DNA from: an uncultured virus (IMG/VR IMGVR_UViG_3300043256_000464)
Taxonomy: Duplodnaviria; Heunggongvirae; Uroviricota; Caudoviricetes
Virus record (IMG/VR): IMGVR_UViG_3300043256_000464
Length of the DNA: 64,000 nt
Direction: 5' to 3' (one strand)
Notes under the pieces: generated by a model
The model's database searches: none
The model's input: the letters and a program-made list of their open reading frames with translations, nothing else
What the model was told of the DNA's origin: nothing
Made by a program: the position numbers and the translations under genes
Shown here: positions 1 through 64,000 of the stretch, in pieces
Layout of the letters: every line of letters begins with the position of its first letter
Position numbering within the stretch: position 1 is the stretch's first letter

Positions 1-976
1 GCCCCTCCATAATTTTGGCAAAGTTTATGGATCGCGACTCCACAAATTTGGGTAATCGTTTTAATTGCGCTAGTCCTACTGCAGCTTGAAAATCAGTCGC
101 CTTCAAGTTATAGCCAATGTGAGAGTATATGTATTTATGGTCGTACCCTACGGGTAAGCCGGAAAACCGGTAATCGAATCTTTTGCCGCATGTGTCTTCG
201 GCACCCGGAGGACACCAGCAATCACGGCCCCAGTCACGAAAGCTTTCAACGATCCTCCGGAGAGCAGCCCTGTTGGTCAAAACCGCCCCTCCCTCACCGG
301 TCGTTATATGATGTGCAGGATAAAAAGACTGAGTAGCCATTGCGCCAAATCTACCAGTTGCTTGTCCGCGATAGGTACTTCCAAGTGCATCACAGTTGTC
401 TTCAATAACATAGATCCCGCGCTTTGCCAGTTCGTCCACCTTGTCTAAAATCGGGACTGGATTTCCAAGAGTGTGGGCTAGGAAGATGGCCCTGGTTTTC
501 TTGGTGATGGCCCTCTCGATCACCGCGACCGCGGGAACATAGGTTCTTGGAGAAACATCCACAAACACTGGCACCAACCCATTCTGAATTACTGGATTCA
601 ATGTAGTCGGAAAACCGGCTGCGGCCACAATCACTTCATCGCCAGGTTTCAATCTGTCGGCCTTTTTAAGTTTAGGGCTCGTCAATGCAGTAAGCGCTAG
701 AAGATTAGCCGAAGAACCCGAGTTGCAAAATGATGCAAAGCGAACTCCGACCGACTTGGCCAACGCCTTCTCAAATTCATCGGTCCAATGCCCTTCGGTA
801 AGCCATCCTTCTAGCGCAGCCTCCACCGCATTAGCAATTTCTGGGCCTCCGATCACCTTTCCGCTGATCGGAATGAAGGTCTCGCCCGGAACGAATTCGG
901 GTGTCCCAAACTGCCTATTGCCATATATCTTGGCAATGCCAATAAGCCTTTTTTTCAAGGCTCTTTGTAAAGACAC
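1..976 (-). CDS. rfbH: CDP-4-keto-6-deoxyglucose 3-dehydrase (DegT/DnrJ/EryC1/StrS fold), 3' end runs off the window
   Basis: Manual translation from GTG at 976 gives FVPGETFIPISGKV...WLTEG, FYPAHHITTGEGG (His in place of the PLP Lys, typical of RfbH/DdhC) and WGRDCWC...TCGKRF. Confidence 0.85.
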   Translation of the reverse strand, partial: MSLQRALKKRLIGIAKIYGNRQFGTPEFVPGETFIPISGKVIGGPEIANAVEAALEGWLTEGHWTDEFEKALAKSVGVRFASFCNSGSSANLLALTALTSPKLKKADRLKPGDEVIVAAAGFPTTLNPVIQNGLVPVFVDVSPRTYVPAVAVIERAITKKTRAIFLAHTLGNPVPILDKVDELAKRGIYVIEDNCDALGSTYRGQATGRFGAMATQSFYPAHHITTGEGGAVLTNRAALRRIVESFRDWGRDCWCPPGAEDTCGKRFDYRFSGLPVGYDHKYIYSHIGYNLKATDFQAAVGLAQLKRLPKFVESRSINFAKIMEG

Positions 977-983
977 TTTGGAT

Positions 984-1469
984 CTACGCGCCAACAGAAA
1001 CTACGCGACCGAAAAATTCATCGGAATGGATGAACTTAACATCCGCAGCTTTAGCAGCCTGTTCGTCTTCCGGTTTGTCGCCAACCACAACAACATCTTC
1101 CGGAAGAGCTCCAACAGCTTCCATCAATTTAAGGATCATGCCAGGCCACGGTTTGCGATCGTCAGAAGAAACGTTAAAAGGCTCAACTGTTCCTTCGGGG
1201 TGTTCAGGACAAAACATTCCCAGGCTAGCGCCTATCTTTCTTACTGCATCCTGTACGAGGGCGTCGGCCATTGCCATTGTTTGAGTTCCGAAGGCAACTC
1301 CGCCCTGGTTGCTAGCAATGAGAAAAACAACACTAGGCTCATTCTCTCTGAGTTCAGTTAGGGTTTCCTCAACGCCGGGGATTAGCTCCTGATCCTCAAC
1401 ATTGACAGCAAAGGGTTTGCCACTTTTGGATCGAGTTAAAGTTCCGTCTTTGTCGAAAATGTAATACAT
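984..1469 (-). CDS. HAD-IIIA phosphatase (GmhB/HisB-like)
   Basis: FDKDGTL, SNQGG, RKPxPGM and VGDK motifs. Confidence 0.85.
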   Translation of the reverse strand: MYYIFDKDGTLTRSKSGKPFAVNVEDQELIPGVEETLTELRENEPSVVFLIASNQGGVAFGTQTMAMADALVQDAVRKIGASLGMFCPEHPEGTVEPFNVSSDDRKPWPGMILKLMEAVGALPEDVVVVGDKPEDEQAAKAADVKFIHSDEFFGRVVSVGA

Positions 1470-1477
1470 ACTTCCTC

Positions 1478-2218
1478 CTAGTTTGCTTCACGCATTCGTT
1501 TGATACGAACAGATACATCTCGATCTTCCTCCCATGACCCTTCTGGATCTTGGAGCATTAACCTTTCGTGATGTTGATGATAGACCTCCAAGTTGATTGG
1601 ATTGGGAAAACTCTGTCGTTTAGCTTCCTGCGCTAGCATCCAACTATCGTCACCGCCAGGCGTTTCCGTTTTGGGCAAGAAGCCATAGCTGTCCCATTGT
1701 AGACGGTACTGGCCCGTAAATGAAAAATGATGACGCCAGTATTCGGCACGAATATTCATAAATCCCCACGGACCCATATCACCCCAAAATCCTCGAAGCC
1801 GCTGGAGATTCCCGATACTAGATTTCCAATCCACTACATCGATTCTGCTTTGGGCGCGAGGCGGTATTGCATATTGAACCGGAACACTGCGCCGCCCATT
1901 ATGCGCATTTATCATTTTGCTGATAGCGTTTTTTGGAACCATGATTTCGGGGTGAGTAAGAATAACAAAGTCGCCTTCACATTTTTTGTATGCTTCCCAC
2001 CATGCCATGTTTGGAGATCGTGCCTTGCTGCCAGAAGGTCGCAGGCGAAGATAATGAATATGTGGAAGTCGGCAGAAATCCTGTACGTCATCTTCCGATC
2101 CATCATCAACAATCCAGACATCGTAGCTCGAATAGTCCTGGCGCTCTAGAAGCCACAAAGAGCGCCGTAGAGCGTTTTTGCGATTGTAGTATGGGATCAG
2201 GACAGAAGCATGTGTCAT
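1478..2218 (-). CDS. Glycosyltransferase family 2
   Basis: SVLIPYYNR...IVDDGSED; late HQHH. Confidence 0.85.
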   Translation of the reverse strand: MTHASVLIPYYNRKNALRRSLWLLERQDYSSYDVWIVDDGSEDDVQDFCRLPHIHYLRLRPSGSKARSPNMAWWEAYKKCEGDFVILTHPEIMVPKNAISKMINAHNGRRSVPVQYAIPPRAQSRIDVVDWKSSIGNLQRLRGFWGDMGPWGFMNIRAEYWRHHFSFTGQYRLQWDSYGFLPKTETPGGDDSWMLAQEAKRQSFPNPINLEVYHQHHERLMLQDPEGSWEEDRDVSVRIKRMREAN

Positions 2219-2919
2219 GTTCCCCTCGGGTCCAATGGGCCGCCCTTCCGTTCAAGCAGAGCCATTCTCAGCAATTGAGGCCAGAATTGCTGGTATTCCT
2301 CAACAGAATCAATGTCATCTGTCCAATCATATGTCTGTATGAATTCAACCGAATCGGGTTGTTTTTCTGTAAGGGTGGAATGCAGAACCCAAAGTTTCCC
2401 GGATGAGCCGCTCCCTCTCCTGGTTAGAAATCGACAAGTGGACATTGCCTGTTCATAGACATCGCTTGCCATGGCAAAACCAAAAAGCTCGCTCGCGTTT
2501 TTTCCTGTAGATGGATTCGAGCCGATGCGTCCAAGAAATGTGAAAACGCCGGATGAGTCTAAGAGCTCCCCCAAAGAATCGTGTGAGAAAAGCACGTCAC
2601 CCAGCACAATGGTCGCGCGCTCGCCCAATAAAAAACCCTCACATTCTGCTATTCCGTTGAGAAGTTTCCCTGGCGAGTCCAGTGTATGCAATCTAACGCC
2701 GCTAGTGTAACCCTTGAATGATTTTGGTGCTACAACAGCAATATCGTCTGGATTGATTCCGAATTCCTTTATCAGCCTAAGCGTCCGACCAAGAAGCGTT
2801 TCGGTTCCTACTTGTAGAAGCTGCTTGTATTCCGGAACATTGCCATGCAGCACAATCCTGCGCGACATGCTTTCGTTCCATCTGCTTGCTTCGCCCTGGG
2901 CCATCACGAGAATCTTCAT
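2215..2919 (-). CDS. Sugar nucleotidyltransferase-like protein
   Basis: MKILVMAQGEASRW...KQLL..GTETLL, GDV, DDID; start placed at MKILV. Confidence 0.6.
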   Translation of the reverse strand: MKILVMAQGEASRWNESMSRRIVLHGNVPEYKQLLQVGTETLLGRTLRLIKEFGINPDDIAVVAPKSFKGYTSGVRLHTLDSPGKLLNGIAECEGFLLGERATIVLGDVLFSHDSLGELLDSSGVFTFLGRIGSNPSTGKNASELFGFAMASDVYEQAMSTCRFLTRRGSGSSGKLWVLHSTLTEKQPDSVEFIQTYDWTDDIDSVEEYQQFWPQLLRMALLERKGGPLDPRGT

Positions 2920-3383
2920 CCGGCCACCTCGAAAGAGCCCCAATCAAACGGAACGGGAAAGTCATTTGGATGGACACGCTCGATTTCATCTGGGTCATGA
3001 GGAAGTGTGGCACAATTTGCTAAGATGGCTTGGTCAAACTCTGAATTGATTGGTATTCTGAATCCATTCCATACTTGTGGCGGAATTGTCAGAAGATGAT
3101 AATCTTGCACTGCGTCCATAAGATAGATCTCTTGCTGATTAAACGTTAAACTCTCAGCCCGCAAATCAATTAGACCAACAATGATCTGGCCGAATACGCA
3201 TGCATAGTTCAAGGTCATCTTTTTGTGGATATGCCAAGCTTTGACAACTTCGGCCCGTATCGTTGAAAAATAGATCTCACCAAACTCTTCAAAATGATCA
3301 TCTGTGCGCTTGAGCATATGCATGACGCTGCCGCGTTCGTCTGGAAAGACCTTTAATGGCCTGAAGCTAACGCCCTCGATCAT
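2916..3383 (-). CDS. dTDP-4-dehydrorhamnose 3,5-epimerase-like cupin
   Basis: DERG, KAWHIH, LTIPPQVWNGF (RmlC-like). Confidence 0.85.
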   Translation of the reverse strand: MIEGVSFRPLKVFPDERGSVMHMLKRTDDHFEEFGEIYFSTIRAEVVKAWHIHKKMTLNYACVFGQIIVGLIDLRAESLTFNQQEIYLMDAVQDYHLLTIPPQVWNGFRIPINSEFDQAILANCATLPHDPDEIERVHPNDFPVPFDWGSFEVAG

Positions 3384-4399
3384 TTATCGATTCTCCACTT
3401 GACCCATTTGATTGTCTTTTTGAGTCCATCCGGGAAGTTGGTTCTCGGATGCCAACCCAAATGACTGGTGATAAGCCACGAGTTGAGCGTGAGTTCTTTT
3501 TCCTCTTCTTGAGCTCCGCCAAGTATTGAAAGGTCTGGCTCAATTCCCATTACAAGCCCAATGGCTTTAACTACCTCCAGAACATTCAAGACAGCAAACG
3601 GATCTGATACTGGCCACGCAACTCCCGAATCAAATCCATCTTTTAGATTCTGGGCTATTAGCAAATAAGCCTCAATAATGTCGTCAATGTAATTGAATTC
3701 GCGCCTATAGGTTCCGTCACTCCGGATGATTATCTTCTCACCCAGCAACATGGATCGGATTGTGCCTGGAACAATCCTCTGCCAATTCGAATCGTTGGGG
3801 CCATAGATGTTTCCGCATCGAACCACTGCGACTTTTTGTTCGTAGATTTCCGCGTAGGATCGAGCAATGAAATCAGCAGAGGCCTTGGAAACGTCATACG
3901 GATGAATTGGATTGAGAGGAGTCGATTCGTCGGCAGGTAAAGTCTCGATTCTCCCATACGCTTTATCACTAGATGCGACGACAACAGGAATTTTAGGGCC
4001 AGCTTGTTTCCTGACAGCTTCAAGTATATTGGCCGTTCCCATGATATTGGTTTCATAAGCCTGGAGCGGCATCCTGGTTGCATCGACCACTTGAGTTATC
4101 GCAGCAAGATGGAAAACCACATCTGGCTTGAATTCGGCCAAGGCACGTTCGACGGCTTTGTAGTCCCGAATGTCCTCCCAGATAGCGTCATCGATATAAG
4201 AAACTGCACGACCGAAGTGAAGACATGATCGATATTGATAGTCAATTCCATACACCCGTGCGCCCATATCATGCAAAATCTCGGCCATGCGACTGCCAAG
4301 AAAACCGGATATGCCTGTTATGAAAACGTTCAATCCCTTCCAGGGCCCAGCATTAAAACCCCGAGGAAGTTCCTTGCTTATTTTTCCCATCTTTTCCAT
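3380..4399 (-). CDS. rfbG: CDP-glucose 4,6-dehydratase-like SDR
   Basis: ITGISGFLGS, SSDKAY, YDVSKA, RCGNIYGP; adjacent to the rfbF-like gene. Confidence 0.75.
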   Translation of the reverse strand: MEKMGKISKELPRGFNAGPWKGLNVFITGISGFLGSRMAEILHDMGARVYGIDYQYRSCLHFGRAVSYIDDAIWEDIRDYKAVERALAEFKPDVVFHLAAITQVVDATRMPLQAYETNIMGTANILEAVRKQAGPKIPVVVASSDKAYGRIETLPADESTPLNPIHPYDVSKASADFIARSYAEIYEQKVAVVRCGNIYGPNDSNWQRIVPGTIRSMLLGEKIIIRSDGTYRREFNYIDDIIEAYLLIAQNLKDGFDSGVAWPVSDPFAVLNVLEVVKAIGLVMGIEPDLSILGGAQEEEKELTLNSWLITSHLGWHPRTNFPDGLKKTIKWVKWRIDK

Positions 4400-5229
4400 G
4401 GTGGAACCCCACTATCCCAAATCATTTGAAGTTGATGCATGTCTCGCCAGTTGTCTACCATTTGAAAATATCCGGGGTGCTGAAACGCACCGAGTCTGTG
4501 CTGAACGGCCAGAACGGGAAGGATATCATATTCGAAACTGCACTGGTCGCCAGGAATAATGTGGAGTATTCCCGGATCAACTACATAAAATCCGGCATTG
4601 ACCCAAGAGCCAGCCACTTGACCTTTTTCACCAAACTTCACCGCGTATCCACCTTCGATTTCCATGTTCCCAAATCTGGCTGGGGGGTTAGCAGCGCTCA
4701 GTGTCACTGCAGGGTTTTCAATCCGCACGGCAAGCTTTTGATGGAACTCAATGAGCGCGGCCAAGTTCACATCCGCAACTCCGTCACCATAAGTAAGCAT
4801 GAAGAAAGGATCGTCAGCCAAGTATTCTCTTAAACGTAGCAACCTTCCTCCGGTTTGGGTATCGACACCGGTATCGATCACCTTTACATCATCGGCCCAC
4901 TCTCCGAGGTCGGGATGGTTTTCAACCCATTCCTCGATGACTCCGCCAAGAAATCCAGCGGCAATGATGAACTCTCTGAATCCTTGTGAGGAATAGATCC
5001 GAATAATATGCTCCAGGAGCGGGATGCCTCCGACTTCTATCATGGGCTTGGGAATCAAACCCTTGGTCACATCCTGAAGGCGCGTCCCGCGCCCCCCAGC
5101 CCAAATCACCGTCTTGATCGGTTTGGGGCTTTCTGCAATTACCAGCTCCTCTTCGGGCAAATTGACCATCCTTACATTGCCCTCTGCATATCCAACCGAC
5201 ACTGGTCCTGTACTCGGATCTTTAGCCAT
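4378..5229 (-). CDS. rfbF: Glucose-1-phosphate cytidylyltransferase
   Basis: AGGRGTRL, PKPMIEVGG, TQTGGRL, LTYGDGVADV, PPWK. Confidence 0.85.
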   Translation of the reverse strand: MAKDPSTGPVSVGYAEGNVRMVNLPEEELVIAESPKPIKTVIWAGGRGTRLQDVTKGLIPKPMIEVGGIPLLEHIIRIYSSQGFREFIIAAGFLGGVIEEWVENHPDLGEWADDVKVIDTGVDTQTGGRLLRLREYLADDPFFMLTYGDGVADVNLAALIEFHQKLAVRIENPAVTLSAANPPARFGNMEIEGGYAVKFGEKGQVAGSWVNAGFYVVDPGILHIIPGDQCSFEYDILPVLAVQHRLGAFQHPGYFQMVDNWRDMHQLQMIWDSGVPPWKRWEK

Positions 5230-5248
5230 GATGCTTCTCCCTATTGTG

Positions 5249-5815
5249 CTACCCTCTCCAAATTTCTATGCGAATCAACTTTGGTCTGAACGATGGCCTG
5301 TATTTCATAAAATTTCGTTCTTCCATTAGATTATCCGCGTATTCCGGCTCTATTTCAGCGCCCTCATAAACCCCATAATCATGAACTCCGATCAAATCGC
5401 CAGCCCGCGCACATTCAGAATACAGATTCAACTCAAGGGTTTTGTCTCCCCCATCGCAGTAGATGAATACAGGACTCTTTCTCTGCATCCATTTTGCACA
5501 ATGCACAAGCGCCTCGGCTTGCCAGGCATCACCGAACCAAAACGAGGCATTTGGATTTGAAGCAATCCTATGTTGAAGACTGCTGTCTACGACGCCGCTA
5601 TTGATTTCAAGCCCAAGATAATTTTCCACTTTCGGTATCAGGACATCGGCCAATCCGCCAACGTGAACTCCTACCTCAATAAAGCCCCGCGGTTTTTCGC
5701 TCTCAATTACATCCATCAAATAGGCGACTTCTGCGTTAGTGTGTCCGATGTGTAGCCTGTTCGGACTTACCGCAAATTCATCGTCGCGTATTCTGCTTAT
5801 TGAAGGCTCGCTCAT
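5249..5815 (-). CDS. Class I SAM methyltransferase-like (Methyltransf_24/CmcI-like), paralog 1
   Basis: FIEVGVHVGG...YCDGGDK...VHDY. Confidence 0.6.
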   Translation of the reverse strand: MSEPSISRIRDDEFAVSPNRLHIGHTNAEVAYLMDVIESEKPRGFIEVGVHVGGLADVLIPKVENYLGLEINSGVVDSSLQHRIASNPNASFWFGDAWQAEALVHCAKWMQRKSPVFIYCDGGDKTLELNLYSECARAGDLIGVHDYGVYEGAEIEPEYADNLMEERNFMKYRPSFRPKLIRIEIWRG

Positions 5816-7110
5816 GGCTTCATCGCCTTTGATTTTTCGCTTTCGCTGAAGGTTGTAAGACCCTCGCGCTGTAATTCATCCTCTAGCTCTGTCCAGAATT
5901 CGTCAATTTCCTCTACGCTCAATTCGGAGGTACTAACAAAGCTCCGGCCTGCCCCCCGTCGTCCACGAAAAAACCAATCCTCGTCAGGCCGAGTTTCGAA
6001 GGTTAGATCGTATTTCTCTGGATGATCCGTTAGCGGAGTACCAGGAAAGGGAATCAGCCTATCCACCTGCACACGCTGAGGCCTATGTTTTAAAATCCAT
6101 CTGCGAGTTTCCTCCATGCTCTCGCGTGTCTCGCCCGGTAGACCAAGGATGAAACTCATCTTGCAGGTGACACCAAGCTCCTTGCACCATCTGAGCACTT
6201 TGGTGTCCTGTTCAATCGTTGTGCCCTTAGTGATATTCTTTTTGATCCGGTTGTCTGCACTTTCGACGCCAACAAAAACCTCAATCAGACCGCCATCGAC
6301 CATGGCCTTGAGATAGTCTCGGCCTCCGTGATTGCAAAGAATATCGCTGCGCAGGAAGCATCGAAACACAACGCCATACTTTTTGTGAAGATCGAGCAGC
6401 TCGTGTGTACGTCGTCTGTGCATGATAAAAACATCATCGTAATAGCCCAATCCATCAAACCCCATTTCAACACATTCCCGAATTTGTGCCTCCACAATGG
6501 GCATTGGTTCAAATCGCGTTAAACGATCCCATATAACTCCACCACGGCCAGATTCACAAAACGCACAATTAAGCGCGCAACCGCGACTGGTGAAAAGGGA
6601 TGCCATTCTTCGGAGTTTTCCTTGGCGATCCGGCATGTGTGATTTATAGCGCAGCGTCCATCTTCGAACGGGGGGCAGAACCCAATCCAGAGTGCGAGAG
6701 ATTGACGGCATTAAATGCAACTCGCCCCGACCGCGTTTGGCCTCGGACACAATCTGCCGAATTGTATCGGGATGGTCGGCCTCTCCACCTACTACAATGT
6801 CATATCCCAAACCCAAGCAGGATTCGGGGTTTGCCCAAGGCGCGGCACCTCCAAGCACAAGTGCGGTTCTGCTCCATCCGGCAGTTTCATGTGCCACGCG
6901 TTTCACTTCGGCCAGTTGCGGAGAGGTTGCCGTCAGCCACAATTGGTCATGTTCGCCATCCCTCGGGATGTCTTCGTCCTCAAGATCGTAGTATGCCAAT
7001 TCGTGACCTTGTTTTTCTAGTTGCGCGGCTAGATATAGCGGGCCAAGGTACGGCCATGTTTTAGGATCGCTTAAAAAAGTAGATCGGGGAACCACTAGCG
7101 CGATATTCAT
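5812..7110 (-). CDS. B12-binding radical SAM enzyme
   Basis: LGPLYLAAQL N-terminal domain, SRGCALNCAFC, GVES, GLPGET; start placed at MNIALVVP. Confidence 0.85.
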   Translation of the reverse strand: MNIALVVPRSTFLSDPKTWPYLGPLYLAAQLEKQGHELAYYDLEDEDIPRDGEHDQLWLTATSPQLAEVKRVAHETAGWSRTALVLGGAAPWANPESCLGLGYDIVVGGEADHPDTIRQIVSEAKRGRGELHLMPSISRTLDWVLPPVRRWTLRYKSHMPDRQGKLRRMASLFTSRGCALNCAFCESGRGGVIWDRLTRFEPMPIVEAQIRECVEMGFDGLGYYDDVFIMHRRRTHELLDLHKKYGVVFRCFLRSDILCNHGGRDYLKAMVDGGLIEVFVGVESADNRIKKNITKGTTIEQDTKVLRWCKELGVTCKMSFILGLPGETRESMEETRRWILKHRPQRVQVDRLIPFPGTPLTDHPEKYDLTFETRPDEDWFFRGRRGAGRSFVSTSELSVEEIDEFWTELEDELQREGLTTFSESEKSKAMKP

Positions 7111-7145
7111 TATTCTCTGCAAAACTCGCCTGTCGTGTTCATAAT

Positions 7146-7970
7146 CTAAGGAGTGTTCGCCACTGGCTTCCATGACGCTCCCCTTGGACAACTCATACAG
7201 TAGGGAAGGTCGGTTCGTCCTCCAGCTACAGCTAGAATATTGCCAATCTTCCTGTGCTTACCAAACCAATGTTCCCCGATTCCAATCTCTGGGAATGTTC
7301 CAAGATCAAAGTTGCCAACAACATCGTCGCAGCACAGGAGATATTGCCGCCGATGATTAATGATCACCCTTACCCTTGGCTGAGCACAACTCATTCCACG
7401 CGCGATGCTTATTAGCGATTGAAGATCATAGGCCGGGGTAAAGTGCGTTGGTGTGTGATGTGGCTCTGTAACTAAATCTAGCCTAGTCTTTGTAAAAAGA
7501 CTCTGCATCCAATTGGCCCTCTCGCTTTTGATGGGATCTTTCATGTAAAGCGTGATTATGATTCGATCTAAGATTCCATCAAGTTCGGATGCCAATTCTT
7601 CTGTCAGATAATCTCCGTTGGAATTAAGGAAAACTCTACCAAGTTCACTATACGCCCTAACCTTGCGTGCTATTTCGGGCAATCGGTCATCCATCATGGG
7701 TTCGTTGTAATGAGATAGACACACGCCACCTCGAAAACCGAGCGCAAGTGCCTGGTCAACGGCATTATAGATCAAATCTTCGGATAGCAGATTTTTCTCA
7801 AACCATGGGCTGATTTCCTCGCGGTCGGGATGTGAGTTTCGAATGCAAGTCCGGCAAGTTCGATTGCACGATGAAATGGTTTCGAAATCCAAGAAGTCGA
7901 ACAAACCATTCTGAAGATGACGAAACTCACTCACGCGCCCACCCCGGCAACGATTCGACTGGCCCAGCAT
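7146..7970 (-). CDS. Radical SAM/SPASM protein
   Basis: CNRTCRTC, NEP, LCCDD, C-terminal CxxC. Confidence 0.8.
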   Translation of the reverse strand: MLGQSNRCRGGRVSEFRHLQNGLFDFLDFETISSCNRTCRTCIRNSHPDREEISPWFEKNLLSEDLIYNAVDQALALGFRGGVCLSHYNEPMMDDRLPEIARKVRAYSELGRVFLNSNGDYLTEELASELDGILDRIIITLYMKDPIKSERANWMQSLFTKTRLDLVTEPHHTPTHFTPAYDLQSLISIARGMSCAQPRVRVIINHRRQYLLCCDDVVGNFDLGTFPEIGIGEHWFGKHRKIGNILAVAGGRTDLPYCMSCPRGASWKPVANTP

Positions 7971-8652
7971 AATTCAGTGGATGTGATTGGTTTGGTATCA
8001 AGCCTGATTCCCTATAGACCCTTATTTTTTCTAATGTTCTTTCTTGGTCATCCCAGGTATGGTGTACCAAACAATAGGGTGGCATCAAATCAAAAACGCT
8101 TGTGGAATCGTGAAGGTCGCCCGCTATTTCATCTCCGATCATCAAAGTGTATGCTGGAGGCTTGTCAAATGTCCACAAATTAGTATGGGGTCGCCACGCC
8201 CAAAGCGAGGTCATGTAGTTGAATTTTTCGACAGGTTTGAGCTTTGTCATATTTGGAAAATGCTGATCTTGACCCCACAGATAAACCCTGACAACCATGA
8301 CAACGTTCTGTTCTACCTGCGCGAGAATTTCCCTGGTGTGTCTTCGGAGCAAGTAATTCGGACGACTGTCGCAATCGTCGTGAATTATCCAATCCGCTTC
8401 GTATTCTTTGGCCCACGAAATCAAAAAGTTGACGTGATCGCTGTCATTGTTTCGCCAGTGTCCACGTGCCAGAGGAGTGCGTTCTGGAAAATTTCTAATC
8501 TCGACATTCGCGAAAGATGAGGCAATCTTAATTGTGTTATCTTCGCTTCCGCCATCTGCCACAAGAATTTTGTCGGCAATCTCTTGATAGGCTTCACAAA
8601 AAGGCCCAATGTTGCGCTCCTCATCCCTGGTTCGAACCATGGCGATTATCAC
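7927..8652 (-). CDS. Glycosyltransferase family 2
   Basis: DEERNI, ADGGSEDNT, DDCD. Confidence 0.8.
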   Translation of the reverse strand: MIIAMVRTRDEERNIGPFCEAYQEIADKILVADGGSEDNTIKIASSFANVEIRNFPERTPLARGHWRNNDSDHVNFLISWAKEYEADWIIHDDCDSRPNYLLRRHTREILAQVEQNVVMVVRVYLWGQDQHFPNMTKLKPVEKFNYMTSLWAWRPHTNLWTFDKPPAYTLMIGDEIAGDLHDSTSVFDLMPPYCLVHHTWDDQERTLEKIRVYRESGLIPNQSHPLNYAGPVESLPGWARE

Positions 8653-9671
8653 TGAGGTCTCTCCGGGCCACCGGATAGCTTTTCGTAGGCTGCATCATCT
8701 AGGTATTCGTAATCCATCTTGATATTCCAAATTTCTTTTCCTCCAGTTGCTATAATCTCGGGCGGTGTCAAAAACTCAGAACCATTTTCTCGCCAACCTC
8801 GGTACTCCTCCGCTGTAGGAAAGCGTTCTCTCTGTGTCATCCATGCCATTCTGCGCATAATAGCTTCAAACCGCCAGTCCGTTACCATGTTGGCAGGATA
8901 ACCTAGCTTTACGCAACCTTCCTGAACATTCTTATGCCATTCGCCCAAGTCGAAGTTTTGCATGCCATCCAATAACTCTGAGGGCAATTGCTTCCCCGCC
9001 CAGCTTGTAGAAAATACGCCACTAATAAACTTCCACTCCCCTTTCTGGATCAGAACATTGTCAATCACAAAACCCTGTCGCCATCCATACTCGGGATAAT
9101 TGTTTTGCTCTCCCCGGCTCCAGTATTCATGGAACCAGGCCATGCCGTTATCGATAGCATAAAATCGCGAACCCATGTCAGTACACCAATTGCGCGCGCT
9201 TCTATCTTGATTGCCGGTCAAGATATCCAGAAGCGCGATCCGAGCCGCGTCCGGATGGGTGTCTATTACTTCCTTTGCAACCTCGTCAGCTTTTCTTAGG
9301 CTTCCGAGCTGACTCAGTAGCGCACCTCTCCATTCATCGCCGGGAACACCGGGCGAAAAACCTCGCATCACCCAGCACATTCGTTGCCATCCCTCTACGT
9401 TTTCTAGGCCAAAGCGATCTTCATGCCAGGGATACTGACCATCCTTCCACATACCCACGCCCACGGGATTACTAACTGGTTGCCCTCCAAGCCCTTCATC
9501 CAATAGCCAGAATGCGGCCTCGGTGAGCGCCTTTCGTCGTTGATGAACCTTGGGGCGAGAGATCACCATGACCTTCAAAATTAAGTCTCCGGTAGTGCTT
9601 CTCCAACGGGCGACTTCGTTGGCCCCTCCTGTGCCATCATCGTAGACTGTGATTAGTTCCATTTTGCCCAC
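8649..9671 (-). CDS. PI3/PI4-kinase/HipA-like kinase-fold protein
   Basis: LDILTGNQDRSARNW...AIDNG catalytic-loop-like motifs. Confidence 0.6.
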   Translation of the reverse strand: MGKMELITVYDDGTGGANEVARWRSTTGDLILKVMVISRPKVHQRRKALTEAAFWLLDEGLGGQPVSNPVGVGMWKDGQYPWHEDRFGLENVEGWQRMCWVMRGFSPGVPGDEWRGALLSQLGSLRKADEVAKEVIDTHPDAARIALLDILTGNQDRSARNWCTDMGSRFYAIDNGMAWFHEYWSRGEQNNYPEYGWRQGFVIDNVLIQKGEWKFISGVFSTSWAGKQLPSELLDGMQNFDLGEWHKNVQEGCVKLGYPANMVTDWRFEAIMRRMAWMTQRERFPTAEEYRGWRENGSEFLTPPEIIATGGKEIWNIKMDYEYLDDAAYEKLSGGPERPQ

Positions 9672-10414
9672 TCCTGCAATGGCTCAGACCGACCCGCATT
9701 CAATGGTATAGCAGTCCCATATGACGGCAGAGCTCCGGATGCTCTGTAGCGTTTTGTTTTGGATATCATAGTTTCATAGTCTGGCCAACCATAATGTAGC
9801 AGAGCAAACGGGTTATCCAGAGTATGCCAAAGCCCGGTATCTGGATGGGGGAAATTTGGTCGCGGGATTCCGCGATGAGTCGTAGTTCTGTAGTGACCAT
9901 CTATTTTGTCAGGTCTGTGTGCCCACCCAAAGTAACCCTCCAAACTCAGTGAAGGATAGTATCTATTGCTACCCACGATGTAGATTCGACCAAGACCAAT
10001 CACATCGTCCTCTGTCATTTCCATTTCGGATCGAGCGGCCTCTTGTAGCGCCAATGTAGGAATGCTGTCGCATTCGTCAGTAATTATCCAATCGGGATTG
10101 TGCTCCATCGCCGCTTCATAAGCAAAATTATGATGTTTCCCCAAGGGAGTCCACGCATGGTCATCAAAGTGCATCAGCCCCCTGAAATGAACGATATGGA
10201 CTTTGGCAAAACCCTTAGCCAATTCCACGGTTCTATCAATGCTTCCGCCATCGCAGATCACAATACTATCAGCAAATCTACTATAGACTTGGCAGTAACG
10301 TTCAATGTTTCGTTCTTCGTTGAGAGTACAACACATGACTACAATATTCGTGTTTCTCTGATCAACACGCTTGATCGCACGATCAACAAATTTGATCAAT
10401 GGCATCAAGTCCAT
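9653..10414 (-). CDS. Glycosyltransferase family 2 (paralog of 7927-8652)
   Basis: NEERNI, CDGGSIDRT, DECD, LHYGW. Confidence 0.8.
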   Translation of the reverse strand: MDLMPLIKFVDRAIKRVDQRNTNIVVMCCTLNEERNIERYCQVYSRFADSIVICDGGSIDRTVELAKGFAKVHIVHFRGLMHFDDHAWTPLGKHHNFAYEAAMEHNPDWIITDECDSIPTLALQEAARSEMEMTEDDVIGLGRIYIVGSNRYYPSLSLEGYFGWAHRPDKIDGHYRTTTHRGIPRPNFPHPDTGLWHTLDNPFALLHYGWPDYETMISKTKRYRASGALPSYGTAIPLNAGRSEPLQEWAKWN

Positions 10415-10839
10415 TCTCTCCTACCCTGCTGATCTGCATGCATCCCGGTACCATATGCCTCAAGTGTCGTATGGTAGATATAGCAGACTGCAAGTTTCTT
10501 GGTTCGATCTGAATCCTCTAATCTGCCGGATGTTGCTCCAACAATGATGCCCGGACTTCCGCATGTACACATTATTGCTACGTGCCCTACGCCCTCTGGA
10601 CCATCAACATGATAAAGAGGATCAACATAAAGAAAGTGCTCACCGTGATAATCGGCGGCCTCATAATGTTCCCATTGTTCTCTGTTTGGATCGGCAAAAC
10701 CAGAGGTCGCGGCTTTGATGTATAACCATTTCTCTTTCTTAACTACATGTCCGCTATCCAACGTTACTTCAACAGGACTTCCCCTCTGACGAACTATGCC
10801 AAATTTATATCCCTTACCCTTAAACGGATTGTGGCTCAT
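10405..10839 (-). CDS. Hypothetical protein
   Basis: ORF coupled to neighbours in the operon. Confidence 0.5.
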   Translation of the reverse strand: MSHNPFKGKGYKFGIVRQRGSPVEVTLDSGHVVKKEKWLYIKAATSGFADPNREQWEHYEAADYHGEHFLYVDPLYHVDGPEGVGHVAIMCTCGSPGIIVGATSGRLEDSDRTKKLAVCYIYHTTLEAYGTGMHADQQGRREWT

Positions 10840-11101
10840 ACTCTGGCCTCGAATTGATCATTGCCTCAAATTCTTCTACCATCGATGCTCCAACCTCTGA
10901 TTCGTCTACAGCTATCCTAAGCATTCTCTTGGCTCGGTTCTGGAAATCTACCAACAAACCTAGCTCAATCAGTGGCACGCGATGCAAAATAAGAAGATCA
11001 TAGAATTCATCTAATTCATCTAGCCATCGAGCCATGTTTCTCTGGTGACGCGCGGTATGAGTTAAAAGCCTGTCAGCCGCGCCTCCCCAATTGTCTGTCA
11101 T
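10820..11101 (-). CDS. Hypothetical protein
   Basis: Overlapping start/stop in the operon. Confidence 0.5.
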   Translation of the reverse strand: MTDNWGGAADRLLTHTARHQRNMARWLDELDEFYDLLILHRVPLIELGLLVDFQNRAKRMLRIAVDESEVGASMVEEFEAMINSRPEYEPQSV

Positions 11102-12039
11102 TTCCCTGCTAAGCCAACCTCTTCAAAAATCTGATCAATTCTTGCACCCCAAGTGTGTTCCTCTACTGCCTCTCGCGCCTTGCGCCCGATTTTTTCAGCT
11201 TCGTTCGGATGATCAAGTAACCATGCAACTTTCTCTACTGCTTCTTCAAGCGTTTCGAAGCCAAGAAAATCCTGGCCATCCTGGAAGAGCTCCACCAGAT
11301 CCGGAACCTTATTCATCACAGCGGGTAAACCGAACGCCATCAACTCAAAACACCTGGCGGTTGTGTCCTGCAAACTGGACCAGTTTAAGCCAACCCGCGT
11401 ATCGTGATAAATTGCCCTGGCATCGTCATAAGCAAGACCCAATTTGTAGAATACCTCCCTGCCTTCCTGGATCAACCTGCCGATCAAATCATTGCGATGG
11501 CCGTACTGAAGCCCAATCAGCGCTGCGTCGAACCTGCGCTCGGAAAAGGGCGTTTCTGTTGGAGTGTGCCACTGCTGAGAATATGCATAGGGTAGCCAGA
11601 TATCGCCACGCTTCAAGTAAGGCGTTTGCATACCAAAAACATAGTCGGCCCGAGCTTTCTGACCATCGTAAAAATCACCCAGAACGTGTGGGTCAGACAA
11701 CACCAAGGCCAAGGGAGCAGAGACGGGTTTCCCCATTGCTACCAATCCAGCATTCACTTCGAGCCACAAATCAGGTTCCCAGGGTTTTTTTGTTTCGAGC
11801 ATCGGATAGGAAACCATCGGAGGATTTGTGATAGATGTGGGATGATCCGGTTTTCGTGAATAGCTTTCCGGAAGCACCATACCTCCACCCCATGGAATAT
11901 TTTTGCCTGTCCATGGACCCGCGCACCAAACATCTACGTCTTCACGATAGATCAAAGCCTCCCAGAAGTAGCGACACATTGCAACTGGATACCAGATGCC
12001 CGTGATGATTACTCGAGTTCGACGCCTCCTGGCACTCAT
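11098..12039 (-). CDS. CgeB-like GT-B glycosyltransferase
   Basis: RCFELMAFG...LFQDG...IGRKAREAVEEHTW. Confidence 0.8.
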   Translation of the reverse strand: MSARRRRTRVIITGIWYPVAMCRYFWEALIYREDVDVWCAGPWTGKNIPWGGGMVLPESYSRKPDHPTSITNPPMVSYPMLETKKPWEPDLWLEVNAGLVAMGKPVSAPLALVLSDPHVLGDFYDGQKARADYVFGMQTPYLKRGDIWLPYAYSQQWHTPTETPFSERRFDAALIGLQYGHRNDLIGRLIQEGREVFYKLGLAYDDARAIYHDTRVGLNWSSLQDTTARCFELMAFGLPAVMNKVPDLVELFQDGQDFLGFETLEEAVEKVAWLLDHPNEAEKIGRKAREAVEEHTWGARIDQIFEEVGLAGK

Positions 12040-12737
12040 ATCAAAATTTCATCCACCATGCCATTCTCCAAGCATTCCTCGGCGTTGAACCAACTATCAC
12101 GCCTTAAGATTGCTTTTATGTTTTCTTTAGATAAGCTAGACTTGGAACCATAGAAATCGTACAGGCGCTCCATCATCATGTCCATGACATGCAAATCGTC
12201 CTGAAGCTGCTCGTAAGTTCCGTATCCCCACGAACTGAGCTGGTGTACTAACATAAAACTAGAGCGTGTGATGAATCGTTTGGCACATGCCATTGAAAGT
12301 AGCGTAGCAGCACTTGCGCATACGCCTTCGACAATTGAATAGATTGGAGTTTGAATCGTTGCTATCTGATCTGCTACATTAAGCCCGGTGAATAATTCAC
12401 CACCGCCAGATTGAATATGCAACCATATCGGAATTTGCGGATAGTCGTCTGGAAGCATTCTGTCAATTCGCTCATTTCGCAAAGTGCCATCGATATCCCT
12501 GATCTTTTTGATGAGATCAAGACAACGATCTGTATTTACTTTGGCATAGAAATAGATGTGATTCGCGCCAGACTGTTCAACCGTCATCGGCACATAATCG
12601 CCACCGGATTGTCTTTCGCTCGCGGTCGAAGGCGGCGATGGATCAACTGCTTTGTTATTATCGACAAACCTTTCTACGCTGTTCACTAATCTTCCCAGCA
12701 ATCCCGTCAAGCTTCCATCTTCAAATCGTTGAAACAT
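12036..12737 (-). CDS. ClpP-like serine protease
   Basis: HIQSGGG, CASAAT, MLVHQ, DSWFNAEECLENGMVDEI. Confidence 0.85.
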   Translation of the reverse strand: MFQRFEDGSLTGLLGRLVNSVERFVDNNKAVDPSPPSTASERQSGGDYVPMTVEQSGANHIYFYAKVNTDRCLDLIKKIRDIDGTLRNERIDRMLPDDYPQIPIWLHIQSGGGELFTGLNVADQIATIQTPIYSIVEGVCASAATLLSMACAKRFITRSSFMLVHQLSSWGYGTYEQLQDDLHVMDMMMERLYDFYGSKSSLSKENIKAILRRDSWFNAEECLENGMVDEILI

Positions 12738-12746
12738 CTTCTCTCC

Positions 12747-13097
12747 TTATGTAGATGTAAATGGTTTGTATGTAGCTCGGTATCCAGCTTGCCTCAATAG
12801 TTCCACCATGACTGGTGCAGCAACGTTATTCCAAGAATGAACAACTATGCGCCCTATTTTGGGTTTCTTCTTCACGATCCAACGAACAACCTCCATCCCA
12901 CAATCTTCACGATTAGAATCAACCCATGTCTCCCCGCCAAGATCATGATCGAGCATCACTAAGTCAAATTTCCCTTTCGCTCTCATAGCATCAATTGCGC
13001 TTGCAGCACTGACAACAATCTCCAGATCGTCGCCGTCGAAATTTTCAAAGGCTTTCTCAATACGCTCCGCACTGTCGTCTAGAAATAAGATTCTCAT
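12747..13097 (-). CDS. Standalone receiver-like domain (cyclic-phosphate-processing type)
   Basis: ILFLDD, LDHDLG, GMEVVRW, VHSWN. Confidence 0.7.
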   Translation of the reverse strand: MRILFLDDSAERIEKAFENFDGDDLEIVVSAASAIDAMRAKGKFDLVMLDHDLGGETWVDSNREDCGMEVVRWIVKKKPKIGRIVVHSWNNVAAPVMVELLRQAGYRATYKPFTST

Positions 13098-13849
13098 TAA
13101 GGCCTCTCAGGAATGTTGACTAGTCCGTGTTTCTTTGCAAAAGCAGCTCTCATACGAACAGTATGCTCATGACGTTCTGGGTTGTATCCTAGGGTTCCGG
13201 CAACTAAATGCTGGATGGGCAGACTTGGAATATCTATCAAGCTAAACCCAGCTTGGGATGCCCGATAAGATAGGTCCACATCTTCGAAATCATTGGGGTG
13301 GAACGTCTCTGTATCAAATCCCGCCAGTGTCTCCCAGGCCTCACGCGTCATCATCAGAAAATGCCCCATCAAATATTCGATGGTCGTTCCATCAAAGTTA
13401 TTCCAGCCACCTTCGGGGCCTATTCTGTTCTGGCCAACTACGATGCCGGTGCCACCTCTAGACCACATAACATCATCAGGCAATTTGCGTTTAATGTGAC
13501 GGAGGAAGTCTCCGTAGATTCGAACATCGTCACTGATAAGACAAACAAAATCGCCAGCAGAGCGTTTGACAGCTTCATTCCAGCCTCCGCCGAATCCTAA
13601 ATTTTGTTCCACGCGTTCAACGCGCACGTCAGGAAGATTGCTGAGGGCTAGTTTGATTTCGAGATTGGTGGAACCGTTATCGAAGACGAGAATTTCAACA
13701 TCGGGGCGTGATCCGTAGAAACGCGTGAGTTCGCTGATTCGATCTTTAATAAGATCGCTACGCGTGTAGGTTAATACAATTAAGGAATGGGTCGGTTCGC
13801 TAGGAGACTGATTCTCCACGGGCCTGCTCCCATTTCTTGAGAGCAGCAA
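13097..13849 (-). CDS. Glycosyltransferase family 2
   Basis: FDNGST, NLGFGGGWN, FEDVDLSYR. Confidence 0.85.
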   Translation of the reverse strand: MLLSRNGSRPVENQSPSEPTHSLIVLTYTRSDLIKDRISELTRFYGSRPDVEILVFDNGSTNLEIKLALSNLPDVRVERVEQNLGFGGGWNEAVKRSAGDFVCLISDDVRIYGDFLRHIKRKLPDDVMWSRGGTGIVVGQNRIGPEGGWNNFDGTTIEYLMGHFLMMTREAWETLAGFDTETFHPNDFEDVDLSYRASQAGFSLIDIPSLPIQHLVAGTLGYNPERHEHTVRMRAAFAKKHGLVNIPERP

Positions 13850-14651
13850 GACCGTCTTGAGGCGAGTATATCGGTATCATAAGTTTCTTCGCCTGATCGA
13901 CGTTCAAGCCTCCCCGCGTAGGCCTTTGCGCGATTCCCTTGATCTCACTGGTCGGTAGGATGAGTTCAGGATCGTAGCCAAAAGCTTCAGCTATCATCCT
14001 GCCCCATTCAAAGCGGCTCAGCGTGAGGTCGCCTGCAATATGAAGGATTTTCGGCATCGTTTTATAAGCTTCTAATGCCGTCCATCGCGCAGCAACTTCA
14101 AGCAATGCCTCGGATATGTGAGGTATATAGGTAGGTACGCCGTAAAGATTATCGGGCAATTCTTTTTCAGCGCCCAATTCGAGGATATCCCTGATTGAAC
14201 GCACAAAATCAATTCTATCACTAGCCACACCGAAGAGGTCAAGTGTACGAACAACAATAGTGGACTCGCGTACTCGTGCTGCTGCTTCGCCTCCGAACTT
14301 CGACCACCCATAAATATTCAGGGGGCCAGGAAGATCATCTTCTTTGTTTGGGCCATCAGCTCCATTAAAAACATAGCCGGTCGAGATCTGAATTAAGAGT
14401 CCATCGAATGCCAATCTGAGGTTGGCCGGTCCGCGCAAATTGACAGCCATCACATCGTCGTAGTTTTCCTTATCTTCCGCGCCGTCAACATCAGTCCACG
14501 CGGCACAATTGATAACCACACCTGGTTGGATTTGTTCAAACGCTTTTTCTATTTTCTTTGGTTTGGTGATATCGCAACGCAGAGGTTCGCACCCGAGTTC
14601 AACAAGTGCAGATCCAAGCCTACCTTCAGAACCGGTAACGGCAACTTTCAT
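13800..14651 (-). CDS. rmlD: dTDP-4-dehydrorhamnose reductase-like SDR
   Basis: VTGSEGRLG, NCAAWTDVDGAE, YGWSK. Confidence 0.75.
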   Translation of the reverse strand: MKVAVTGSEGRLGSALVELGCEPLRCDITKPKKIEKAFEQIQPGVVINCAAWTDVDGAEDKENYDDVMAVNLRGPANLRLAFDGLLIQISTGYVFNGADGPNKEDDLPGPLNIYGWSKFGGEAAARVRESTIVVRTLDLFGVASDRIDFVRSIRDILELGAEKELPDNLYGVPTYIPHISEALLEVAARWTALEAYKTMPKILHIAGDLTLSRFEWGRMIAEAFGYDPELILPTSEIKGIAQRPTRGGLNVDQAKKLMIPIYSPQDGLAALKKWEQARGESVS

Positions 14652-14887
14652 TAATTCTGGTCTCGGATTCTTTTAATCCGAGCAGATACACCATCCGGGG
14701 GATCTTCATGAGGAAGGCGTTTAGGTTGAGAGGGACGGGAAACAACGGGAACAGTTTTCAAAATTAGATCAGCGATGGTTTCCTTCGTGACTTTTTCAAG
14801 AGAAGAGACATCAGCGCCTTCGGCATCTGCTGTGGCCAGTAGTTCGGTTTTCTTCATGCGCATCAATACTTTCTTTGTATATGTCAT
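14651..14887 (-). CDS. Small basic protein (Rho-N/HeH-like N-terminus)
   Basis: MKKTELL...TKETIADLIL pattern. Confidence 0.45.
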   Translation of the reverse strand: MTYTKKVLMRMKKTELLATADAEGADVSSLEKVTKETIADLILKTVPVVSRPSQPKRLPHEDPPDGVSARIKRIRDQN

Positions 14888-14954
14888 GAGTGTTTTCCCT
14901 CCAGCTTCATACGCGACATTTTATGTTCTTTCCTCGAAATCCGCAAGATGGCTT

Positions 14955-15236
14955 TTATCTTCCGCCGCCATTTACCCATCGCCTCGTATGGGTTTCGTCG
15001 GCCAAGAATATCACATTTTTCTTCTTACCTCCACACCCGCCACAACCGCGCCGGACAGCAAGCATACAATCTACATCTTCTGGCTCAATCCATGCAAAAG
15101 AAATTACTTGCGCTCGGACAACAAAAGCATATTCATTGCCATTGCAAGATACAACAGCAGGCCGCTGTTGCATATAACGCATAGCGACCTGGCCTTGATC
15201 ATTAAACTGTGTCCCCTTTGGAAGGGATGATGGCAT
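14955..15236 (-). CDS. Hypothetical protein
   Basis: ORF downstream of the capsid gene; GCGGCGG motif. Confidence 0.5.
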   Translation of the reverse strand: MPSSLPKGTQFNDQGQVAMRYMQQRPAVVSCNGNEYAFVVRAQVISFAWIEPEDVDCMLAVRRGCGGCGGKKKNVIFLADETHTRRWVNGGGR

Positions 15237-15248
15237 TGGCAGCTCTCG

Positions 15249-15578
15249 CTAGATTATTGGATTGCGAAGACCATCGTGTTCAACCAGCCAGCATATTACG
15301 TCGCCCTCGTCTTCCGAGATGGCTTGTATTCTGCTCAGATTGTCCACGGAAAGATATATGGGATCGCCATCGCTTGGTACCGGAACACCGTCGGACATTC
15401 CAAATGTACCAGTGGTATCTCCAATCCAAACAGGTCCGCTGTTATCGGGGTGCCCAAATAATACGACTCTACCAGGGTCCTGTTCTTTCGCCTGTTTTCC
15501 GCCTACATCGACATCTGGCAACGTCAAAGGCGTACCGCTTGTAAGCGCTTCTTGACCACTTAATACAGCTAGTCCCAT
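15249..15578 (-). CDS. Small beta-rich protein, possibly virion decoration
   Basis: AGGAG RBS before MGLAV; immediately after the capsid gene. Confidence 0.4.
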   Translation of the reverse strand: MGLAVLSGQEALTSGTPLTLPDVDVGGKQAKEQDPGRVVLFGHPDNSGPVWIGDTTGTFGMSDGVPVPSDGDPIYLSVDNLSRIQAISEDEGDVICWLVEHDGLRNPII

Positions 15579-15601
15579 AACTGACTCCTTGTGACTTCTC
15601 A

Positions 15602-15638
15602 AAAGGGCCAGCCAATCTTGTCAACGGGCTGGCCCTTT
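15602..15638 (-). terminator. Intrinsic terminator after the major capsid gene
   Basis: 12-bp inverted repeat AAAGGGCCAGCC/GGCTGGCCCTTT with a short U tract on the minus strand. Confidence 0.7.
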
Positions 15639-15664
15639 CACTATTCAATTGTAGAGATCGGACC

Positions 15665-16867
15665 TTACCCGATCTGCGTGCAGGTCGTCTGAATTCGGCC
15701 CGTGAACTGCGCGGTGTACTGCGACTGAGCGCAGCATGCCTTGATGACCAAGGACGTTGCAGCCCATATTTCAAAGGTGATCGCCGTACAACCCGGAGTC
15801 AAGTCTACAAGCGACAGAGGGATCTGAATCTGCTTATAGATCAGGGGTTCGCCGTTGTGGTTCATCCGGAGAGCCCACAAATCAGCCTGGAACGCGCCAT
15901 TGCCCATATCGAAAACTGTGAACCAGTTATCGGCAACGACCGCCATCCGGCCTAGACCTGTATTGATGAAACCAGCGAAATTGTACCCCGGAACAATCCT
16001 ATCGCCTGAAGCGAAGTTCACGATCTGAGATCCCTGGAACCCGAGGCTGAAATAAGCCAGGAGCAATTCCTGGATTGCCTGAGGATGCCCGAAGATGTGG
16101 GTTGGCTTGGCACATGCTTCACCGAGGAAACGATCAAAAGCGGTCGAACCAAAAGTGCCTGACGCGCTGTTGTCATTTGAATTTCCGAGGGTGCAGCCCG
16201 AGACGTTATCAAAATAATTTTCGATCCCGTCGAACTCAAGCGAGTTCGTGTTACTGTCCCCTCGGACCAAATAGCGGTCCCACCCATTTAAAGTTAAAGT
16301 CATAGCGAGCCGGACCTCTTTTTCTTTTAATCCGGAGATGGCTTCAACTGCAAAGGTCCCTAGATCGCTTCCACCCGGAACACCCTCGCCAGCGGGGAAC
16401 CCGCCGATGATTCGATTAATTCCGTTCCAGTTTGCAGCAGCGACGGCGAGAGAGTGCTTGATCTCGCGCATGCTCAGGGATTTCTTCGCGCCAAGGTTTT
16501 TATTTGTGACCGTGACGTTGCCTCCATCGTGCGTGTACTCCTCAGGGCATTCGCCATCTGCGAAGAACAAGTACGAAGATCCGGAAACAAAAGCCATGCT
16601 GGTCAGTTCCCGCCAGGTCTCAGCGTTCAAGGCCGTTTCCTTCTCAGGGATCGCCTGCCAAACCGATAGCTCTTCGCACATGGCGATAATTTCGGTCGTG
16701 TCAAGCGGCTGAGGGTACTGAGCCGTGAAATCTGCTGGGGTTGAATAAGGTTGCGGCAAAACCAACGGATCGGTTGCTCGTGCTTGCAACTCACCTGCCC
16801 GGAATACCTCACCGGTCGCTGGATTGATTACTTGCTCGCCTTCGAGAGTTGGTACAAAGTTCTCCAT
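15665..16867 (-). CDS. Major capsid protein (probable)
   Basis: 400 aa, strong GGAGG RBS, GDSNTNSLEFDGI motif typical of HK97-fold capsids, follows protease/scaffold genes and precedes a terminator. Confidence 0.75.
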   Translation of the reverse strand: MENFVPTLEGEQVINPATGEVFRAGELQARATDPLVLPQPYSTPADFTAQYPQPLDTTEIIAMCEELSVWQAIPEKETALNAETWRELTSMAFVSGSSYLFFADGECPEEYTHDGGNVTVTNKNLGAKKSLSMREIKHSLAVAAANWNGINRIIGGFPAGEGVPGGSDLGTFAVEAISGLKEKEVRLAMTLTLNGWDRYLVRGDSNTNSLEFDGIENYFDNVSGCTLGNSNDNSASGTFGSTAFDRFLGEACAKPTHIFGHPQAIQELLLAYFSLGFQGSQIVNFASGDRIVPGYNFAGFINTGLGRMAVVADNWFTVFDMGNGAFQADLWALRMNHNGEPLIYKQIQIPLSLVDLTPGCTAITFEIWAATSLVIKACCAQSQYTAQFTGRIQTTCTQIG

Positions 16868-16945
16868 CGTAATCCTCCTATGATGGTCTAATGTCGGCTA
16901 TAGCTGCCGTGCTTCACGCGCTAGTGCGCACGCAAGGCGAGCAAT

Positions 16946-18058
16946 TTACTCGCGGATGCCGACTGATCTGCGAATAAGATTTCTTAGATTAGGTGTGTTT
17001 TCTGGGCCATCCAATTTCTTGGGTCCCCGGAATTGTGGATTTACAGGATTTAGCCCAGACGCAGCGGCTATTTCTTCAGGCAATCTCGCAGTCGCGCCTG
17101 GAACCGATGCTTCGAGACTTGAGCGAGCTTCGAAAAAATTGCTCATTGCTCTTCGCTCTGGAATCGCCCGCTTGTTTGCATCTGCTGCTGAGCGCTGCTT
17201 GATTGCTTCAACATCTGCTACAAGAGGCGCGACGGCCTGTGTAACGATTTGCTGGATGCTTTCAAGCGTTACGCCTCCAGAGAGGCTGTCTGATTCCTCA
17301 GAACCGGTTTCGTCAACGCGAGACATGATTGCTTTACCCAGATCGTTCAGGGATGGCTGGATCATCTTCAAGCGAGACTGTACATCGATCGGAGTTGCAA
17401 CTGCTTCGTCAAAAGCATCGCGCACAGCGATCACTGCACTATCCAAGGCGTGTTCGTCAACCTGTTCGCTTTTCTCAACAATTTCGCCTTCAGATCCGGT
17501 CTTGGCATCAGGCTGTTCTTCCGTTTCAAGGGTTTCGGCCTGAGGCTCTTCGGTGGGATCTTCCACCGGTGTTACTACTTCTTCTTTTGGCATGATTTCC
17601 TCCTGCCTGTTCAGGTCGGCAAGCGCCTTGACAGCCATAACGTCAATACGACTCTGGAACTGTTTAAGTTCCTCGCGAATTGCTGGCGCATGCTCATCAC
17701 CTGTGATATTGGTTAGGACGCCTGCCAAAACGCCCCAGTCGCCCAAAAGAACATCATCACCTTTTTCCCGGACAAGGAAAACTTCGGCCTGGTTGAGGGT
17801 TAGAGCTCCGCCATAAGCGCGCTCAACTTCCTCTTCTTCTGCTTCTTCTTCCTTAGCAGTGCCAGTAGCCATGCCTTCTTCCTCTTCCTTTTCACCCGGA
17901 GGAAAACCGTGTTTGTCTTTCAGGATAACAGCGCTGGGATCGATTCCCGGCCCATCACTTCTTCCAACAAGCTCCTGAGATTTACTCTCAAGATCGTTTG
18001 CTAACTCTTCTCCCACAATTGATGCAGCGTCAGAGTGTCGTTTACCTTTCTTAGCCAT
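16946..18058 (-). CDS. Acidic scaffold-like protein
   Basis: Glu-rich, helical, directly upstream of the capsid gene. Confidence 0.55.
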   Translation of the reverse strand: MAKKGKRHSDAASIVGEELANDLESKSQELVGRSDGPGIDPSAVILKDKHGFPPGEKEEEEGMATGTAKEEEAEEEEVERAYGGALTLNQAEVFLVREKGDDVLLGDWGVLAGVLTNITGDEHAPAIREELKQFQSRIDVMAVKALADLNRQEEIMPKEEVVTPVEDPTEEPQAETLETEEQPDAKTGSEGEIVEKSEQVDEHALDSAVIAVRDAFDEAVATPIDVQSRLKMIQPSLNDLGKAIMSRVDETGSEESDSLSGGVTLESIQQIVTQAVAPLVADVEAIKQRSAADANKRAIPERRAMSNFFEARSSLEASVPGATARLPEEIAAASGLNPVNPQFRGPKKLDGPENTPNLRNLIRRSVGIRE

Positions 18059-19021
18059 TTATGACTCCTTGGGCTCGTTCCAGTCAGACGGCTCTTCGTT
18101 AGAAATGCTCGCCCTGGTAAAAGCCGGTCGTCTTGTTAGTGCAAAATGAACGAGATGACCAGCTCGATAGATTTTCTCGCCCAAACCCTTTGAGCACATC
18201 TTGCATTGATCGATCATAGTTTTTCTAGTAAATTTCCCGTTCTCAAACCCTTCATGTTCGTGTGCCAGATCAAGAAATGCAATCGAGATGCGTGTTCTGA
18301 ATTCATGCGGAAGCTCGTCATCGATGTCACGTTTGACAGCTTCATAAGAAGCATTACCGATGGGTGTATCGCGAAAACTTCCACGGGCTTTGAACATGCC
18401 TCCATCTATGAAAACTTGCTCTGTATCACCCGCTATTCCAAATCCTTCTAGATCCAAATAATGGGCAATCCCCATATATGGGAGTCCGCCATTCCAAGCT
18501 TTGCTCGAAAACGGTGCAGGAACTTTATCCCTGTCCTTAACTCGTTTGATAAAGTCCTTGAAGAGTTCAACCGACATTCGTTCATCGTACAGATCTCTAT
18601 CTAGCCCGCTTGCGCTCGAAAACCAGCGCCTTACTCCGGTCTGTTCATCCTCAGAAACCCGAGAAATGTACATCTGCGCAACTGCTACAACTGGCACCAC
18701 TCTCCGCAATGGACCGGATACAGTGAGGCTACTTTCCGATTTCACTATTCCAGGTGTCCCTGCATTTCCAGAATTCAACTTGCCTCTCCCGTCTGGTTCG
18801 AATTCTCCGCAAACATCATCCGGCTGCACATTCGCTACATCTACTATTCGACACTTTCCTGCCTCGAAGAAAAAACAATCTCCGCATCTGTAGCCGCTGA
18901 TCCCGTCGCCTCTTTGGAAATTGGCCTCGGAGGGTTGGAGTTTGCGTTGTCGCCCTCCGATAGTTGTTTGCCCGGTACTTCCGCTGCCGCCCGTATTGCC
19001 ATGAGCTGCACGCTCTTTCAT
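18059..19021 (-). CDS. Prohead protease-like protein
   Basis: ASGLDRDLYDERMS, H, SIAF, HFALTRRPA resemble HK97-type prohead proteases; position fits. Confidence 0.55.
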   Translation of the reverse strand: MKERAAHGNTGGSGSTGQTTIGGRQRKLQPSEANFQRGDGISGYRCGDCFFFEAGKCRIVDVANVQPDDVCGEFEPDGRGKLNSGNAGTPGIVKSESSLTVSGPLRRVVPVVAVAQMYISRVSEDEQTGVRRWFSSASGLDRDLYDERMSVELFKDFIKRVKDRDKVPAPFSSKAWNGGLPYMGIAHYLDLEGFGIAGDTEQVFIDGGMFKARGSFRDTPIGNASYEAVKRDIDDELPHEFRTRISIAFLDLAHEHEGFENGKFTRKTMIDQCKMCSKGLGEKIYRAGHLVHFALTRRPAFTRASISNEEPSDWNEPKES

Positions 19022-19995
19022 ATCAATACTGGACCGCGAAACCTCACCTCGTCTGCAGGAATACGGATTGCCGTGGTCGTACCTTTCAACAATCCTCTGG
19101 AAAGAGCTCTGAAAACCCAGTGCTCAGGCTGTGTACCGGATAGGTCGGATTTGCGAGTCAAAATACCGGAAGTCATGAATGGCTCGCTCTTTTCGTTAAA
19201 TTTGACTTGGCCCCTCAAGATTACTTCGCCACCCTTGTTGGGGTTAGGAGACAAAACAAAATTATGCTTTTCTCTGTAGGCTTCAACCGCGACATGATAA
19301 GCTCGACTAATTCGTTTTTCCCTCACAACCATGGCTACTGTTCTGAACATGACCGGACGCTCTGACCACTCAAGCAGGTCCATCCCCTCCGGACAAGCAG
19401 CAGTCAAATTCCCATAACCCCTCTCGAGCAAAGCCTGCTCCTGCTCAACAGTCAGACCGTCTACAACAATGTCGCCTTTGCCATGGTTCATGGCTCTTGT
19501 GGAACGATTGACGACCAAATCGACCGTCTCGGTCTCGGGGGCTACCGGCTCTTCTTCAATGGCAGGTGCTCTTTCAGTCGTTTCTTCGCTCCGCAATACC
19601 CATTGCCCATTTTCGGCATTCTGCGCATAGCGCTCCTTGAGCGTAGCCCAAGCAGTGGATGATGCTTTAGCAATGTCTTTGGTTTCTATATACCCATTCT
19701 GAAATGCATCGATCCAAGTGAGCGCAGCAGAGAAAGGCGATTCAACTAAACTGCCGGGCAGTGGGATTCCATTAATCTCAATTCCAACATCGGCAAATGA
19801 CTTCTCAACCCAATCCCCTTCTTTGCCTTTGTGGAATTTGTTCTTCACTGCACTCCAAGCAATCTTAGCTGCACACGCATCGCGGTCCTCGCGTTTCTTG
19901 CATGTACTGTCATACGCGGAAGAAAACGCGCTACGATAAATATCCGCGGCATGTCCCTTGAGAACATCTGGAGCCGTTACCTTTTTTTCTGGCAT
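19018..19995 (-). CDS. ChaB-domain protein
   Basis: AADIYRSAFSSAY...AAKIAWSAVKNKFHKGKEGDW, plus a second partial copy AWATLKERYAQNAENGQW. Confidence 0.75.
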   Translation of the reverse strand: MPEKKVTAPDVLKGHAADIYRSAFSSAYDSTCKKREDRDACAAKIAWSAVKNKFHKGKEGDWVEKSFADVGIEINGIPLPGSLVESPFSAALTWIDAFQNGYIETKDIAKASSTAWATLKERYAQNAENGQWVLRSEETTERAPAIEEEPVAPETETVDLVVNRSTRAMNHGKGDIVVDGLTVEQEQALLERGYGNLTAACPEGMDLLEWSERPVMFRTVAMVVREKRISRAYHVAVEAYREKHNFVLSPNPNKGGEVILRGQVKFNEKSEPFMTSGILTRKSDLSGTQPEHWVFRALSRGLLKGTTTAIRIPADEVRFRGPVLI

Positions 19996-20124
19996 GGTCT
20001 TAATCCATCATTTCTGCATACAATAATAGAAGAGGATGTGGAGAATAATCAAATACTTTGCACCTGTTCATTTAAGCAAAAAACCCGCCAAAGCGAGTTT
20101 TTATTGATGAGTCTCCTGCCATTG

Positions 20125-20658
20125 TCACCCAATATTAGTGGAGCGCTTGACCTCGACCTGTTGTTGATCTGTATCGGTTTCATCAGGATCTTTCGATTTA
20201 TTCTGGGTCGGGACAGGCGCGGATTCGGCATTGGCCCATGATACTGCATCAGCCAAACTCATCTTTCTTCCATCTGGCAATGTGACTTCATCCCCGAAAG
20301 CAATGGGCCTCGTTAATTCCGGCATGTGTTCATTAATCTGCTTTTCAAGGAAAGCTGCTCGTTGAGATAAGGATCGATGATCTTCCAAAAGCAAGTTAAA
20401 TCTCAGAACCAATTGCTGATACTGCTCTTCGAGCTGCATGTATTCCAATGATGGGGCAATTGTGGGAGAGGTGCCTGGTTCGATCCTTGCTGGGTCCTGA
20501 CCAAGCTCTTGTTGCGCGGCACGCAAAAGTAATTCGCCCTTGTCGGGTTGACCGCCTATGATCGAAGACACTGCTGTTCGCAATTCCTGACCACCCAAAT
20601 CTATTTCGTCTCGGATTCCTCTTATGGTAGGTTGATTATCAGGTCGCTTTTTGCCCAT
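20125..20658 (-). CDS. Hypothetical coiled-coil protein
   Basis: ORF in the operon. Confidence 0.5.
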   Translation of the reverse strand: MGKKRPDNQPTIRGIRDEIDLGGQELRTAVSSIIGGQPDKGELLLRAAQQELGQDPARIEPGTSPTIAPSLEYMQLEEQYQQLVLRFNLLLEDHRSLSQRAAFLEKQINEHMPELTRPIAFGDEVTLPDGRKMSLADAVSWANAESAPVPTQNKSKDPDETDTDQQQVEVKRSTNIG

Positions 20659-20663
20659 TGTGA

Positions 20664-20870
20664 TTATGTACCTGGAAATCGGCGGCGGGAAATCGCTTGG
20701 TCCTTTAATGCCGCTAGATTGGTTACATCCAAACTCAGATTGATGGTTTTGAGAGTAAACCGAACACCATCCATATCCCCACTGTCAAGCTGCTTTTCCA
20801 ATGTTTCCAGCGCCTTTACGAGATCACGAACCATTTGTGCTGTAGAGGTAGTAGTTGCATCAAGTGCCAT
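20664..20870 (-). CDS. Hypothetical protein
   Basis: GGAG RBS. Confidence 0.5.
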   Translation of the reverse strand: MALDATTTSTAQMVRDLVKALETLEKQLDSGDMDGVRFTLKTINLSLDVTNLAALKDQAISRRRFPGT

Positions 20871-21338
20871 GTTTGCTCTCCGCTAAAGTCTAGTTTTTCT
20901 CGGTCGTCTGTTCGGCTACGGCGAAATTGTGCATGGCTATCGTTAGTTCTTCAACATAGCGCATTGCTACTCTTAAGTTTCCATACATAATAGCCGCACG
21001 GAGTTTTTTAATCAAGTCACGGGGAAGGGCTGGTCCTATTATGAATTTTGGTTCAGTCATTACGATCCCTCCTACTGATTAAAGAACACCCACTGCCCGT
21101 ATGATTTTACCATCGGACAGCAATCTGGTCTCCAATACAGCCTGACGATAAGCGTTCCACCATCGACCACTGGGGTCATCAGCAAGTTCATGCTCAAATA
21201 CAATAGCAAGAGCAAGATCGTGTCCAGTCAATGCGCTGCCCGCTGGACATTCACTGATTTTTCCTTGTCCATTTACTAAAATCATCGTGTCTCCTATTAA
21301 CAAAAAGCGGACGTTGAAAGATCAACACCCGCGAAGTT

Positions 21339-21367
21339 AGATTACATTGAAAGAGTGTCATTGTCAA
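21339..21367 (-). promoter_or_regulatory. Sigma70-like promoter facing the head-gene operon
   Basis: TTGACA-17 nt-TAATCT on the minus strand, just after the array terminator. Confidence 0.55.
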
Positions 21368-21369
21368 AT

Positions 21370-21400
21370 CAAAAAGCCCCGCTCGGGGCGGGGCTTTTTG
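21370..21400. terminator. Bidirectional intrinsic terminator ending the array transcript
   Basis: CAAAAAGCCCCGC-TCGGG-GCGGGGCTTTTTG. Confidence 0.85.
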
Positions 21401-21406
21401 CCAAAA

Positions 21407-22030
21407 GAGTCAGCATGCTCTTGATGGATTTCATTGGCCAGGTGGCCGACATTCTTCTGATGGGTCTCATAGTCTCAGTGGTCGGCATAGGCAAGCTGGG
21501 TTTCGTCAAGTACGTAGCCGACATCCATCGCCTGGGCTTCATTCATTTACTGGTCGGCATACACAGACTGGGTTTCATCCTTTTAGTGGCCGACATCTAC
21601 AGAGTGGGATACATTAGTCTCTTGGTCGGCATCTTCCGATTGGGTTTCATCACTTGTTTGGCCGACATGCCTATCCTGGGGTTTTCATTAGTGTTCTAGT
21701 CGGCATTACCTCGTTGGGTTCCATCCGTTCTATGGCCGACATTCAGTGGGTGGGCTTCATTTAAGGTGTGGTCGGCATATACCAGATGGGTTTTATCCTC
21801 CCCTTGGCCGACATCCTATGAATGGATTTCATTTGCCTCATGGTCGGCATAGTTGAGATGGGTTTCATAACTCTTGTGGCCGACATTCAAAGTCTGGATT
21901 CCATGATTTTCGTGGTCGGCATCTTGTACATGGGTTTCATTGTATCAATGGCCGACATTCGTTAAGTGGGCTTCATACTTCCCGTGGCCAGCATGGGAGT
22001 GGTGGGATTCATAATTAAGCTGGCCGACTA
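21407..22030 (-). repeat. TIGR-like dual-repeat array A, 17 units of 36 nt
   Basis: Plus-strand period TGGCCGACAT or TGGTCGGCAT-N8-TGGGTTTCAT-N8; on the minus strand CCA-9 nt-TGAAACCCA-9 nt-TG; 18 edge and 17 loop repeats counted; one unit is 38 nt. Confidence 0.9.
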
Positions 22031-22855
22031 AGCTACTTGCTCCAACTCGCGATCTTCATGCGATTTGGTAATAGGTAGCCCTTCAATCTCGCGCCATTCT
22101 AGCCATAAATCACGCAGCAGGGTTTTGGCCACTTTTCTCTTGGCCTTACGATGCTGGTGACTATCAGTTTCAAGTTCTTTCCATCTATACGAGGTAGGTA
22201 CGTTCTCGCCTTTCACGGCAGGGATTGGCTCTGGATACAGCTCGCGCATCCGTTCTCTATCTGCATAATATCCAGATGGTCCTGCGACATAGGCTGACTT
22301 CTGAGCCTTAATAAGGCTATCGGCAATGTTCCAGCAAAGAGCGCGGCCTTCGCGCGAGAAGTGATTCTTTTCTCCGCTAGAACTTCTTTCCATGCGTCCA
22401 TGGAGAGTGCCATTCGTTGACAGGTTGCCATCGATATCCATGACGGCCCCCATCAAATATCTCCATAGCTTCGAAACAGTATCAAAGCGACCAATGTCAT
22501 CGATCATTGCCAAAAGCTGAGCGGCTGTTGAATCTCCAATTCCATGAATTCCTACAAGCCATTCATAAATAGCCCCGAACTCTGAATTAGCCGCATCAAT
22601 CAAATCTTTCAGAGCTCTCTTTTCGAGCATGCGGATACCAACAGGACCTTGTTTGCCCTCGACAAGATCATCTAGAAAATGTAATTCCGCTGGCCCGTGG
22701 AGATTTGACTTCCCCTTCTCGATGGCATTCAAGCGTAGTTCATGCCTCAGGCGCATTTTCCTGAATTCTATGAAGAGGAGGTAGTGTTGCCAAGTGAGCT
22801 GGCGCTTTCGGGGCTTCGGATCGGGTCTAGCGTCTTTTTTGTTTTCGTCTGACAC
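22028..22855 (-). CDS. Nop/IS110-C-terminal-domain protein without nuclease (TasA-like), 275 aa
   Basis: IHGIGDSTAAQLLAMIDDIGRFDTVSKLWRY...HRKAKRKVAKTLLRDLW; no RuvC/DEDD; GTG start after AAAGGA; flanked by arrays. Confidence 0.8.
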   Translation of the reverse strand: MSDENKKDARPDPKPRKRQLTWQHYLLFIEFRKMRLRHELRLNAIEKGKSNLHGPAELHFLDDLVEGKQGPVGIRMLEKRALKDLIDAANSEFGAIYEWLVGIHGIGDSTAAQLLAMIDDIGRFDTVSKLWRYLMGAVMDIDGNLSTNGTLHGRMERSSSGEKNHFSREGRALCWNIADSLIKAQKSAYVAGPSGYYADRERMRELYPEPIPAVKGENVPTSYRWKELETDSHQHRKAKRKVAKTLLRDLWLEWREIEGLPITKSHEDRELEQVA

Positions 22856-22867
22856 TGCGTTTCCTTT

Positions 22868-23069
22868 CTGTCGCGACATCGTTTCGGTGGGTTTCATCAT
22901 CATCATGATCGCGACATCCAATCAATGGGTTTCATTTGTTTTTTAGTCGCGACATACCTTAACTGGGCTTCATTGTGTTCCTGGTCGCGACATTGGATAA
23001 TTGGGTTTCATTTCGAATATGGTCACGACATTCTTCAGATGGGTTTCATTGCTTACTTGGTCGCGACTC
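22868..23069 (-). repeat. TIGR-like array B, 5 units of 38 nt with palindromic edge repeat
   Basis: TGGTCGCGACAT-N8-TGGGTTTCAT-N8 repeated. Confidence 0.9.
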
Positions 23070-23071
23070 CA

Positions 23072-23761
23072 TCATTTTAATTTGAGGCCCGCTTTCTCAA
23101 TAAAATCGTCGCGGCCATTTAACCAAAGATCCATGGCTTTATCCATATTCTCTATGGCTCTGGGTGTGATCTTGGCTAGGCCGCTCTCGAGTGCGTTGAC
23201 AATGTGAAAAGCGTGCCATGCGATAGTCATACCAGAGTGGCTTTCGATAGCTTTTTGCTGTTTCTTTGTTACCTTCTTACCAGCAACACTATTAAGGCCG
23301 TTTTTGTTAGGGACAAGTTTTCCATTTCGCCCAAGCCCAAAACTAGCAAAGACATCCTCGACATCTGGCAATGGCATGATGATGATCTGCGAAATTTCTT
23401 CATCGGTCTTTCCAACCTCTCGCAATCTCGCCATGTTGCGCTTTTGATCATACGGATCGTATGGTCTTCCATTCCTTGAATTGTCGCCAATGGAAACAGC
23501 CAGACGCTCGGCATCATCCTCAAAATGCCGCCTCATAACAATCACTGTTCCGGAATGCTCTCGCAGATGTGCGAAATACCTATGCCAGCCGCCAATCAAG
23601 CGATTGTTCTGGCAGACCATCATGGGCGGAAGTTCTTGACCCATCCTTAAAGTATCTCGCATCCCTCGAACATGGGGATTAGAAACATCATTTCGGGGTT
23701 GCAACCAATCATCCAAGATGATGTCTAACAGGGGCATTTCAACTTGCTTATCTTGAGACAT
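23072..23761 (-). CDS. ParB/Srx-like N-terminal domain protein with HTH
   Basis: LQPR...LPPMMV...LIGGWHRYFA, NSRNG, then a helical HTH-like segment. Confidence 0.75.
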   Translation of the reverse strand: MSQDKQVEMPLLDIILDDWLQPRNDVSNPHVRGMRDTLRMGQELPPMMVCQNNRLIGGWHRYFAHLREHSGTVIVMRRHFEDDAERLAVSIGDNSRNGRPYDPYDQKRNMARLREVGKTDEEISQIIIMPLPDVEDVFASFGLGRNGKLVPNKNGLNSVAGKKVTKKQQKAIESHSGMTIAWHAFHIVNALESGLAKITPRAIENMDKAMDLWLNGRDDFIEKAGLKLK

Positions 23762-23781
23762 TTTTTTTGTTTCCTCTCATT

Positions 23782-23863
23782 AGACCCGCATTCAGCCAAT
23801 GGATTTCATACGAATGGTGGCGGGCATCTTGTGTGTGGTTTGCACTATCATTCTGGCCCAACA
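23782..23863 (-). repeat. TIGR-like array C1, 2 diverged units
   Basis: AGACCCGCAT-N8-TGGATTTCAT-N8-TGGCGGGCAT-N8-TGGTTTGCAC-N8-TGGCCC. Confidence 0.7.
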
Positions 23864-23900
23864 AAAGGGAATGATACTATACATTCTAATGTTCCACAAG

Positions 23901-24018
23901 CAGTCGGCATGTATTTATTGGATTTCATTCTTAGCATGGCCGACATCGAGGGTCTGGATTTCATCATTCGAATGGTCGGCATGGATTTTTTGGATTCCAT
24001 CATGCACTTGGCCGACAT
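23901..24018 (-). repeat. TIGR-like array C2, 3 units of 36 nt
   Basis: Alternating GTCGGC/GCCGAC edges with TGGATTTCAT loops. Confidence 0.85.
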
Positions 24019-24023
24019 CGACA

Positions 24024-24224
24024 CTAACTCAACCAACGCCAATAACCTCGCAGCCTCCGGAAGACATTGGAAAGCCAGCGCTTGGTCATCTGGCGCTTAT
24101 GCAATTTTTTACGATCAGACTCAATCCTATTGAAGGATCTTGTGATCTTGCGCTCAAGCTTGACTCGAGCCGTTGGATCGTTGAGAGGTCTTTTGTAGTT
24201 GGTCAACTGTCGTCTATGAACCAT
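24024..24224 (-). CDS. Small basic hypothetical protein
   Basis: ORF whose stop abuts array C2. Confidence 0.4.
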   Translation of the reverse strand: MVHRRQLTNYKRPLNDPTARVKLERKITRSFNRIESDRKKLHKRQMTKRWLSNVFRRLRGYWRWLS

Positions 24225-24443
24225 TCATTTTGCGCTTTCGTAGAAAAAATCAGATTCTCTACAAAGATGCAATTCTAGGAAAAAGCCTGATATGTATCGC
24301 GTCGCGATTCCATGGTGCGTTCGAATGATCTCTTGATGGTGTGTCAAGCCAACCCTGGTCGGAAGAATAGACCACTTGATATCTTTTCAGTTTGGCATAT
24401 AAGCTTCGGCCACGCGTCTTGCTAGTAAATCGAAGTCTTCGAA

Positions 24444-25583
24444 TCACCCACCGATACTCAGCGGCATGATGACGTGAACGTAATCATCGCGCCCAATCGC
24501 CCTAAACATGCCAGGGGATTTAGGACTCTTCGAATCAATCGATATGCTCCCGCTGCCAATAGCCTGCAGGAACTCGCTCAGCATCTTCAAGTTAAAGCCA
24601 ATCTCCATTCCGTCGCCCTCAACTGTCGCATCGACCACGCTCTCAGATGCTCCGATTTGACTATCTAAGGCCGTGACCGTAAGCGTTGCTGGAACCCCTT
24701 CCTCGCTCGAAGGTGATATCAAAAGCCGTCCGGAGTTGGCGGTTTCCTTCGCGATGATCAGTGCAGTCTTGCAGGCGTTTTTGAGAGCCTTGGCATCCAC
24801 AACTACACGGACTTCGTATTCGTCCACAAGAATGCTCTCTAGGTCCGGGTAGCTGCCTTCCAATAGGGCTGACTCAATATTGGCATCCTCGACTGTGAAG
24901 CCAACGCGCTTGGCATCGGCAGAGACCGAAAGCTTAACTGTCTCGTGGCCATCGATTATTTTCTTGACCTTTGCCATCGAGTTGGCTGGGACAACAAACG
25001 AAACTGGTTGCTCGGCTGCTTCGTTCATCTTCATCGTGCGCTTCGCAAGCCTAAACCCATCAGCCCCGGCGAATTCCGCATGATCACCTTCAAACGAAAA
25101 ACGCATGCCGGTCAATATAGGCCTGCCGACATCCTTAGATGCACAAAACAGAACTTCCTTAAGAACATCCTTGAATTCGGACACATTGAATTCCATTACT
25201 GCGCTTGTTTCGTTAATCAGATCCCGCATGGGATATTCTTCAATCGGCATGCACTTGATTTTCATCTTGTGACCAGCACACGAAACGTTGAGTGCATTGC
25301 CTTTCGATTCATAAGCCATTGAAACAATTTGATCTGGAAAAGTCGATATGAGCTCTGAAAGGGTTCCGGCAGGGACGGTTATCTGCCCCTCTTCTTTAAT
25401 CTTGGCGGCGTCTACCCAGCGAGTGATAGTGATCGACATGTCAGTACCGGATATTCTGAGTCTTCCATTCTCTGTTGACAGAACCATGTTCTTTAAAATA
25501 GGGAGGGTGCTTTTGGCCGGTACGATGTCGGCAACGTCTGCCAGTGCTGATTTGATTTCTGTTTGTGCAATTTGCAGCTTCAT
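24444..25583 (-). CDS. dnaN: DNA polymerase III beta sliding clamp
   Basis: KSTLPILKN, GTD, RPILTG, ADGFRLA, YPD, IGFN, VIMPL. Confidence 0.92.
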   Translation of the reverse strand: MKLQIAQTEIKSALADVADIVPAKSTLPILKNMVLSTENGRLRISGTDMSITITRWVDAAKIKEEGQITVPAGTLSELISTFPDQIVSMAYESKGNALNVSCAGHKMKIKCMPIEEYPMRDLINETSAVMEFNVSEFKDVLKEVLFCASKDVGRPILTGMRFSFEGDHAEFAGADGFRLAKRTMKMNEAAEQPVSFVVPANSMAKVKKIIDGHETVKLSVSADAKRVGFTVEDANIESALLEGSYPDLESILVDEYEVRVVVDAKALKNACKTALIIAKETANSGRLLISPSSEEGVPATLTVTALDSQIGASESVVDATVEGDGMEIGFNLKMLSEFLQAIGSGSISIDSKSPKSPGMFRAIGRDDYVHVIMPLSIGG

Positions 25584-25634
25584 TCTTATGGACCTTTCGG
25601 TAAATGGAAATTATACCCCATCAGCGGCAGAGAG

Positions 25635-25925
25635 CTATTTGGCTAGGGCTTCATCACGTGCATTGCCAACTGCTTTCAACACAGAAGCCAGTTCCTCTTC
25701 CAGCTCTGCAATTCTCTCATTGGCTTGCTCCAACTGCGTAGACATGAGAATAACACCCACATCTACAATCTCTAGCTTCGGTTCGATGCGCCCCATAATA
25801 GCCTCGATCTCGTTCTGAAACTCATCGGCTTTCTGGAGTGCATCGTAAAGTTCGTCAAATGCCGTCTTTGCTTCGCCGTAAGTCAACAATTCAGCGTCTT
25901 CGTATTTCTCCAACAATTTACTCAT
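25635..25925 (-). CDS. Hypothetical coiled-coil protein
   Basis: GGAGG RBS before MSKLLEK. Confidence 0.5.
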   Translation of the reverse strand: MSKLLEKYEDAELLTYGEAKTAFDELYDALQKADEFQNEIEAIMGRIEPKLEIVDVGVILMSTQLEQANERIAELEEELASVLKAVGNARDEALAK

Positions 25926-26026
25926 CGTCAACCTCCACGGGCTCAGTTTCCCAGTACCCGCACTTGGAGCAAGCAATCGGCTTTCTGAAAGACACAAACA
26001 CGAATCCACAGAACCAACATACCCAC

Positions 26027-26371
26027 TCAGGAATTTTCACCGTCAGTCTCCGTGAACCAGTCAGGGACTTCGGCTTTAGTTAGGGCTATGTTCAGACCAG
26101 CGATTGCATTGTATATTTGCTTATCAGTTGGTTTCTCGCCAAACTCTTTTCCCATCCAATAAGGCACCAGAATTTTGTCGGCCTGCTTTGCCGCTATTAC
26201 TACTTTCCGTAGGCCTTCAACGGTTCGCTTTAGACAATCGATCTGGCAGTTAGAGCAATCAGCGCCTTCGCCTAATTCGAGGCTGCAATTTTCACAGATG
26301 GTCAATCCATCGCTGTTATCTATGTGACTGTCAACTAAGATGCAATCAAATTCTTTCTGTGTTTCTATCAT
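26027..26371 (-). CDS. Hypothetical protein with Cys pairs
   Basis: CENC...CSNC. Confidence 0.45.
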   Translation of the reverse strand: MIETQKEFDCILVDSHIDNSDGLTICENCSLELGEGADCSNCQIDCLKRTVEGLRKVVIAAKQADKILVPYWMGKEFGEKPTDKQIYNAIAGLNIALTKAEVPDWFTETDGENS

Positions 26372-27591
26372 TCTTGTTTCTCTCCTTGAACAGCCAGAAG
26401 CTCTTGCTGCACGCGAGCCATACTCCAGCTATCGACTTCTGCCATCGACAGCAGATTTTCCCGACCGGTCCTGCCGTTTATGCCGAAACGCGCCATGCAC
26501 GTTTCTATTGCATCCTGATCTGGCATGTCTATCAGCCATCTACGATCCACTCGCCCCGGACGCAGGAAGTATTTGCTTATAGAATCGGGTTCGTTTGCAG
26601 TAAAAATAAGTAGGCGTCCCTCAGATGCCAGAGGCCCATCGATTGCATTGAGCAATCCCGATAGTGTTATCTCGGTTTTGTCGAGATCAACCTTCTCGAA
26701 ATCCTCGACGACCAGTAGACACTCATCCGGGGTCCTGCCCAAGGCTAATGCCAGTGAGTTATCCGTCATTTCCGGCTCTGTTAGCGAGAGCATGTAGATG
26801 GGAAGATTCAATTCAGTCGCAAGTACCTGAATGATGGTCGATTTCCCATTGCCAGGAGGCCCATGTAATAGATAGCCTCGACGATATGGTAGACCGCGGT
26901 CAAGATATCGATCCGGCTCATCTAGAAATCTTCGAGCATCTTCGTGGATTTCATCAAAGAGTCCTTGGCGCAGAAACAGCGAGTTGCTTGATCGTCGCGG
27001 GGAGAGGCGCACGCGCATCCACCAACCGGTCTTGTCGTTTACCCAGGTTACATTCTTGCCCTTATTCTCCTCATTTGCCATATCCACCGCACTGTTGACT
27101 AACTGGCGCAACGGTCCTCTTCCGGTACCAAGTGTTTTTATTGTGAGAACGCTAATCTTTCCCGCAACACCTTGATCTTCAAGAGCGTGGTCTAGCCAAT
27201 AGCGGATTCCATCTTCCTTAAATGAGTGCATACCGTGCCCAGGCATGATCACAGCCATCATGCCGTCAGATCCATGAACGGTGCGCGCATCGAGCCATTG
27301 GCAGGTCTGGCCGTATTCGGACTGGGCCATCCATACACCGATCCATCGGATCAGATCTTGATCTCGTGTTGTAATCGATACTGCCCACTTGCGCTGAATA
27401 AGATGCCAGACTAACTTGGGCGCGTAGCGAATCGCCCCTAGAACGGCTCCAATTAATGCTCCCATTACGGCGAGCGCCAACATGCCTCTAACGAACTCAC
27501 TGTCACCTAAGAATTGGTCAAGCATTATCCTGCTCCTCCAGCAGTGCCAGTACGTCGGGGCCAAGCCGCTTATGCTTTGCTGTCCACTCAA
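26368..27591 (-). CDS. BCS1-like AAA+ ATPase
   Basis: YRRGYLLHGPPGNGKS, TLSGLLNAIDG, LRPGRVD; true start probably near MLDQF. Confidence 0.85.
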   Translation of the reverse strand: MSGQQSISGLAPTYWHCWRSRIMLDQFLGDSEFVRGMLALAVMGALIGAVLGAIRYAPKLVWHLIQRKWAVSITTRDQDLIRWIGVWMAQSEYGQTCQWLDARTVHGSDGMMAVIMPGHGMHSFKEDGIRYWLDHALEDQGVAGKISVLTIKTLGTGRGPLRQLVNSAVDMANEENKGKNVTWVNDKTGWWMRVRLSPRRSSNSLFLRQGLFDEIHEDARRFLDEPDRYLDRGLPYRRGYLLHGPPGNGKSTIIQVLATELNLPIYMLSLTEPEMTDNSLALALGRTPDECLLVVEDFEKVDLDKTEITLSGLLNAIDGPLASEGRLLIFTANEPDSISKYFLRPGRVDRRWLIDMPDQDAIETCMARFGINGRTGRENLLSMAEVDSWSMARVQQELLAVQGEKQE

Positions 27592-27760
27592 TCCATTCTT
27601 CCCGAGTAAGCCCGCTTGCCTTTATTGCCCACGCTTCCAACTGCCTCACGGCTCGGATGAGAAGTTCATGTTCCTTATAGGCAATATGAGTTGAACCCAA
27701 CTTATCCACAATTTCTTTGAGAGTCATCATCTGGCTGGTTGACATTTTGCGCTCCCTTCC

Positions 27761-28093
27761 TCAATCTCTTTCAGTGTCGTCATCCTGTTCCTCCAGTGCA
27801 TCGAGGGATCGCTTCAAGTCAGGAAGAATGACGAGCAACTTTTCAGCCACTTTGCAAGCACTATGGTCTCGCTCGCCACGTTTCCATTCGTCTACAATCG
27901 CTTGCGCCCAAGACTCTGCGCCTTGCAAATCAAACGGTTCTAGAGCCTCTATCACACCTTCCAGCTTGACGATAGTCGTCAAAGCAATCTTAATGGCGTC
28001 ATCCACACGATTTTGGCGCTCAATCATATCTGCGATGTGTGGACCCCAACGCATATTGTGAAGAGCTTGACGTGCTTCATCTCCTGGTTTCAT
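27761..28093 (-). CDS. Hypothetical protein
   Basis: Coupled ORF. Confidence 0.45.
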   Translation of the reverse strand: MKPGDEARQALHNMRWGPHIADMIERQNRVDDAIKIALTTIVKLEGVIEALEPFDLQGAESWAQAIVDEWKRGERDHSACKVAEKLLVILPDLKRSLDALEEQDDDTERD

Positions 28094-28401
28094 GGTTCAC
28101 CTAATTTGGGACAGACATCAGCAATGAACCTGATCGCCATCGCCGCGATCTGCGTTGCTTCCTCCCGTAACGATGTGCGTTCAGCATGTGGGTACTTTTT
28201 AACTTCTTCCCAAAGCTCATCTAATTCTTCTTTGATGACCGCCCAACCTTCGTGCCCTGATTGCATTGGAGGGATTTTGTGTATGGCGCTTAGGGCTTCA
28301 CGATGGGCTAGGAGCGCAGCTTCGCCAATGCGGTCTTTATATCCCTCGGCTATAGCTTCTTGATCCCATTTCTTCAATTCAGCTCTGACTTGTTCGCTCA
28401 T
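28090..28401 (-). CDS. MazG-like all-alpha NTP pyrophosphatase-fold protein
   Basis: HEGWAVIKEELDELWEEVK...EEATQIAAMA. Confidence 0.55.
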   Translation of the reverse strand: MSEQVRAELKKWDQEAIAEGYKDRIGEAALLAHREALSAIHKIPPMQSGHEGWAVIKEELDELWEEVKKYPHAERTSLREEATQIAAMAIRFIADVCPKLGEP

Positions 28402-28627
28402 GGCTCGACCTCTCGCTTATCGTAGGTGTTTGCGTACCATTCTGCGTGCTTCTTTTCCAACAGATCTTCATTCATGCCCACAGTTCTTGCATCGGAGAAT
28501 AGCCCCCAGTTTACCACTAGGCCGCACCAATTCCGTATGAGTCCAGCTCTTCCTTCGAGTAAGCCAGTGCTTCTCAAAGCATTTGCTGCATCGGGCTTTG
28601 TAGAAGCGCGTACTGCTAGACATTTGA

Positions 28628-30024
28628 TTTCGCTAAGTGACCTCATCGTAAGTATCATCCAGCATCGAATAGTGTATCTCCGCCGTGTTCCCTATGGGGT
28701 TTCGCTGGTTCAGGCAAATCCTCATCCCATTCAAAACGAGGACGGAAATCCCCATCGCCATCTGAGTAGATTGTGACATGCCGAGAGCTACCAATGCTGC
28801 CAAGCATTTGCATTCTCTTTAGTATCCCAAGGAAGTGTGGAACCCATCTTGTAGGAACTTCGCATCGCAATGTGAATTTCATACTGCTCATTTGTTTTCC
28901 TTTCGCTAAGTGACCTTATCGTAAGTGTCCCACTACATACTTGCGGACACGATGTCTGATTTCGGGCTGAACGTAACCGGGCAAACGGCCTCGAATATCC
29001 TTGATTTTGGCTCTAGCCCTTTTGCGGGTCGGTTCGCAAAACTGAGTAGGGTGCCATTCGTCGGGAACAAATAACACTTTTGATTCAATCACCCAAACGT
29101 GTTTGCGCATATCTTTCACCTTCACTTTCGATATGATGACTTATCGTAAGTGAGCCGATTCAAAGCCTGCAAGCTCAGGCAAGCTCTCAGCCCACTCGGG
29201 CCATATATCTTTCTCCCAATCAAAAGCTCGTTGCATAATTTCTTCTGATGGATAAGTAGCTTCGTTGTCGGCCTTGAATTCTTCGCTGTTCATCCAGTCG
29301 GGGCCATAAAGTTCTCGGCATAAGGCTTGGCCCCAATCCCATCGGCGTTCAAGTTCATTGTCCCAAACGACTCCATCGTAGCGATTAGCCATACGCTTAC
29401 CCCATTTATTCAAATCTTCCCAAAAATACTTAGGCATCTTCCTCAACCTTTCTTGGCATCCGTCCCATAGCAATGCCCATAACCCACGGGGCCAATCTTC
29501 CAAGCGGCACATTCCAAACCAGCCAAAACAAGAATTGTCTAATCATCACTTTTCCTTTCACTTATGCTAACTATCGTTACCGTAGATATAGCATCCCAAC
29601 AGAACGGGCTTACCAACAAACCAGCGCCAAACGAGCCAAGGAATATATAGGACTCCTAAAGGCAAACGATAATGCAAAGGCATGTCAGGACAACTCCAGA
29701 GATAGTTCGTGATCCGCATATTATGAACGATTCGTTTACTCATTTCTGCTCCTGTGGGCGGGACAGGCATCGAACCTGCTCCTGCGCTTTTACAGAGCGG
29801 TATGCAGCCCTTACACCACCCGCCCTCTTATCTTGCTGCCAGCGCATCCTCGAGTTGGCCAATCTTGTAAGTGCATTGCATTTCTGCTTCCATCAGTTCG
29901 TCAACGTGGCACAAGTCGCCCATGACGTTCTTTGCCCATCGCCAAGCCAACCACATCGCAAAGCGTTCTCTCAGTTTCTTCATTTCATTTTCCTTTCACT
30001 TCTTTTGATGACCTTATCAGAAGT
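28628..30024. repeat. Dispersed ~26-bp gene-boundary repeat
   Basis: TTTCGCTAAGTGACCTYATCGTAAGT at 28628 and 28901; variants at 29126 and 30007. Confidence 0.7.
28655..28891 (-). CDS. Hypothetical phage protein
   Basis: AAAGGA RBS; GSSR...SDGDGDFRP. Confidence 0.55.
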   Translation of the reverse strand: MSSMKFTLRCEVPTRWVPHFLGILKRMQMLGSIGSSRHVTIYSDGDGDFRPRFEWDEDLPEPAKPHREHGGDTLFDAG

Positions 30025-30042
30025 AAAGCTACATCTCAATTG

Positions 30043-30471
30043 CTACGGAAGATCAACTTCAATGTCTGGAATGATCTGTGCTGGCCGAAAAACTACTCGG
30101 TACTGGTAGCTATTGACTGGTAAGGACTCAATCTGCTCGGCAAAGTATGTAACATTATCCGATAGACCTAGAAAGTGCTTCTTGTACGTTCCTGGGCCAG
30201 TCTTGCAGGTCACAGATAGCTCTCCAGGCGAATCATAATTGCCGAGAGAGCATAGGCCCTCGATAACAAGAATGTATTCGTCGGTGATCCCGTTGTAGAA
30301 GACAATACGACGGTTTACTTCAAATTGGTCTGCGGCTATTGAGACGTTTCGAGACGCTATATCTGCCTCTCTCGCACACGCTGTTACGAGCATGGACAGC
30401 GCAAGCACGGTCAGTACAAACAGTCCGAGTTTCTTCATTGACTTTGCCTCCAGTGGTAGTGTTTCCATCAC
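30043..30471 (-). CDS. Phage lipoprotein
   Basis: Signal peptide with lipobox LVTAC; FEVNRRIVFYNGITD...YKKHFLGLSDNVTYF. Confidence 0.7.
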   Translation of the reverse strand: MMETLPLEAKSMKKLGLFVLTVLALSMLVTACAREADIASRNVSIAADQFEVNRRIVFYNGITDEYILVIEGLCSLGNYDSPGELSVTCKTGPGTYKKHFLGLSDNVTYFAEQIESLPVNSYQYRVVFRPAQIIPDIEVDLP

Positions 30472-31112
30472 GTTTCCTTTCCTATATAATCTGGCGGGTT
30501 AATTCCAACCTTCCCCAGTCTTTCCATAAGCCTTTCATCATTGAGTTCGATCATCTTTCCTACCGCGCCCATCAACAAATAGTACAAGCGCGCGATCTCA
30601 TCTTGGACAATAGCCCTGATTTGTTCTTCTTGTTGTTTGCTAATCATCTTTCATTTCCGAAAAAAGCTGCTCCGTTTCTTTTCGTTCTTGCTTTAACCAC
30701 GCCTCGTATTCTTTGTTTTCCGCGCGGTAGGAACGCGAGATTATCTTCTTGATTCCATGCTTAATCTTGTTCAATCGCCAACGCCTATAGCGTTTGTTTA
30801 ACCACTTGTTCATTTCTTTTCCAGCCAATAGAAGCGGATAACTTTTCTTCCAGAACTATCAACCTCTCCTGGATGTCCATGTCGCCAACGCATCCCGCGA
30901 TTCACTAAATAGACGTGGATGAGCTTGTGGTATTTCTTTGGATTGCGAAGACACAAACTGTTGGGGGCATACATCTCAATCGAATTGGGTCAGTTTATCA
31001 AGCCAGAAAAGCCATCGTCATAATGCAGGGGCTTACCCTGATCTCCCGCGCGCAGGAGCCTTCGTTCAATTTCTAGCTCGATAGAGGAAAGTATACCACT
31101 GTTGAGGAGATG

Positions 31113-31240
31113 AAAAAGCCATGCTGTTCAGGTCGCTCATCGTCTTTCTCCCTGAGATTGTCATCTCACAGGGATCGCCTTACAAAACCTTTTGACAAGA
31201 TTGACAGTGGACGAATTCGACGCCCTCAATGCAGCATGGC
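31113..31240 (-). ncRNA. Candidate structured small RNA
   Basis: TGTTATACT extended -10 upstream; 9-bp terminal stem GCCATGCTG/CAGCATGGC followed by TTTTT; internal hairpin 31149-31174. Confidence 0.5.
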
Positions 31241-31321
31241 ATTGAAAGTATAACATTCATCAGATACTTTTCCGTCCAATGAGAAATAGGCGGTTAGATT
31301 CCAGCCTATCAAACTCTGTTA

Positions 31322-32314
31322 CTATGGCCCGATGCCAAAATTCTCAATCATCATTGCCGTTTCGTTTTTTGGAGTACGCGTTGTTTTTATGTGCCACTGA
31401 TGAAGACCCATAAAGCCTTTTGAGCATATATCAACATAGCCCTTAATCCGTCGATAGTCCATGAGCCAATGATCAATCGTAGCATAACCCTTAAACACAG
31501 GCATGTCGCCCCAGATCGGGTCTGTGGCCGGTGCCGCGCCAACGAACCACCATGGAAAATGATCTAGCTCCAGCGCCATTGTATTAGTTATGAGCCCTCC
31601 GGCACTGATAAAAAAACCTCTGTCTCGCTCAATCTTTTCTATATTGTTGTGCCAGTCTACAGCGTCGATCTGCTCCATGGTCTTTGCGCTCAGGAAAAAT
31701 ATCTTTACGACGATCCACCTTCTGCCGCTCGACTCACCGTTGCCCATCTGGTACGAAAAATTATCTGCCCGCTCTCCGCTCGATGCCTCAAATATGAATC
31801 TCGCGGCCTTCGGCAACAGCATAATCTCTGGCTGCATGATCGCCCATATATCACCCTCGGCCATTGGCATGAGAGATTTCAAACCTTGAGTTGGACAAAC
31901 AGAGATTTCCGTTCGTGTCAGCCGCTTTGTTTTGAGTCTGAGATAAGGCCGAAACTTTTCAAACACCGATTCCAAATCTTGACTGCTGCCATTGTCACAT
32001 ACTAGAACCTCAAACTCGCGCCAGTCTTGCCGCGCCAAACACTCAAGAGAACGCGCTAGTTGATTTCGACGAAAATCGTTAATCGACATTAGAAGAGAGA
32101 GCTTGACTGGCAAGCTCTCATCTTTCAAGTCCAGGTCGTCTATCTTCAGAACTGGCTCTCCCTCATTCCAAATATCTGCCGCTATAGGCGGCGCGCGTTT
32201 CGCTTTGTTAGGAACCGTAGCGGGCGCATCAATCTCTTGGCTGGCCGCGATCTGTTGAGCCTGTTGAATGCGACGAACTCTTGCAGATTGCGGCGTCGAG
32301 TTTTCTTCGCTCAT
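31322..32314 (-). CDS. Glycosyltransferase family 2
   Basis: VLVCDNGSS, QPEIML, HQWH; similar to 1478-2218. Confidence 0.75.
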   Translation of the reverse strand: MSEENSTPQSARVRRIQQAQQIAASQEIDAPATVPNKAKRAPPIAADIWNEGEPVLKIDDLDLKDESLPVKLSLLMSINDFRRNQLARSLECLARQDWREFEVLVCDNGSSQDLESVFEKFRPYLRLKTKRLTRTEISVCPTQGLKSLMPMAEGDIWAIMQPEIMLLPKAARFIFEASSGERADNFSYQMGNGESSGRRWIVVKIFFLSAKTMEQIDAVDWHNNIEKIERDRGFFISAGGLITNTMALELDHFPWWFVGAAPATDPIWGDMPVFKGYATIDHWLMDYRRIKGYVDICSKGFMGLHQWHIKTTRTPKNETAMMIENFGIGP

Positions 32315-32362
32315 GCCTGAACATCCAATGATACTTTGCCAAAAATAGCCATGTCCATGCTA

Positions 32363-32926
32363 CTATTTTCTCCCTATCAAGAACATACCTTTGTCGTCCC
32401 AGTGTTCGGGCCGAGCGTCAAAGAATTCGGGCTTAATCAATACAGGTTCAACATCCTCGTAGCTAATTTTCTCTGGCTGGATTTTTTCACGACTGTAGTC
32501 GTGGATCAAGATGAAATCTCCCGGCCTGAGAACTTCGTGGTAACAATCAAGCTCTTTTGGCTTGTCGCCGCCGTCACAGAAAATAAGCGCCGGTGCCGGG
32601 CCATTCTTGATGTCCCGCTCGACCATTCCTTTTATTTTATGGTCGAAGCAGTCGCCGGAAAGTATCATCGCCCTTGGATGATTTGAGGCCATCTCTAGGA
32701 CGCTTTTCTCAGTCTGCCCAACGTCTATCTCGACTCCCAAGTATTTAAATTCGTGATCGTAAAGCGCCCTCGCCATTAACAGTGAGGCCAGCCCGCCCTT
32801 GAAGATACCGATCTCGACAAACATCCTGATTCGCTCTCGACGCAATAGATCGCAGATGTTGGCCAAGTGACTCCACATTAAGGCCGCCGGAATTCCCAAC
32901 GGATCACACACGAACGGAAGATTCAT
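32363..32926 (-). CDS. Methyltransferase-like, paralog 2
   Basis: FVEIGIFKGG...FCDGGDK...IHDY. Confidence 0.6.
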   Translation of the reverse strand: MNLPFVCDPLGIPAALMWSHLANICDLLRRERIRMFVEIGIFKGGLASLLMARALYDHEFKYLGVEIDVGQTEKSVLEMASNHPRAMILSGDCFDHKIKGMVERDIKNGPAPALIFCDGGDKPKELDCYHEVLRPGDFILIHDYSREKIQPEKISYEDVEPVLIKPEFFDARPEHWDDKGMFLIGRK

Positions 32927-32979
32927 AATCGACTGTCAGTCTCCTGTTCTATGGAGAAAAGTATACCATTGACACAAAG

Positions 32980-33055
32980 TAGGGGATGGCGGATTCGAAC
33001 CGCCGACCTCTTGCTTCCAGGGCAAGCGAGAACAGCCAGACTTCTCCAATCCCCT
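32980..33055 (-). tRNA. tRNA-Pro(UGG), atypical
   Basis: Acceptor AGGGGAT/ATCCCCT, anticodon arm CTTGC-CCTGGAA-GCAAG, T arm GGTTCGAATCC. Confidence 0.75.
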
Positions 33056-33058
33056 AGG

Positions 33059-33130
33059 CTCCCACGGCTTGACTCGAACAAGCAACCTACCGGTTAACAG
33101 CCGGACGCTCTACCATTGAGCTACGTGGGA
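33059..33130 (-). tRNA. tRNA-Asn(GUU)
   Basis: Acceptor TCCCACG/CGTGGGA, D arm GCTCAATGGTAGAGC, anticodon loop CTGTTAA, T loop TTCGAGT. Confidence 0.9.
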
Positions 33131-33137
33131 TTGCGAG

Positions 33138-34031
33138 TTAAACTTCTGTTATTGTAACGTCTGTTTTTCCAGCGGGGACTCTGATTTCTATGTTGAGTTT
33201 ATTCGGGGGTGGAGGCGGCGGATCTCCATTTCCAATTGGAGGTAGTTGTCTGATTGCATCCCATACTGGACGGGTATATCTTCCGCTTGAAACTTTACGG
33301 GCCGTATGCAAAGCCCACCAGCTTTCGCCGACCAAATCAAGCTCTCTGACTCGTTTTCCGAATTGGATCATTTCGGCTACATTGATCGTTCCAAGCCCTT
33401 CGCCACTATATGCGCGTCCAACTGGCACAATAGGTTTCGGACTCACAAATTTTTTCCACTGACGAATCGCATGTTCAAGCCACAGCAGAGCATGAGTATT
33501 CCACCAATAGCACATAGGCATTGAATAATCCAAGCGCTCCATAAATACCTTGGCCACATCGGATCTGTGCCAACGGCTGCCAGTCCACGGACTATTAAAC
33601 AACGGCCAAGAAACAAGAGCAGCCTTCACTGGTAGCGAGTTATACCTGAAAGTATCCACAACGGTTCTCGCTTTCGCGGGCGCGTCTGCAAATGAATCGA
33701 ATTTGCTTTCTACATTGAAGATATAGCCATCCAATTTCAGCTCAGAAACTTGCTGGGCAGCAATCATCCCCTCGCCTGCAGGATTTACTCCATAGCAAAA
33801 TCCGTAGCCCCAAACCTCGAAGCCAAGATTCTGCATTTCACTTACCCAATCCCGTTTGACGTTCAAGCCCCAGGTTGGATGATTCCAGATAGGAACCTTG
33901 TAAGCTGCGCTGCCTTCGGCTACTTTGACATCGATGCGGCTGATTCCGGCTTCCTTGAGAATCGGAGCGATTCTGGCTGGTTCGCCTTTCTCAATTAGGG
34001 GGACCTTCCACCAAAATATTCCTTTCTTCAT
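33138..34031 (-). CDS. Glycoside-hydrolase-like TIM-barrel protein, possible lysin
   Basis: VKVAEG, VWGYGFCYG, DGYIFNVE, MPMCYW, Pro-rich linker. Confidence 0.5.
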   Translation of the reverse strand: MKKGIFWWKVPLIEKGEPARIAPILKEAGISRIDVKVAEGSAAYKVPIWNHPTWGLNVKRDWVSEMQNLGFEVWGYGFCYGVNPAGEGMIAAQQVSELKLDGYIFNVESKFDSFADAPAKARTVVDTFRYNSLPVKAALVSWPLFNSPWTGSRWHRSDVAKVFMERLDYSMPMCYWWNTHALLWLEHAIRQWKKFVSPKPIVPVGRAYSGEGLGTINVAEMIQFGKRVRELDLVGESWWALHTARKVSSGRYTRPVWDAIRQLPPIGNGDPPPPPPNKLNIEIRVPAGKTDVTITEV

Positions 34032-34173
34032 GCTTCCTCTTCGTTAGCTTCCATCAAGATTTCGGAGACTTCTTCCGCGGAAAGACCGTCGTAGCCATCC
34101 CAGGCTTCGACCAGTTTGAGATGTTTCTGCCATCGCTCCTCAGACCAATCTTCGGGCTTCTTTATTTTCACCA

Positions 34174-37100
34174 TCATTTCCCTACTTCCATAATGTGATA
34201 GTCTGGTCTTCCGTGCAATTCATAATTCCAATTCGCTGGAGCCTCATCCTCATCAAATGAATACTGCTCCGTTGTCTTGAAGCCAATGCCTGAATAGTAC
34301 GCTGGCAAAAACGGACCAAAGGCCTCCGCGTAATTCACTTCATTTTCCCTTACGCTCTGCTCTATCATCTTAAGAACAGTGCCTTTTGGGGCTCCATCGT
34401 TAAATGCAGCAGTGGCTTCTATTCTACCATCGCCGTGATCCAACACAGCTAGTCCGGATTTGCCATCTTCGCTAAGATACAAAGCTTCCATATCAGCTAA
34501 TTCTTTTTCGCTATAGTGCGTGACGAAGGCGGCCCGTTTGTTGTCCTCCATAGCATTTGTGAAAGCCTGGTTGAATTCATCCGCAGTCGCTTGGACACCT
34601 GGGCTTTTACTCGCTTCGGGTTTTGTTTCGGCTGCTCCCGTATGAGAATATCCAGCTTGTGATCCTCCACGTTGGCCTTTTCTTCCCTCCTGTCCCTCAT
34701 GCCCCTCTCCGTGACGCTCGATTGCTCCATCAAGAATGCGTCCGACTGACACGGGATTTTCCCCAATTGGGAATGCAGGATCAATAATCTCAATTCCTTC
34801 TGGCCAGTTGTCTCGATACGCTTCTTCAGCGTTCACAACCAGCATTTCGCCAGCCCCTACGGGCAGCAACACAATAACTCGCCTATCATCGGAGGGCTTA
34901 TAAGTGAAGGCTCGGGAAATCTCCGGCGATTCCTCAATAGCCCGATCGACAGACCTACGCAAAGTCGCGAGGTCTTCTGTTTCTTGTTTATTAAACGTAC
35001 CCAAACCCCAACGATGGAATCTGGGAGCCTCGCCACTAACCTGAGTCACCATCGAGGAAAATAGATCGGCTACATATTCTCTGCGCAACCTAATTGTATC
35101 TTCTCCATAATGCTGACTTGCTGCAGAAATATATCTATCGCTTCCGATCATCTCACTATTCAAGTCCATTGTGATTTGAGGTACATCATTTGCGTCTCTT
35201 ATATCAGACAGAACATCGTTGTGAACCCAGTGTCCGAGTTCGTGATATGCGAGTTCTTTCCACTTAGAGCCGCCAACGCCCTTTTCTCCCTCCAATCTAT
35301 CGGTCATCCAGATCGTCTCGTTCTCATAGCTTCCCACCACACCAGAGCCAGCGCTACGATCTGCCAAATATGCAGCAAGCTCATAACGATTAAGCGCTGG
35401 ATAACGCTGGCCCTCTATGACAGCATCGGCCATGTCCAGATAGCTATTGGTGATCGTCAAACCGCGTGGTTTGATGCCAGTTTTCTCATAGAATTCCTTA
35501 AGTACCTCAATTGAAGAATTCCTAAACTCAACACCACGAGCCTTATCTTCCTCATCGAATTCTTCATCGAGCGCCAATTTTCGACCGAACTCAATCGTAT
35601 TGTCGTCTTCAGGATTCCAATCTCCATTCGCGCCATTTCCCGCATGGACTGATTGATCGGTACCTGTGCCTGGATGAGGACCAGGACCAAGGTGTTTCTC
35701 TATGATTTCCTCAGATTCCTCGGGTTCCGATTCTGTAATCAGCTCACCCAATTCTGTCATTCTCGGAGCAGTCGATACAACTAAACCCTTGTCGATATTA
35801 GATGTCCTCCATTCGTTTCGGCTGAGGCCGAGCAAGCGCATTGTGTCAACGCCATTGACTTGCTTTAAAGGGCGGGAAATAGGATCAAGTGAGGGGGGTA
35901 TGTCCTCAACTACAAATATCCTCAGGCCAACTAATTCATTGTCGCGTCCACTTGGTATTTCCACGCTAGCTCTTTGATCTACGCGAGTATCCATCATAGA
36001 TCGAAGTGTTTGTTTCTGCTCACTTGTAAATTCATCTGTTCCAGAAATAACAAAAGTCTCTTGGCCATACGCAAAAAATGTGTGGCGAATCAAACCAGAC
36101 TGAATAACCTGAGTCTCACTGATGGTGATATCGTCTGTATCAACCCCGCTTACTTCAGAAAGCGCGTGTTGACTGGTTTCCTCATGAACACTACCTTCGG
36201 CAAGAGTGCGGCCATCTGGCGCGATCCAAGCTGCATTCACGATATTTTCTGGTGGCGTCAATCCAAATTTCTTTTCGATAGCATCCGCATAAGATTTCGA
36301 CAACGCTTCATCGAATGGTTGCTTTTGCCATGTTTCAGAAGTCAATCCAATCTTGTCTGAATCGGCTTTATCTCCATCATGGGTATATCCTGGTTGAGAT
36401 CCACCCTGTTGCCCCAGTCGGCCTTCTTGACTTTTGTGACCCTCGCCATGCCTGAAAATAGACGAAAGCCTTGCAAAGAGTCCCCCTATTTCCTCACGAA
36501 TGCTTTTCTTGCCAATTACATCGCTTAGGAATTCCTGCTCCTGTCCTCGCAGCCTTCGCTCGCCGCGGGCACGCGCATCGCGCACCTTCTGATCTTCCGG
36601 ACTTATGAATTCAGGATTTTCGCGTGTTATCTTTCCTAGCCATTCCCTTGGCACACTGTCCCAGTCAATCAGCAAAGCAAAAGCACCGTCCTTTGGTTCC
36701 AAATCAATACCTTCTTTCTTAATGCCCTGGCCACCGATATCGACCTCATCTAGGTTTTCCCTTTCAACGAGCAGTTCCTTCCGGGCGCGCTCTGCCATGC
36801 TTTGCACTTGATCTGGCTTCCAGGCTGCAATGCGATTGTCCGAATCGATAATTGGATCGAACGCCTCAAAGAAATCTTTGGCCTCGTCAACAAAGCCAAG
36901 GTAAAGACCTTGGTTGCCAGTCTCGGCAATCTGGAAAGCTTCGGCCATCATCTGGGCCCCAAATCCTTTTCCAGATTCCTTAGCAACAAGATGCTGGAGC
37001 TCTAGCCAGTTATACCGTTCGATATCTTGATCTTCATCTTTGCTTTGGTCGTCATCTTTTCCGGGTCCTAAAATAGAATACTCGCCAGCTTCGTTGACAT

Positions 37101-40100
37101 CGGCTACGATAAACAAATAGGACGATTCATCCTCAACTCTCTCGATTGTTTTGATCAATTTGTCGTCTTTACGCTGATAGCCGCGGCGATAGACATCAAT
37201 CTTTACAATGGCCTCAGCAGGGATGCTTTGGCTAAACATCAATTCCCCAAATTCAGACACTTCTGGTTCGCTACCAGCTAGAGAACTATCAATTGTGATA
37301 AGTGCATAATTCTCTTCCGAACTCCGCGATGCGAAATGCAATGCATCTCTGCGATCTGAAGCGGCATAAACAACATCGGATACTCGGTTGTCTTCATCGG
37401 CAAAGTTTAGGAGCAATCCAGATTCCATAATGCTTTGGGCAGCTTTGGCTCCGGTTCCATGGAAGATCGATTCGGATGGTTTCTTTTCTGATCCTTTACC
37501 TGCGCCATTTCCACCATGCACTTCCTGACCCGTTCCTGTACCGGGATGCGTCGGCGCATAGTGACGCAAGATACCGCTCTTTTGTTCCTCAATAGAATTG
37601 ATCAATTCGTCAACTCTAGGAACCTTGGAGCGCGGTAGCATCCTGGCGAACGCAACGATTTCCCCGAGGTCGTTTAAAGCAAACCTGTGATCGTATCCAA
37701 CTAGGCCAGCGCTGGCCCTTTCGATATCCGCATCAATTCGCAAATCAACTTCATCTTCTGTTATGACCGGCAATCGCTTAAGCGCTACGTTCCGCATCAG
37801 ATCTTCGATTCCTTCGTTGCCGAAAGTGATCAGGGAGCTTTGTTCAATCGATAGATCTTGATAGGAATCGGGCTGTGCATAAAGCAAGTCAAGTGTTTCT
37901 TGAATTAACTCACCCTGCATCTGCATCCGTATCTCAGAGCGGTATTCTTCATCACCGCGCGTCTGTTCAAGCTTTTCAGGATCAGGCCACTGGAGAGCTT
38001 CGTTCAATAAATCGCTTCCCCCGCGCGGCCACTGGCTTAGGTCATCTGCGAGCTTTTGGGCATCCTGTTCGTTGGGTGTCTTGTTTATGTCGGAGAACGG
38101 CTCATGGTTTTCTTTGCCAAACAACTTCTTGGTTGGTTTGAAGCCGGTCTCTTGTCTTCTGCTCGAGCCTCCAGGATCAAGCCCGGCGATGTCAATATCT
38201 TGATCTTGCCCAGATTCTCCGGAAGCGAGTATCCCACGCTCGACAACCATCCCACCTTTCTCAATGACAGTCACCGGAGTTCCAGCTTTTTCGTATTCCT
38301 CTATTTCGTCTGGATCGATTCGGACTATCTCGCGGAACTCATCATCGCCTGCCATGGTTGGGAATGCGAATGCAACTACAACTTCTTTGGCGCGCTCGAT
38401 GTATGACTTTTCTATCTCAGATCCACTAAGCGCAGCAATGACTTTGGCTCTGTCGTCTCTATTGCGCTGAAGCATTGGGATATAACGGCTGGTATTTTTG
38501 ATGCCCATGGCATCAGTTCCAAGCACATATGAAGCCGTTAAATCAGCTACATATTCGCTCATTACCGATTCGCCTGTATAGCCCAGATCCTCAACAATGT
38601 GCCTGTAAATAACAGGGACTTCTATTCCTTCGTTGCCTGCTCCGATTATGCGCCTATGGGCCCAATGGCCCATTTCGTGAGTGATAACCCAGTCACCAGC
38701 ATCTTCATTTACCTTTTCCCACTTCTCTAGAGATTCATTGTTGATCCACAGCAAGTTGAAATCGTCGGCTTCGCCAGTTTCTCTATTACTCATGAAGCCC
38801 GCTACCTGTTCCTCCAAGATCGGGTTTACTTTCATCAATGCAGCTAATCTAGTGCTTGGACTGGTTTCAACTTCAGGAACTATGCCAGAAATAGAATCAA
38901 TAAAAGAATCGCCAGCATCTTCTATGTCGTCTGTGATGAGCATGAAGCTAGGAGCTATCCCGGTTTTTTCAGTGAAGTCATTAAAAAGCCCTCTGGTTTG
39001 TTTGAGTCTTTCCTTGTCGTCCATCCCCCATATGACTTTTCGCTGACCTGCTTCTGTTCGTCTGCGTCTAGCAGCTTGGCGTCTTCTAGATGTCTCTTCC
39101 TTAGATCCACCTACGTGATGAAATCCGGTTTGGCTTCCGCCTCTTTTGCCAGGACGACCATGCTGATCCTCGTGATCGCCATGTCTCAAAGCAAATGGGC
39201 CATCCTCTAAGCTGATCACCTTACGGAGTGGTCCGTAGACGATAGATTCGCCCCGCAGGAGCGTTGATAGCTGTTCTGTGGATAGAATGACGCCTTCGAA
39301 CACTTCCTCTTCGCTGGAGCGCTCTTTCAATGCCTCGCGAAGTCGCTTGATGATCGTCTTCAATGACTGCTTCTCTCCGATTTTTTTGGCTTGCTCCGAA
39401 TCGCCTTCGCCCATTTTCTTGGGAGCCTCGCCATCTAGGATCGCCCATACACGATTGATTTCATCTTTGGCATCCTCGCCCTCAGCCCAGATACAGAAAT
39501 GCTTGAAACAGAACCATGCTCGTGCCATTCCGTTGGCCCAATGAACATCCACTTCAGGAGGCTTTGAACAATCCATGCACTTCTTCCGACTATGCTTCGC
39601 TCGCTCTTCTAGCACAATCCCGCTCTCGACAAATACCCTATCGCCCATGCCTCGCGGAAGATGGACAGTAAATACCTTTTCAAATTCGTTGCGACCAACA
39701 ATGAAGAGATCCGCCGATATGTGAAATGGCTCGATTGTTGGCAACTGAGCAGGAACAGAATCAAGATCATATGCAACTGTGACGTGTGGTTTAAATACAG
39801 AAGGGGGTGAGAATTCGCTAACCGGCAAACCCTCAGCAACCGCTTGGTAATAAAGATCTGATTGAAGCCGAAGCAATGCAGGACCAGGATTCGCCAGCCA
39901 CACCAACGCAAGGGAGTCTCCCCCTTCCAACACCGCCAAGCTGGTTAATTCAATTAGCATCTGTATGGGCGGCATGAGGTTGGCCACCAAAGCAGCAATT
40001 GATTCAGTAGGGCAATTCTCAATATACAAAAGCGTCATATGAAACTTATCCGGTTTAACCGGCTTAAGCGTCATGTCGAGTTCTTCTAGTATCTTGGTTT

Positions 40101-40254
40101 GGAGACTTACAAGAGAATCGGGTCGGAATGGGATGTAAATAAAGCAAGCGTTGCCCGCGCGCTCAATTGCCAGATGCCCGCTTTTGGCAAGCCAATCGGT
40201 TGGACTAATGAAGTAGTCGGGGAACTGAACTTTTTTCTCCACACTAAAACTCAC
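34174..40254 (-). CDS. 2026-aa polyvalent head-associated protein (2H phosphoesterase, two HExxH peptidase-like, ART-like, GNAT-like)
   Basis: FHMTL/PHVTV; THEMGH and YHELGH; IFHGT..VYAAS; GKGFGAQMM; five His/Gly spacer motifs. Confidence 0.7.
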   Translation of the reverse strand: MSFSVEKKVQFPDYFISPTDWLAKSGHLAIERAGNACFIYIPFRPDSLVSLQTKILEELDMTLKPVKPDKFHMTLLYIENCPTESIAALVANLMPPIQMLIELTSLAVLEGGDSLALVWLANPGPALLRLQSDLYYQAVAEGLPVSEFSPPSVFKPHVTVAYDLDSVPAQLPTIEPFHISADLFIVGRNEFEKVFTVHLPRGMGDRVFVESGIVLEERAKHSRKKCMDCSKPPEVDVHWANGMARAWFCFKHFCIWAEGEDAKDEINRVWAILDGEAPKKMGEGDSEQAKKIGEKQSLKTIIKRLREALKERSSEEEVFEGVILSTEQLSTLLRGESIVYGPLRKVISLEDGPFALRHGDHEDQHGRPGKRGGSQTGFHHVGGSKEETSRRRQAARRRRTEAGQRKVIWGMDDKERLKQTRGLFNDFTEKTGIAPSFMLITDDIEDAGDSFIDSISGIVPEVETSPSTRLAALMKVNPILEEQVAGFMSNRETGEADDFNLLWINNESLEKWEKVNEDAGDWVITHEMGHWAHRRIIGAGNEGIEVPVIYRHIVEDLGYTGESVMSEYVADLTASYVLGTDAMGIKNTSRYIPMLQRNRDDRAKVIAALSGSEIEKSYIERAKEVVVAFAFPTMAGDDEFREIVRIDPDEIEEYEKAGTPVTVIEKGGMVVERGILASGESGQDQDIDIAGLDPGGSSRRQETGFKPTKKLFGKENHEPFSDINKTPNEQDAQKLADDLSQWPRGGSDLLNEALQWPDPEKLEQTRGDEEYRSEIRMQMQGELIQETLDLLYAQPDSYQDLSIEQSSLITFGNEGIEDLMRNVALKRLPVITEDEVDLRIDADIERASAGLVGYDHRFALNDLGEIVAFARMLPRSKVPRVDELINSIEEQKSGILRHYAPTHPGTGTGQEVHGGNGAGKGSEKKPSESIFHGTGAKAAQSIMESGLLLNFADEDNRVSDVVYAASDRRDALHFASRSSEENYALITIDSSLAGSEPEVSEFGELMFSQSIPAEAIVKIDVYRRGYQRKDDKLIKTIERVEDESSYLFIVADVNEAGEYSILGPGKDDDQSKDEDQDIERYNWLELQHLVAKESGKGFGAQMMAEAFQIAETGNQGLYLGFVDEAKDFFEAFDPIIDSDNRIAAWKPDQVQSMAERARKELLVERENLDEVDIGGQGIKKEGIDLEPKDGAFALLIDWDSVPREWLGKITRENPEFISPEDQKVRDARARGERRLRGQEQEFLSDVIGKKSIREEIGGLFARLSSIFRHGEGHKSQEGRLGQQGGSQPGYTHDGDKADSDKIGLTSETWQKQPFDEALSKSYADAIEKKFGLTPPENIVNAAWIAPDGRTLAEGSVHEETSQHALSEVSGVDTDDITISETQVIQSGLIRHTFFAYGQETFVISGTDEFTSEQKQTLRSMMDTRVDQRASVEIPSGRDNELVGLRIFVVEDIPPSLDPISRPLKQVNGVDTMRLLGLSRNEWRTSNIDKGLVVSTAPRMTELGELITESEPEESEEIIEKHLGPGPHPGTGTDQSVHAGNGANGDWNPEDDNTIEFGRKLALDEEFDEEDKARGVEFRNSSIEVLKEFYEKTGIKPRGLTITNSYLDMADAVIEGQRYPALNRYELAAYLADRSAGSGVVGSYENETIWMTDRLEGEKGVGGSKWKELAYHELGHWVHNDVLSDIRDANDVPQITMDLNSEMIGSDRYISAASQHYGEDTIRLRREYVADLFSSMVTQVSGEAPRFHRWGLGTFNKQETEDLATLRRSVDRAIEESPEISRAFTYKPSDDRRVIVLLPVGAGEMLVVNAEEAYRDNWPEGIEIIDPAFPIGENPVSVGRILDGAIERHGEGHEGQEGRKGQRGGSQAGYSHTGAAETKPEASKSPGVQATADEFNQAFTNAMEDNKRAAFVTHYSEKELADMEALYLSEDGKSGLAVLDHGDGRIEATAAFNDGAPKGTVLKMIEQSVRENEVNYAEAFGPFLPAYYSGIGFKTTEQYSFDEDEAPANWNYELHGRPDYHIMEVGK

Positions 40255-40555
40255 CTAGATTCTCAACACCGAACTTCACAGTCCATCCCAGCTCGGCCAG
40301 ATGGACACCAAACGAAACGGCAATTCCGGTGAGAACCTCGCTTACAACCGGTATATATACTGGTTGTAAAAGATTCACATCCAATCCCCACGCGAGCAAT
40401 GTGAATATCCAAGAACCCAAGCAAAAGCTACATTCCCTCAATTCCTCCAATTTAGGAGAAATACTAAAAAGGGGCTTGGTTAAGCTACTCGTTTGGAGGG
40501 TCCAGATAAGTAAACGACCCAACACTACAACAGCGATGTAGGACATTTTAATCAA
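40244..40555 (-). CDS. Small membrane protein (DUF1360-like)
   Basis: Hydrophobic helices, ELRECSFCLGSW. Confidence 0.55.
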   Translation of the reverse strand: MIKMSYIAVVVLGRLLIWTLQTSSLTKPLFSISPKLEELRECSFCLGSWIFTLLAWGLDVNLLQPVYIPVVSEVLTGIAVSFGVHLAELGWTVKFGVENLGEF

Positions 40556-40922
40556 CCTTTACGTTGATTCTTGTCGTCGTCTTTTTTATCTTTTCTGAGT
40601 AGGTTTATTCTTATCAAGTTGCCATTGCCATCTAGCTTGACAAACTTTCTAAGATATGTGCCATCGTCAAAATCTTTTTCGCTCATCTCCAGTATTAGCA
40701 TAATTTGCGAACTCTGAAGACCGAACTTGCGGGCCAGCATTGACACGCTGTAACCCAAAGATTCGAGGAAACGTATTCGCTCCCTCCTGAAAGACGATAT
40801 TTCTTCCTTGATGATCTTGGCTTCCTTCAAACGCTCCCCATGCGTTCCGTCTCCGTCTGTAGGCTTTTTTGAAGCACGGAGAACTGGACGTTTAGGAGGC
40901 CGCGAAGGAAACCGCGGGTACA

Positions 40923-41669
40923 TTAACGTACCAAGAACCAGATCATGTAAATTCCGCCTGAACCACCGGATGGCCCTGCATCGATTCCATTGAACTTGAC
41001 ACCGACCAATTTCCATCCATCATCCAGCATGTTGCTTATGAAAGCATCGGCCTGGAAGCCTGTTACGGTTCCCCTAATTGTGTCAGGGTTTCCGGTCAGT
41101 GTTCTGAGTACATGATGGGCCTCTGAATATCTGGCCTCATCGTCATTCCCACCCTTCTCCAAAACCCAACCTACGCGATGACCTCGGATATCAAATCCAC
41201 CGACAAACACTTCCAACGGCTCATATCCCTGAGCCAAAAACCTGCTGATTTCCGCATCAGCCGAATCAACATCCAAGAGGCCGATCATTGGATCTGGCTC
41301 AGGACCGTCGCCGATGGTGAACATGAAGTGCTTGATGCGCGTATTATACGCAATGGCTTCGACATCTTTGCTGGACAGGACATCTTCACTGCCGGGGTGA
41401 GTTTCAACATTTGGTGAAGATGGCTCTTCTGTTGAAATTGGCTTAACATCTACTTCCGGCCCTCCGGTCTGAGGTAAATTGCTAGCGTAGCCCGCGTATC
41501 CAAGCCCCTGCTCTTGAGCACGCGCCACGATACTAGCAGCAATGTCTTCCTTCGCGCGTGCTGTGGGAGCACCGATTCGTTCAGCAATTAAACGAAGATC
41601 TGGCATACCGAATGCCATTAGTGCTGTCTGTTCCTCCGCTACTCCAACTGGTACAGTTTGTTCGTTCAC
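40923..41669 (-). CDS. Hypothetical protein
   Basis: Coupled to the portal gene. Confidence 0.5.
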   Translation of the reverse strand: MNEQTVPVGVAEEQTALMAFGMPDLRLIAERIGAPTARAKEDIAASIVARAQEQGLGYAGYASNLPQTGGPEVDVKPISTEEPSSPNVETHPGSEDVLSSKDVEAIAYNTRIKHFMFTIGDGPEPDPMIGLLDVDSADAEISRFLAQGYEPLEVFVGGFDIRGHRVGWVLEKGGNDDEARYSEAHHVLRTLTGNPDTIRGTVTGFQADAFISNMLDDGWKLVGVKFNGIDAGPSGGSGGIYMIWFLVR

Positions 41670-44290
41670 GTTATCCTCCGTGATACGATTCTGAATACCC
41701 CGCCGCTTCTTCTCTTTTTCTTCTTGCCCCCAAGATAGGGCGCATACTCACCTCGCGCCACAGTTGCCTTCAATTCATCCTCATCAAAGATTACTTTGCA
41801 GTGACAAACATTCGGATGTGCAGGAGGTGTTCGAGCTCTCCCGTCATCCTCTGGACCACCTTTTGAAAAGACTGTTAGATACAAAAAGTCCACTGACACA
41901 AAGCCCAGCTTTTCGTTCCCAGCACAGACAGGGCACGGATGCTCATTGCCCTTCCTGGTAACGCCTCGTGGTCCAAGGTGAGTCCATTTCTTTGTTTTCA
42001 ATCCTGTCTCGATGATCTGCCGCAGATGTCCTAGGTTGGTCGCTCGATTAACCTCAGTAAATACAATCGATTCGGATCGAGCTTCGCTCATCTCGCCCAT
42101 TCCGCTAAGGATATCTTGGATTGCTTCATCCATAAATCCTTCTTCGGTCAACACCCGTTCGGCTTTCGCTCCATCTCGAATAGCCTGCGCGATACGTGGC
42201 CTAGCCATCCCCTGGCGAACACCAGCGACTACAATGCGCTTGATGAAATATTTGGTTCCGTCATTAACCCTTGTCACGAGCTCAGCAGCGGAACGCTCCA
42301 AAAAGCGTATCGTTCTGGAATTGGTCAGATTGAAATTGATTCCAAGGGAAAGCTCCGGAGAACTAAGCAACGCTTCCGAGTAAAGAGAACGTATGATTGC
42401 AATCGCTTCTTCCTCTAGCCCAACCTCGTAAGCTGATTTGAATATAGACAGAATTGCGTCTTTGTCCCAGACGTTCGCTACCTTCCACCATTGGTCATCC
42501 AGCAAGTGGGAATTAAGCACATCCCTAATTTCCTCAGTGGTTTGCCTGATGATCATTGAGTCAAGTTCGCTGGGCATCCCGAAATCAAGTGCCTGCATCT
42601 CGGGGAGCCAAATCCTTTGAATGGCATCATTGTCCAAATTGTCAAAGGTTCGCTTGACAGACGGAAGCATTTCTCGAGTGGCTGCTTTGATCAAGCGTCG
42701 AATTCTAGGCGCTGACGGAATTGGACTGCCAGGACCCGACCTACGAAATTGTCTGGACCCTGACTGTGCTGCTAGCTCAGGTATGCTTGCAATAGCTGGC
42801 GCAACAATGACTTCCATCCTGCGAATAAGATCATTGTATGGCGGATCTCCGGGAACATCTGGAGGGGTTTTTACAAGAGTCTTAACTGACAATCCGCCTC
42901 GACCGCCCTGCGTCGCCGAGACCTTTCCCTTGTCCTCGTCTTTCACGCGACCCCTATCATCGTCGTCGGGTTTACCAAATGGCTTGCGCTTATCTTTCTT
43001 TTTTCCTGGGAGCTGGAAGGTTGGCTTACCAGGCATTCCCATGGGAACTTCCGGCTCTGGAATTTCGTTTGGATCGATTTCGGTTTCCATGAGACCAGTA
43101 GACACCAATTCAAGTCGCGCTTCTTCAGGCGAGAGAAGACCATCGCGCTTGAGCTGGCCAAGAGCCAAGCCGTAGGTTGATAAAGCTCGCCCCTGTTCTG
43201 TCTTGGCTTCCTCGTCTTTCTCTTCCCAAATGAACTGGAGGTGGTCCGGCAGAATGTGGTTGAAGTGATTCTCTGTTTTGCTTCGGACCATGGCTCGGCC
43301 CGTTCGACGACTCTGTCTTTCGCCTCGAATAACACCAGCCAGGGTTTTCTCACCACTCTGTTCAGCCATTCCGATATCAGATAGCCGTATGCCGTATCCA
43401 GCAGCACAAATGGCCGCGTACTTCAGAGTGGTTTGATCGTAGAGCATATCAATGGGAGGACGATTGAAAGGAATCCATTGAGCAGGCGTCTTGTGGTCAT
43501 AAAGCACTGGGACTTTAAAGCCGTCGATGCCCATCATGAGATCACGCCAGCTATCCAGCCATTCTTCGGCGTCGTCTTCCTTCATGTCAATCAAATCGAG
43601 AAGGCCTGCCTCTGGAGTATCGAGCAAGAGGTTGGCATAGTAACGATCTCCGCGGTACAGCATCTCGATCGCTAGATAAATCTTTTCGGGCGGAGCCATC
43701 CCCCAACCCTTGCGCTTAATCTGAGGCGAGGGCGTCATGTACATTCTGGCAATTGAATGACTTGGGAAAACAATCGGTCTGCCAGGTGCATTGGGAACAA
43801 CCTGTATCACTGGCCATTCTCTATCGCCCGTGGGAATTAATGTAGCACCATCAACGTGCTCGATCCACATGACCGGTCCCTCAGGGTCATCATTGAGTCT
43901 TCCCAGCTCGGCCATTCCCCCAAACGGAAGATCCAGCATGTCTTGCACGATCATTTCGATGTAATTGTCGAAATCACCTTCAGCTTCATTGAATACATCC
44001 ATGTAGTGGTCGATCTCATCCTTCTCAAGTTGAAGCATCGCCTCCTTGCTTTCACGAGGACGAATTGACCAATCCATTGATAGAAGATTTTGAGTTAGCG
44101 TGTCACGACAGATAATGGCTATAGGCTGATTGCGCACAAGCGCCCGCCATTGCTGTCCAGCAAGATATCCAGGATGGCCCCAATACGGAATGGTCCGATT
44201 GAGGTAAGGAACTAGTTTGATAGCGCGTTGAGAGGCTGGCTCTTCAGCCGCCCTTTCAACGGGTTGGATTATTTCTGTTTCTTTCGGCAT
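41666..44290 (-). CDS. Portal protein fused to MuF-like head morphogenesis domain
   Basis: Follows TerL; HVDGATL, GWGMAPPE; C-terminal RSESIVFTE, KKW, CPVC, PPAHPNVCHC. Confidence 0.8.
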   Translation of the reverse strand: MPKETEIIQPVERAAEEPASQRAIKLVPYLNRTIPYWGHPGYLAGQQWRALVRNQPIAIICRDTLTQNLLSMDWSIRPRESKEAMLQLEKDEIDHYMDVFNEAEGDFDNYIEMIVQDMLDLPFGGMAELGRLNDDPEGPVMWIEHVDGATLIPTGDREWPVIQVVPNAPGRPIVFPSHSIARMYMTPSPQIKRKGWGMAPPEKIYLAIEMLYRGDRYYANLLLDTPEAGLLDLIDMKEDDAEEWLDSWRDLMMGIDGFKVPVLYDHKTPAQWIPFNRPPIDMLYDQTTLKYAAICAAGYGIRLSDIGMAEQSGEKTLAGVIRGERQSRRTGRAMVRSKTENHFNHILPDHLQFIWEEKDEEAKTEQGRALSTYGLALGQLKRDGLLSPEEARLELVSTGLMETEIDPNEIPEPEVPMGMPGKPTFQLPGKKKDKRKPFGKPDDDDRGRVKDEDKGKVSATQGGRGGLSVKTLVKTPPDVPGDPPYNDLIRRMEVIVAPAIASIPELAAQSGSRQFRRSGPGSPIPSAPRIRRLIKAATREMLPSVKRTFDNLDNDAIQRIWLPEMQALDFGMPSELDSMIIRQTTEEIRDVLNSHLLDDQWWKVANVWDKDAILSIFKSAYEVGLEEEAIAIIRSLYSEALLSSPELSLGINFNLTNSRTIRFLERSAAELVTRVNDGTKYFIKRIVVAGVRQGMARPRIAQAIRDGAKAERVLTEEGFMDEAIQDILSGMGEMSEARSESIVFTEVNRATNLGHLRQIIETGLKTKKWTHLGPRGVTRKGNEHPCPVCAGNEKLGFVSVDFLYLTVFSKGGPEDDGRARTPPAHPNVCHCKVIFDEDELKATVARGEYAPYLGGKKKKRRSGGVFRIVSRRIT

Positions 44291-44357
44291 ATTTCCTACC
44301 CGTAACTGTACTCCATAATAGAGCAAAATCGCGAAGTATCAAAGCACCTTGCACCCA

Positions 44358-46058
44358 TCAAAGATGCTTAAACTTCTGTCTGTATCGATCTTCTTCTCCC
44401 GCTACCTCATTGAAAGCCCCAGAAGTAGCATCAACATCATCATCGTGTTTGCCATGAGGAAAGGCCCGGTGGACTGCCATCCATGGTTGATTCCATTTGC
44501 CCTCCAAAAGCCTGACATTCCCAGCGTTAACCTGGGATGAAAAGCCACGGGCTCTAACGTCTTTGCCGCCAGTGGATGGCCTACCCTCACAGTCATATCC
44601 CGCAAGTATGCGAGTGTATATATTGATCAAGCTCTTTCCAGACGCGCCGCCTTCTTGTTCTATTCGAATTGGAACCTTTTTGCCATCGAGCTTGGCTGTT
44701 TGCTTGATCATGTCTTCAACTGTTTGAGATTCGCCACGTACACGCACTACGTTCAACACCCAAGTCAAACCAGTTTCTTCGTCTCTTCCGACTAATGCCC
44801 CAACTGTCCAGTCTGGATCGGCTTTGCTACGTTCTTCTTCAGTCGCAGCTAGATCCCAAAACCTGATGCAATTTTTTAAACCAACTGGGATGCCGCTTGA
44901 TTCAAATGCCTCGATATCTCCCCCAAACACATCGACCGGATACATATCTTCGATCTCAATACGACCCACCTTGAAGAAATCGCCTTTGGGAGGTGTTGGA
45001 TGCTGTTGGTATTCGGCATCCCAAACCAAAGGACCAACTTCATCGCGCATTTCTTTATAATGCTTGTCGCTGAATCTAGATGGCGCTGCTGATCTATCGG
45101 GTTCGCGACCCAGCGCATCCGGTAAGCCTTCTGGCAAACCAATCAATTTGTTAGCAATATCACGTTCCTCTTGTGTTTCAGATAAAGCCGCGTAGGATAA
45201 AACCTTCCATTTTCCACGCCCGCCCCCACATTCTGGACAAAGGACAGGATCATTGTCATCGGCCATATAGAAGTCGCAATCTTTGCAAAGATTAAGATTG
45301 CCCTCTTCTCTCAGTACACGAGCAGCTAGATCGTCCTCGTGCCAGCGCGTCATCATGAAGACCATGCAGCCATTTTCCCAAAGACGCGTTTTTAGTGTGC
45401 CGCGCCACCATTGCCAAAGATTTTCTCGTACTGTATCTGACTGAGCCTCGGCCCAATCTTTAACTGGGTCGTCTATGATGATCAACCCGAACCCTTCACC
45501 TGTGACGCGTCCACCCATACCTGCAGCCCAGACATGTCCTTTGTAACCAAACAAATGCCAATCTTTTTGTTTCCACCTTTTCACATCTGGGAGAATACCT
45601 TGGGAGGAAAATAATCTTTCGTATGCAGGATGCTGGACGACTTCTCTAGCATTAATGCTGTTCCTCTTGGCCAAGTCATCACCATATGAAGCAAGCAAGA
45701 CAGGAAGATCGTGATTGTGTGCTAGCCAGAAGCCGGGCAGCCTAGTGGAAACTATTTCCGACTTTCCCGTTTGCGGCGGTGCAAATAACATCAGGTGGCT
45801 TATGTGACCATCTGGATGGTCTGCATAAACTACGCGGTCTACGTAATCGCAAACATGGAGGTGGAAAACATCTGTTTTATAATCCGAGAACGTGTAAGGA
45901 ATAAAGTAGCGCATCTTTTCGCGCGCTAACGTAACCATCCCAAGTTCTTCTTCGTCGAGATAAACATCTGGATCGAGTTTATCGGCAGTCAAATGCATCA
46001 TGCTGGTAACGGGATCAATGGGACTAATCATTGAACCGATATTCTCTTTGGTAATCAT
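44358..46058 (-). CDS. terL: Terminase large subunit
   Basis: APPQTGKS, LIIIDDPVKD, MTRWHEDDL, YQQHP, WDLA, HDDDVDA. Confidence 0.92.
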   Translation of the reverse strand: MITKENIGSMISPIDPVTSMMHLTADKLDPDVYLDEEELGMVTLAREKMRYFIPYTFSDYKTDVFHLHVCDYVDRVVYADHPDGHISHLMLFAPPQTGKSEIVSTRLPGFWLAHNHDLPVLLASYGDDLAKRNSINAREVVQHPAYERLFSSQGILPDVKRWKQKDWHLFGYKGHVWAAGMGGRVTGEGFGLIIIDDPVKDWAEAQSDTVRENLWQWWRGTLKTRLWENGCMVFMMTRWHEDDLAARVLREEGNLNLCKDCDFYMADDNDPVLCPECGGGRGKWKVLSYAALSETQEERDIANKLIGLPEGLPDALGREPDRSAAPSRFSDKHYKEMRDEVGPLVWDAEYQQHPTPPKGDFFKVGRIEIEDMYPVDVFGGDIEAFESSGIPVGLKNCIRFWDLAATEEERSKADPDWTVGALVGRDEETGLTWVLNVVRVRGESQTVEDMIKQTAKLDGKKVPIRIEQEGGASGKSLINIYTRILAGYDCEGRPSTGGKDVRARGFSSQVNAGNVRLLEGKWNQPWMAVHRAFPHGKHDDDVDATSGAFNEVAGEEDRYRQKFKHL

Positions 46059-46726
46059 ATTCCGTCCGGACCGTAACTTCGCATCTCATTGATAACCCAA
46101 GCCCTATCCTGAGCATTCAGAACGACACGAAACAAAATTCTCTGGAAGAGCTGCATGTACTCTAAGACGTGTATAGCTGGGATCATTGCATCTGAGTCCA
46201 TGGCCATCTTGTGCATGGTCTTGATAAACGAATCGGATATTTTGAGGTGTTCCCTTATCTCCCAGTTGATTCTGCCTTCTTTTCGTTCCTCATCACGCAA
46301 TTTCTCAATATCTTGAAGGATTTCTACAATTGATCCCTTTCCATAAGCAGCGGCGGCGAACGCTTTTAGAAGCAAATTATCAACTTCCCTCCCCGCCCCA
46401 GCCGAATCGCATTCTTCCAGCCTATCAAAAAGTCTTTGAAGCATAGCGCTATTGGCTGCAGCCTCATTAATAAGAGTAGTCAGTTCGGGATGTTCCAAAA
46501 GTCGGTTCAAACCCTTCATCTTCTGACCGACAACGTATTTGGGATTCGGCGGGCGACCACCTGGAGATCCATGCATCCGACATGTTTTTTTGTCCTTCAT
46601 GGGCGAATTGCCACACTGTCGCCCTTTGGTTTTACTCCAGCCTGGACAGCGCAATGATCCATCATCAAAGGTGGGATTGGGAACGAAATCGTCAGGCTTC
46701 GGAAAATATACTTTCTTAGGATGCAT
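46055..46726 (-). CDS. Terminase small subunit-like protein
   Basis: RC...C...CRMHG zinc motif; immediately upstream of terL. Confidence 0.6.
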   Translation of the reverse strand: MHPKKVYFPKPDDFVPNPTFDDGSLRCPGWSKTKGRQCGNSPMKDKKTCRMHGSPGGRPPNPKYVVGQKMKGLNRLLEHPELTTLINEAAANSAMLQRLFDRLEECDSAGAGREVDNLLLKAFAAAAYGKGSIVEILQDIEKLRDEERKEGRINWEIREHLKISDSFIKTMHKMAMDSDAMIPAIHVLEYMQLFQRILFRVVLNAQDRAWVINEMRSYGPDGI

Positions 46727-46914
46727 TTAATCTCTCACAATTCAAAAGACTTGAGTGCATGAGGTTCTTTATGGTGTATGGGGTTTTTGACAGTGCGGGG
46801 GTAATCGACCTACCCATTATGGACTCCAGTGTAGATAAAGCTAAACTCGTTGGGTTATGGGTAAGTTGGTATTTAAACAAACGCGGGCGTTGATTGTATT
46901 CAACACCCACAATG

Positions 46915-46943
46915 ATTATAGAAATCTAAACAGCAAAAGTCAA
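46915..46943 (-). promoter_or_regulatory. Sigma70-like promoter facing the packaging operon
   Basis: TTGACT-17 nt-TATAAT. Confidence 0.65.
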
Positions 46944-47284
46944 GACTCTGTATCTGTCTCTATCTTTTCCCCGAATTCACCAATGGAGCCAAGAATATTT
47001 TGGTACTCGACCCCGAGCTCAGCAACCACCTCCCCCATATCGGCTACATCGCCACTGAATTCACTAAGCTGAGCCAATATCATTTCAATTGTTGGTTGAG
47101 CAAGACTGTATTGCATATGAACGACAAGATCGGGAAACAGATGAGCCATCAGCACATGAACATGTTGAGTAACTCTACCTGTAACGATTCCCACCCGTCT
47201 GCTGTAGGTCCCAATCTTGTCCATGTGAGATCGCAATATTTCTTTGAGCTCGTCTATTTCAGACTTATTGAGATTTTTCGTCAT
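46940..47284 (-). CDS. Hypothetical protein
   Basis: ORF in the operon. Confidence 0.45.
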   Translation of the reverse strand: MTKNLNKSEIDELKEILRSHMDKIGTYSRRVGIVTGRVTQHVHVLMAHLFPDLVVHMQYSLAQPTIEMILAQLSEFSGDVADMGEVVAELGVEYQNILGSIGEFGEKIETDTES

Positions 47285-47636
47285 TGGCCTTTATCAACTC
47301 AACTAAGCGTTCGCGAAACTCAGGACTCCGCGCCAATAGCTCTAAGGTGTCAGCCTGCTTACTTGCTTCATCGGTCCCAATCTGCCTGAGCCTGTACGCA
47401 GCCCTTAAATACGCATTGGTGTATTGAAACTCACGTTGGGCTTTTGCCCTGCTATCTTCCGACATCGGATTCGTCTGGCCAATATTCGTCTTGCATTTCA
47501 GTCCCCCATTCCATCCAATCAAGGAAGGTTTGCATCCATGCTTTACGACTTTGAGGTTTATCAGCGACCTTAGAAAGATTAACTGCGAATGTCGCTATCT
47601 GTTTCACTATCCAATCGATGAATTCGCGCAATGTCA

Positions 47637-49424
47637 TCAGAACATCCCTATGTTAGCTGCTAATCGAGCCTCGGCCATCTCATTATAGATCGATTCCATC
47701 TCCAGACCCACTGTTTCATCCCATCCGGCTTGAACCGATCCAATCATCTCGCTGCCACTTCCAGAGAATGGGATAAACATGCGTCTTGTATTGCCTTCTT
47801 GTTTTGGGGGTAAGACCAGCGTAGCCAAGTATCTTAAGAGTTCAAGCGGCTTTACTGTTGGATGAATGCAGCCATGGGCCCGCTCGCGTCTATCAAGTTG
47901 TTCGTATTCATCTAGGCCGATGCGCTCAAATCCTTTGTCGGTTCGTTTCCACCAAAAGCTTTCAAGTCCTTTGTCTTTCTCTGCTCGGCTAGCTTTGGCT
48001 GTATAGAAGAAGCGCGAAGGACCGCCTGCGTCTCCGTATGTTGCTCCTTCCTCATCTTGGGTCTCTGTCCATGGACTGTAGACTCTGCTGTGTTTTGAGG
48101 ATGACCGATGTAATATTTCTGCATGACCGCTTTTCAAAATCCCTACCTGGTCGTCTAGCGCCCTCACCGGACATTCATTTACGCATGCCCATCGTTCGAC
48201 TGTCTCTGGCGGCATCTGCTCGCTTTCATATCCTTCGCCACGATGATCTTCAGCATAAAAAGCAAATGATCCGCCCGCGCCATGTGAAGGATAGCGATTC
48301 AGTTTGCGGCCCTCAACTTCAAATTCTCCGATCCTCACGCATTCCTCATGATGACTGAGTACAAAGTTGGCAGGCCAGCGACCCGATGCTTTCAATTCAG
48401 TCGTTGGTTCATATCGACCGGCCTGACCGTAGACTTTGTTGCCCCCTTCTTGAGCGCCCATCGGTTTGATCGGTTCACTGTGCGCGATCCGCGATCCGTC
48501 TATATTCAGCGTCCCAGTCCCAAACTCAACCGCTAATTGCGCGAAGGTTTTATCGCCTCGCGGCGCTCGACACAGGAAGATTGGTTCCCATGCTGGTTTG
48601 AGGGCCGTGCCATAGCCATTCCATAGTTTAGCTTGGTCAGTATGCGGAACTGTTATCTTGCGCTCAATCATGGTGCCTTCACGTCCAGCCGATACTATCC
48701 CGGAGGGTGCGTTTTGCCGCTGCTCTGTTGCCACAACTTCTCTCTCAACGCCTCTGATAAACTCGTCCCATCCTGGTTCAACCGGGAGTATCCTCTTGAT
48801 GACTTCCCATATTTCGGTGCTGGGATAGGTGATGCCCCAACCAATCGGGTCGTCCTCGGGCTGAATGTCATACCGCATAGTAAATCCGCAAGCCTCGTTT
48901 ATTTCTTTTCTAGTCTTTCCACTTTTTTTAACGGCCGCGGAAAGCATTGTCTTAAATTCCGTACTCCGCTGTGCTTTTCCGCCACGCTTGTCCAGCCCCT
49001 TGCTAATATCATGCGACTTTGGAAATCCCTGCCCATGGAGCCACATCAGACAATCAACTATCTCGAAGCCCCCTCGCTCCAATCCAACGCCGAGATGGTG
49101 ATAGGTCCGTGTTCCGCCAAAGAATAAAGCCACTGCGCCGGGATACAAGGCTCTGGCGATAAGCAACTTCGACCATTCCGCGATCCAGTCTTGATAGTGT
49201 TCTAGACTATCAAAGCCATCCCAGCTTTGCCCCATGAAACCGCTGGATAATCGAGAGTATCTTCCATCTTCGCCCTTCTGGGCTGGCGCGCTACCTTCTT
49301 TTCCAAATCGTTTAGTGATGGAAATAAGCGCGTATGGCGGATCTGAAAGGACCGCGTGGAAACGCGGCCCGTCATAATCTTTCAGGTATTGGATTAGTTC
49401 AGATTCAACTATGGTCCATGGCAC
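47637..49424 (-). CDS. DNA N4/N6 methyltransferase
   Basis: SDPPY, GFPKS, ALKPAWEP, HPTVKP, PFSGSGS. Confidence 0.9.
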   Translation of the reverse strand: MPWTIVESELIQYLKDYDGPRFHAVLSDPPYALISITKRFGKEGSAPAQKGEDGRYSRLSSGFMGQSWDGFDSLEHYQDWIAEWSKLLIARALYPGAVALFFGGTRTYHHLGVGLERGGFEIVDCLMWLHGQGFPKSHDISKGLDKRGGKAQRSTEFKTMLSAAVKKSGKTRKEINEACGFTMRYDIQPEDDPIGWGITYPSTEIWEVIKRILPVEPGWDEFIRGVEREVVATEQRQNAPSGIVSAGREGTMIERKITVPHTDQAKLWNGYGTALKPAWEPIFLCRAPRGDKTFAQLAVEFGTGTLNIDGSRIAHSEPIKPMGAQEGGNKVYGQAGRYEPTTELKASGRWPANFVLSHHEECVRIGEFEVEGRKLNRYPSHGAGGSFAFYAEDHRGEGYESEQMPPETVERWACVNECPVRALDDQVGILKSGHAEILHRSSSKHSRVYSPWTETQDEEGATYGDAGGPSRFFYTAKASRAEKDKGLESFWWKRTDKGFERIGLDEYEQLDRRERAHGCIHPTVKPLELLRYLATLVLPPKQEGNTRRMFIPFSGSGSEMIGSVQAGWDETVGLEMESIYNEMAEARLAANIGMF

Positions 49425-49471
49425 TACTATAGTTCCTTTAAGTGGCTATTGTAGTTCCAGTTCGTCATCGT

Positions 49472-49870
49472 TCAACTCGTTATTGGAGGGAGAACGCGAA
49501 GAAGTTCGTTCAATTCTTCGGTTTCGTTTTTAGTCGGCTTTCGACCCAAATCAAGCAAGCCGCGTGATTCCACGTAGATATAAAGCCGATCCGCTATTTC
49601 TTCATCGTGGTCATCGAAGCTAAGCAGCTTAAGTATGTCGGTTAGGTGATCTCCTTCGTCCGAGATTGATAATCCCGTGCTAATCTCATGTAACCCGATA
49701 GCTAGACCATTAGGGTCAGCGCGTCTGTACACCGTACACTCATTGCAAGAACATGGCCCAATTAGTGGCAATTCGTTTTTGGAGTGAGGCAACCAATACA
49801 AAATGGAGTGTTCAATCGCTCTATGACCACATATGCACTTTTCGCTTAGAAGGATTTTGTAGAGATCCAT
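49472..49870 (-). CDS. Hypothetical protein
   Basis: CICGH...CSCNEC. Confidence 0.45.
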   Translation of the reverse strand: MDLYKILLSEKCICGHRAIEHSILYWLPHSKNELPLIGPCSCNECTVYRRADPNGLAIGLHEISTGLSISDEGDHLTDILKLLSFDDHDEEIADRLYIYVESRGLLDLGRKPTKNETEELNELLRVLPPITS

Positions 49871-49882
49871 AGAAACCTTACC

Positions 49883-50401
49883 TTAATCCCACCATCTGTC
49901 AGATGTTTTAATGAGCTCACCAACAATATCGAGCGTAGCTCTATCAAGCGCAACTGCCGTTCGAGTTAATGCAGTTAAAGATTTGCGTGCCAGTTCTTGA
50001 TCGACAGCTTCGGGATAAGTAATTTCCGCACGTTTGCAATCTTTCAGTGTGGGTTTTTCGGCCAATTCTTCAGGAGTAAGTTTTATGAATTCCCAATGGC
50101 TTTTTCCAAACAAGCTTTCGTGAGCCTTGTAAGCATTGTCTTCGTGAACTTCGTTAATAAGATCGTCAAGCAACTCAACAGTTCTCTCCATTTTGTCTGG
50201 GATATCGTCGCGTCGGCCCATTGGACAGGATCTTTGGTGTCTGGCCATGGCAGCAATTTTGTGACGCATGATCTTCCACAAATAGATATGATCAAAGTCT
50301 TCGTCGTTCCAGATAACTGGAAGCCAATAGATTAGACTACGAATCCGATGAATTATTTCTCTCATGTTAAAAAGGTAACTTTCCTTGAACAGACCGCCCA
50401 T
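49883..50401 (-). CDS. Hypothetical phage protein
   Basis: WLPVIWNDEDFD...WWD. Confidence 0.55.
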   Translation of the reverse strand: MGGLFKESYLFNMREIIHRIRSLIYWLPVIWNDEDFDHIYLWKIMRHKIAAMARHQRSCPMGRRDDIPDKMERTVELLDDLINEVHEDNAYKAHESLFGKSHWEFIKLTPEELAEKPTLKDCKRAEITYPEAVDQELARKSLTALTRTAVALDRATLDIVGELIKTSDRWWD

Positions 50402-50849
50402 CCATGTTTTGTTTGATTTCCTCTTCAGTCAATGCGCGTATAAGATGAACCGGTTGACCTTGCTCCGACAAGCCGCGCCTATCTATATAATCAAGTAATC
50501 CCACTTCACGAATATCTGACACGCGCCGACGAATACTGGATTCGCTATATGGCCCAGGCTTCCCCATAAATTCTAGTAACCTTCTATCTTTTCGAAGCGA
50601 ATCGTAATGCCAAAGCGCCCTCGGCCCTGAGGCACAGGCTAGATACCACATGAACAACCGCAGCTTATTCATTTGATGGGCACGACTGTTGATCGCCCCA
50701 GCAGATATTCGACTTGTTATAGGACCGTCGTTTCTCGCACGGGCCATGAATTTCTTGTCCTCGATATACTGTTTAATAAAATGGCTTCGATTACGGTAAG
50801 CAAATATAGCGTCGCGAAACTCTTTGTCGTTGAAGTGCTCAGACCTCAT
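50367..50849 (-). CDS. Hypothetical DNA-binding protein
   Basis: ARNDGPITS, wHTH-like SSIRRRVSDI. Confidence 0.45.
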   Translation of the reverse strand: MRSEHFNDKEFRDAIFAYRNRSHFIKQYIEDKKFMARARNDGPITSRISAGAINSRAHQMNKLRLFMWYLACASGPRALWHYDSLRKDRRLLEFMGKPGPYSESSIRRRVSDIREVGLLDYIDRRGLSEQGQPVHLIRALTEEEIKQNMDGRSVQGKLPF

Positions 50850-51272
50850 TTTGACTCCGCAGATATTTCTTTCGCACTGATACTTTCACTCTGCCCTTTC
50901 CATCGCAAAGATCACAATGAACATCATCTATGACTGGCATCGTTTCAATTTTCCCGAAAGATGTCACAAAACCACAGCCACCGCATTTCGGACAATCGGT
51001 TTTCATATTAGATAAATCGGGGTTTTGGCCAAAAAAGTAGTTGTGCCCTGGCTCTCTGTTTTTTCTAACTATGATCGTTCCGTCATCAGATCGATCCCTG
51101 TCAGAAACATCGGTTCCGTCTGGTTTGAGTATTTTGCCTTTTGGTTGCGTTTCAGACATGATTTTCTTCTGGCCGCCCCACAATATCCCATCTGGCTAGG
51201 CTGGTTTCAGGAAATCCGTTACACCAGCGCCTAACGGCCTTTCGAATACGTCGGCGACCTGGGCCAGTCTAA

Positions 51273-51632
51273 TTATACAACCTGTTTCTTGGCAAATCCC
51301 AAAAGGTTTCGAAACTGACGGATCAATCGAAGAGACTGACGATCAAGTCTAGGAAGGTTTCGGATGAAGTGTACTAACAGAGGTTCGCCAACAGCCACGA
51401 AACCCTTGAGGCCATCGAAGACGGGCTGCTCGGAAGAGGCCAAATGGATATCTCCAAGATATTTAGCTTCCTCCTGAATTAGCTTGGGGAGGTCAAGAGG
51501 ACCAGACTCTTGGTCTCCCTGAATATACTGAGCCGCTATGTCAATTGCTTCCTGCATAGTGAAGGCAACAACTTTGAACTTTCCATATCCTTTGAATCCA
51601 ATTTGCCAATAACGACTCGTCTGTATTTTCAT
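51273..51632 (-). CDS. Hypothetical protein
   Basis: Coupled ORF. Confidence 0.45.
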   Translation of the reverse strand: MKIQTSRYWQIGFKGYGKFKVVAFTMQEAIDIAAQYIQGDQESGPLDLPKLIQEEAKYLGDIHLASSEQPVFDGLKGFVAVGEPLLVHFIRNLPRLDRQSLRLIRQFRNLLGFAKKQVV

Positions 51633-52249
51633 TCTTCCACCTCCGTATTCACCGGATAAGCACTCGCAGCGCCCGCTGGGAAGATGGGCTGTCTATTGAT
51701 CGATTTCAATAATCCCTTGCAGTATCTCAAAATATCCAGATTGCATCGCGCGCCAGCGAGGGCGTTGTGCGGCTTGGGTTCTTCCGGAAGCCCAGCCCAT
51801 TTCAATGCATAATTCAATCCGATGGTAGTAATGCCGTCATGTGCTGGAACGAAGCCGTCACCGATATTGCTCATAAGAAAATGAACGATGCTGTGAAGAT
51901 CTACAACGCGATAGCCAAAAGGCCAATACATATGTGCGCGTTCATATTCAACCGCAAGAAACCCAACGTCGAACTTCGCATTCCATGCACAAACAATAGT
52001 GTCTTTGGCGTGAGTCGCCCAATCAGCAAAATCGCGTGTGGTCCTAGCCATGTTTGGCTTGTTGGAATCATTCAACGATTCTAAGGTGAAGCCGTTAATT
52101 TCAAGTGCCTTAGCATCTATCTTTATATTCTCATCAACGCAAACTTCTTGGTAGAAGGGGTTTTCTCCTGGAAGCATAATAGCGCCAATCGAGGCAATAC
52201 CGTTTACTGAAGGATCGATTCCTGTAGTCTCGACATCAATCACAATCAT
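51629..52249 (-). CDS. DEDDh 3'-5' exonuclease
   Basis: IDVETTG, WNAKFD, VDL, HNAL; AGAGGA RBS before ATG at 52249. Confidence 0.85.
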   Translation of the reverse strand: MIVIDVETTGIDPSVNGIASIGAIMLPGENPFYQEVCVDENIKIDAKALEINGFTLESLNDSNKPNMARTTRDFADWATHAKDTIVCAWNAKFDVGFLAVEYERAHMYWPFGYRVVDLHSIVHFLMSNIGDGFVPAHDGITTIGLNYALKWAGLPEEPKPHNALAGARCNLDILRYCKGLLKSINRQPIFPAGAASAYPVNTEVEE

Positions 52250-52557
52250 TAAGAAGTCCTCTTTTAAAAGTAGCCGGGTATAGCAACGAGCCTGTATATG
52301 AATAATAGATTTGTATGTAGGTTTTTCCTGGCTGGACGCCATGCCTCCATCCATCCCAACAGAGCATAACTCGTAAATCTTCTTGCAAGCCCAGCAAGCC
52401 TTTAATACAGAGACGAGCGATTGACTTCCAAAAACGCCGAGCCTCAGGAAAATCATGTAGAAAATAAGCGGCACTAATAAAAGCGTCGATTTTCCTAAAG
52501 AGATTGTATAGACCATACCGCTTATGGTCTGATGCCCAACGAATCAAATCAAACATC

Positions 52558-52617
52558 CGAGGCGATGCCATTTACTGAAGGATCGATGCCCGTAGTCTCG
52601 ATATCCAATATGATCAT
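52558..52617 (-). pseudogene. Duplicate of the first 20 codons of the exonuclease gene
   Basis: MIILDIETTGIDPSVNGIAS then DV-stop. Confidence 0.7.
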
Positions 52618-52967
52618 GTTTTCCTTTCCAATAGCGTGATCGATTTTCCTAGTTCGCGCGCCAGTTTGATGGTGTGCCAGGTGCCCTTACTTCCAGACAA
52701 CGGAAACGCAACAAGACGATCGCATTGCTGAGCTATTCTGCGATTTCTACGTCTACAAGCATCGGGAAATCCAAAATTTTCTATGTCTTCTTTTAAGGGA
52801 GGATGACAGATAAACATTATTCCGGTTTCTATTGCATAGCGATAAGCCAGAGCATCGGCCCCGCGCGCCCCTCCCGAAACAATCATTTCGATATCAATTT
52901 GATCGAGCTCAGAACGCATGAAGCGATAGTCGAAAAACTTCCTTGATCCAACAACTCCAATAATCAT
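52614..52967 (-). CDS. SLOG/YspA-like (DUF2493-like) protein
   Basis: VVGSR, VSGGARGAD, RRN, SKGT. Confidence 0.8.
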   Translation of the reverse strand: MIIGVVGSRKFFDYRFMRSELDQIDIEMIVSGGARGADALAYRYAIETGIMFICHPPLKEDIENFGFPDACRRRNRRIAQQCDRLVAFPLSGSKGTWHTIKLARELGKSITLLERKT

Positions 52968-53399
52968 TTAGCTTCCTGACAGATTGCCCTTAGAAAGATA
53001 CAGCGGTGATTATTAATATAATCGCTACAGTAAAAACTGCAAGTAGGAAACATCCGGTCGCCACATAAATTTCACAACCTTTCTGGTTCTGCCCAAAACG
53101 AAAATAGATTCGGTCATTCTTGTTTGTCATTGGTCCCATCCTGGATCAACTAAAAACTCGTAGCCCTTCAACCAGTTCACAATAACATCCGAAATGTCAT
53201 ATCTGTAGATTGTACAAAGTCCGCAAAAGCTATAGTGCCAACGACCCGCAGATGGAAGAGGATAACGACCGAGGTATTTGGTATGAAAAACGCGACACAT
53301 GAGATCCAGAAACAGATGCTCAAGTCGACTCATTTCTTCGTGATAATACTTCCAGTGCCTATCTAGCCATTCTTCTTTGATGCTCATGGCTGATTCTAA

Positions 53400-53768
53400 C
53401 TAAACCCCTTCCTCTATTACTGGATCTCCTGCTGCAACTTTAAGTTCGGCCCAATGCACAGAACAAAAGTCAATACCATCAAGAGAAGTACCGCCGCCTT
53501 CTTCTGGATCAAACCAATTCTCGCAAACCTCGCACATTGAACGGCCCTTTGCGCGCATTTCGTGGGCTTCAAGTTTTGCTTCCAGCTCCGAATGTTTCTT
53601 GTTGGCATCCGCTAAGTGCAGAATGGCAAGCGCTAAAGCTTGGGTTGCTTTGATTTCGGCAAACTGAGCTTCTAGAAATGCCTCGTCGCTTTCACTTGTG
53701 AGTTCAGCGGTTGCGAATAATGATTTGGCTTTTTCTAGATGTTCATTAGATTCTTGTATTGCTTGCAT
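53400..53768 (-). CDS. Hypothetical protein
   Basis: GAGG RBS. Confidence 0.45.
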   Translation of the reverse strand: MQAIQESNEHLEKAKSLFATAELTSESDEAFLEAQFAEIKATQALALAILHLADANKKHSELEAKLEAHEMRAKGRSMCEVCENWFDPEEGGGTSLDGIDFCSVHWAELKVAAGDPVIEEGV

Positions 53769-53841
53769 GTTTCACCTCTCCTATATGTGTAGCCTACAAA
53801 CGACATTATCGGCATTACGGAGTTCTAATGTCGTCTATGAA

Positions 53842-54630
53842 CTACATATGCCCGCGCTCCGACCAAGCCGTTTGGACCACATCGCAACACAATTGATTGA
53901 CTTTCTCGCGATCAGGTCTATCGGGCAATCTAGAATGAATCAGCGCATCCTCAATCTTGCTGAAAAGTCGTTCGGCCTCCATATTAACTCGTTCTAACTT
54001 CCATCCACCTTGCTTGATTGCAACTAATTCGGCGGCATCAGGACGCTCAACCAACATCTCGCCAGTTGCCAGAAACTCGACGCCTCCGCGTAGCAACCGA
54101 ATCATATGAGCGGCATTCTTAGGGTCATAGCCAAATTCATCCACAAGGCGCTTTCTCTTCTCTCCCATGTATCCAAGATAAACATTTCCGGCAGTCATCT
54201 TTTTAAACTGGGCTCGGGCATACCCCACAAATGGCTTGTAAACATGTTTCCCCACAAACAGCTCGCGACTATAGAGAATCAGATGACCGGCATTGGTTAC
54301 ATTAATGTAGTGACGATCTTCGAGCCACAAGATTTGAAGGATATTAGGATTGCCCTGAGCTAGCAACGAAATAGCTTTTTTGATTTCATAGATCACTATA
54401 TCAAATTCGTCGCGCTTGATTTCTCGGGTTCCTCTGCTGCCAAATGTTTTAAGACCTAGGTAGTAATCATAATCTGGAACGCAGAAAACCATCACGTCTT
54501 TGTCGTCAATGCTATTGGGATTTTTGCTGGGAGTATAGGTTCCGTGCGCGATTGAACCGCGGTAGGCTGTGAGTATGCTCCAATCGCCAAGTCCTGGATT
54601 GTCTTTAATCAGATCTTTGGGAATAGCCAC
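53842..54630 (-). CDS. Pol-beta superfamily nucleotidyltransferase
   Basis: RGSIAHG...DDKD, GNPN, GYDPKNAAHMIRL. Confidence 0.85.
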   Translation of the reverse strand: MAIPKDLIKDNPGLGDWSILTAYRGSIAHGTYTPSKNPNSIDDKDVMVFCVPDYDYYLGLKTFGSRGTREIKRDEFDIVIYEIKKAISLLAQGNPNILQILWLEDRHYINVTNAGHLILYSRELFVGKHVYKPFVGYARAQFKKMTAGNVYLGYMGEKRKRLVDEFGYDPKNAAHMIRLLRGGVEFLATGEMLVERPDAAELVAIKQGGWKLERVNMEAERLFSKIEDALIHSRLPDRPDREKVNQLCCDVVQTAWSERGHM

Positions 54631-54797
54631 AACAACTTTTCTTTCTTCACTGGGTACGGATATTGAGGATGCGAATCGGGCCCGGCAATTAAATTGTCTC
54701 GCTTTTCTCTGTCTACTTCAACCACCCAACCTATCGGATTATGACAGGTTGGGTCACGCTCAATGATAGTGAGGGCAATATCCTTGTACCAATCGAT

Positions 54798-55244
54798 TTA
54801 CTCACCATCATCTTTTTCGTCTAGGTCGTAGGCCTTAACACCATCCACTTCGCCCACGCTGTATTCAATAGCCTGCTGTATGCTACCAACAACGTTGGGG
54901 TCGCCATGCTCAAAAGCCAGTATGATGGGGCGCGCCTGCAAACCACCTAGCCGACGCTTAGTGTGAAAAGTCCATCCATCATCATATGAAATTGTGATGG
55001 CCGTGGGAACTCGCGCCCGTACTTTTTGAGATGCAATATCCGGAGCACCCGCAGTGATTGTTTTAAGTACAGCTCGGCTAAAACTATCCACTGCCTGCCA
55101 AAGCAAAGCATCAGTCTCGCGCTGAAGCTTCATAAATTCCAAAAGAACCTTATCGCGCTCGGCTTGTTCTTTCTTTTCGCTAATGGCCTTTAATCTGGCT
55201 TCGGCTTCGGTTTTTTGTGTTGCTCTAGACTTCTTTGCCGTCAT
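54798..55244 (-). CDS. Hypothetical protein
   Basis: Coupled ORF. Confidence 0.45.
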   Translation of the reverse strand: MTAKKSRATQKTEAEARLKAISEKKEQAERDKVLLEFMKLQRETDALLWQAVDSFSRAVLKTITAGAPDIASQKVRARVPTAITISYDDGWTFHTKRRLGGLQARPIILAFEHGDPNVVGSIQQAIEYSVGEVDGVKAYDLDEKDDGE

Positions 55245-55627
55245 CGGTTGTCTCCCTCTCCCTTCAATTTTCCTGCAGCTTGGCGCTTGGCCAACTGATC
55301 TAAGTTCATTTGAGCAACGTCTTCAAGTGTGTAACCGACTTCCTTAGCAGCCTGAGAAGTGTACCAGAGTATGCCACCGAGTTCGAGAGCAAGAAGCTCT
55401 TGAATCTCGTCGAGTAAAACGCCTTCTGAATCACCGCGAAGCAACTTCTTTACTTTCCCGCTAAACTCACCTGCCTCCGAAGCTAGGCCTAGAGCAACGT
55501 AGTTGAGCCTTAAAAGCATTCCGACAGTTTGCTTTAGATTCCAATCCGCTCCGGCAAGTAATCCAGAAATACTATCGTTGTAGATAGCGGTCTTTTGAGC
55601 CCTGCGCTGATATTCATTTAGGTTCAT
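55241..55627 (-). CDS. MazG-like nucleotide pyrophosphohydrolase
   Basis: LGLASEAGE..KVKK, ELGGILWY, GEGDNR. Confidence 0.85.
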   Translation of the reverse strand: MNLNEYQRRAQKTAIYNDSISGLLAGADWNLKQTVGMLLRLNYVALGLASEAGEFSGKVKKLLRGDSEGVLLDEIQELLALELGGILWYTSQAAKEVGYTLEDVAQMNLDQLAKRQAAGKLKGEGDNR

Positions 55628-56276
55628 GCTTCAACCTCTTCTTAACTTCATCAATGGAAACGGGGTAGAAATCCCAGGCATCCACGCCCACATCCATGGA
55701 TCGGCCATCCTCTAAGGTTGAGGGTGGAGACGATATCATTTTTTGATACCGGTTTCCCTTTCCAAGTCCACCATGAGAGTGACCATGAAGGTGCCAGCTC
55801 CCATGATGGCTTTGTTCCCAGGTGAACATCGGATAATGGCTGAGGACGATAATTTTGGGCCCACCCCAATTCTTCGGCATTTTCAGGTGATAGAGCTGGG
55901 GAAGAATTTCGACGCTTACACCAAATTGTTCATAAAGATGCCCGGTGTCACCTGGCTTAAATCCAAGATCTTTCAACCAACGCATATCATGGCCGCCTGG
56001 AACTATCTTAATGCTGCCAGTGAGCTGCCAAAAGAGCTCCAAAACCTGCGTGCCTCTCGCGAGACAGAAATCGCCAAGCACGTAGATGGTATCGGACTTT
56101 GATACTACTTCATTCCAGCGCTCTATCATGACGCTATTCATTTCATCGGCATCTTCGAACAACCGACCCCAGCCAGCTATCCTGCGACTGACGTAGCCGA
56201 TGATTTTGGAATGATGGAAATGTTGATCTGCAGAGAAACAGATCATTGCTGTAGGTGTTTTCGTTTCAAACGCCAA
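55614..56276 (-). CDS. Calcineurin-like metallophosphoesterase
   Basis: ADQHFHH, LGDF, GGHD, HYP, LHGHSH, DVGVD. Confidence 0.85.
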   Translation of the reverse strand: MAFETKTPTAMICFSADQHFHHSKIIGYVSRRIAGWGRLFEDADEMNSVMIERWNEVVSKSDTIYVLGDFCLARGTQVLELFWQLTGSIKIVPGGHDMRWLKDLGFKPGDTGHLYEQFGVSVEILPQLYHLKMPKNWGGPKIIVLSHYPMFTWEQSHHGSWHLHGHSHGGLGKGNRYQKMISSPPSTLEDGRSMDVGVDAWDFYPVSIDEVKKRLKHEPK

Positions 56277-56481
56277 TCATCAAAGGCTTCGATAATTTCT
56301 TCTCCAACTACGGGAGCAAAACGCCACACGATCCAAGTGTTTATGGACAAAAGTAAAATCGCTAGCAGCACTTCAGGATGTGCGCCCATCAAATACGCTA
56401 AACCGAACAACAACGCGATTATCACAATCATAACTGGAATTCCCACGATCCACTTCATTTCATGACCTCCTCAAGTAGCGC

Positions 56482-57282
56482 TTATGTCATACAAAAGCCA
56501 CTCTCGCAATTCTCCAAACTATCGAAATTCATTTGATGTGCAACAGCCTTGTTTAATGGCATAAGTGCGGGATGTAGAAAAACATCATTGTTGCCCATGG
56601 CTTCGCGCCGCTTACGTTGAATTTCCTTTTCGATATTACAGGCCTCTTCGAACAGATCTGGGCGTTCCGATCGAAGTCGTATCCATGCTGTGGGGGTGTG
56701 GAACGGGCAAAAGTAGCAGCTTGATTGAGGCGGCGTTGGCAAGCCCGCGCGACGAATAATTCTGTGGCAGTCGTTGCGACTTAATCCAAGATCAATCAGG
56801 GGGTATGACTTCAGTTTCCTATAGCCTCTTACATGTTGCCAGTCCTCCACTCTCGCACGATGAATCTCGTCAACCGTAATGCCCAGCCCAACATATACAT
56901 CCTTCCCTTTGCCATCATGCTCCGCGACCCATCGATCAACTGTCTTAATTTTGTAACCAACCGTGCATGCTCTGTTGCCTGGAGCCCCATTGTGACCCAT
57001 ACGTGCTGGTATCGGTACGCTTCGTTTGGTTCTATAGATAAACTCGCGCAAAGTCTCAAACGTCCCATCTCGCCTAATCCAATTAATCTCGTGGAATTGG
57101 ATTCCCTCTTCTTTGGCAAATGGCATAGCGACGCCACGGACATACTCAAGCGTTCCTGGATTCTCGCTGTCGTCACCAACATTAGCAAACAGGTGAATTG
57201 GATAATCGATCTTTTATTGGGCCGAGAGCACTAGGGCGGCTATGCTTTGAACACCGCCTCCCGATGAAAAAACTCTTATCAT
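56482..57282 (-). pseudogene. PAPS-reductase/PP-loop family gene with in-frame TAA at codon 23
   Basis: MIRVFSSGGGVQS...SAQ*KIDYP...FANVGDDSE continues in frame into the 214-aa ORF (RACT..YK, YPL, SSCYFCPF, CESGFC). Confidence 0.7.
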
Positions 57283-57505
57283 GGTATCCACGGTCTTTGA
57301 GAAAACAATCTATCAAGAATCGACTTGCCAAAATCTCGACTAACCAATAAAGCCAGTCCAGCGAATACTGCTAGCACAAACATGATTTTGACCGAATCGC
57401 TTACAACAACATCGATCAAATAGAAAACCAGGATTAGGACAATGAACAGCGCGGTAGTAGCTAAAAACCCCACTATCAATTCTAAAAGAGTCCTCATTGC
57501 TTTTT

Positions 57506-58096
57506 TCATTTCACTCTCCTAATTAAGAACAGACTGGTTTCTGGCCAATGCTCAGGACTGGCCACAACAAATTCTCCGCTGTCGATATGCGGTTTGATGT
57601 CGCTCCACTGGGGGTTATTCTCAGTCGCGTGATCTGGATGATAGTCATGTGCGAGAATGTAATCTCCCACGCGAACTAGATGCGCGAAATGGTTGATCTC
57701 TTTTGGTTTGTTGCCTCCATCACAGAACACAAGCGCGGGACCTACTGTGGTTACGATCCAACCACTGGCCTTTTTGGTGAATGGCGCACCAAAGCAATCT
57801 CCGATAACTATCTGGGCGATCTCATTAGGTAGTTTATCTATTTGAGCCTTTAGTTGTGGATTAATAATGTTCTGTATGTCCACCCCCAAATATCGGAAGG
57901 TCGGATCATAGGCAATTCTTGAAATCATCATGGAGGCCATGCCGCCTTGCAGAAATCCTATTTCGATTACTAGCCTTATGCTGTTTTCTGCAATCAAGGT
58001 AACAAAATTCGCAACATCCATCCAGGTAGTCTGCGTGACTATGCCAAGAGGATTAACAGTGAACGGTGTGTTTTTATCGAAGTTGGGTGAGGTCAC
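57506..58096 (-). CDS. Methyltransferase-like, paralog 3
   Basis: VIEIGFLQGG...FCDGGNK...AHDY. Confidence 0.6.
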   Translation of the reverse strand: MTSPNFDKNTPFTVNPLGIVTQTTWMDVANFVTLIAENSIRLVIEIGFLQGGMASMMISRIAYDPTFRYLGVDIQNIINPQLKAQIDKLPNEIAQIVIGDCFGAPFTKKASGWIVTTVGPALVFCDGGNKPKEINHFAHLVRVGDYILAHDYHPDHATENNPQWSDIKPHIDSGEFVVASPEHWPETSLFLIRRVK

Positions 58097-58998
58097 TCAC
58101 TCATAGCCTCTTCTGCCAATAACGCCTTGTACCATTCAGCGGCACCTCTAGTCAAGCCCCGCCTGATCTGTGGCCAGAAGTGAGCGTACAGCGCGTCGCG
58201 CACTTCAACCTCTAGGTCCTCTTCCACATCCCTCACAATCTCACGCATGACAATTGGTATATCCTGCGGAATGCCTTCAATCTCACCCTGCTCGCGCAAG
58301 TGCTGAACAGCTTTCATCCAACGTGCTTCTGTCGCCAATCCATTAATCAGATCGGCAATAAAATCATTCCTGCTTGGATTGCGCTTCTTCCAACTTTTAT
58401 CATGCCTCTCTTTGAAGTCCTCTGAAACCATTTTGGCCATCAACGCCTTTTTGTCTTGGCCGAAGAGTTCATAGTTTTTGAATACGATGCCCTCAATCTT
58501 CCCGCCACCTAGAATGCTCTCAGTTTCCAGCAGCGCCGTTATATCCTCAAGTTTAGGCATCTTGAAATATGTGTCGAGAAGTGGCACGCTCTCTAGATCA
58601 ATGTTGGCGGCAATATCGCGCAGAGCTGCCGGGGACACATAATCTTGATCGCCTCGGTCTACATCAAACAAGATGATATTCCCCCGCGGCACTCGATCGT
58701 AGACCATGGTGTTGTGTTTTGGCTTGGACAGATATTCGCCACGATAGCTCCAACCCTCTTGAAGCAATCCTTGATGCCACAAATCCTTTGCTGTATCAAC
58801 CGCTAATTTGAACATGCCAGGATCACCCAAATCGATTAGCACCCTGCGCGAACGACAAGTAAATTCGCCCGCTATAAAGCCGAAGCTGAACTGACTGCCA
58901 TCTATCTTCTCTGTCGCATAGATGGTTCCCTTCCAGAAGCCTTTAAGGGCTTTGTGACCTAGATTAAATGGCGAACTGTAAGCTCTAAGATGGTTCAT
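58093..58998 (-). CDS. RNA ligase (Rnl2-like)
   Basis: TEKIDGSQF, GEY, FDV, EGIVFK, KMV. Confidence 0.8.
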   Translation of the reverse strand: MNHLRAYSSPFNLGHKALKGFWKGTIYATEKIDGSQFSFGFIAGEFTCRSRRVLIDLGDPGMFKLAVDTAKDLWHQGLLQEGWSYRGEYLSKPKHNTMVYDRVPRGNIILFDVDRGDQDYVSPAALRDIAANIDLESVPLLDTYFKMPKLEDITALLETESILGGGKIEGIVFKNYELFGQDKKALMAKMVSEDFKERHDKSWKKRNPSRNDFIADLINGLATEARWMKAVQHLREQGEIEGIPQDIPIVMREIVRDVEEDLEVEVRDALYAHFWPQIRRGLTRGAAEWYKALLAEEAMSE

Positions 58999-59097
58999 TT
59001 TAGGTTTCTAATCCTGTGGATTGTCCATGCCAAAGCAGGAAACGCGAGTAGAAGTAGTTCTGCTAAATGTCCTGGATGTGGAGGGTGCCGTAACCAT

Positions 59098-59595
59098 TCA
59101 AGAATGATCTGTAATATCACTCGGAGCCTTTCTAGAATGCAGACTCTTTAGGCATTCCGATATCATGTCACATACGCCGATTGCCGACAAGCCCGCTTTG
59201 GTTATTTCCATATCTCGGCCAATGTATTTATACCAGACAAGCTCGAACCCTAATTCTTTGTGGCGGAAATTGGGTTCTGCGTTTGATGAGCATTTACAAT
59301 TGTCTGGATCAATGGTTTCGCATCTACAAGGCGTACACCACAGGCACTCATCTTGATCGCACCAACAAAATCTATGCATCATGAATACGTCATTCTCGAA
59401 GTTGACTCCATACTTTTCGGCCCATTCACCAATGTCGTCTTCCGACACCGATTCGGCAATGACTCGCATGCCTGCCTCAAGCAAATCCATCAAGGAGTCT
59501 CTGCTTCCAAAAGCCCCACGAGGAACAATCATCGCAACTCCGCCATCTAGTTGATGGTGGATTTCAATTGGCACACCTTTTGATTCGTCATTCAT
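59098..59595 (-). CDS. Hypothetical phage protein
   Basis: PNF..K...WYKYIGR. Confidence 0.55.
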   Translation of the reverse strand: MNDESKGVPIEIHHQLDGGVAMIVPRGAFGSRDSLMDLLEAGMRVIAESVSEDDIGEWAEKYGVNFENDVFMMHRFCWCDQDECLWCTPCRCETIDPDNCKCSSNAEPNFRHKELGFELVWYKYIGRDMEITKAGLSAIGVCDMISECLKSLHSRKAPSDITDHS

Positions 59596-59619
59596 GATTT
59601 TATTTATCCTCTTTGAGAA

Positions 59620-60003
59620 TTAGGCACTGACAAAAGTTCCTGTGGCCAACCCGCTGATTTCAATAAGATTTTTAATTGCGTGGTATTCCTGTGGCGGAAG
59701 AGCACCGATAATGAGCGGCATAGCCAACGCCAGGGCATCCTGCAAGCTACTCTTCTCATTCATGTGTCTTTTGATCCATGCCTTCAAATAAGCTAGCTCT
59801 GAACGCTTATGGTACAGGGCATCCTTGGCTCTTTTACTCCAGATAATATATTCATTATCTGTCATCGGTTGATGTGTGACCTTGTTGTGAATCTCGGATG
59901 GGTCAAGAGAAAGTTGTTCGTCAATACGCTCAACCTCTTGCTCGAGTACGGATGCGCGCCATTCAGCGTCATGGATATCTATGGGCTCCGATATCTCTTT
60001 CAT
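59620..60003 (-). CDS. Hypothetical protein
   Basis: Coupled ORF. Confidence 0.45.
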   Translation of the reverse strand: MKEISEPIDIHDAEWRASVLEQEVERIDEQLSLDPSEIHNKVTHQPMTDNEYIIWSKRAKDALYHKRSELAYLKAWIKRHMNEKSSLQDALALAMPLIIGALPPQEYHAIKNLIEISGLATGTFVSA

Positions 60004-60779
60004 GAGTGTTTTATCAACGATCGACAGAGCGACGCCACAAACGGAGGCATCAAATCGGCTGCTTCTCTGGTTGGAGCTTTTACCTTCATTCTATGGAAAT
60101 CTCCGTTGATTTCAACCAAGCCCCATGGTTCGGGCAATTCATCTGGTTTGATCAACCCGGCAGGGGCAGCGAAGTAACAGGCATTCGCGAACATTTCTGC
60201 CCCCTCTCGTTTATAGGGATTTTTCATTTCCGACAAAAAATCGGCCCTACTTATTTTGATTTCGTAAGCTATCCGAATAAATCTTTTATAAGGATATGTG
60301 TTCATGACAAGGGCATCAATTCGACCTTCGCCGCTAATAGCACGCGGGGAACCTTGAACATGATAACTTGTAGTAAAGCCGGTTCCCAGTCGAACTTCTT
60401 CTGCAAAAATCCATTCTGGAAACGGGTGTCGCTTGCGTAATGCTCTGATAATGTCGCGGGAAGAATAACCCTTCACGCGTGAAATTAGATCTTCATCTGT
60501 AAGATCCTCTGCAACCTTTTGGCCTTCCTCAGAAAGAACCTGAAGCGATTTGTAATATTCAGACCCTCTCTCCTTCAGCCATCCCTCTTCCCTGCATTTT
60601 TTAATTGTCGAAACTCTTGGCTTGCCATATTGTTTTTCAGCTTCAAAAGATTTACGCCATCCGGTTTCGTGCCACCAGCGTTCGTGTAAAATCTCCGATA
60701 TGGCAAGCTGTTCATCGTTCAACAGTGCCTTAAGTATTCTAGCTCCCGCTGCGGTTGGACGAACTTTAAGCTTAGGCAT
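60000..60779 (-). CDS. MmcB-like PD-(D/E)XK protein
   Basis: RIDAL, YEIKISRADF, ELPEPWGL. Confidence 0.7.
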   Translation of the reverse strand: MPKLKVRPTAAGARILKALLNDEQLAISEILHERWWHETGWRKSFEAEKQYGKPRVSTIKKCREEGWLKERGSEYYKSLQVLSEEGQKVAEDLTDEDLISRVKGYSSRDIIRALRKRHPFPEWIFAEEVRLGTGFTTSYHVQGSPRAISGEGRIDALVMNTYPYKRFIRIAYEIKISRADFLSEMKNPYKREGAEMFANACYFAAPAGLIKPDELPEPWGLVEINGDFHRMKVKAPTREAADLMPPFVASLCRSLIKHS

Positions 60780-61187
60780 TCGATATGAAATTAGAATCCC
60801 AATGCCACAGCAATAGCTTCACCAGCGCGCCAGCCCACAACAATCGTCACGATGAAAACAAAGAACACTAACGCAAGTAAAATCAAGCTGCCGATAGCCA
60901 CAAGCGACTCACTCAAAAACCTCGAAACCCTCATCACCTTCCCTCCATCATAGTTCGCCATTTATTCATTCCGGATCGAATGCAATCAGAACAAGCAGGA
61001 TCGCCGCTATATCTCTGTTGAAAATCCTTGCCACAACATAAACATTTCTTCACTTCGCCTGCTCCGTGCTCTGCATAAAATTCCTCACTGGATTTGAGTT
61101 CGGGTCCTTCCCCGTGATAGCAACGTGGACATTCCTCCATCCAGTGCTTTCCCTTGAAAAACCCTCCGCATTCTTGACATATCGGCA

Positions 61188-61595
61188 TTAGTCCATAATC
61201 TTTTTCATGAACTCACTAACCAATTCAGGCAGTCCCTCTGCTGCTTTATACATCTCCCCCAGTAGCTTTTCGCCATTGGGCAAACTTTCAAGCTCTAGTC
61301 CATATTCAATGTGTATTAAGTTGATACTGTCAAAGGCCGAATCGGTGAATGGGTCATCTTCGGCCCTAATCTCTCCACCCTTGCGCATAATATTAGCTCT
61401 ACGCGCAAACTTTTCTAAGTTACGACTCATGGCACGCTGCCAATTTTCGACGCCCACGATATCGTTGCCGCCACGGAAGTTAGAATAAGGATCGTCGTCG
61501 CTCGCATAGTCAGCCCGCTTATCAAGAGTAATGGATAGGGCTTGGGCAAATAAGCCGAGCTGAATCACAATAGCATCCTTGTGAGAAATTTTCAT
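61188..61595 (-). CDS. Nucleotide-modification-associated domain-like protein
   Basis: KRADYA..DPYSNF...DS..D. Confidence 0.5.
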   Translation of the reverse strand: MKISHKDAIVIQLGLFAQALSITLDKRADYASDDDPYSNFRGGNDIVGVENWQRAMSRNLEKFARRANIMRKGGEIRAEDDPFTDSAFDSINLIHIEYGLELESLPNGEKLLGEMYKAAEGLPELVSEFMKKIMD

Positions 61596-61779
61596 CTAGG
61601 ATCACTTTCCAAATAATTCATCATGATCTATTTATCCTTTGTGAGTTTTTCCGAATCGGAGACAACGTTTATCACCATGTCGGATACACGACGCCTCCTC
61701 GGACAATCGCCTCCGATTCAGATGCCGCGGATTGACAGGGAGGGGACAATCCAAAGAAGGATAGACATCGGGGTTTTGG

Positions 61780-62715
61780 TCAGCTCCCGGCTTCAATCTC
61801 GCGGCATCCTTCGGCCAGATCTTCCAGCCACTCCAAATCACCCTCGGGTAATCTGAGATGATCGTGGTTGCCAATAATATAATACACGCAGTTCATGATA
61901 ATGTCGGTTGTTCTCTTCCTAGACGTAAAATCTGCTTGTCCCCGTTTCATTCCAGATTCAATTTTGCATTCCTTATATCTATCATATTCAATTTTAAGAG
62001 GACCGCCATGTTTAATGATTCCATCTGGAACGACTTGAACCCAGAGGCTTTTCACATATGAATTGTGATTAGCCTGAACACCTTTCTTGCGTTTTTTCCA
62101 TTTACCACCGCATACACCAGCATAGGAACGCGAATTTCCAAGCGTAGGTCTTCTGCTGGTCTTGGGATGTAACCGGAATGCTTTAACAATATGAAGGATT
62201 CTAAACAGACTCGCGGGGCCTAAACCGGGGATATCATCGCAAAGATGCACAATGCCAGGATGTGTTTTTCGTGCCAAGCCCACAACTCTCCGTCGCAATC
62301 TATCGCGTGCTTTTGATGGCCCATCCACGAGAAGTTGGACATATTCCTCCGGCATACCATTCCTTACAAGATGCGATGCCTGCCCCTTACGACGATTCGA
62401 ATCTTTGCTAAGAGCCGTCTCTATTCGTACCATTACCCAAAGCTCATCTATGTCATTGGGCTTATAAAGAGAACCATAATTGGGAGCATCGGAGAGCTTG
62501 CCTTCAAATCGATGGGTGCCGATAAAATCACCCGATTTTTCTGGAGGATTGCAATCTGGACAAGACCAAAGAATGTTATCTTCCTCAGATCCACCACTAG
62601 CTTGCCGGGGGATAATATGAGCTTTCTGACCATATGCCAATTCGCATTTGATTCCACAAGATTGGCAAATGCCTTTGTCGCGTTTGTATATTTCTTCTCG
62701 TGTATTTTTATTCAT
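61780..62715 (-). CDS. HNH nuclease fused to Nop/IS110-like domain (TasH-like)
   Basis: RDKGICQSCG...HIIP..GG...N...CPDCN, then IPGLGP...SYAGV...KRKKG...YDRYKE...RKRTT. Confidence 0.75.
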   Translation of the reverse strand: MNKNTREEIYKRDKGICQSCGIKCELAYGQKAHIIPRQASGGSEEDNILWSCPDCNPPEKSGDFIGTHRFEGKLSDAPNYGSLYKPNDIDELWVMVRIETALSKDSNRRKGQASHLVRNGMPEEYVQLLVDGPSKARDRLRRRVVGLARKTHPGIVHLCDDIPGLGPASLFRILHIVKAFRLHPKTSRRPTLGNSRSYAGVCGGKWKKRKKGVQANHNSYVKSLWVQVVPDGIIKHGGPLKIEYDRYKECKIESGMKRGQADFTSRKRTTDIIMNCVYYIIGNHDHLRLPEGDLEWLEDLAEGCREIEAGS

Positions 62716-62727
62716 TTACGATGACAA

Positions 62728-62783
62728 GGGCGCGGCAGAGGAAGGCACGGGTAATCATTGGATCTATGGGTATTGCCGCGCCC
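62728..62783 (-). ncRNA. Single stem-loop tigRNA-like unit
   Basis: 10-bp stem GGGCGCGGCA/TGCCGCGCCC enclosing CCA-TAGATCCAA-TGATTACCCG-TGCCTTCCTC-TG. Confidence 0.65.
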
Positions 62784-62801
62784 GTTACATTCTAAGCTAA
62801 A

Positions 62802-63773
62802 TCAAGGAGATTTGCCTAGTTCAGACTTCACCATAATCTCAACCAACTCCTCAAAACTGGTCTTGGGCATCCATCCCAACTTCTTACGCGCTTTGCTTGC
62901 ATCACCACAAAGTTCCCGAACTTCGGCGGGGCGTTTTAGGGCTTCACTATCCCATTCGACTTGAGAACGACTTTTACCAACATGCGCCAAAGCCAAATCC
63001 AAGAATTCTCCAACCGAGTGCGTTTCCCCAGTCGCAATCACATAATCATCTGGTTCGTCCTGCTGAAGCATCAACCACATCGCTTCAACATAATCAGGCG
63101 CGTAGCCCCAATCTCGTTTTGCATCAAGCGACCCAAGCTCAAGCGTTTTGCCTGTTCGTTTGATCCGAACCACGCCTTGGGCAATTTTCCGAGTCACAAA
63201 TTCTATTCCCCTTCTTTCGGATTCGTGATTGTACATAATTCCGCCAACCACAAACATCCCAAACGACTCTCGGTAAATATTGACAAGCCGATGCGATGCT
63301 AACTTGGATAAACCATATGGTGAACATGGAGTCATGCGAGTTTCTTCATTTTGAGGTAGAGGTTGGTTTCCGTACATCTCTGATGAGGAGGCTTGATAAA
63401 TGCGTGGAAGCGCACGACCTTTAATTTGACGACAAACATCAAGTAGTTTCAGAAAGCCGAGAAAATTGACCTCGTTGGTGTGTATAGCTTGATTCCATGA
63501 AGCACCAACGAATGACTGGGCGGCCAAATTATAGATTTCTGTGGGATGAGCGGTTTCTATAACATGTCTCAATGAACCACTGTCTGTCATCTCCCCCTCA
63601 ACTAGCTTGAAAGACTGGTTGTTTAGAATGCTAGCTAGATTTCCAAGGTGCTTAAGGGATCGATGACGGATCATGCCTATGACTTGGTAGTTTTTAACTA
63701 GGAGAAATTTTGCGAGGTAAGAACCATCCTGGCCTGCTACGCCCGTAACAAGTGCCACTTTGTTCGTCGGCAT
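62802..63773 (-). CDS. gmd: GDP-mannose 4,6-dehydratase
   Basis: ALVTGVAGQDGSYLA, YNLAAQSFV, YQASSSEMYG, NHESERRG, RDWGYA. Confidence 0.92.
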   Translation of the reverse strand: MPTNKVALVTGVAGQDGSYLAKFLLVKNYQVIGMIRHRSLKHLGNLASILNNQSFKLVEGEMTDSGSLRHVIETAHPTEIYNLAAQSFVGASWNQAIHTNEVNFLGFLKLLDVCRQIKGRALPRIYQASSSEMYGNQPLPQNEETRMTPCSPYGLSKLASHRLVNIYRESFGMFVVGGIMYNHESERRGIEFVTRKIAQGVVRIKRTGKTLELGSLDAKRDWGYAPDYVEAMWLMLQQDEPDDYVIATGETHSVGEFLDLALAHVGKSRSQVEWDSEALKRPAEVRELCGDASKARKKLGWMPKTSFEELVEIMVKSELGKSP

Positions 63774-63883
63774 GTATGTTCTCCAAATAAATGGGTGACT
63801 AAATACAATTGAGTTTAGCATTAATAAGGAAGTCCCACAACTACGGCGAAGACAGCCATGCCCTATATGGTACACTTTAACCT

Positions 63884-64000
63884 ATGACTCAAACAGACGC
63901 CATTGAGCAGGCCGTCAAGGAGATCAAAAAATGGGGCCCACGACGCGTCTTGATTGACAAAGAAGGTAAATCCACTACCCCCGAAAGAGCCAACAGACTT
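63884..64000 (+). CDS. Partial divergent ORF, possibly leaderless
   Basis: TGGTACACT extended -10 ending 7 nt before ATG; open to the window end. Confidence 0.35.
   Translation, partial: MTQTDAIEQAVKEIKKWGPRRVLIDKEGKSTTPERANRL

Follow-up and report, generated by a model that had tools for sequence, protein, structure and literature searches.

The DNA analysed here, a window of 64,000 nt from an uncultured virus, is a piece of a tailed-phage genome with PHROG matches to terminase, portal and major head proteins. Its minus strand carries a TIGR locus that runs from array C2 (23903 to 24016) through array C1 (23784 to 23861), a ParB-like gene in the tasParB position (23072 to 23761, 229 aa), array B (22870 to 23067) and tasA (22028 to 22855, 275 aa from a GTG start, within an open frame that begins at 22921) to array A (21409 to 22028), whose first edge is overlapped by the tasA stop codon. 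Directly after array A lies a terminator-like 13-bp inverted repeat flanked on either side by T runs (21370 to 21400). A ParB-like gene upstream of tasA on the same strand, with arrays around and between the two, is the layout of tasParB-tasA loci. The ParB-like protein matches PHROG 1033 (ParB-like, E 1.2e-8) and atlas clusters in which ParB_N is found in 30-60% of the members (score 0.98), with no match in Pfam. A comparison with Rfam gave no match. Three plus-strand open reading frames that cross the arrays (21355-21699, 23744-24133 and 23799-24278, the last without a Pfam match) were taken as by-products.

Several other features of the window are worth recording. A phage-encoded DNA polymerase III beta clamp lies just upstream of the TIGR locus (24444-25583), and the same strand encodes a ChaB-domain protein (19018-19995), a BCS1-like AAA ATPase (26368-27591) and a 2026-aa open reading frame without a PHROG match (34174-40254). 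The window also has sugar epimerase, glycosyltransferase and methyltransferase genes (3380-5229, 31322-32926 and, on the minus strand, 62802-63875). Near the far end, two stretches of the minus strand (61780-62715 and 62726-62781) cover an HNH domain and, after it, a region with weak likeness to Nop (PHROG 4285, E 1e-3); the matching atlas cluster has Transposase_20 in 65% of its members (score 0.91). An hhalign comparison with the TasA profile reached only 1.8%, a Tyr..His tail was not seen, and just upstream there is a 10-bp hairpin with box-like words (z -2.4). This may be a further system of the TasH kind that has a single stem-loop guide.

The 27 units of the four arrays, flanked by 31 edges, share one format, namely CCA, 9 nt, UG, an A-rich loop, CCA, 9 nt and UG, so that paired 9-nt spacers with CCA and UG boxes, the signature of a TIGR-Tas array, stand beside a Tas gene. 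The last letter of the 9-nt spacers is A in 53 of 54. Array A has 18 edges and 17 units (36 nt long in 16 cases and 38 nt in the other), array B six edges and five units of 38 nt, array C1 three edges and two units with a period of 36 nt, and array C2 four edges and three units of 36 nt. In array A, edges 1 and 3-17 are exactly GTCGGC or GCCGAC in alternation, and the GCCGAC type takes a variant form at edges 2 (GCTGGC) and 18 (GCTGAC). Over all 18 edges, core position 2 thereby alternates between T and C (P = 4.1e-5, given 9 T and 9 C). The four edges of C2 alternate between the same two hexamers, the edge of array B is the 8-nt palindrome GTCGCGAC, and in C1 the edge GCCCGC pairs with GCGGGT, preceded by a first edge TTGGGC at 23856-23861. 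Across all 27 pairs of neighbouring edges, pairing can extend through the entire core of 6 or 8 nt, with partners that fit at 171 of 172 positions (160 Watson-Crick, 11 G-U, one mismatch). This pairing pattern is real and well beyond chance.

These counts bear out the core of the original prediction, which had proposed the alternation in A and C2, the palindromic edges of B and the ability of each edge to pair with either neighbour. Other parts need revision. The span 21443..23863 assigned to the feature leaves out C2 and the end of array A. The pairing of CCCGC with GCGGG in C1 holds, and C1 has a second, upstream unit where a single one had been described. Degenerate copies are not confined to the termini, since edge 2 of array A and edges 2 and 5 of array B deviate internally. 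The loop repeat, described as near-constant, does have a single consensus in all arrays, but it is less constant than the edges and matches TGAAACCCA exactly in only 8 of 27 units. Within array A, 6 of the 9 odd units but 0 of the 8 even ones carry the canonical loop (p 0.009, post hoc). We found no trace of 72-nt duplication in the spacers (identity 4.9/16 at lag 2, 4.6 at lag 1 and 4.4 overall), and no junction of like units occurs in the window arrays.

The Nop protein encoded between arrays B and A matches TasR (9mty) with a phmmer E of 3.5e-17 and TasH with 2.3e-7. Its predicted structure (pLDDT 89.7) has a coiled coil with the Nop domain from residue 19, and the best 10 Foldseek matches are all TasR or TasH folds, with weak matches to IS621 and ISCro4. 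No RuvC or HNH domain was found, and Pfam shows only a Transposase_20 fragment; as a Nop protein without a nuclease domain it is therefore a TasA. The protein ends a few residues past its last helix and has no Tyr..His motif, unlike SpTasH and most of its relatives. Passages of two reports (PMC13421893; 10.64898/2026.09.09.750476) describe a Tyr/His dyad in a C-terminal loop as the processing site and its absence from stem-loop clades. As read from the translated sequence, the loss of this dyad in the TasA studied here is a new observation. A wedge motif is common to this TasA and two other dyad-less proteins. Separately, an FLxHLW word in the last helix (about 22100 in the window) carries His in dyad-bearing relatives and mostly Asp in dyad-less ones, with L041 and SpTasH as exceptions.

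To place the window arrays among relatives, locus and pattern scans were combined, giving 241 loci from which a parser recovered 137 distinct arrays in 97 sources, a count that includes five rows from the window itself and about nine 18-nt repeats that are probably not TIGR. In the great majority of relatives the edges are uniformly CGAG or one of the variants TGAG, TGAA and CAAG, and none of these arrays, judged by eye, alternates strictly. At least two overlapping stem pairs, sought in all loci, were found only in the window, with 20 such pairs whose arms overlap fully, and in L144; the metagenome locus L016 fell below the filter. A DNA pattern for exact alternation had no match in viral contigs and three in genomes, of which L144 was rejected as a coding repeat and L145 and L146 because array parsing yielded none; the sole match to a pattern for array-B-like or Q-type units, L252, was rejected as an ordinary linker-type array. 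Locus scans that took TasA or the ParB-like protein alone as query gave no further locus, the latter matching only itself, and when the three closest dyad-less proteins served as queries, 11 loci were recovered, none from their subgroup. The shared-arm alternating pattern is thus rare in the sampled loci. Two other arrays stand out: L029 (3928-4107), next to a TasA that bears the dyad, has two 6-nt edge cores among edges that are otherwise CGAG/TGAG, and L090 (2742-2885) has identical 36-nt units in tandem.

Stem length was compared with the state of the dyad in 48 loci of the close clade, leaving out L037, where no unit was found and where what follows the gene end looks like a tmRNA or tRNA end. 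The 37 motif-bearing loci, three of which have Phe or Trp in place of Tyr and two of which yielded no unit, gave 257 units with uniform CGAG edges, 249 with 2-bp and 8 with 1-bp stems. Nine of the ten loci classed as dyad-less, several of them close kin, have linker-separated stem-loop units (73 units, median stem 4 bp, range 1-13), and all 25 parsed units of the window have stems of 5-8 bp. L090, the tenth, keeps CGAG edges yet has a dyad-less TasA. Stem-loop arrays with a conserved loop and a dyad-less TasA within the dual-repeat clade were seen at L002 (2129-2550), L003, L008, L017, L018, L084 and L085, L008 being assigned its class by likeness to L084 as its frame leaves the contig before that region. 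L016, also dyad-less, combines linker-separated with shared-edge units.

In trees that leave out the tail, groups lacking the dyad are placed among dyad-bearing ones and the window TasA forms a long branch of uncertain placement; the 132-row protein tree is a quick tree. The trees are compatible with one loss of the dyad as well as with several (p-AU 0.557). The number of independent dyad-stem contrasts, one pair on well-supported branches and four on the best tree, is too small for a test, so the link between dyad and stem leans on the published, wider correlation.

The predicted energies distinguish the full helix from its halves. A full edge-to-edge helix is worth -6.8 kcal/mol in perfect units of A and C2 and -8.6 to -10.5 in B, as against -1.4 to +2.9 for half-edge stems, such that in the absence of protein the full helix is predicted to be stable and the half stem is not. 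Five folded window units had z values of -0.9 to -4.7. Adjacent full helices cannot coexist. With folding limited to 60 nt, odd units dominate (units 3, 5, 9, 11 and 13 of A at 0.78-0.98, units 1, 3 and 5 of B, and 1 and 3 of C2), and with unlimited folding the registers mix. Contigs of other strains come from two runs, X1 (possibly the source of the window) and X2 (with genes about 90% alike). In the parts of the contig tables compared, which are silent on RNA ends, these contigs show other spacers between edges that obey the pairing rule and a unit order unlike that of the window, along with a variant of array B in which two units are replaced by one and a new array B edge variant whose change is G-U-compatible. 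One joint in X2 (21744 to 21931, with the intervening letters unseen) could be a unit between like edges.

Complementarity alone decides nothing between a helix over the whole edge and one over its inner half, because alternation also leaves a perfect 3-bp stem after a cut at mid-edge. For the same reason the earlier proposal that cuts inside the hexamers would abolish the stem is faulty, since every guide would keep 3-4 bp. Three observations bear more directly on this choice. At the eight terminal edges of the window arrays, two of which adjoin either a stop codon or what is likely a ribosome site, the outer half, which would have no use if only inner halves paired, still pairs at 25 of 26 positions while the adjoining box letters are kept at 3 of 16 (Fisher p 2.8e-7). 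Terminal edges of CGAG relatives, once whole edges are set aside (17 leads and 14 tails, out of 76 each), keep their inner letters (57-59/59 and 58-59/62) and have mostly lost the outer ones, with the break at mid-edge. In ten chains from seven relatives that mix CGAG and TGAA edges, inner clashes number 2 against 7.5 expected (56 junctions, P 4e-4) and outer clashes 10, so that only the inner pair is protected there and both inner and outer pairs are protected in the window. Finally, full pairing with both neighbours along a chain is possible only with a palindrome or with a period of two, the solutions that are present; like units never adjoin here, and the spacers show no sign of duplication in 72-nt steps. 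Taken at the level of sequence, the terminal-edge, mixed-chain and chain-solution comparisons favour the whole helix. As an observation on the relatives themselves, the order of mixed CGAG/TGAA edges in L187, L159, L170, L183 and L186 avoids an A-C clash within each unit, which is within-array covariation for the known inner pair.

The strongest competitor, which we regard as possible and clearly less likely than the whole helix, is that the inner edge halves close each guide, by 3 bp in A and C or 4 bp in B, and that all units can be loaded simultaneously. Here the precursor would stay uncut or be cut at mid-edge by a host RNase or a Tas protein acting in trans, and alternation would be a frozen two-unit phase kept by gain and loss in 72-nt steps. 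Such an explanation accounts for the 3-4 end pairs left on every unit after a mid-edge cut and for a 36-nt period and 10-nt repeats like those that passages of PMC12045711 give for dual-repeat tasParB-tasA loci. It can also point to the 4-bp stems that suffice in L002 and L003 and to the parity of the canonical loops as a hint of the 72-nt phase. It leaves unexplained the kept outer halves of terminal edges beside lost box letters, needs a separate rule against like-unit junctions although single-unit duplication occurs in L090, and is at odds with spacers that bear no trace of 72-nt duplication. Moreover, the edge centre differs between arrays, so there is no conserved cut site, and half stems are predicted to be unstable alone.

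Two further explanations were considered. The original prediction had suggested that alternative foldings select odd or even guides; of this, the mutual exclusion of neighbouring full helices stands as a matter of geometry, and the regulated choice is unsupported. A regulated switch, in which transcription speed, the TasA level or the ParB-like protein picks one of two interleaved guide sets, seems to us improbable. The even number of edges in three of four arrays (18, 6 and 4), the preference of local folding for odd units and the loop parity all suit it, but boxes are kept equally in both sets, odd and even helices are equal in energy, and the favoured register shifts with the folding assumption; an even edge count by itself produces the odd bias. 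Less probable still is that complementarity is a by-product of unit insertion into DNA, through opposite-strand copying or a palindromic site, with no role in RNA. All arrays do obey a rule by which the next edge is the reverse complement of the last, and terminal copies stop exactly at the core. This origin would produce C>T and G>A changes alike, however, and among the 81 C and 83 G of the cores there are six C>T and no G>A (P about 0.015), with one A>G and one G>T besides; the changes mostly preserve G-U pairing, and the excess of C>T places the pairing in minus-strand RNA. Nor does a DNA-level origin explain the link with dyad loss.

Having weighed these alternatives, we consider it rather probable that the locus holds a zero-linker stem-loop array with fully shared arms, disguised as a dual-repeat array, which yields overlapping 42/46-nt guides whose neighbours are mutually exclusive. 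From this architecture we infer the following course of maturation. The locus would be transcribed on the minus strand up to the terminator, and TasA, its Tyr/His loop gone, would be unable to cut at mid-edge. Each unit would instead be defined by the full helix between its edges, 6 bp in A and C and 8 bp in B, as in stem-loop relatives. Every edge would do double duty, closing one unit as its 3' arm and opening the following unit as its 5' arm. For full pairing to run through a whole chain, the edges must either be palindromic (B) or alternate with a period of two (A, C2 and C1), which gives the three solutions observed. TasA dimers would protect closed units while host RNases trim their open neighbours, leaving overlapping guides of about 42 and 46 nt from at most every second unit of a transcript. 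Because boxes are kept no less in even than in odd units, both registers are probably used across the population of transcripts. Once loaded, the nuclease-free TasA would bind 18-bp DNA targets and probably repress or block them, perhaps together with the ParB-like protein. Passages of 10.64898/2026.09.09.750476 describe repression of transcription by nuclease-free Tas proteins, and by analogy the guides of this locus probably lead TasA to DNA of the host or of a competitor. Self-targets within the window were also sought and set aside as chance: four layouts gave 4, 4, 0 and 3 matches at 2-3 mismatches, against 2.6, 2.2, 0.7 and 1.4 for re-paired spacers.

The shared-arm reading has its counterpoints. 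Since the stems of L002 and L003 are only 4 bp, a half-edge stem of 3-4 bp may be enough, and a processing-competent Tas may act in trans from the roughly 54 kb of the 118-kb contig that lie outside the window. Making only half as many guides per transcript would clearly be costly. Near the window stems the CUU motif known from stem-loop clades is infrequent (3 of 23), as it is in dyad-less relatives (5 of 54). A more far-reaching version, in which a dyad-less dual-repeat system has been caught in transition, re-encoded as shared-arm hairpins with two exclusive guide sets that the phage controls through the folding register, strikes us as unlikely.

Comparison with described systems places the locus between two of them. 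With dual-repeat tasParB-tasA loci, as set out in passages of PMC12045711, it shares the order of the genes, the placement of arrays upstream of, between and downstream of them, 10-nt repeats, a 36-nt period (in A, C1 and C2, with a conserved loop), CCA and UG boxes, an A-rich loop and a solo Nop protein. In those loci mid-edge cuts yield 36-nt RNAs, and covariation supports two base pairs between the half edges; that edges pair is in itself known. Unlike them, the window has three systems of alternating or palindromic edges in place of one conserved direct repeat, pairs its edges over 6-8 bp rather than 2, keeps the whole core of its terminal edges where theirs end at mid-edge, has a 38-nt period in array B, and encodes a TasA that lacks the dyad.

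The stem-loop arrays of PlTasA, CsTasR, PateTasR and BlTasA, as presented in parts of PMC12045711, 10.64898/2026.09.09.750476 and 10.64898/2026.08.11.744272, resemble the window in units closed by stems of at least 5 bp, in a short dyad-less C-terminal region and in a conserved loop like that of the arrays their authors call intermediate; a passage of the first TIGR paper indeed proposes stem-loop arrays with a conserved loop as an intermediate. They differ in having linkers, whereas the window has none and its arms are fully shared, so that neighbours exclude each other. The window arms are moreover conserved along the array with a fixed period, the CUU motif is not typical of them, and the protein sits within a mostly dual-repeat clade. 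Among the relatives, L016, on a metagenome contig, resembles the window in its dyad-less TasA of the same clade and in a run of 37-nt units, where each 5-nt edge core can pair with the edge on either side at 3-5 of its 5 positions; it also has linker-separated units and lacks a strict two-state alternation. IS110 bridge RNA and the box C/D snoRNP share the Nop fold and the box C/D logic, and the window differs from them in lacking a recombinase domain and in its multi-unit arrays.

A single legend in the TIGRFinder preprint indicates that overlapping-stem arrays exist and are scored as having a linker of 0. Its rules would presumably assign arrays such as these to the dual-repeat type, or to the stem-loop type with every second unit lost. 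Alternating edges, neighbour exclusion and an analysis of overlapping stems were not found in the portions of the literature consulted, and the supplementary alignments of PMC12045711 may show such arrays. Alternating or palindromic edges beside a dyad-less TasA inside the dual-repeat clade make this a real and unusual variant.

These observations bear on how guides mature where the dyad is gone, on how dual-repeat arrays relate to stem-loop arrays and on how arrays gain units. The maturation models predict distinct RNA ends, with overlapping guides of 42/46 nt under the shared-arm model against abutting guides of 36/38 nt. Passages of the first TIGR paper describe dual-repeat systems and stem-loop ones as separate clades; the nesting of dyad-less stem-loop groups among dual-repeat ones, with proteins about 40% alike, points to a direction from dual-repeat to stem-loop. 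Finally, strict alternation is kept despite the turnover of spacers between strains, and this constrains any mechanism by which such arrays acquire units.

Follow-up and report, generated by a model that had tools for sequence, protein, structure and literature searches.

What does an RNA-guided protein achieve in a phage when it carries no nuclease, and why does a ParB-like gene stand beside it? The available parts of Faure 2025 (PMC12045711) and Xu 2026 (10.64898/2026.09.09.750476) name the aims of nuclease-less TasA and the role of TasParB as open questions. Both are raised by a locus in the 64,000-nt stretch of viral DNA analysed here (the window), which is part of a tailed phage with terminase, portal, head protease and major head protein genes (PHROG). 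The original prediction for this locus was RNA-programmed loading of a ParB-like clamp that silences, tethers or partitions DNA rather than cutting it. Here we propose a non-cutting TIGR-TasA system directed at competing phages or prophages, in which the ParB-like protein would amplify the block, and we give this reading about an even chance of being correct.

The features of the locus are listed in Table 1. In minus-strand order, it consists of an array of 4 units, the parB-like gene, an array of 5 units, tasA, an array of 17 units and the terminator. The ParB-like gene thus sits between two arrays, as had been predicted. The three arrays hold 26 guides of 8+8 nt each. An invariant A ends 52 of 52 spacer slots, so the variable parts measure 8 nt and the repeats 10 nt. 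The first edge repeat of the downstream array includes the stop codon of tasA. Because the edges of this array alternate, a guide forms its 3-bp closing stem with the edge that follows: in 14 of 17 units the pairing with it is 3/3 Watson-Crick, whereas a unit's own edge gives 2/3. Such cross-edge pairing is a feature described in the TasR structure paper, and the pattern would hardly arise by chance. The arrays are of the TIGR-TasA kind, with edge and loop repeats in alternation, TG...CCA boxes, cross-edge pairing and a terminator. The parB-like gene operonic with tasA, the arrays around and between them and the 10-nt repeats mark the whole as a tasParB locus.

Table 1. Coordinates of the TIGR-TasA locus, its upstream context and the guide with a candidate target.
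Feature	Position	Strand	Remarks
Upstream TIGR array	23782..24018	-	3 units of 36 nt, 83-nt interruption, 1 further unit, truncated edge
ParB/KorB-like gene (tasParB type)	23072..23761	-	229 aa
Middle TIGR array	22868..23069	-	5 units of 38 nt; edge repeat 12 nt, self-complementary
tasA (solo Nop domain)	22028..22855	-	275 aa from probable GTG
Downstream TIGR array	21407..22030	-	17 units: 16 of 36 nt, 1 of 38 nt; two alternating edge repeats
Guide unit	21597..21632	-	Spacer A 21622-21615 + reverse complement of spacer B 21604-21597 = AGAGACTACTACAGAG
Intrinsic terminator at locus end	21370..21400	-	13-bp inverted repeat + T tail
dnaN (beta clamp; Pfam), upstream context	24444..25583	-

The prediction had also placed the locus in an operon downstream of dnaN. 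We found the same order and strand, with the end of dnaN ~420 nt ahead of the first array. This is only collinearity, and nothing ties dnaN to the system: the promoter scan stayed at chance level (5 vs 5.7), and a search for minus-strand terminators from dnaN to the first array found none. The 83-nt interruption of the upstream array (23828-23900) is AT-rich and promoter-like, but gave no hit in the promoter scan. Two public DNA runs contain this stretch of DNA. In one of them, from another study, a contig tracks 22121-22955 with 53 differences and different array letters, which indicates that the locus is present in a related population with other spacers.

We placed the probable tasA start at GTG 22855, which is preceded by AAAGGA and is where homologues begin to align; the stop is at 22028. 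TTG 22921 was rejected as the start, since it falls within the middle array and outside those alignments. TasA passes the NCBIfam model TIGR_Tas_endo (NF052498; 128.5 bits vs a cut-off of 100) and matches TasR 9MTY over the Nop part only (E 3.6e-17). Its AF2 model (pLDDT 84) shows the Nop fold alone, the first helix being preceded by ~18 residues, and reaches Z 19.0 to 9MTY and 17-18 to TasH. No RuvC or HNH was found in TasA by Pfam, PHROG or the AF2 model, which bears out the prediction of a Nop protein lacking both. An IS110 transposase was rejected: NF033542 gave 21.8 bits against a cut-off of 140, and the model shows no N-terminal domain that could be the DEDD domain. According to the available text of Xu 2026 (10.64898/2026.09.09.750476), a TasA from another locus represses transcription by itself, and natural TasA targets are mostly undetermined.

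The ParB-like protein alone had no Pfam match, and a word-indexed search found no protein other than itself. An HMMER search returned 915 relatives at E 0.001; 140 of the best 150 were aligned with the query into a 141-member family, whose profile matches M. xanthus ParB (E 2.5e-8). The structural model (pLDDT 96) matched KorB 8QA9 (Z 14.1, rmsd 8.4, 169 aligned) and ParB-CTP 7BNK (Z 11.7, rmsd 1.6, 92 aligned). The neighbour had been described as ParB/Srx-like with an HTH. The ParB fold stands, with Srx ranking below KorB and ParB (Z 8-9), and the HTH appears only moderately supported by the model: three helices at 103-139 form an HTH-like part with Z 4.5 to the KorB DNA-binding domain. C-terminal helices are also present.

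ParB proteins are CTP-dependent clamps that load at specific sites and then spread. The fold of the window's protein is that of the ParB CTPases, with both Box I and Box II (GxxR); it keeps QPR, LPP, GxxR (G58-W-H-R61) and N94, and the nucleotide-binding motifs are kept across the clade. On this basis it is probably an NTP-gated clamp; the nucleotide specificity of the fold is not readable from sequence (PMC12704722). Two family-consensus residues, D57 and H97, are replaced by G and N, at positions at least 90% conserved across the family. These departures, together with a long branch (see below), mean that this copy could be decaying or altered. A canonical ParABS partition ParB was rejected, with TIGR00180 at 14.7 bits vs a cut-off of 58.45 and no ParA among the scanned ORFs.

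To survey the neighbourhoods of the clade, we gathered loci by consensus motif scans, which would not match the window's own ParB. The scans listed 199 loci, 196 of them with a clade member, counting redundant copies and including 37 of 117 metagenome loci with short flanks. Among the 196 listed clade loci, 122 have Vipr, 9 have TasA (one a fragment) and 2 have both; Vipr and/or TasA lie within 1.6 kb on the same strand in 133. Vipr identity was confirmed against PDB 36PP (E 4e-23) and SUSP1. Pentamer arrays only were seen in 30 of the 196, and no partner in 33. Specifically, 7 of these 33 have at least 1.2 kb of flank on both sides. In 4 of the 7 (three distinct) we found a Cas12f/TnpB-like ORF (~400 aa) with CRISPR-type repeats, and the remainder comprise one long fusion and two loci without a visible partner. 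The Cas12f-like ORFs weakly match TnpB (E 7e-9 and 6e-6, none for L101) and Cas12f 9NZQ (E 0.005), all below cut-off; where 9NZQ has its RuvC-I Asp, they have a non-acidic residue in the alignment. Judged by these neighbourhoods, the ParB/KorB-like clade is not TasA-specific but common to TasA, Vipr and Cas12f-like systems.

Several of these loci have further features. The Cas12f/TnpB-like genes directly before the ParB-clade gene, with no evident RuvC-I Asp, are L079:2829-3989, L093:6151-7401 and L101:6547-7737; in L079 and L093, the ParB gene and the array are separated by a shared non-coding stretch that may be a tracrRNA. In L061 and L145, Vipr, a ParB-clade gene and GGY arrays are flanked by TasA-like genes, one or two in number, and no TIGR array was seen there. 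The Vipr loci L065, L068 and L074, and likewise L063, L105 and L109, have pentamer arrays of GTY or GCR, not GGY. Non-canonical VIPR motifs have been reported (10.64898/2026.10.21.760802).

The neighbourhood survey supported the pairing with tasA. In 8 other loci (L097, L103, L127, L133, L166, L181, L186 and L215; ~6 distinct), the parB-like gene immediately precedes tasA, to which it is often translationally coupled (L103, L127, L166, L181). On the TasA tree, the ParB-linked proteins need 4 changes, all forced by starred branches (57 rows), and at least 4 separate TasA lineages show the parB-tasA order. The 59 viral Tas-selected loci contain no Vipr and no full-length clade member adjoining tas; they gave 4 weak partial matches, mostly in longer ORFs. 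The TasA of the window forms a fully supported clade with 11 of these 59 loci, and all 11 lack the ParB gene. The TasA-ParB pairing is thus not obligate, since these closest TasA relatives do without it and the clade stands mostly beside VIPR.

In 9 of these 11 relatives, and only in these among the scanned loci, a conserved and unrelated 170-200-aa family occupies the ParB slot before the upstream array (L001-L005 and L007-L010; e.g. L001:5166-5711). This slot gene (A5) showed no match to ParB, Vap1, Pfam or Atlas and is a candidate new TasA accessory. That 11 relatives lack the ParB gene and 9 carry the slot gene indicates that TasA does not need the ParB gene.

The ParB of the window falls within a group of Vipr-linked copies (9-row clade, support 98-99), on a long branch. 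Free ParB trees, which left out two split or truncated ORFs, ORFs <190 aa and unlabelled loci, need 5 changes for the TasA-linked copies, but one clade for all of them remains acceptable under the AU test (p 0.078; 44/83 rows). Repeated recruitment by TasA is therefore only suggested.

These patterns bear on what the ParB-like protein does. It could simply regulate its own locus or phage early genes through a fixed HTH-bound site and never act at guide targets. A role independent of the partner would explain the three unrelated effectors and the exchange with an unrelated slot gene. KorB, VirB and BisD are ParB-fold gene regulators, and distant coliphage relatives of the protein are annotated as transcriptional regulators, with no nearby Vipr or Tas gene in one record checked. 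However, the translational coupling to tasA described above suggests joint stoichiometry, and no Vipr or TasA partner carries a nuclease domain, whereas a mere regulator might accompany cutters too. We consider this reading, the main rival to ours, somewhat unlikely.

The gene could also be a passenger, brought in at common insertion hot spots or by shuffling and left over from VIPR, with no link to TasA. Its divergence and long branch within a Vipr-linked clade, the lack of a ParB gene elsewhere in the window's TasA clade, and the side-by-side occurrence of both systems in L061 and L145 would be consistent with this. Against it, the gene has an intact frame and is embedded between two arrays that are themselves intact and transcribed in its direction, the gene order is found again in separate TasA lineages, and the window has no Vipr or GGY array. 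We consider an accidental association improbable.

To ask what the guides recognise, we read each target as spacer A followed by the reverse complement of spacer B, our interpretation of the published rule. In the window, 0/26 guides had a self-target in either geometry with gaps 0-4 and at most 1 mismatch; the search covers 64 kb of the 118-kb contig. Sites with 2 mismatches were found for 8/26 guides, vs 2-7 in 12 controls. The complete TIGR-ParB phage G001 also had no self-target, its best matches having 2-3 mismatches. Self-matches in four VIPR-ParB phages were near control level in three and slightly above in one, in which 4/8 short guides scored at least 0.8 vs 5/40 controls. RNA-programmed partition or tethering, by which guides would turn sites in the genome of the phage itself into movable parS sites for clamp loading, could draw on the ParB fold with GxxR, the HTH-like part, the C-terminal helices and these slight excesses, but it is highly improbable, because the lack of self-targets at up to 1 mismatch argues against partition, as do the control-level matches in G001 and the three other VIPR-ParB genomes and the absence of ParA among the ORFs that were scanned and annotated.

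A foreign match was found for one guide. In 2.0 Mb of fetched loci, 1/26 guides had perfect matches (controls 0 and 0; ~0.1 expected). Guide 21632 has two perfect matches and one single-mismatch match, without a gap, in a 12-bp tandem of L038, a related phage with a TasA of the same clade as that of the window. This site lies inside an O-like replication-initiator ORF (E 6e-34), just before the DnaB helicase gene (E 3e-66). The other 25 guides had no match at up to 1 mismatch in 643 kb of 11 related phages, in which re-paired guide controls gave a perfect match in 1/8 sets. The motif is absent from the window (best match 3 mismatches), and the 523 candidate half-pairs taken from 40 further loci included no other guide to it.

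The 16-mer AGAGACTACTACAGAG occurs in at least 106 viral stretches, compared with 8 stretches for the sequence of a second guide and 6 when the two halves are swapped. Among the listed sites, 102/106 share one reading frame, in which the longest ORF reads ETTTE, and 31/106 are tandem. We found that 73/79 ORFs belong to one family (66 clusters at 90% identity), and 13/13 tested ORFs, namely that of L038 and 12 chosen from the list, have initiator or DnaD-like PHROG matches. By its design the scan picks up those codons, so the abundance of the 16-mer may reflect the common peptide (ETTTE), not a DNA element. We regard the 16-mer in the initiator gene as fairly likely to be the true target of guide 21632, on the evidence of 1/26 guides. 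Lambda-type origins lie inside the O gene. By this analogy, the AGAGACTACTACAGAG site may be an origin element. The locus offers a specific, directly testable candidate pair of guide and target (8+8 nt without a gap), the target lying in phage initiator genes.

We favour silencing of competitors because a TasA from another locus represses alone, the nearest fold of the neighbouring protein is KorB and the one candidate target lies in initiator genes of other phages. Thus, of the outcomes first envisaged, silencing rather than cutting gained support, and partition and tethering lost it with the missing self-targets. In the proposed mechanism, the arrays would be cut into 36-38-nt guides, and a TasA dimer would open the 16-bp target (8+8 nt, no gap) and stay bound, a step carried over from other TasA and TasR proteins. 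At least one guide would be aimed at the linker region of lambda-O-like initiator genes, where binding may block initiator-helicase transcription or origin firing. The ParB-like clamp would load at, or be trapped by, the RNA-guided complex and widen or stabilise the block, kept there much as KorA holds KorB. It would be an exchangeable amplifier common to TasA, VIPR and Cas12f-like systems. Since the three partners have unrelated folds, it may read opened or bent DNA, not a protein surface.

The occurrence of one accessory clade beside three unrelated guide systems predicts ParB-like activity across all three. If so, it would be a compact means of making any RNA-guided binder a longer-range silencer. 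In its widest form, the clade would be a universal plug-in for non-cutting binders (Nop, RAMP and dead Cas12f-like), with the block spreading from guide-opened DNA and, in this phage, aimed at the initiator/origin region of rivals. This generalisation is possible but tentative. If true, it would give the first RNA-programmed sliding-clamp silencer and be among the first natural TasA targets.

Other genes of the window are described here for completeness. A second Tas-like gene (61780-62715, minus strand) has an N-terminal HNH (Pfam E 1.5e-6) and a weak Nop match (NF052498 E 6e-4, below cut-off), with no dual-repeat array beside it. Hairpins at 62716-62795 and 61650-61722 flank this gene and, with box-like motifs and ~9-nt inserts, are like single stem-loop guides; no window targets were found for them at up to 2 mismatches. 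Stem-loop TasH are rare according to the available text of Xu 2026 (10.64898/2026.09.09.750476). At 28416-29153, a 14-28-nt intergenic motif (CTTATCGTAAGTG-like) recurs at 4 gene starts, 225-273 nt apart, and is a probable phage regulatory site. A large cluster of nucleotide-sugar, glycosyltransferase and epimerase genes spans 984-14651 and 62802-63875, and a 2026-aa ORF (34174-40254, minus strand) has no PHROG match.

How does this locus compare with known systems? The original prediction could not say whether the pairing had been characterised. It is already in print: the available parts of Faure 2025 (PMC12045711) describe parB-like genes in one operon with tasA, with arrays on either side and in the middle, and present an AF3 model, with no experiment, and those of Xu 2026 make no mention of ParB. 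The pairing is thus reported yet uncharacterised. The window resembles the tasParB loci of Faure 2025 in its solo Nop TasA and parB-like operon, in arrays upstream, between and downstream, and in 10-nt repeats. It differs in the 38-nt period and 12-nt edges of the middle array. Furthermore, no function or target is given in the available parts of that paper, whereas here we describe a candidate natural target and a mostly VIPR-linked clade. The TasA and dead TasR repressors of Xu 2026 share nuclease-less RNA-guided DNA binding and repression, which are predicted here, but no accessory protein is tested in the available parts of that work.

VIPR (10.64898/2026.04.26.720920; 10.64898/2026.10.15.759431), as far as the available texts go, is similar in its phage-borne non-cutting guides against rivals and in a boosting accessory gene, and the same ParB clade stands beside Vipr in 124/196 listed loci. 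It differs in its unrelated effector (RAMP) and guide code. The accessory gene needed against a satellite in those texts is not the ParB-like one, and SUSP1 Vap1 was rejected as the window's ParB-like protein, being a different protein. ParB was not found in the VIPR paper texts; Fig. 5A and data S4, outside this scope, may list the clade as vap. In the open literature, with subscription journals, figures and bioRxiv supplements outside, no ParB linked to VIPR or dCas12f was found, and a search by title and abstract start gave no TIGR targets at origins.

The best structural match, KorB of the KorB-KorA pair of RK2, is described in the available text of PMC13768133 as a CTP clamp that brings about silencing once a site-specific partner holds it. 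KorB differs in loading at a fixed operator and in also partitioning with IncC, and the clamp role here is predicted from fold. Compared with the papers searched, two points appear new. The first is a ParB clade common to three guide systems, on which Faure fig. S14, VIPR data S4 and supplements may bear. The other is a candidate natural TasA target in phage replication-initiator genes.

Follow-up and report, generated by a model that had tools for sequence, protein, structure and literature searches.

We describe a cassette from a tailed phage in which a gene for a TasH-like protein, with an N-terminal HNH domain joined through a coiled coil to a Nop domain, is flanked on either side by a hairpin laid out like a two-spacer TIGR guide. 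We put the probability at roughly 55% that this stem-loop TIGR-TasH cassette serves as an interference weapon against related phages. A more specific version of this reading, in which an array-free weapon with two guides is fixed on the catalytic-motif codons of two essential head-assembly enzymes of the phage's own family, with rivals escaping only at wobble positions and the carrier immune by synonymous change, is a tentative proposal to which we give slightly less than an even chance.

The window (the whole stretch of 64,000 nucleotides that was analysed) is part of a tailed phage that has terminase, portal and major head protein genes. One marine sediment metagenome run contains the stretch and is a possible source; proteins of the window were also found on contigs of up to 118,095 bases, and the window represents about half of the genome. 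Several relatives coexist in the sediment sample: related contigs in the same run carry 309 letters in place of the 1,111 nt at 57105-58217, and skip 74 nt at 61188-61263. Genes for glycosyltransferases, sugar epimerases and GDP-mannose dehydratase are abundant in the window (3380-14651, 31322-32314 and 62802-63875), and the phage also encodes a DNA polymerase III beta clamp and an RNA ligase (24444-25583 and 58093-58998). Downstream of the portal gene lies a gene for a 2,026-residue protein (34174-40254), whose N-terminal region resembles 2'-5' RNA ligase/LigT proteins below the Pfam cutoff. The features discussed below are collected in Table 1.

Table 1. Positions in the window of the cassette, its candidate sites and the landmark genes
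Feature	Position	Strand	Remarks
TasH-like gene	61780..62715	minus	311 aa; Zn-type HNH aa ~5-60, coiled coil aa 88-151, Nop domain to ~aa 303
Upstream stem-loop guide (predicted)	62728..62783	minus	10-bp stem; box C 62767-62769; spacer A 62758-62766; spacer B from 62747 downwards
Downstream stem-loop guide (predicted)	61650..61722	minus	17-bp stem; box C CCG 61700-61702; spacer A 61691-61699; spacer B arm 61668-61680
Promoter-like site (weak)	62789..62818	minus	9/12 consensus matches; start would fall at 5' foot of upstream hairpin
Own prohead-protease site (AFLDL), candidate	18266..18281	minus	12/16 bases match; all four differences at third codon positions, synonymous
Own terminase site homologous to the G001 target	44423..44440	minus	10/18 mismatches
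Upstream-guide self-match	11460..11475	plus	15/16 bases match; inside glycosyltransferase gene 11098-12039 (minus); mismatch at spacer A position 2
Dual-repeat TIGR locus	21410..24020	minus	three sub-arrays; TasA gene 22028-22921; ParB-like gene 23072-23761; outside the cassette
Terminase	44358-46058		
Portal	41666-44326		
Major head protein	15665-16867		

The TasH-like protein

The first-pass annotation, made from the letters of the sequence, had described an HNH domain fused to a Nop-like domain, and had named structure prediction as a check on the C-terminal part. Both the description and the check were borne out. The Pfam HNH family (PF01844) matched residues 17-56 with 28.7 bits, against a cutoff of 21.4. 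A structure model built from a 36-row alignment (mean pLDDT 72.7, with the HNH part below 50 and thus of low confidence) contained two long helices at residues 88-151 and a helical C-terminal domain. When this model was searched with Foldseek, SpTasH (9W04) came top (E 8.7e-4), followed by TaTasR, and ranks 1-10 were all Tas chains. In a VIA-align comparison against 48,161 chains, TaTasR (9MTY) scored Z 15.5 (rmsd 2.8 over 193 aligned residues), SpTasH 13.4 and an IS110 recombinase (ISCro4) 10.8, with the next unrelated row at 7.5. The predicted Nop/Tas fold covers residues ~87-303, and fold comparison indicates that this is almost certainly a Tas-type Nop/coiled-coil protein with an N-terminal HNH domain. 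With the NCBIfam TIGR-Tas model NF052498 it scored 19.9 bits (E 5.8e-4), below the cutoff of 100; it is by its predicted fold and the layout of its guides, and not by this profile, that the protein is a divergent member of TIGR-Tas.

Only three relatives that combine HNH and Nop domains were found (P0002, P0004 and P0147). These are 24-29% identical to the query and are known as proteins alone. In a 31-row tree, they and the query formed a clade of their own (support 100/98), on long branches that drew a warning from the program; the window's TasA and the stem-loop TasA group lay outside it. The best Nop-only match (P0027) belongs to a group whose viral loci have canonical stem-loop arrays. 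Another set of loci (L149-L161) forms a distinct Nop-domain clade, on viral contigs that look marine from their appearance in the tree; in most of them the unit scan gave no canonical stem-loop or dual-repeat units. No locus homologous to the cassette was present in the viral contigs searched, and a genome scan gave three HNH-only matches. The cassette locus may already be catalogued in published supplements; a 20-residue stretch of the protein was absent from the Faure supplements among 9,182 Table S1 rows.

The HNH catalytic residues had been described as partly atypical. This holds for alanine 32, which stands where 69 of 94 related HNH domains have aspartate, and for the Pro-Pro that follows N56; the departure is otherwise limited, as all four cysteines are kept in the query, together with H33 (found in 89/94), N47 (93/94) and N56 (84/94). 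The aspartate at the position-32 site presumably binds metal, as in Cas9-type HNH domains. Two of the HNH-Nop relatives, P0002 and P0147, have arginine in place of the HNH histidine. The active SpTasH (Table S1 sequence, compared by eye) reads D30-R31...N45...H54, that is, with arginine at the usual histidine and the aspartate kept, where the query has its four cysteines and A32-H33...N47...N56. Since SpTasH is active yet off the HNH consensus, the atypical residues do not prove a loss of activity.

Two flanking hairpins as candidate guides

The GC hairpin of 10 bp upstream of the gene, ending 12 nt before the ATG, was re-derived with the same arms (62774-62783 and 62728-62737) and spacing. 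Its interior reads CCA-9 nt-TG-5 nt-CCG-10 nt-TG, so that its two boxes differ and box C is not repeated identically; spacer B most likely begins one base earlier than was first given. The cassette had been regarded as having one guide unit. Folding of the intergenic region revealed a second hairpin with the same box layout, 58 nt past the stop codon (arms 61706-61722 and 61650-61666). None of 200 shuffles was as stable, in a folding window chosen around this hairpin, and the upstream hairpin gave modest folding z-scores of -2.2 to -2.6. Both interiors conform to T-R-Y-C-C-R, 9 nt, YG, 2 nt, T-R-Y-C-C-R. This strict pattern occurs twice in 64 kb, once per hairpin, against 0.05 expected, a null that is generous, as the pattern was derived from the two hairpins themselves. 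A looser box pattern combined with a stem of at least 10 bp returned the same two hairpins only (0.05 expected), and another relaxed pattern with such a stem had an expectation of 0.17 per 64 kb; both of these patterns were fitted after the hairpins had been seen. A third, degenerate unit seen by eye near 61720-61770 was not borne out by the pattern scan. Rfam gave no match.

The two units are single ones, not in tandem, standing ~1 kb apart with one on each side of the gene, and such a placement of guide units on either side of the gene has been described for known stem-loop loci. Their spacers measure 9 and 10 nt in the upstream unit, and 9 and 13 nt in the downstream unit, the latter one base above the published range. 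In both, 4-5 unpaired bases precede box C, whereas 236 of 256 related units have a stem that abuts the boxes. Promoter-like sites that score as well as the one listed in Table 1 were found five times, against 2.6 expected. Fold comparison and box layout agree on a TasH-like protein with a stem-loop guide, as first proposed. On the strength of this layout and of known Tas biology, each hairpin would be transcribed and bound by a Tas dimer as a two-spacer guide, very probably in the case of the upstream hairpin and probably in that of the downstream one.

About 40 kb away lies a separate dual-repeat TIGR locus. Its array units are 36 nt long, with 38-nt units at 22.87-23.07 kb, and nearly all of its spacers end in A, which leaves a variable part of 8 nt. 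The grammar of the cassette's hairpins had been called the same as that of these arrays; the two do resemble one another, but the arrays read CCA-N8-ATG with a 4-nt loop, and the hairpins TRYCCR-N9-YG with a 5-nt loop. The array's TasA passes NF052498 (128 bits against a cutoff of 100) and shows no significant similarity to the TasH-like protein (BLAST E 0.5). According to the available text of 10.64898/2026.09.09.750476, Tas and guide shape covary in published systems. The suggestion that the TasH-like protein might also load guides from the array is unlikely, given that the array has its own Tas, that the two Tas proteins are dissimilar and that the guide layouts differ. Among the 23 regular units of the array, the irregular ones being left out, none matched the window, or the related phage G001 described below, with fewer than two mismatches, and 2/23 gave amino-acid matches where about two were expected. 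The arrays thus show no targeting of the kind proposed for the cassette.

Candidate targets in head-assembly genes and competing readings

From the strand pairing set out in the available text of PMC12045711, and from its C-5 rule and 8-nt 3' overhangs, we derived the order of a target: first spacer A, then spacer B in reverse complement. The same source describes TaTasR as tolerating gaps of 1-2 bp, and SpTasH is reported to pair 8 nt per spacer (PMC12045711; 10.64898/2026.08.11.744272) and to lose cleavage altogether with adjacent double mismatches (10.64898/2026.08.11.744272). Guide matches were found in the published geometry and none in the reversed control. The gaps are inconsistent between the guides, being 0 at the upstream guide's protease match and 2 at the downstream guide's terminase match, and each leaves one ninth spacer base unpaired.

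For the downstream guide, an exact 8+8 pattern with gaps of 0-2 was found at 68 loci in IMG/VR, and exact 16-nt matches of the upstream guide (gap 0 only) at 11, none of the latter in a relative of the phage. When these 79 loci were compared with the window's proteins, homologues of the terminase and portal were found in a single one, L191, on the contig G001; four others gave weak AAA or Clp-protease matches only. G001 is syntenic with the window, with a capsid protein that is ~60% identical, a portal that is 49% and a terminase that is 46% identical. The site, at 3001-3018 of L191, matches the guide at 17 of 18 bases in a 9+9 reading and falls in frame on the HDDMVDAS nuclease motif in the C-terminal part of the terminase, where DDxxDAxS or a close form was present in all four terminases aligned. 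H427 and D429 of the G20c terminase are described as active-site residues (PMC5389553), and by analogy these would be the H and the second D of HDDMVDAS. Shuffled downstream guides matched G001 exactly in 52 of 400,000 trials. Assuming 100 to 1,000 such contigs in IMG/VR, the chance of a match in any of them is 0.01-0.12, and about one tenth of that on a conserved segment, an estimate that depends on this number of family members; several hypotheses had been tried before the terminase and protease matches emerged.

G001 itself (55,841 bases) has a GC content of 62%, against 48% for the window, and is therefore probably not the natural victim. It was the only record with the window's capsid protein among 145 viral records searched of 150, in a search that left out loci L072-L080. 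In GenBank phages the capsid protein was found in 0 of 50,697 and no such protease was found, while their terminases were ~33-35% identical. G001 represents roughly half of a genome, and an alignment search turned up no counterpart of the cassette gene on it. The contig carries two major capsid gene copies (G001:C1:2018-3193 and 4670-5839), both ~60% identical to the window's single copy, through either duplication or an assembly artefact.

The upstream guide's candidate target emerged from translation. Translated in all frames, the predicted target had one exact match among the 77 proteins of the window, the pentapeptide AFLDL in the product of gene 18059-19021. This gene is grouped in the ESM Atlas with prohead proteases of the S77/S78 type and has a counterpart in G001 that is 48% identical; it has no Pfam, PHROG or NCBIfam match, and its single-sequence model reached a pLDDT of 37. 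We call it protease-like, an identity that rests on the ESM Atlas. In the phage's own protein, AFLDL stands directly after S-I, with a serine that we take to be catalytic from the SIGF-type motif of S77/S78-type proteases. Among 1,500 shuffled upstream guides, any amino-acid match was found for 8.9%, and a match on a segment conserved with G001 for 0.7% with gaps of 0-2 and 0.07% with gap 0. The G001 protease reads AFVDW at this site, with six mismatches to the guide, and in no relative did we find a DNA sequence that matches the upstream guide perfectly.

From these sequence matches, a mechanism can be proposed. Spacers A and B would pair with opposite DNA strands, over ~8 bp each, at two sites in related phages that code for the most constrained residues of their enzymes, the nuclease motif of the terminase and the serine motif of the prohead protease, and the phage's own alleles would be protected by 10 and 4 mismatches, respectively; this step seems to us somewhat likelier than the reading as a whole. 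The bound Tas may then cut slowly, or only block transcription of the rival's gene, with an HNH domain that may be weakened, a point on which we hold the odds to be about even.

The competing reading that deserves most attention, although we judge it unlikely, is that the real targets are 17-nt sites, in which the two spacers share one base pair, in genes outside the data seen; the window shows 64 of the phage's 118 kb. In both hairpin guides the bases A9 and B9 are complementary, as is characteristic of a 17-nt target whose middle base pair is shared by the two spacers, and among 245 distinct related stem-loop TasA guides (L082-L147) the proportion with complementary bases at these positions is 49%, compared with ~26% for other pairs of positions. 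Moreover, the downstream guide read in this way spells a ribosome-binding site plus ATG, and could serve to silence a gene at its start, in a host or in another element; in the 18-nt reading, this gene-start pattern is scarce in related guides (5 vs 3 of 245, no enrichment). A 17-nt target would exclude both the terminase and the protease assignment, so that both matches would have to be chance. Against it, 17-nt readings gave no exact amino-acid match among the minus-strand proteins of the window or G001, and none of the 17 gap-1 matches in IMG/VR lies in a recognised relative. A self-match of the upstream guide leads to a different proposal, namely that the protein, its HNH domain weakened or dead, uses its guide RNA to repress the glycosyltransferase gene of the phage itself. 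The site matches at 15 of 16 bases in the published geometry, as did 6 of 3,000 strict and 26 of 1,200 flexible shuffles, and the position of its one mismatch, position 2, is reported to be tolerated by SpTasH (10.64898/2026.08.11.744272). A32 and the Pro-Pro after N56 are in keeping with such a role, and the stem-loop Tas proteins examined to date act by repression and not by cutting, according to the available text of 10.64898/2026.09.09.750476. A perfect match would, however, place a stop codon in the glycosyltransferase frame, and the guide cannot then simply stem from a working allele of that gene; the downstream guide has no convincing self-target in the window, and active SpTasH departs from the HNH consensus as well. 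We give this proposal little credence as an account of the whole cassette. Unless the self-site has favoured a weak HNH domain through selection, one of the two matches, glycosyltransferase or protease, is due to chance.

Free-standing HNH genes often act as homing elements, and the cassette had been suggested to be one, next to gmd. On this view its guides would cut a cassette-free junction there, into which the cassette would then be copied. A contig of depth 7 in the source run, which differs from the window at many positions, links 61520 to 63020 across a stretch of undetermined letters, apparently without the cassette, which for this reason is probably accessory. Furthermore, gmd has EFLDL ~200 nt from the cassette, sharing four of five residues with the translation of the upstream guide. 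The guides, however, had no site with two or fewer mismatches in the window at 57-64 kb, where the best had at least three, nor in any of 80 viral gmd loci, whose gmd genes are distant (identity of 53% or less), and AFLDL was found in none of 68 motif strings taken with a loose pattern. Neighbour-gene scans did not have a cassette-free relative among their results, and the better-supported targets lie 17 and 44 kb from the cassette. Homing at gmd accordingly finds no guide match in its favour, and we hold it to be very unlikely. More improbable still is that the hairpins are no guides at all, but a terminator or another structure, with the protein an orphan Tas that perhaps borrows array guides. 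The modest folding of the upstream hairpin leaves room for this idea. Yet no terminator was called at either hairpin and the upstream one has no U-tail, which speaks against the possibility, raised at the outset, of a mere gmd terminator; the four-box layout is found in both hairpins and nowhere else in the window, and the array has its own Tas. We thus retain interference against related phages as the preferred reading.

Relation to known systems and significance

The closest characterised counterpart is SpTasH of Salicola phage CGphi29 (PMC12045711, as far as its available text goes; PDB 9W04), which likewise has an N-terminal HNH domain, a coiled coil and a Nop domain in ~310 residues, and whose 8-bp heteroduplexes would fit the candidate targets proposed here. 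The two proteins are 14-16% identical, and SpTasH uses a dual-repeat array, whereas here two isolated stem-loops flank the gene. In this, the cassette resembles the stem-loop TIGR systems PlTasA, PateTasR and CsTasR (10.64898/2026.09.09.750476, in its available parts), with which it shares box C/D spacer pairs, a variable closing stem and a position on either side of the gene. It differs from them in its box C (CCR), in the 4-5 unpaired bases that come before it, in spacer B arms of 10 and 13 nt, and in that its protein and the three HNH-Nop relatives form the long-branched clade noted above. Stem-loop TasH proteins are already known, and are rare, being placed at two isolated tree positions in the same source; what is new here is the candidate targets.

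As a strategy, the proposed interference is reminiscent of the gp210 intron HNH endonuclease of PhiPA3, which, in the available text of PMC11620839, is also an HNH enzyme that acts on an essential gene of a co-infecting relative and blocks virion assembly. gp210 is guided by protein and encoded in an intron at its target, whereas targeting here would be RNA-guided and directed at two sites remote from the cassette. VIPR systems (10.64898/2026.04.26.720920, partial text) are also phage-encoded, RNA-guided DNA-targeting systems with natural targets in rival elements, and differ in their protein family and in their non-contiguous guide code. IS110 bridge recombinases have the Nop-fold RNA-binding domain in common with the TasH-like protein, which lacks their DEDD RuvC domain and scores lower against the IS110 fold than against Tas proteins.

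Genuine TIGR targets are described as hard to identify and as mostly unresolved in the available text of PMC12045711 and 10.64898/2026.09.09.750476. In a literature search on TIGR together with terminase, prohead protease, homing or natural targets, with subscription papers largely outside its scope, we found no paper assigning such targets. The locus adds to the rare stem-loop TasH proteins one of 311 residues from a distinct clade, with hairpin guides that may need little processing, and reveals a phage with two apparently independent TIGR systems. It offers two specific, testable candidate targets, each with an immune self allele, by which the natural role of TIGR becomes directly testable. 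If the assignments are true, they would constitute the first defined natural target pair for a TIGR nuclease, one that can be found by translating the guide and not by a DNA search, and the cassette would be an RNA-guided counterpart of homing-endonuclease interference.
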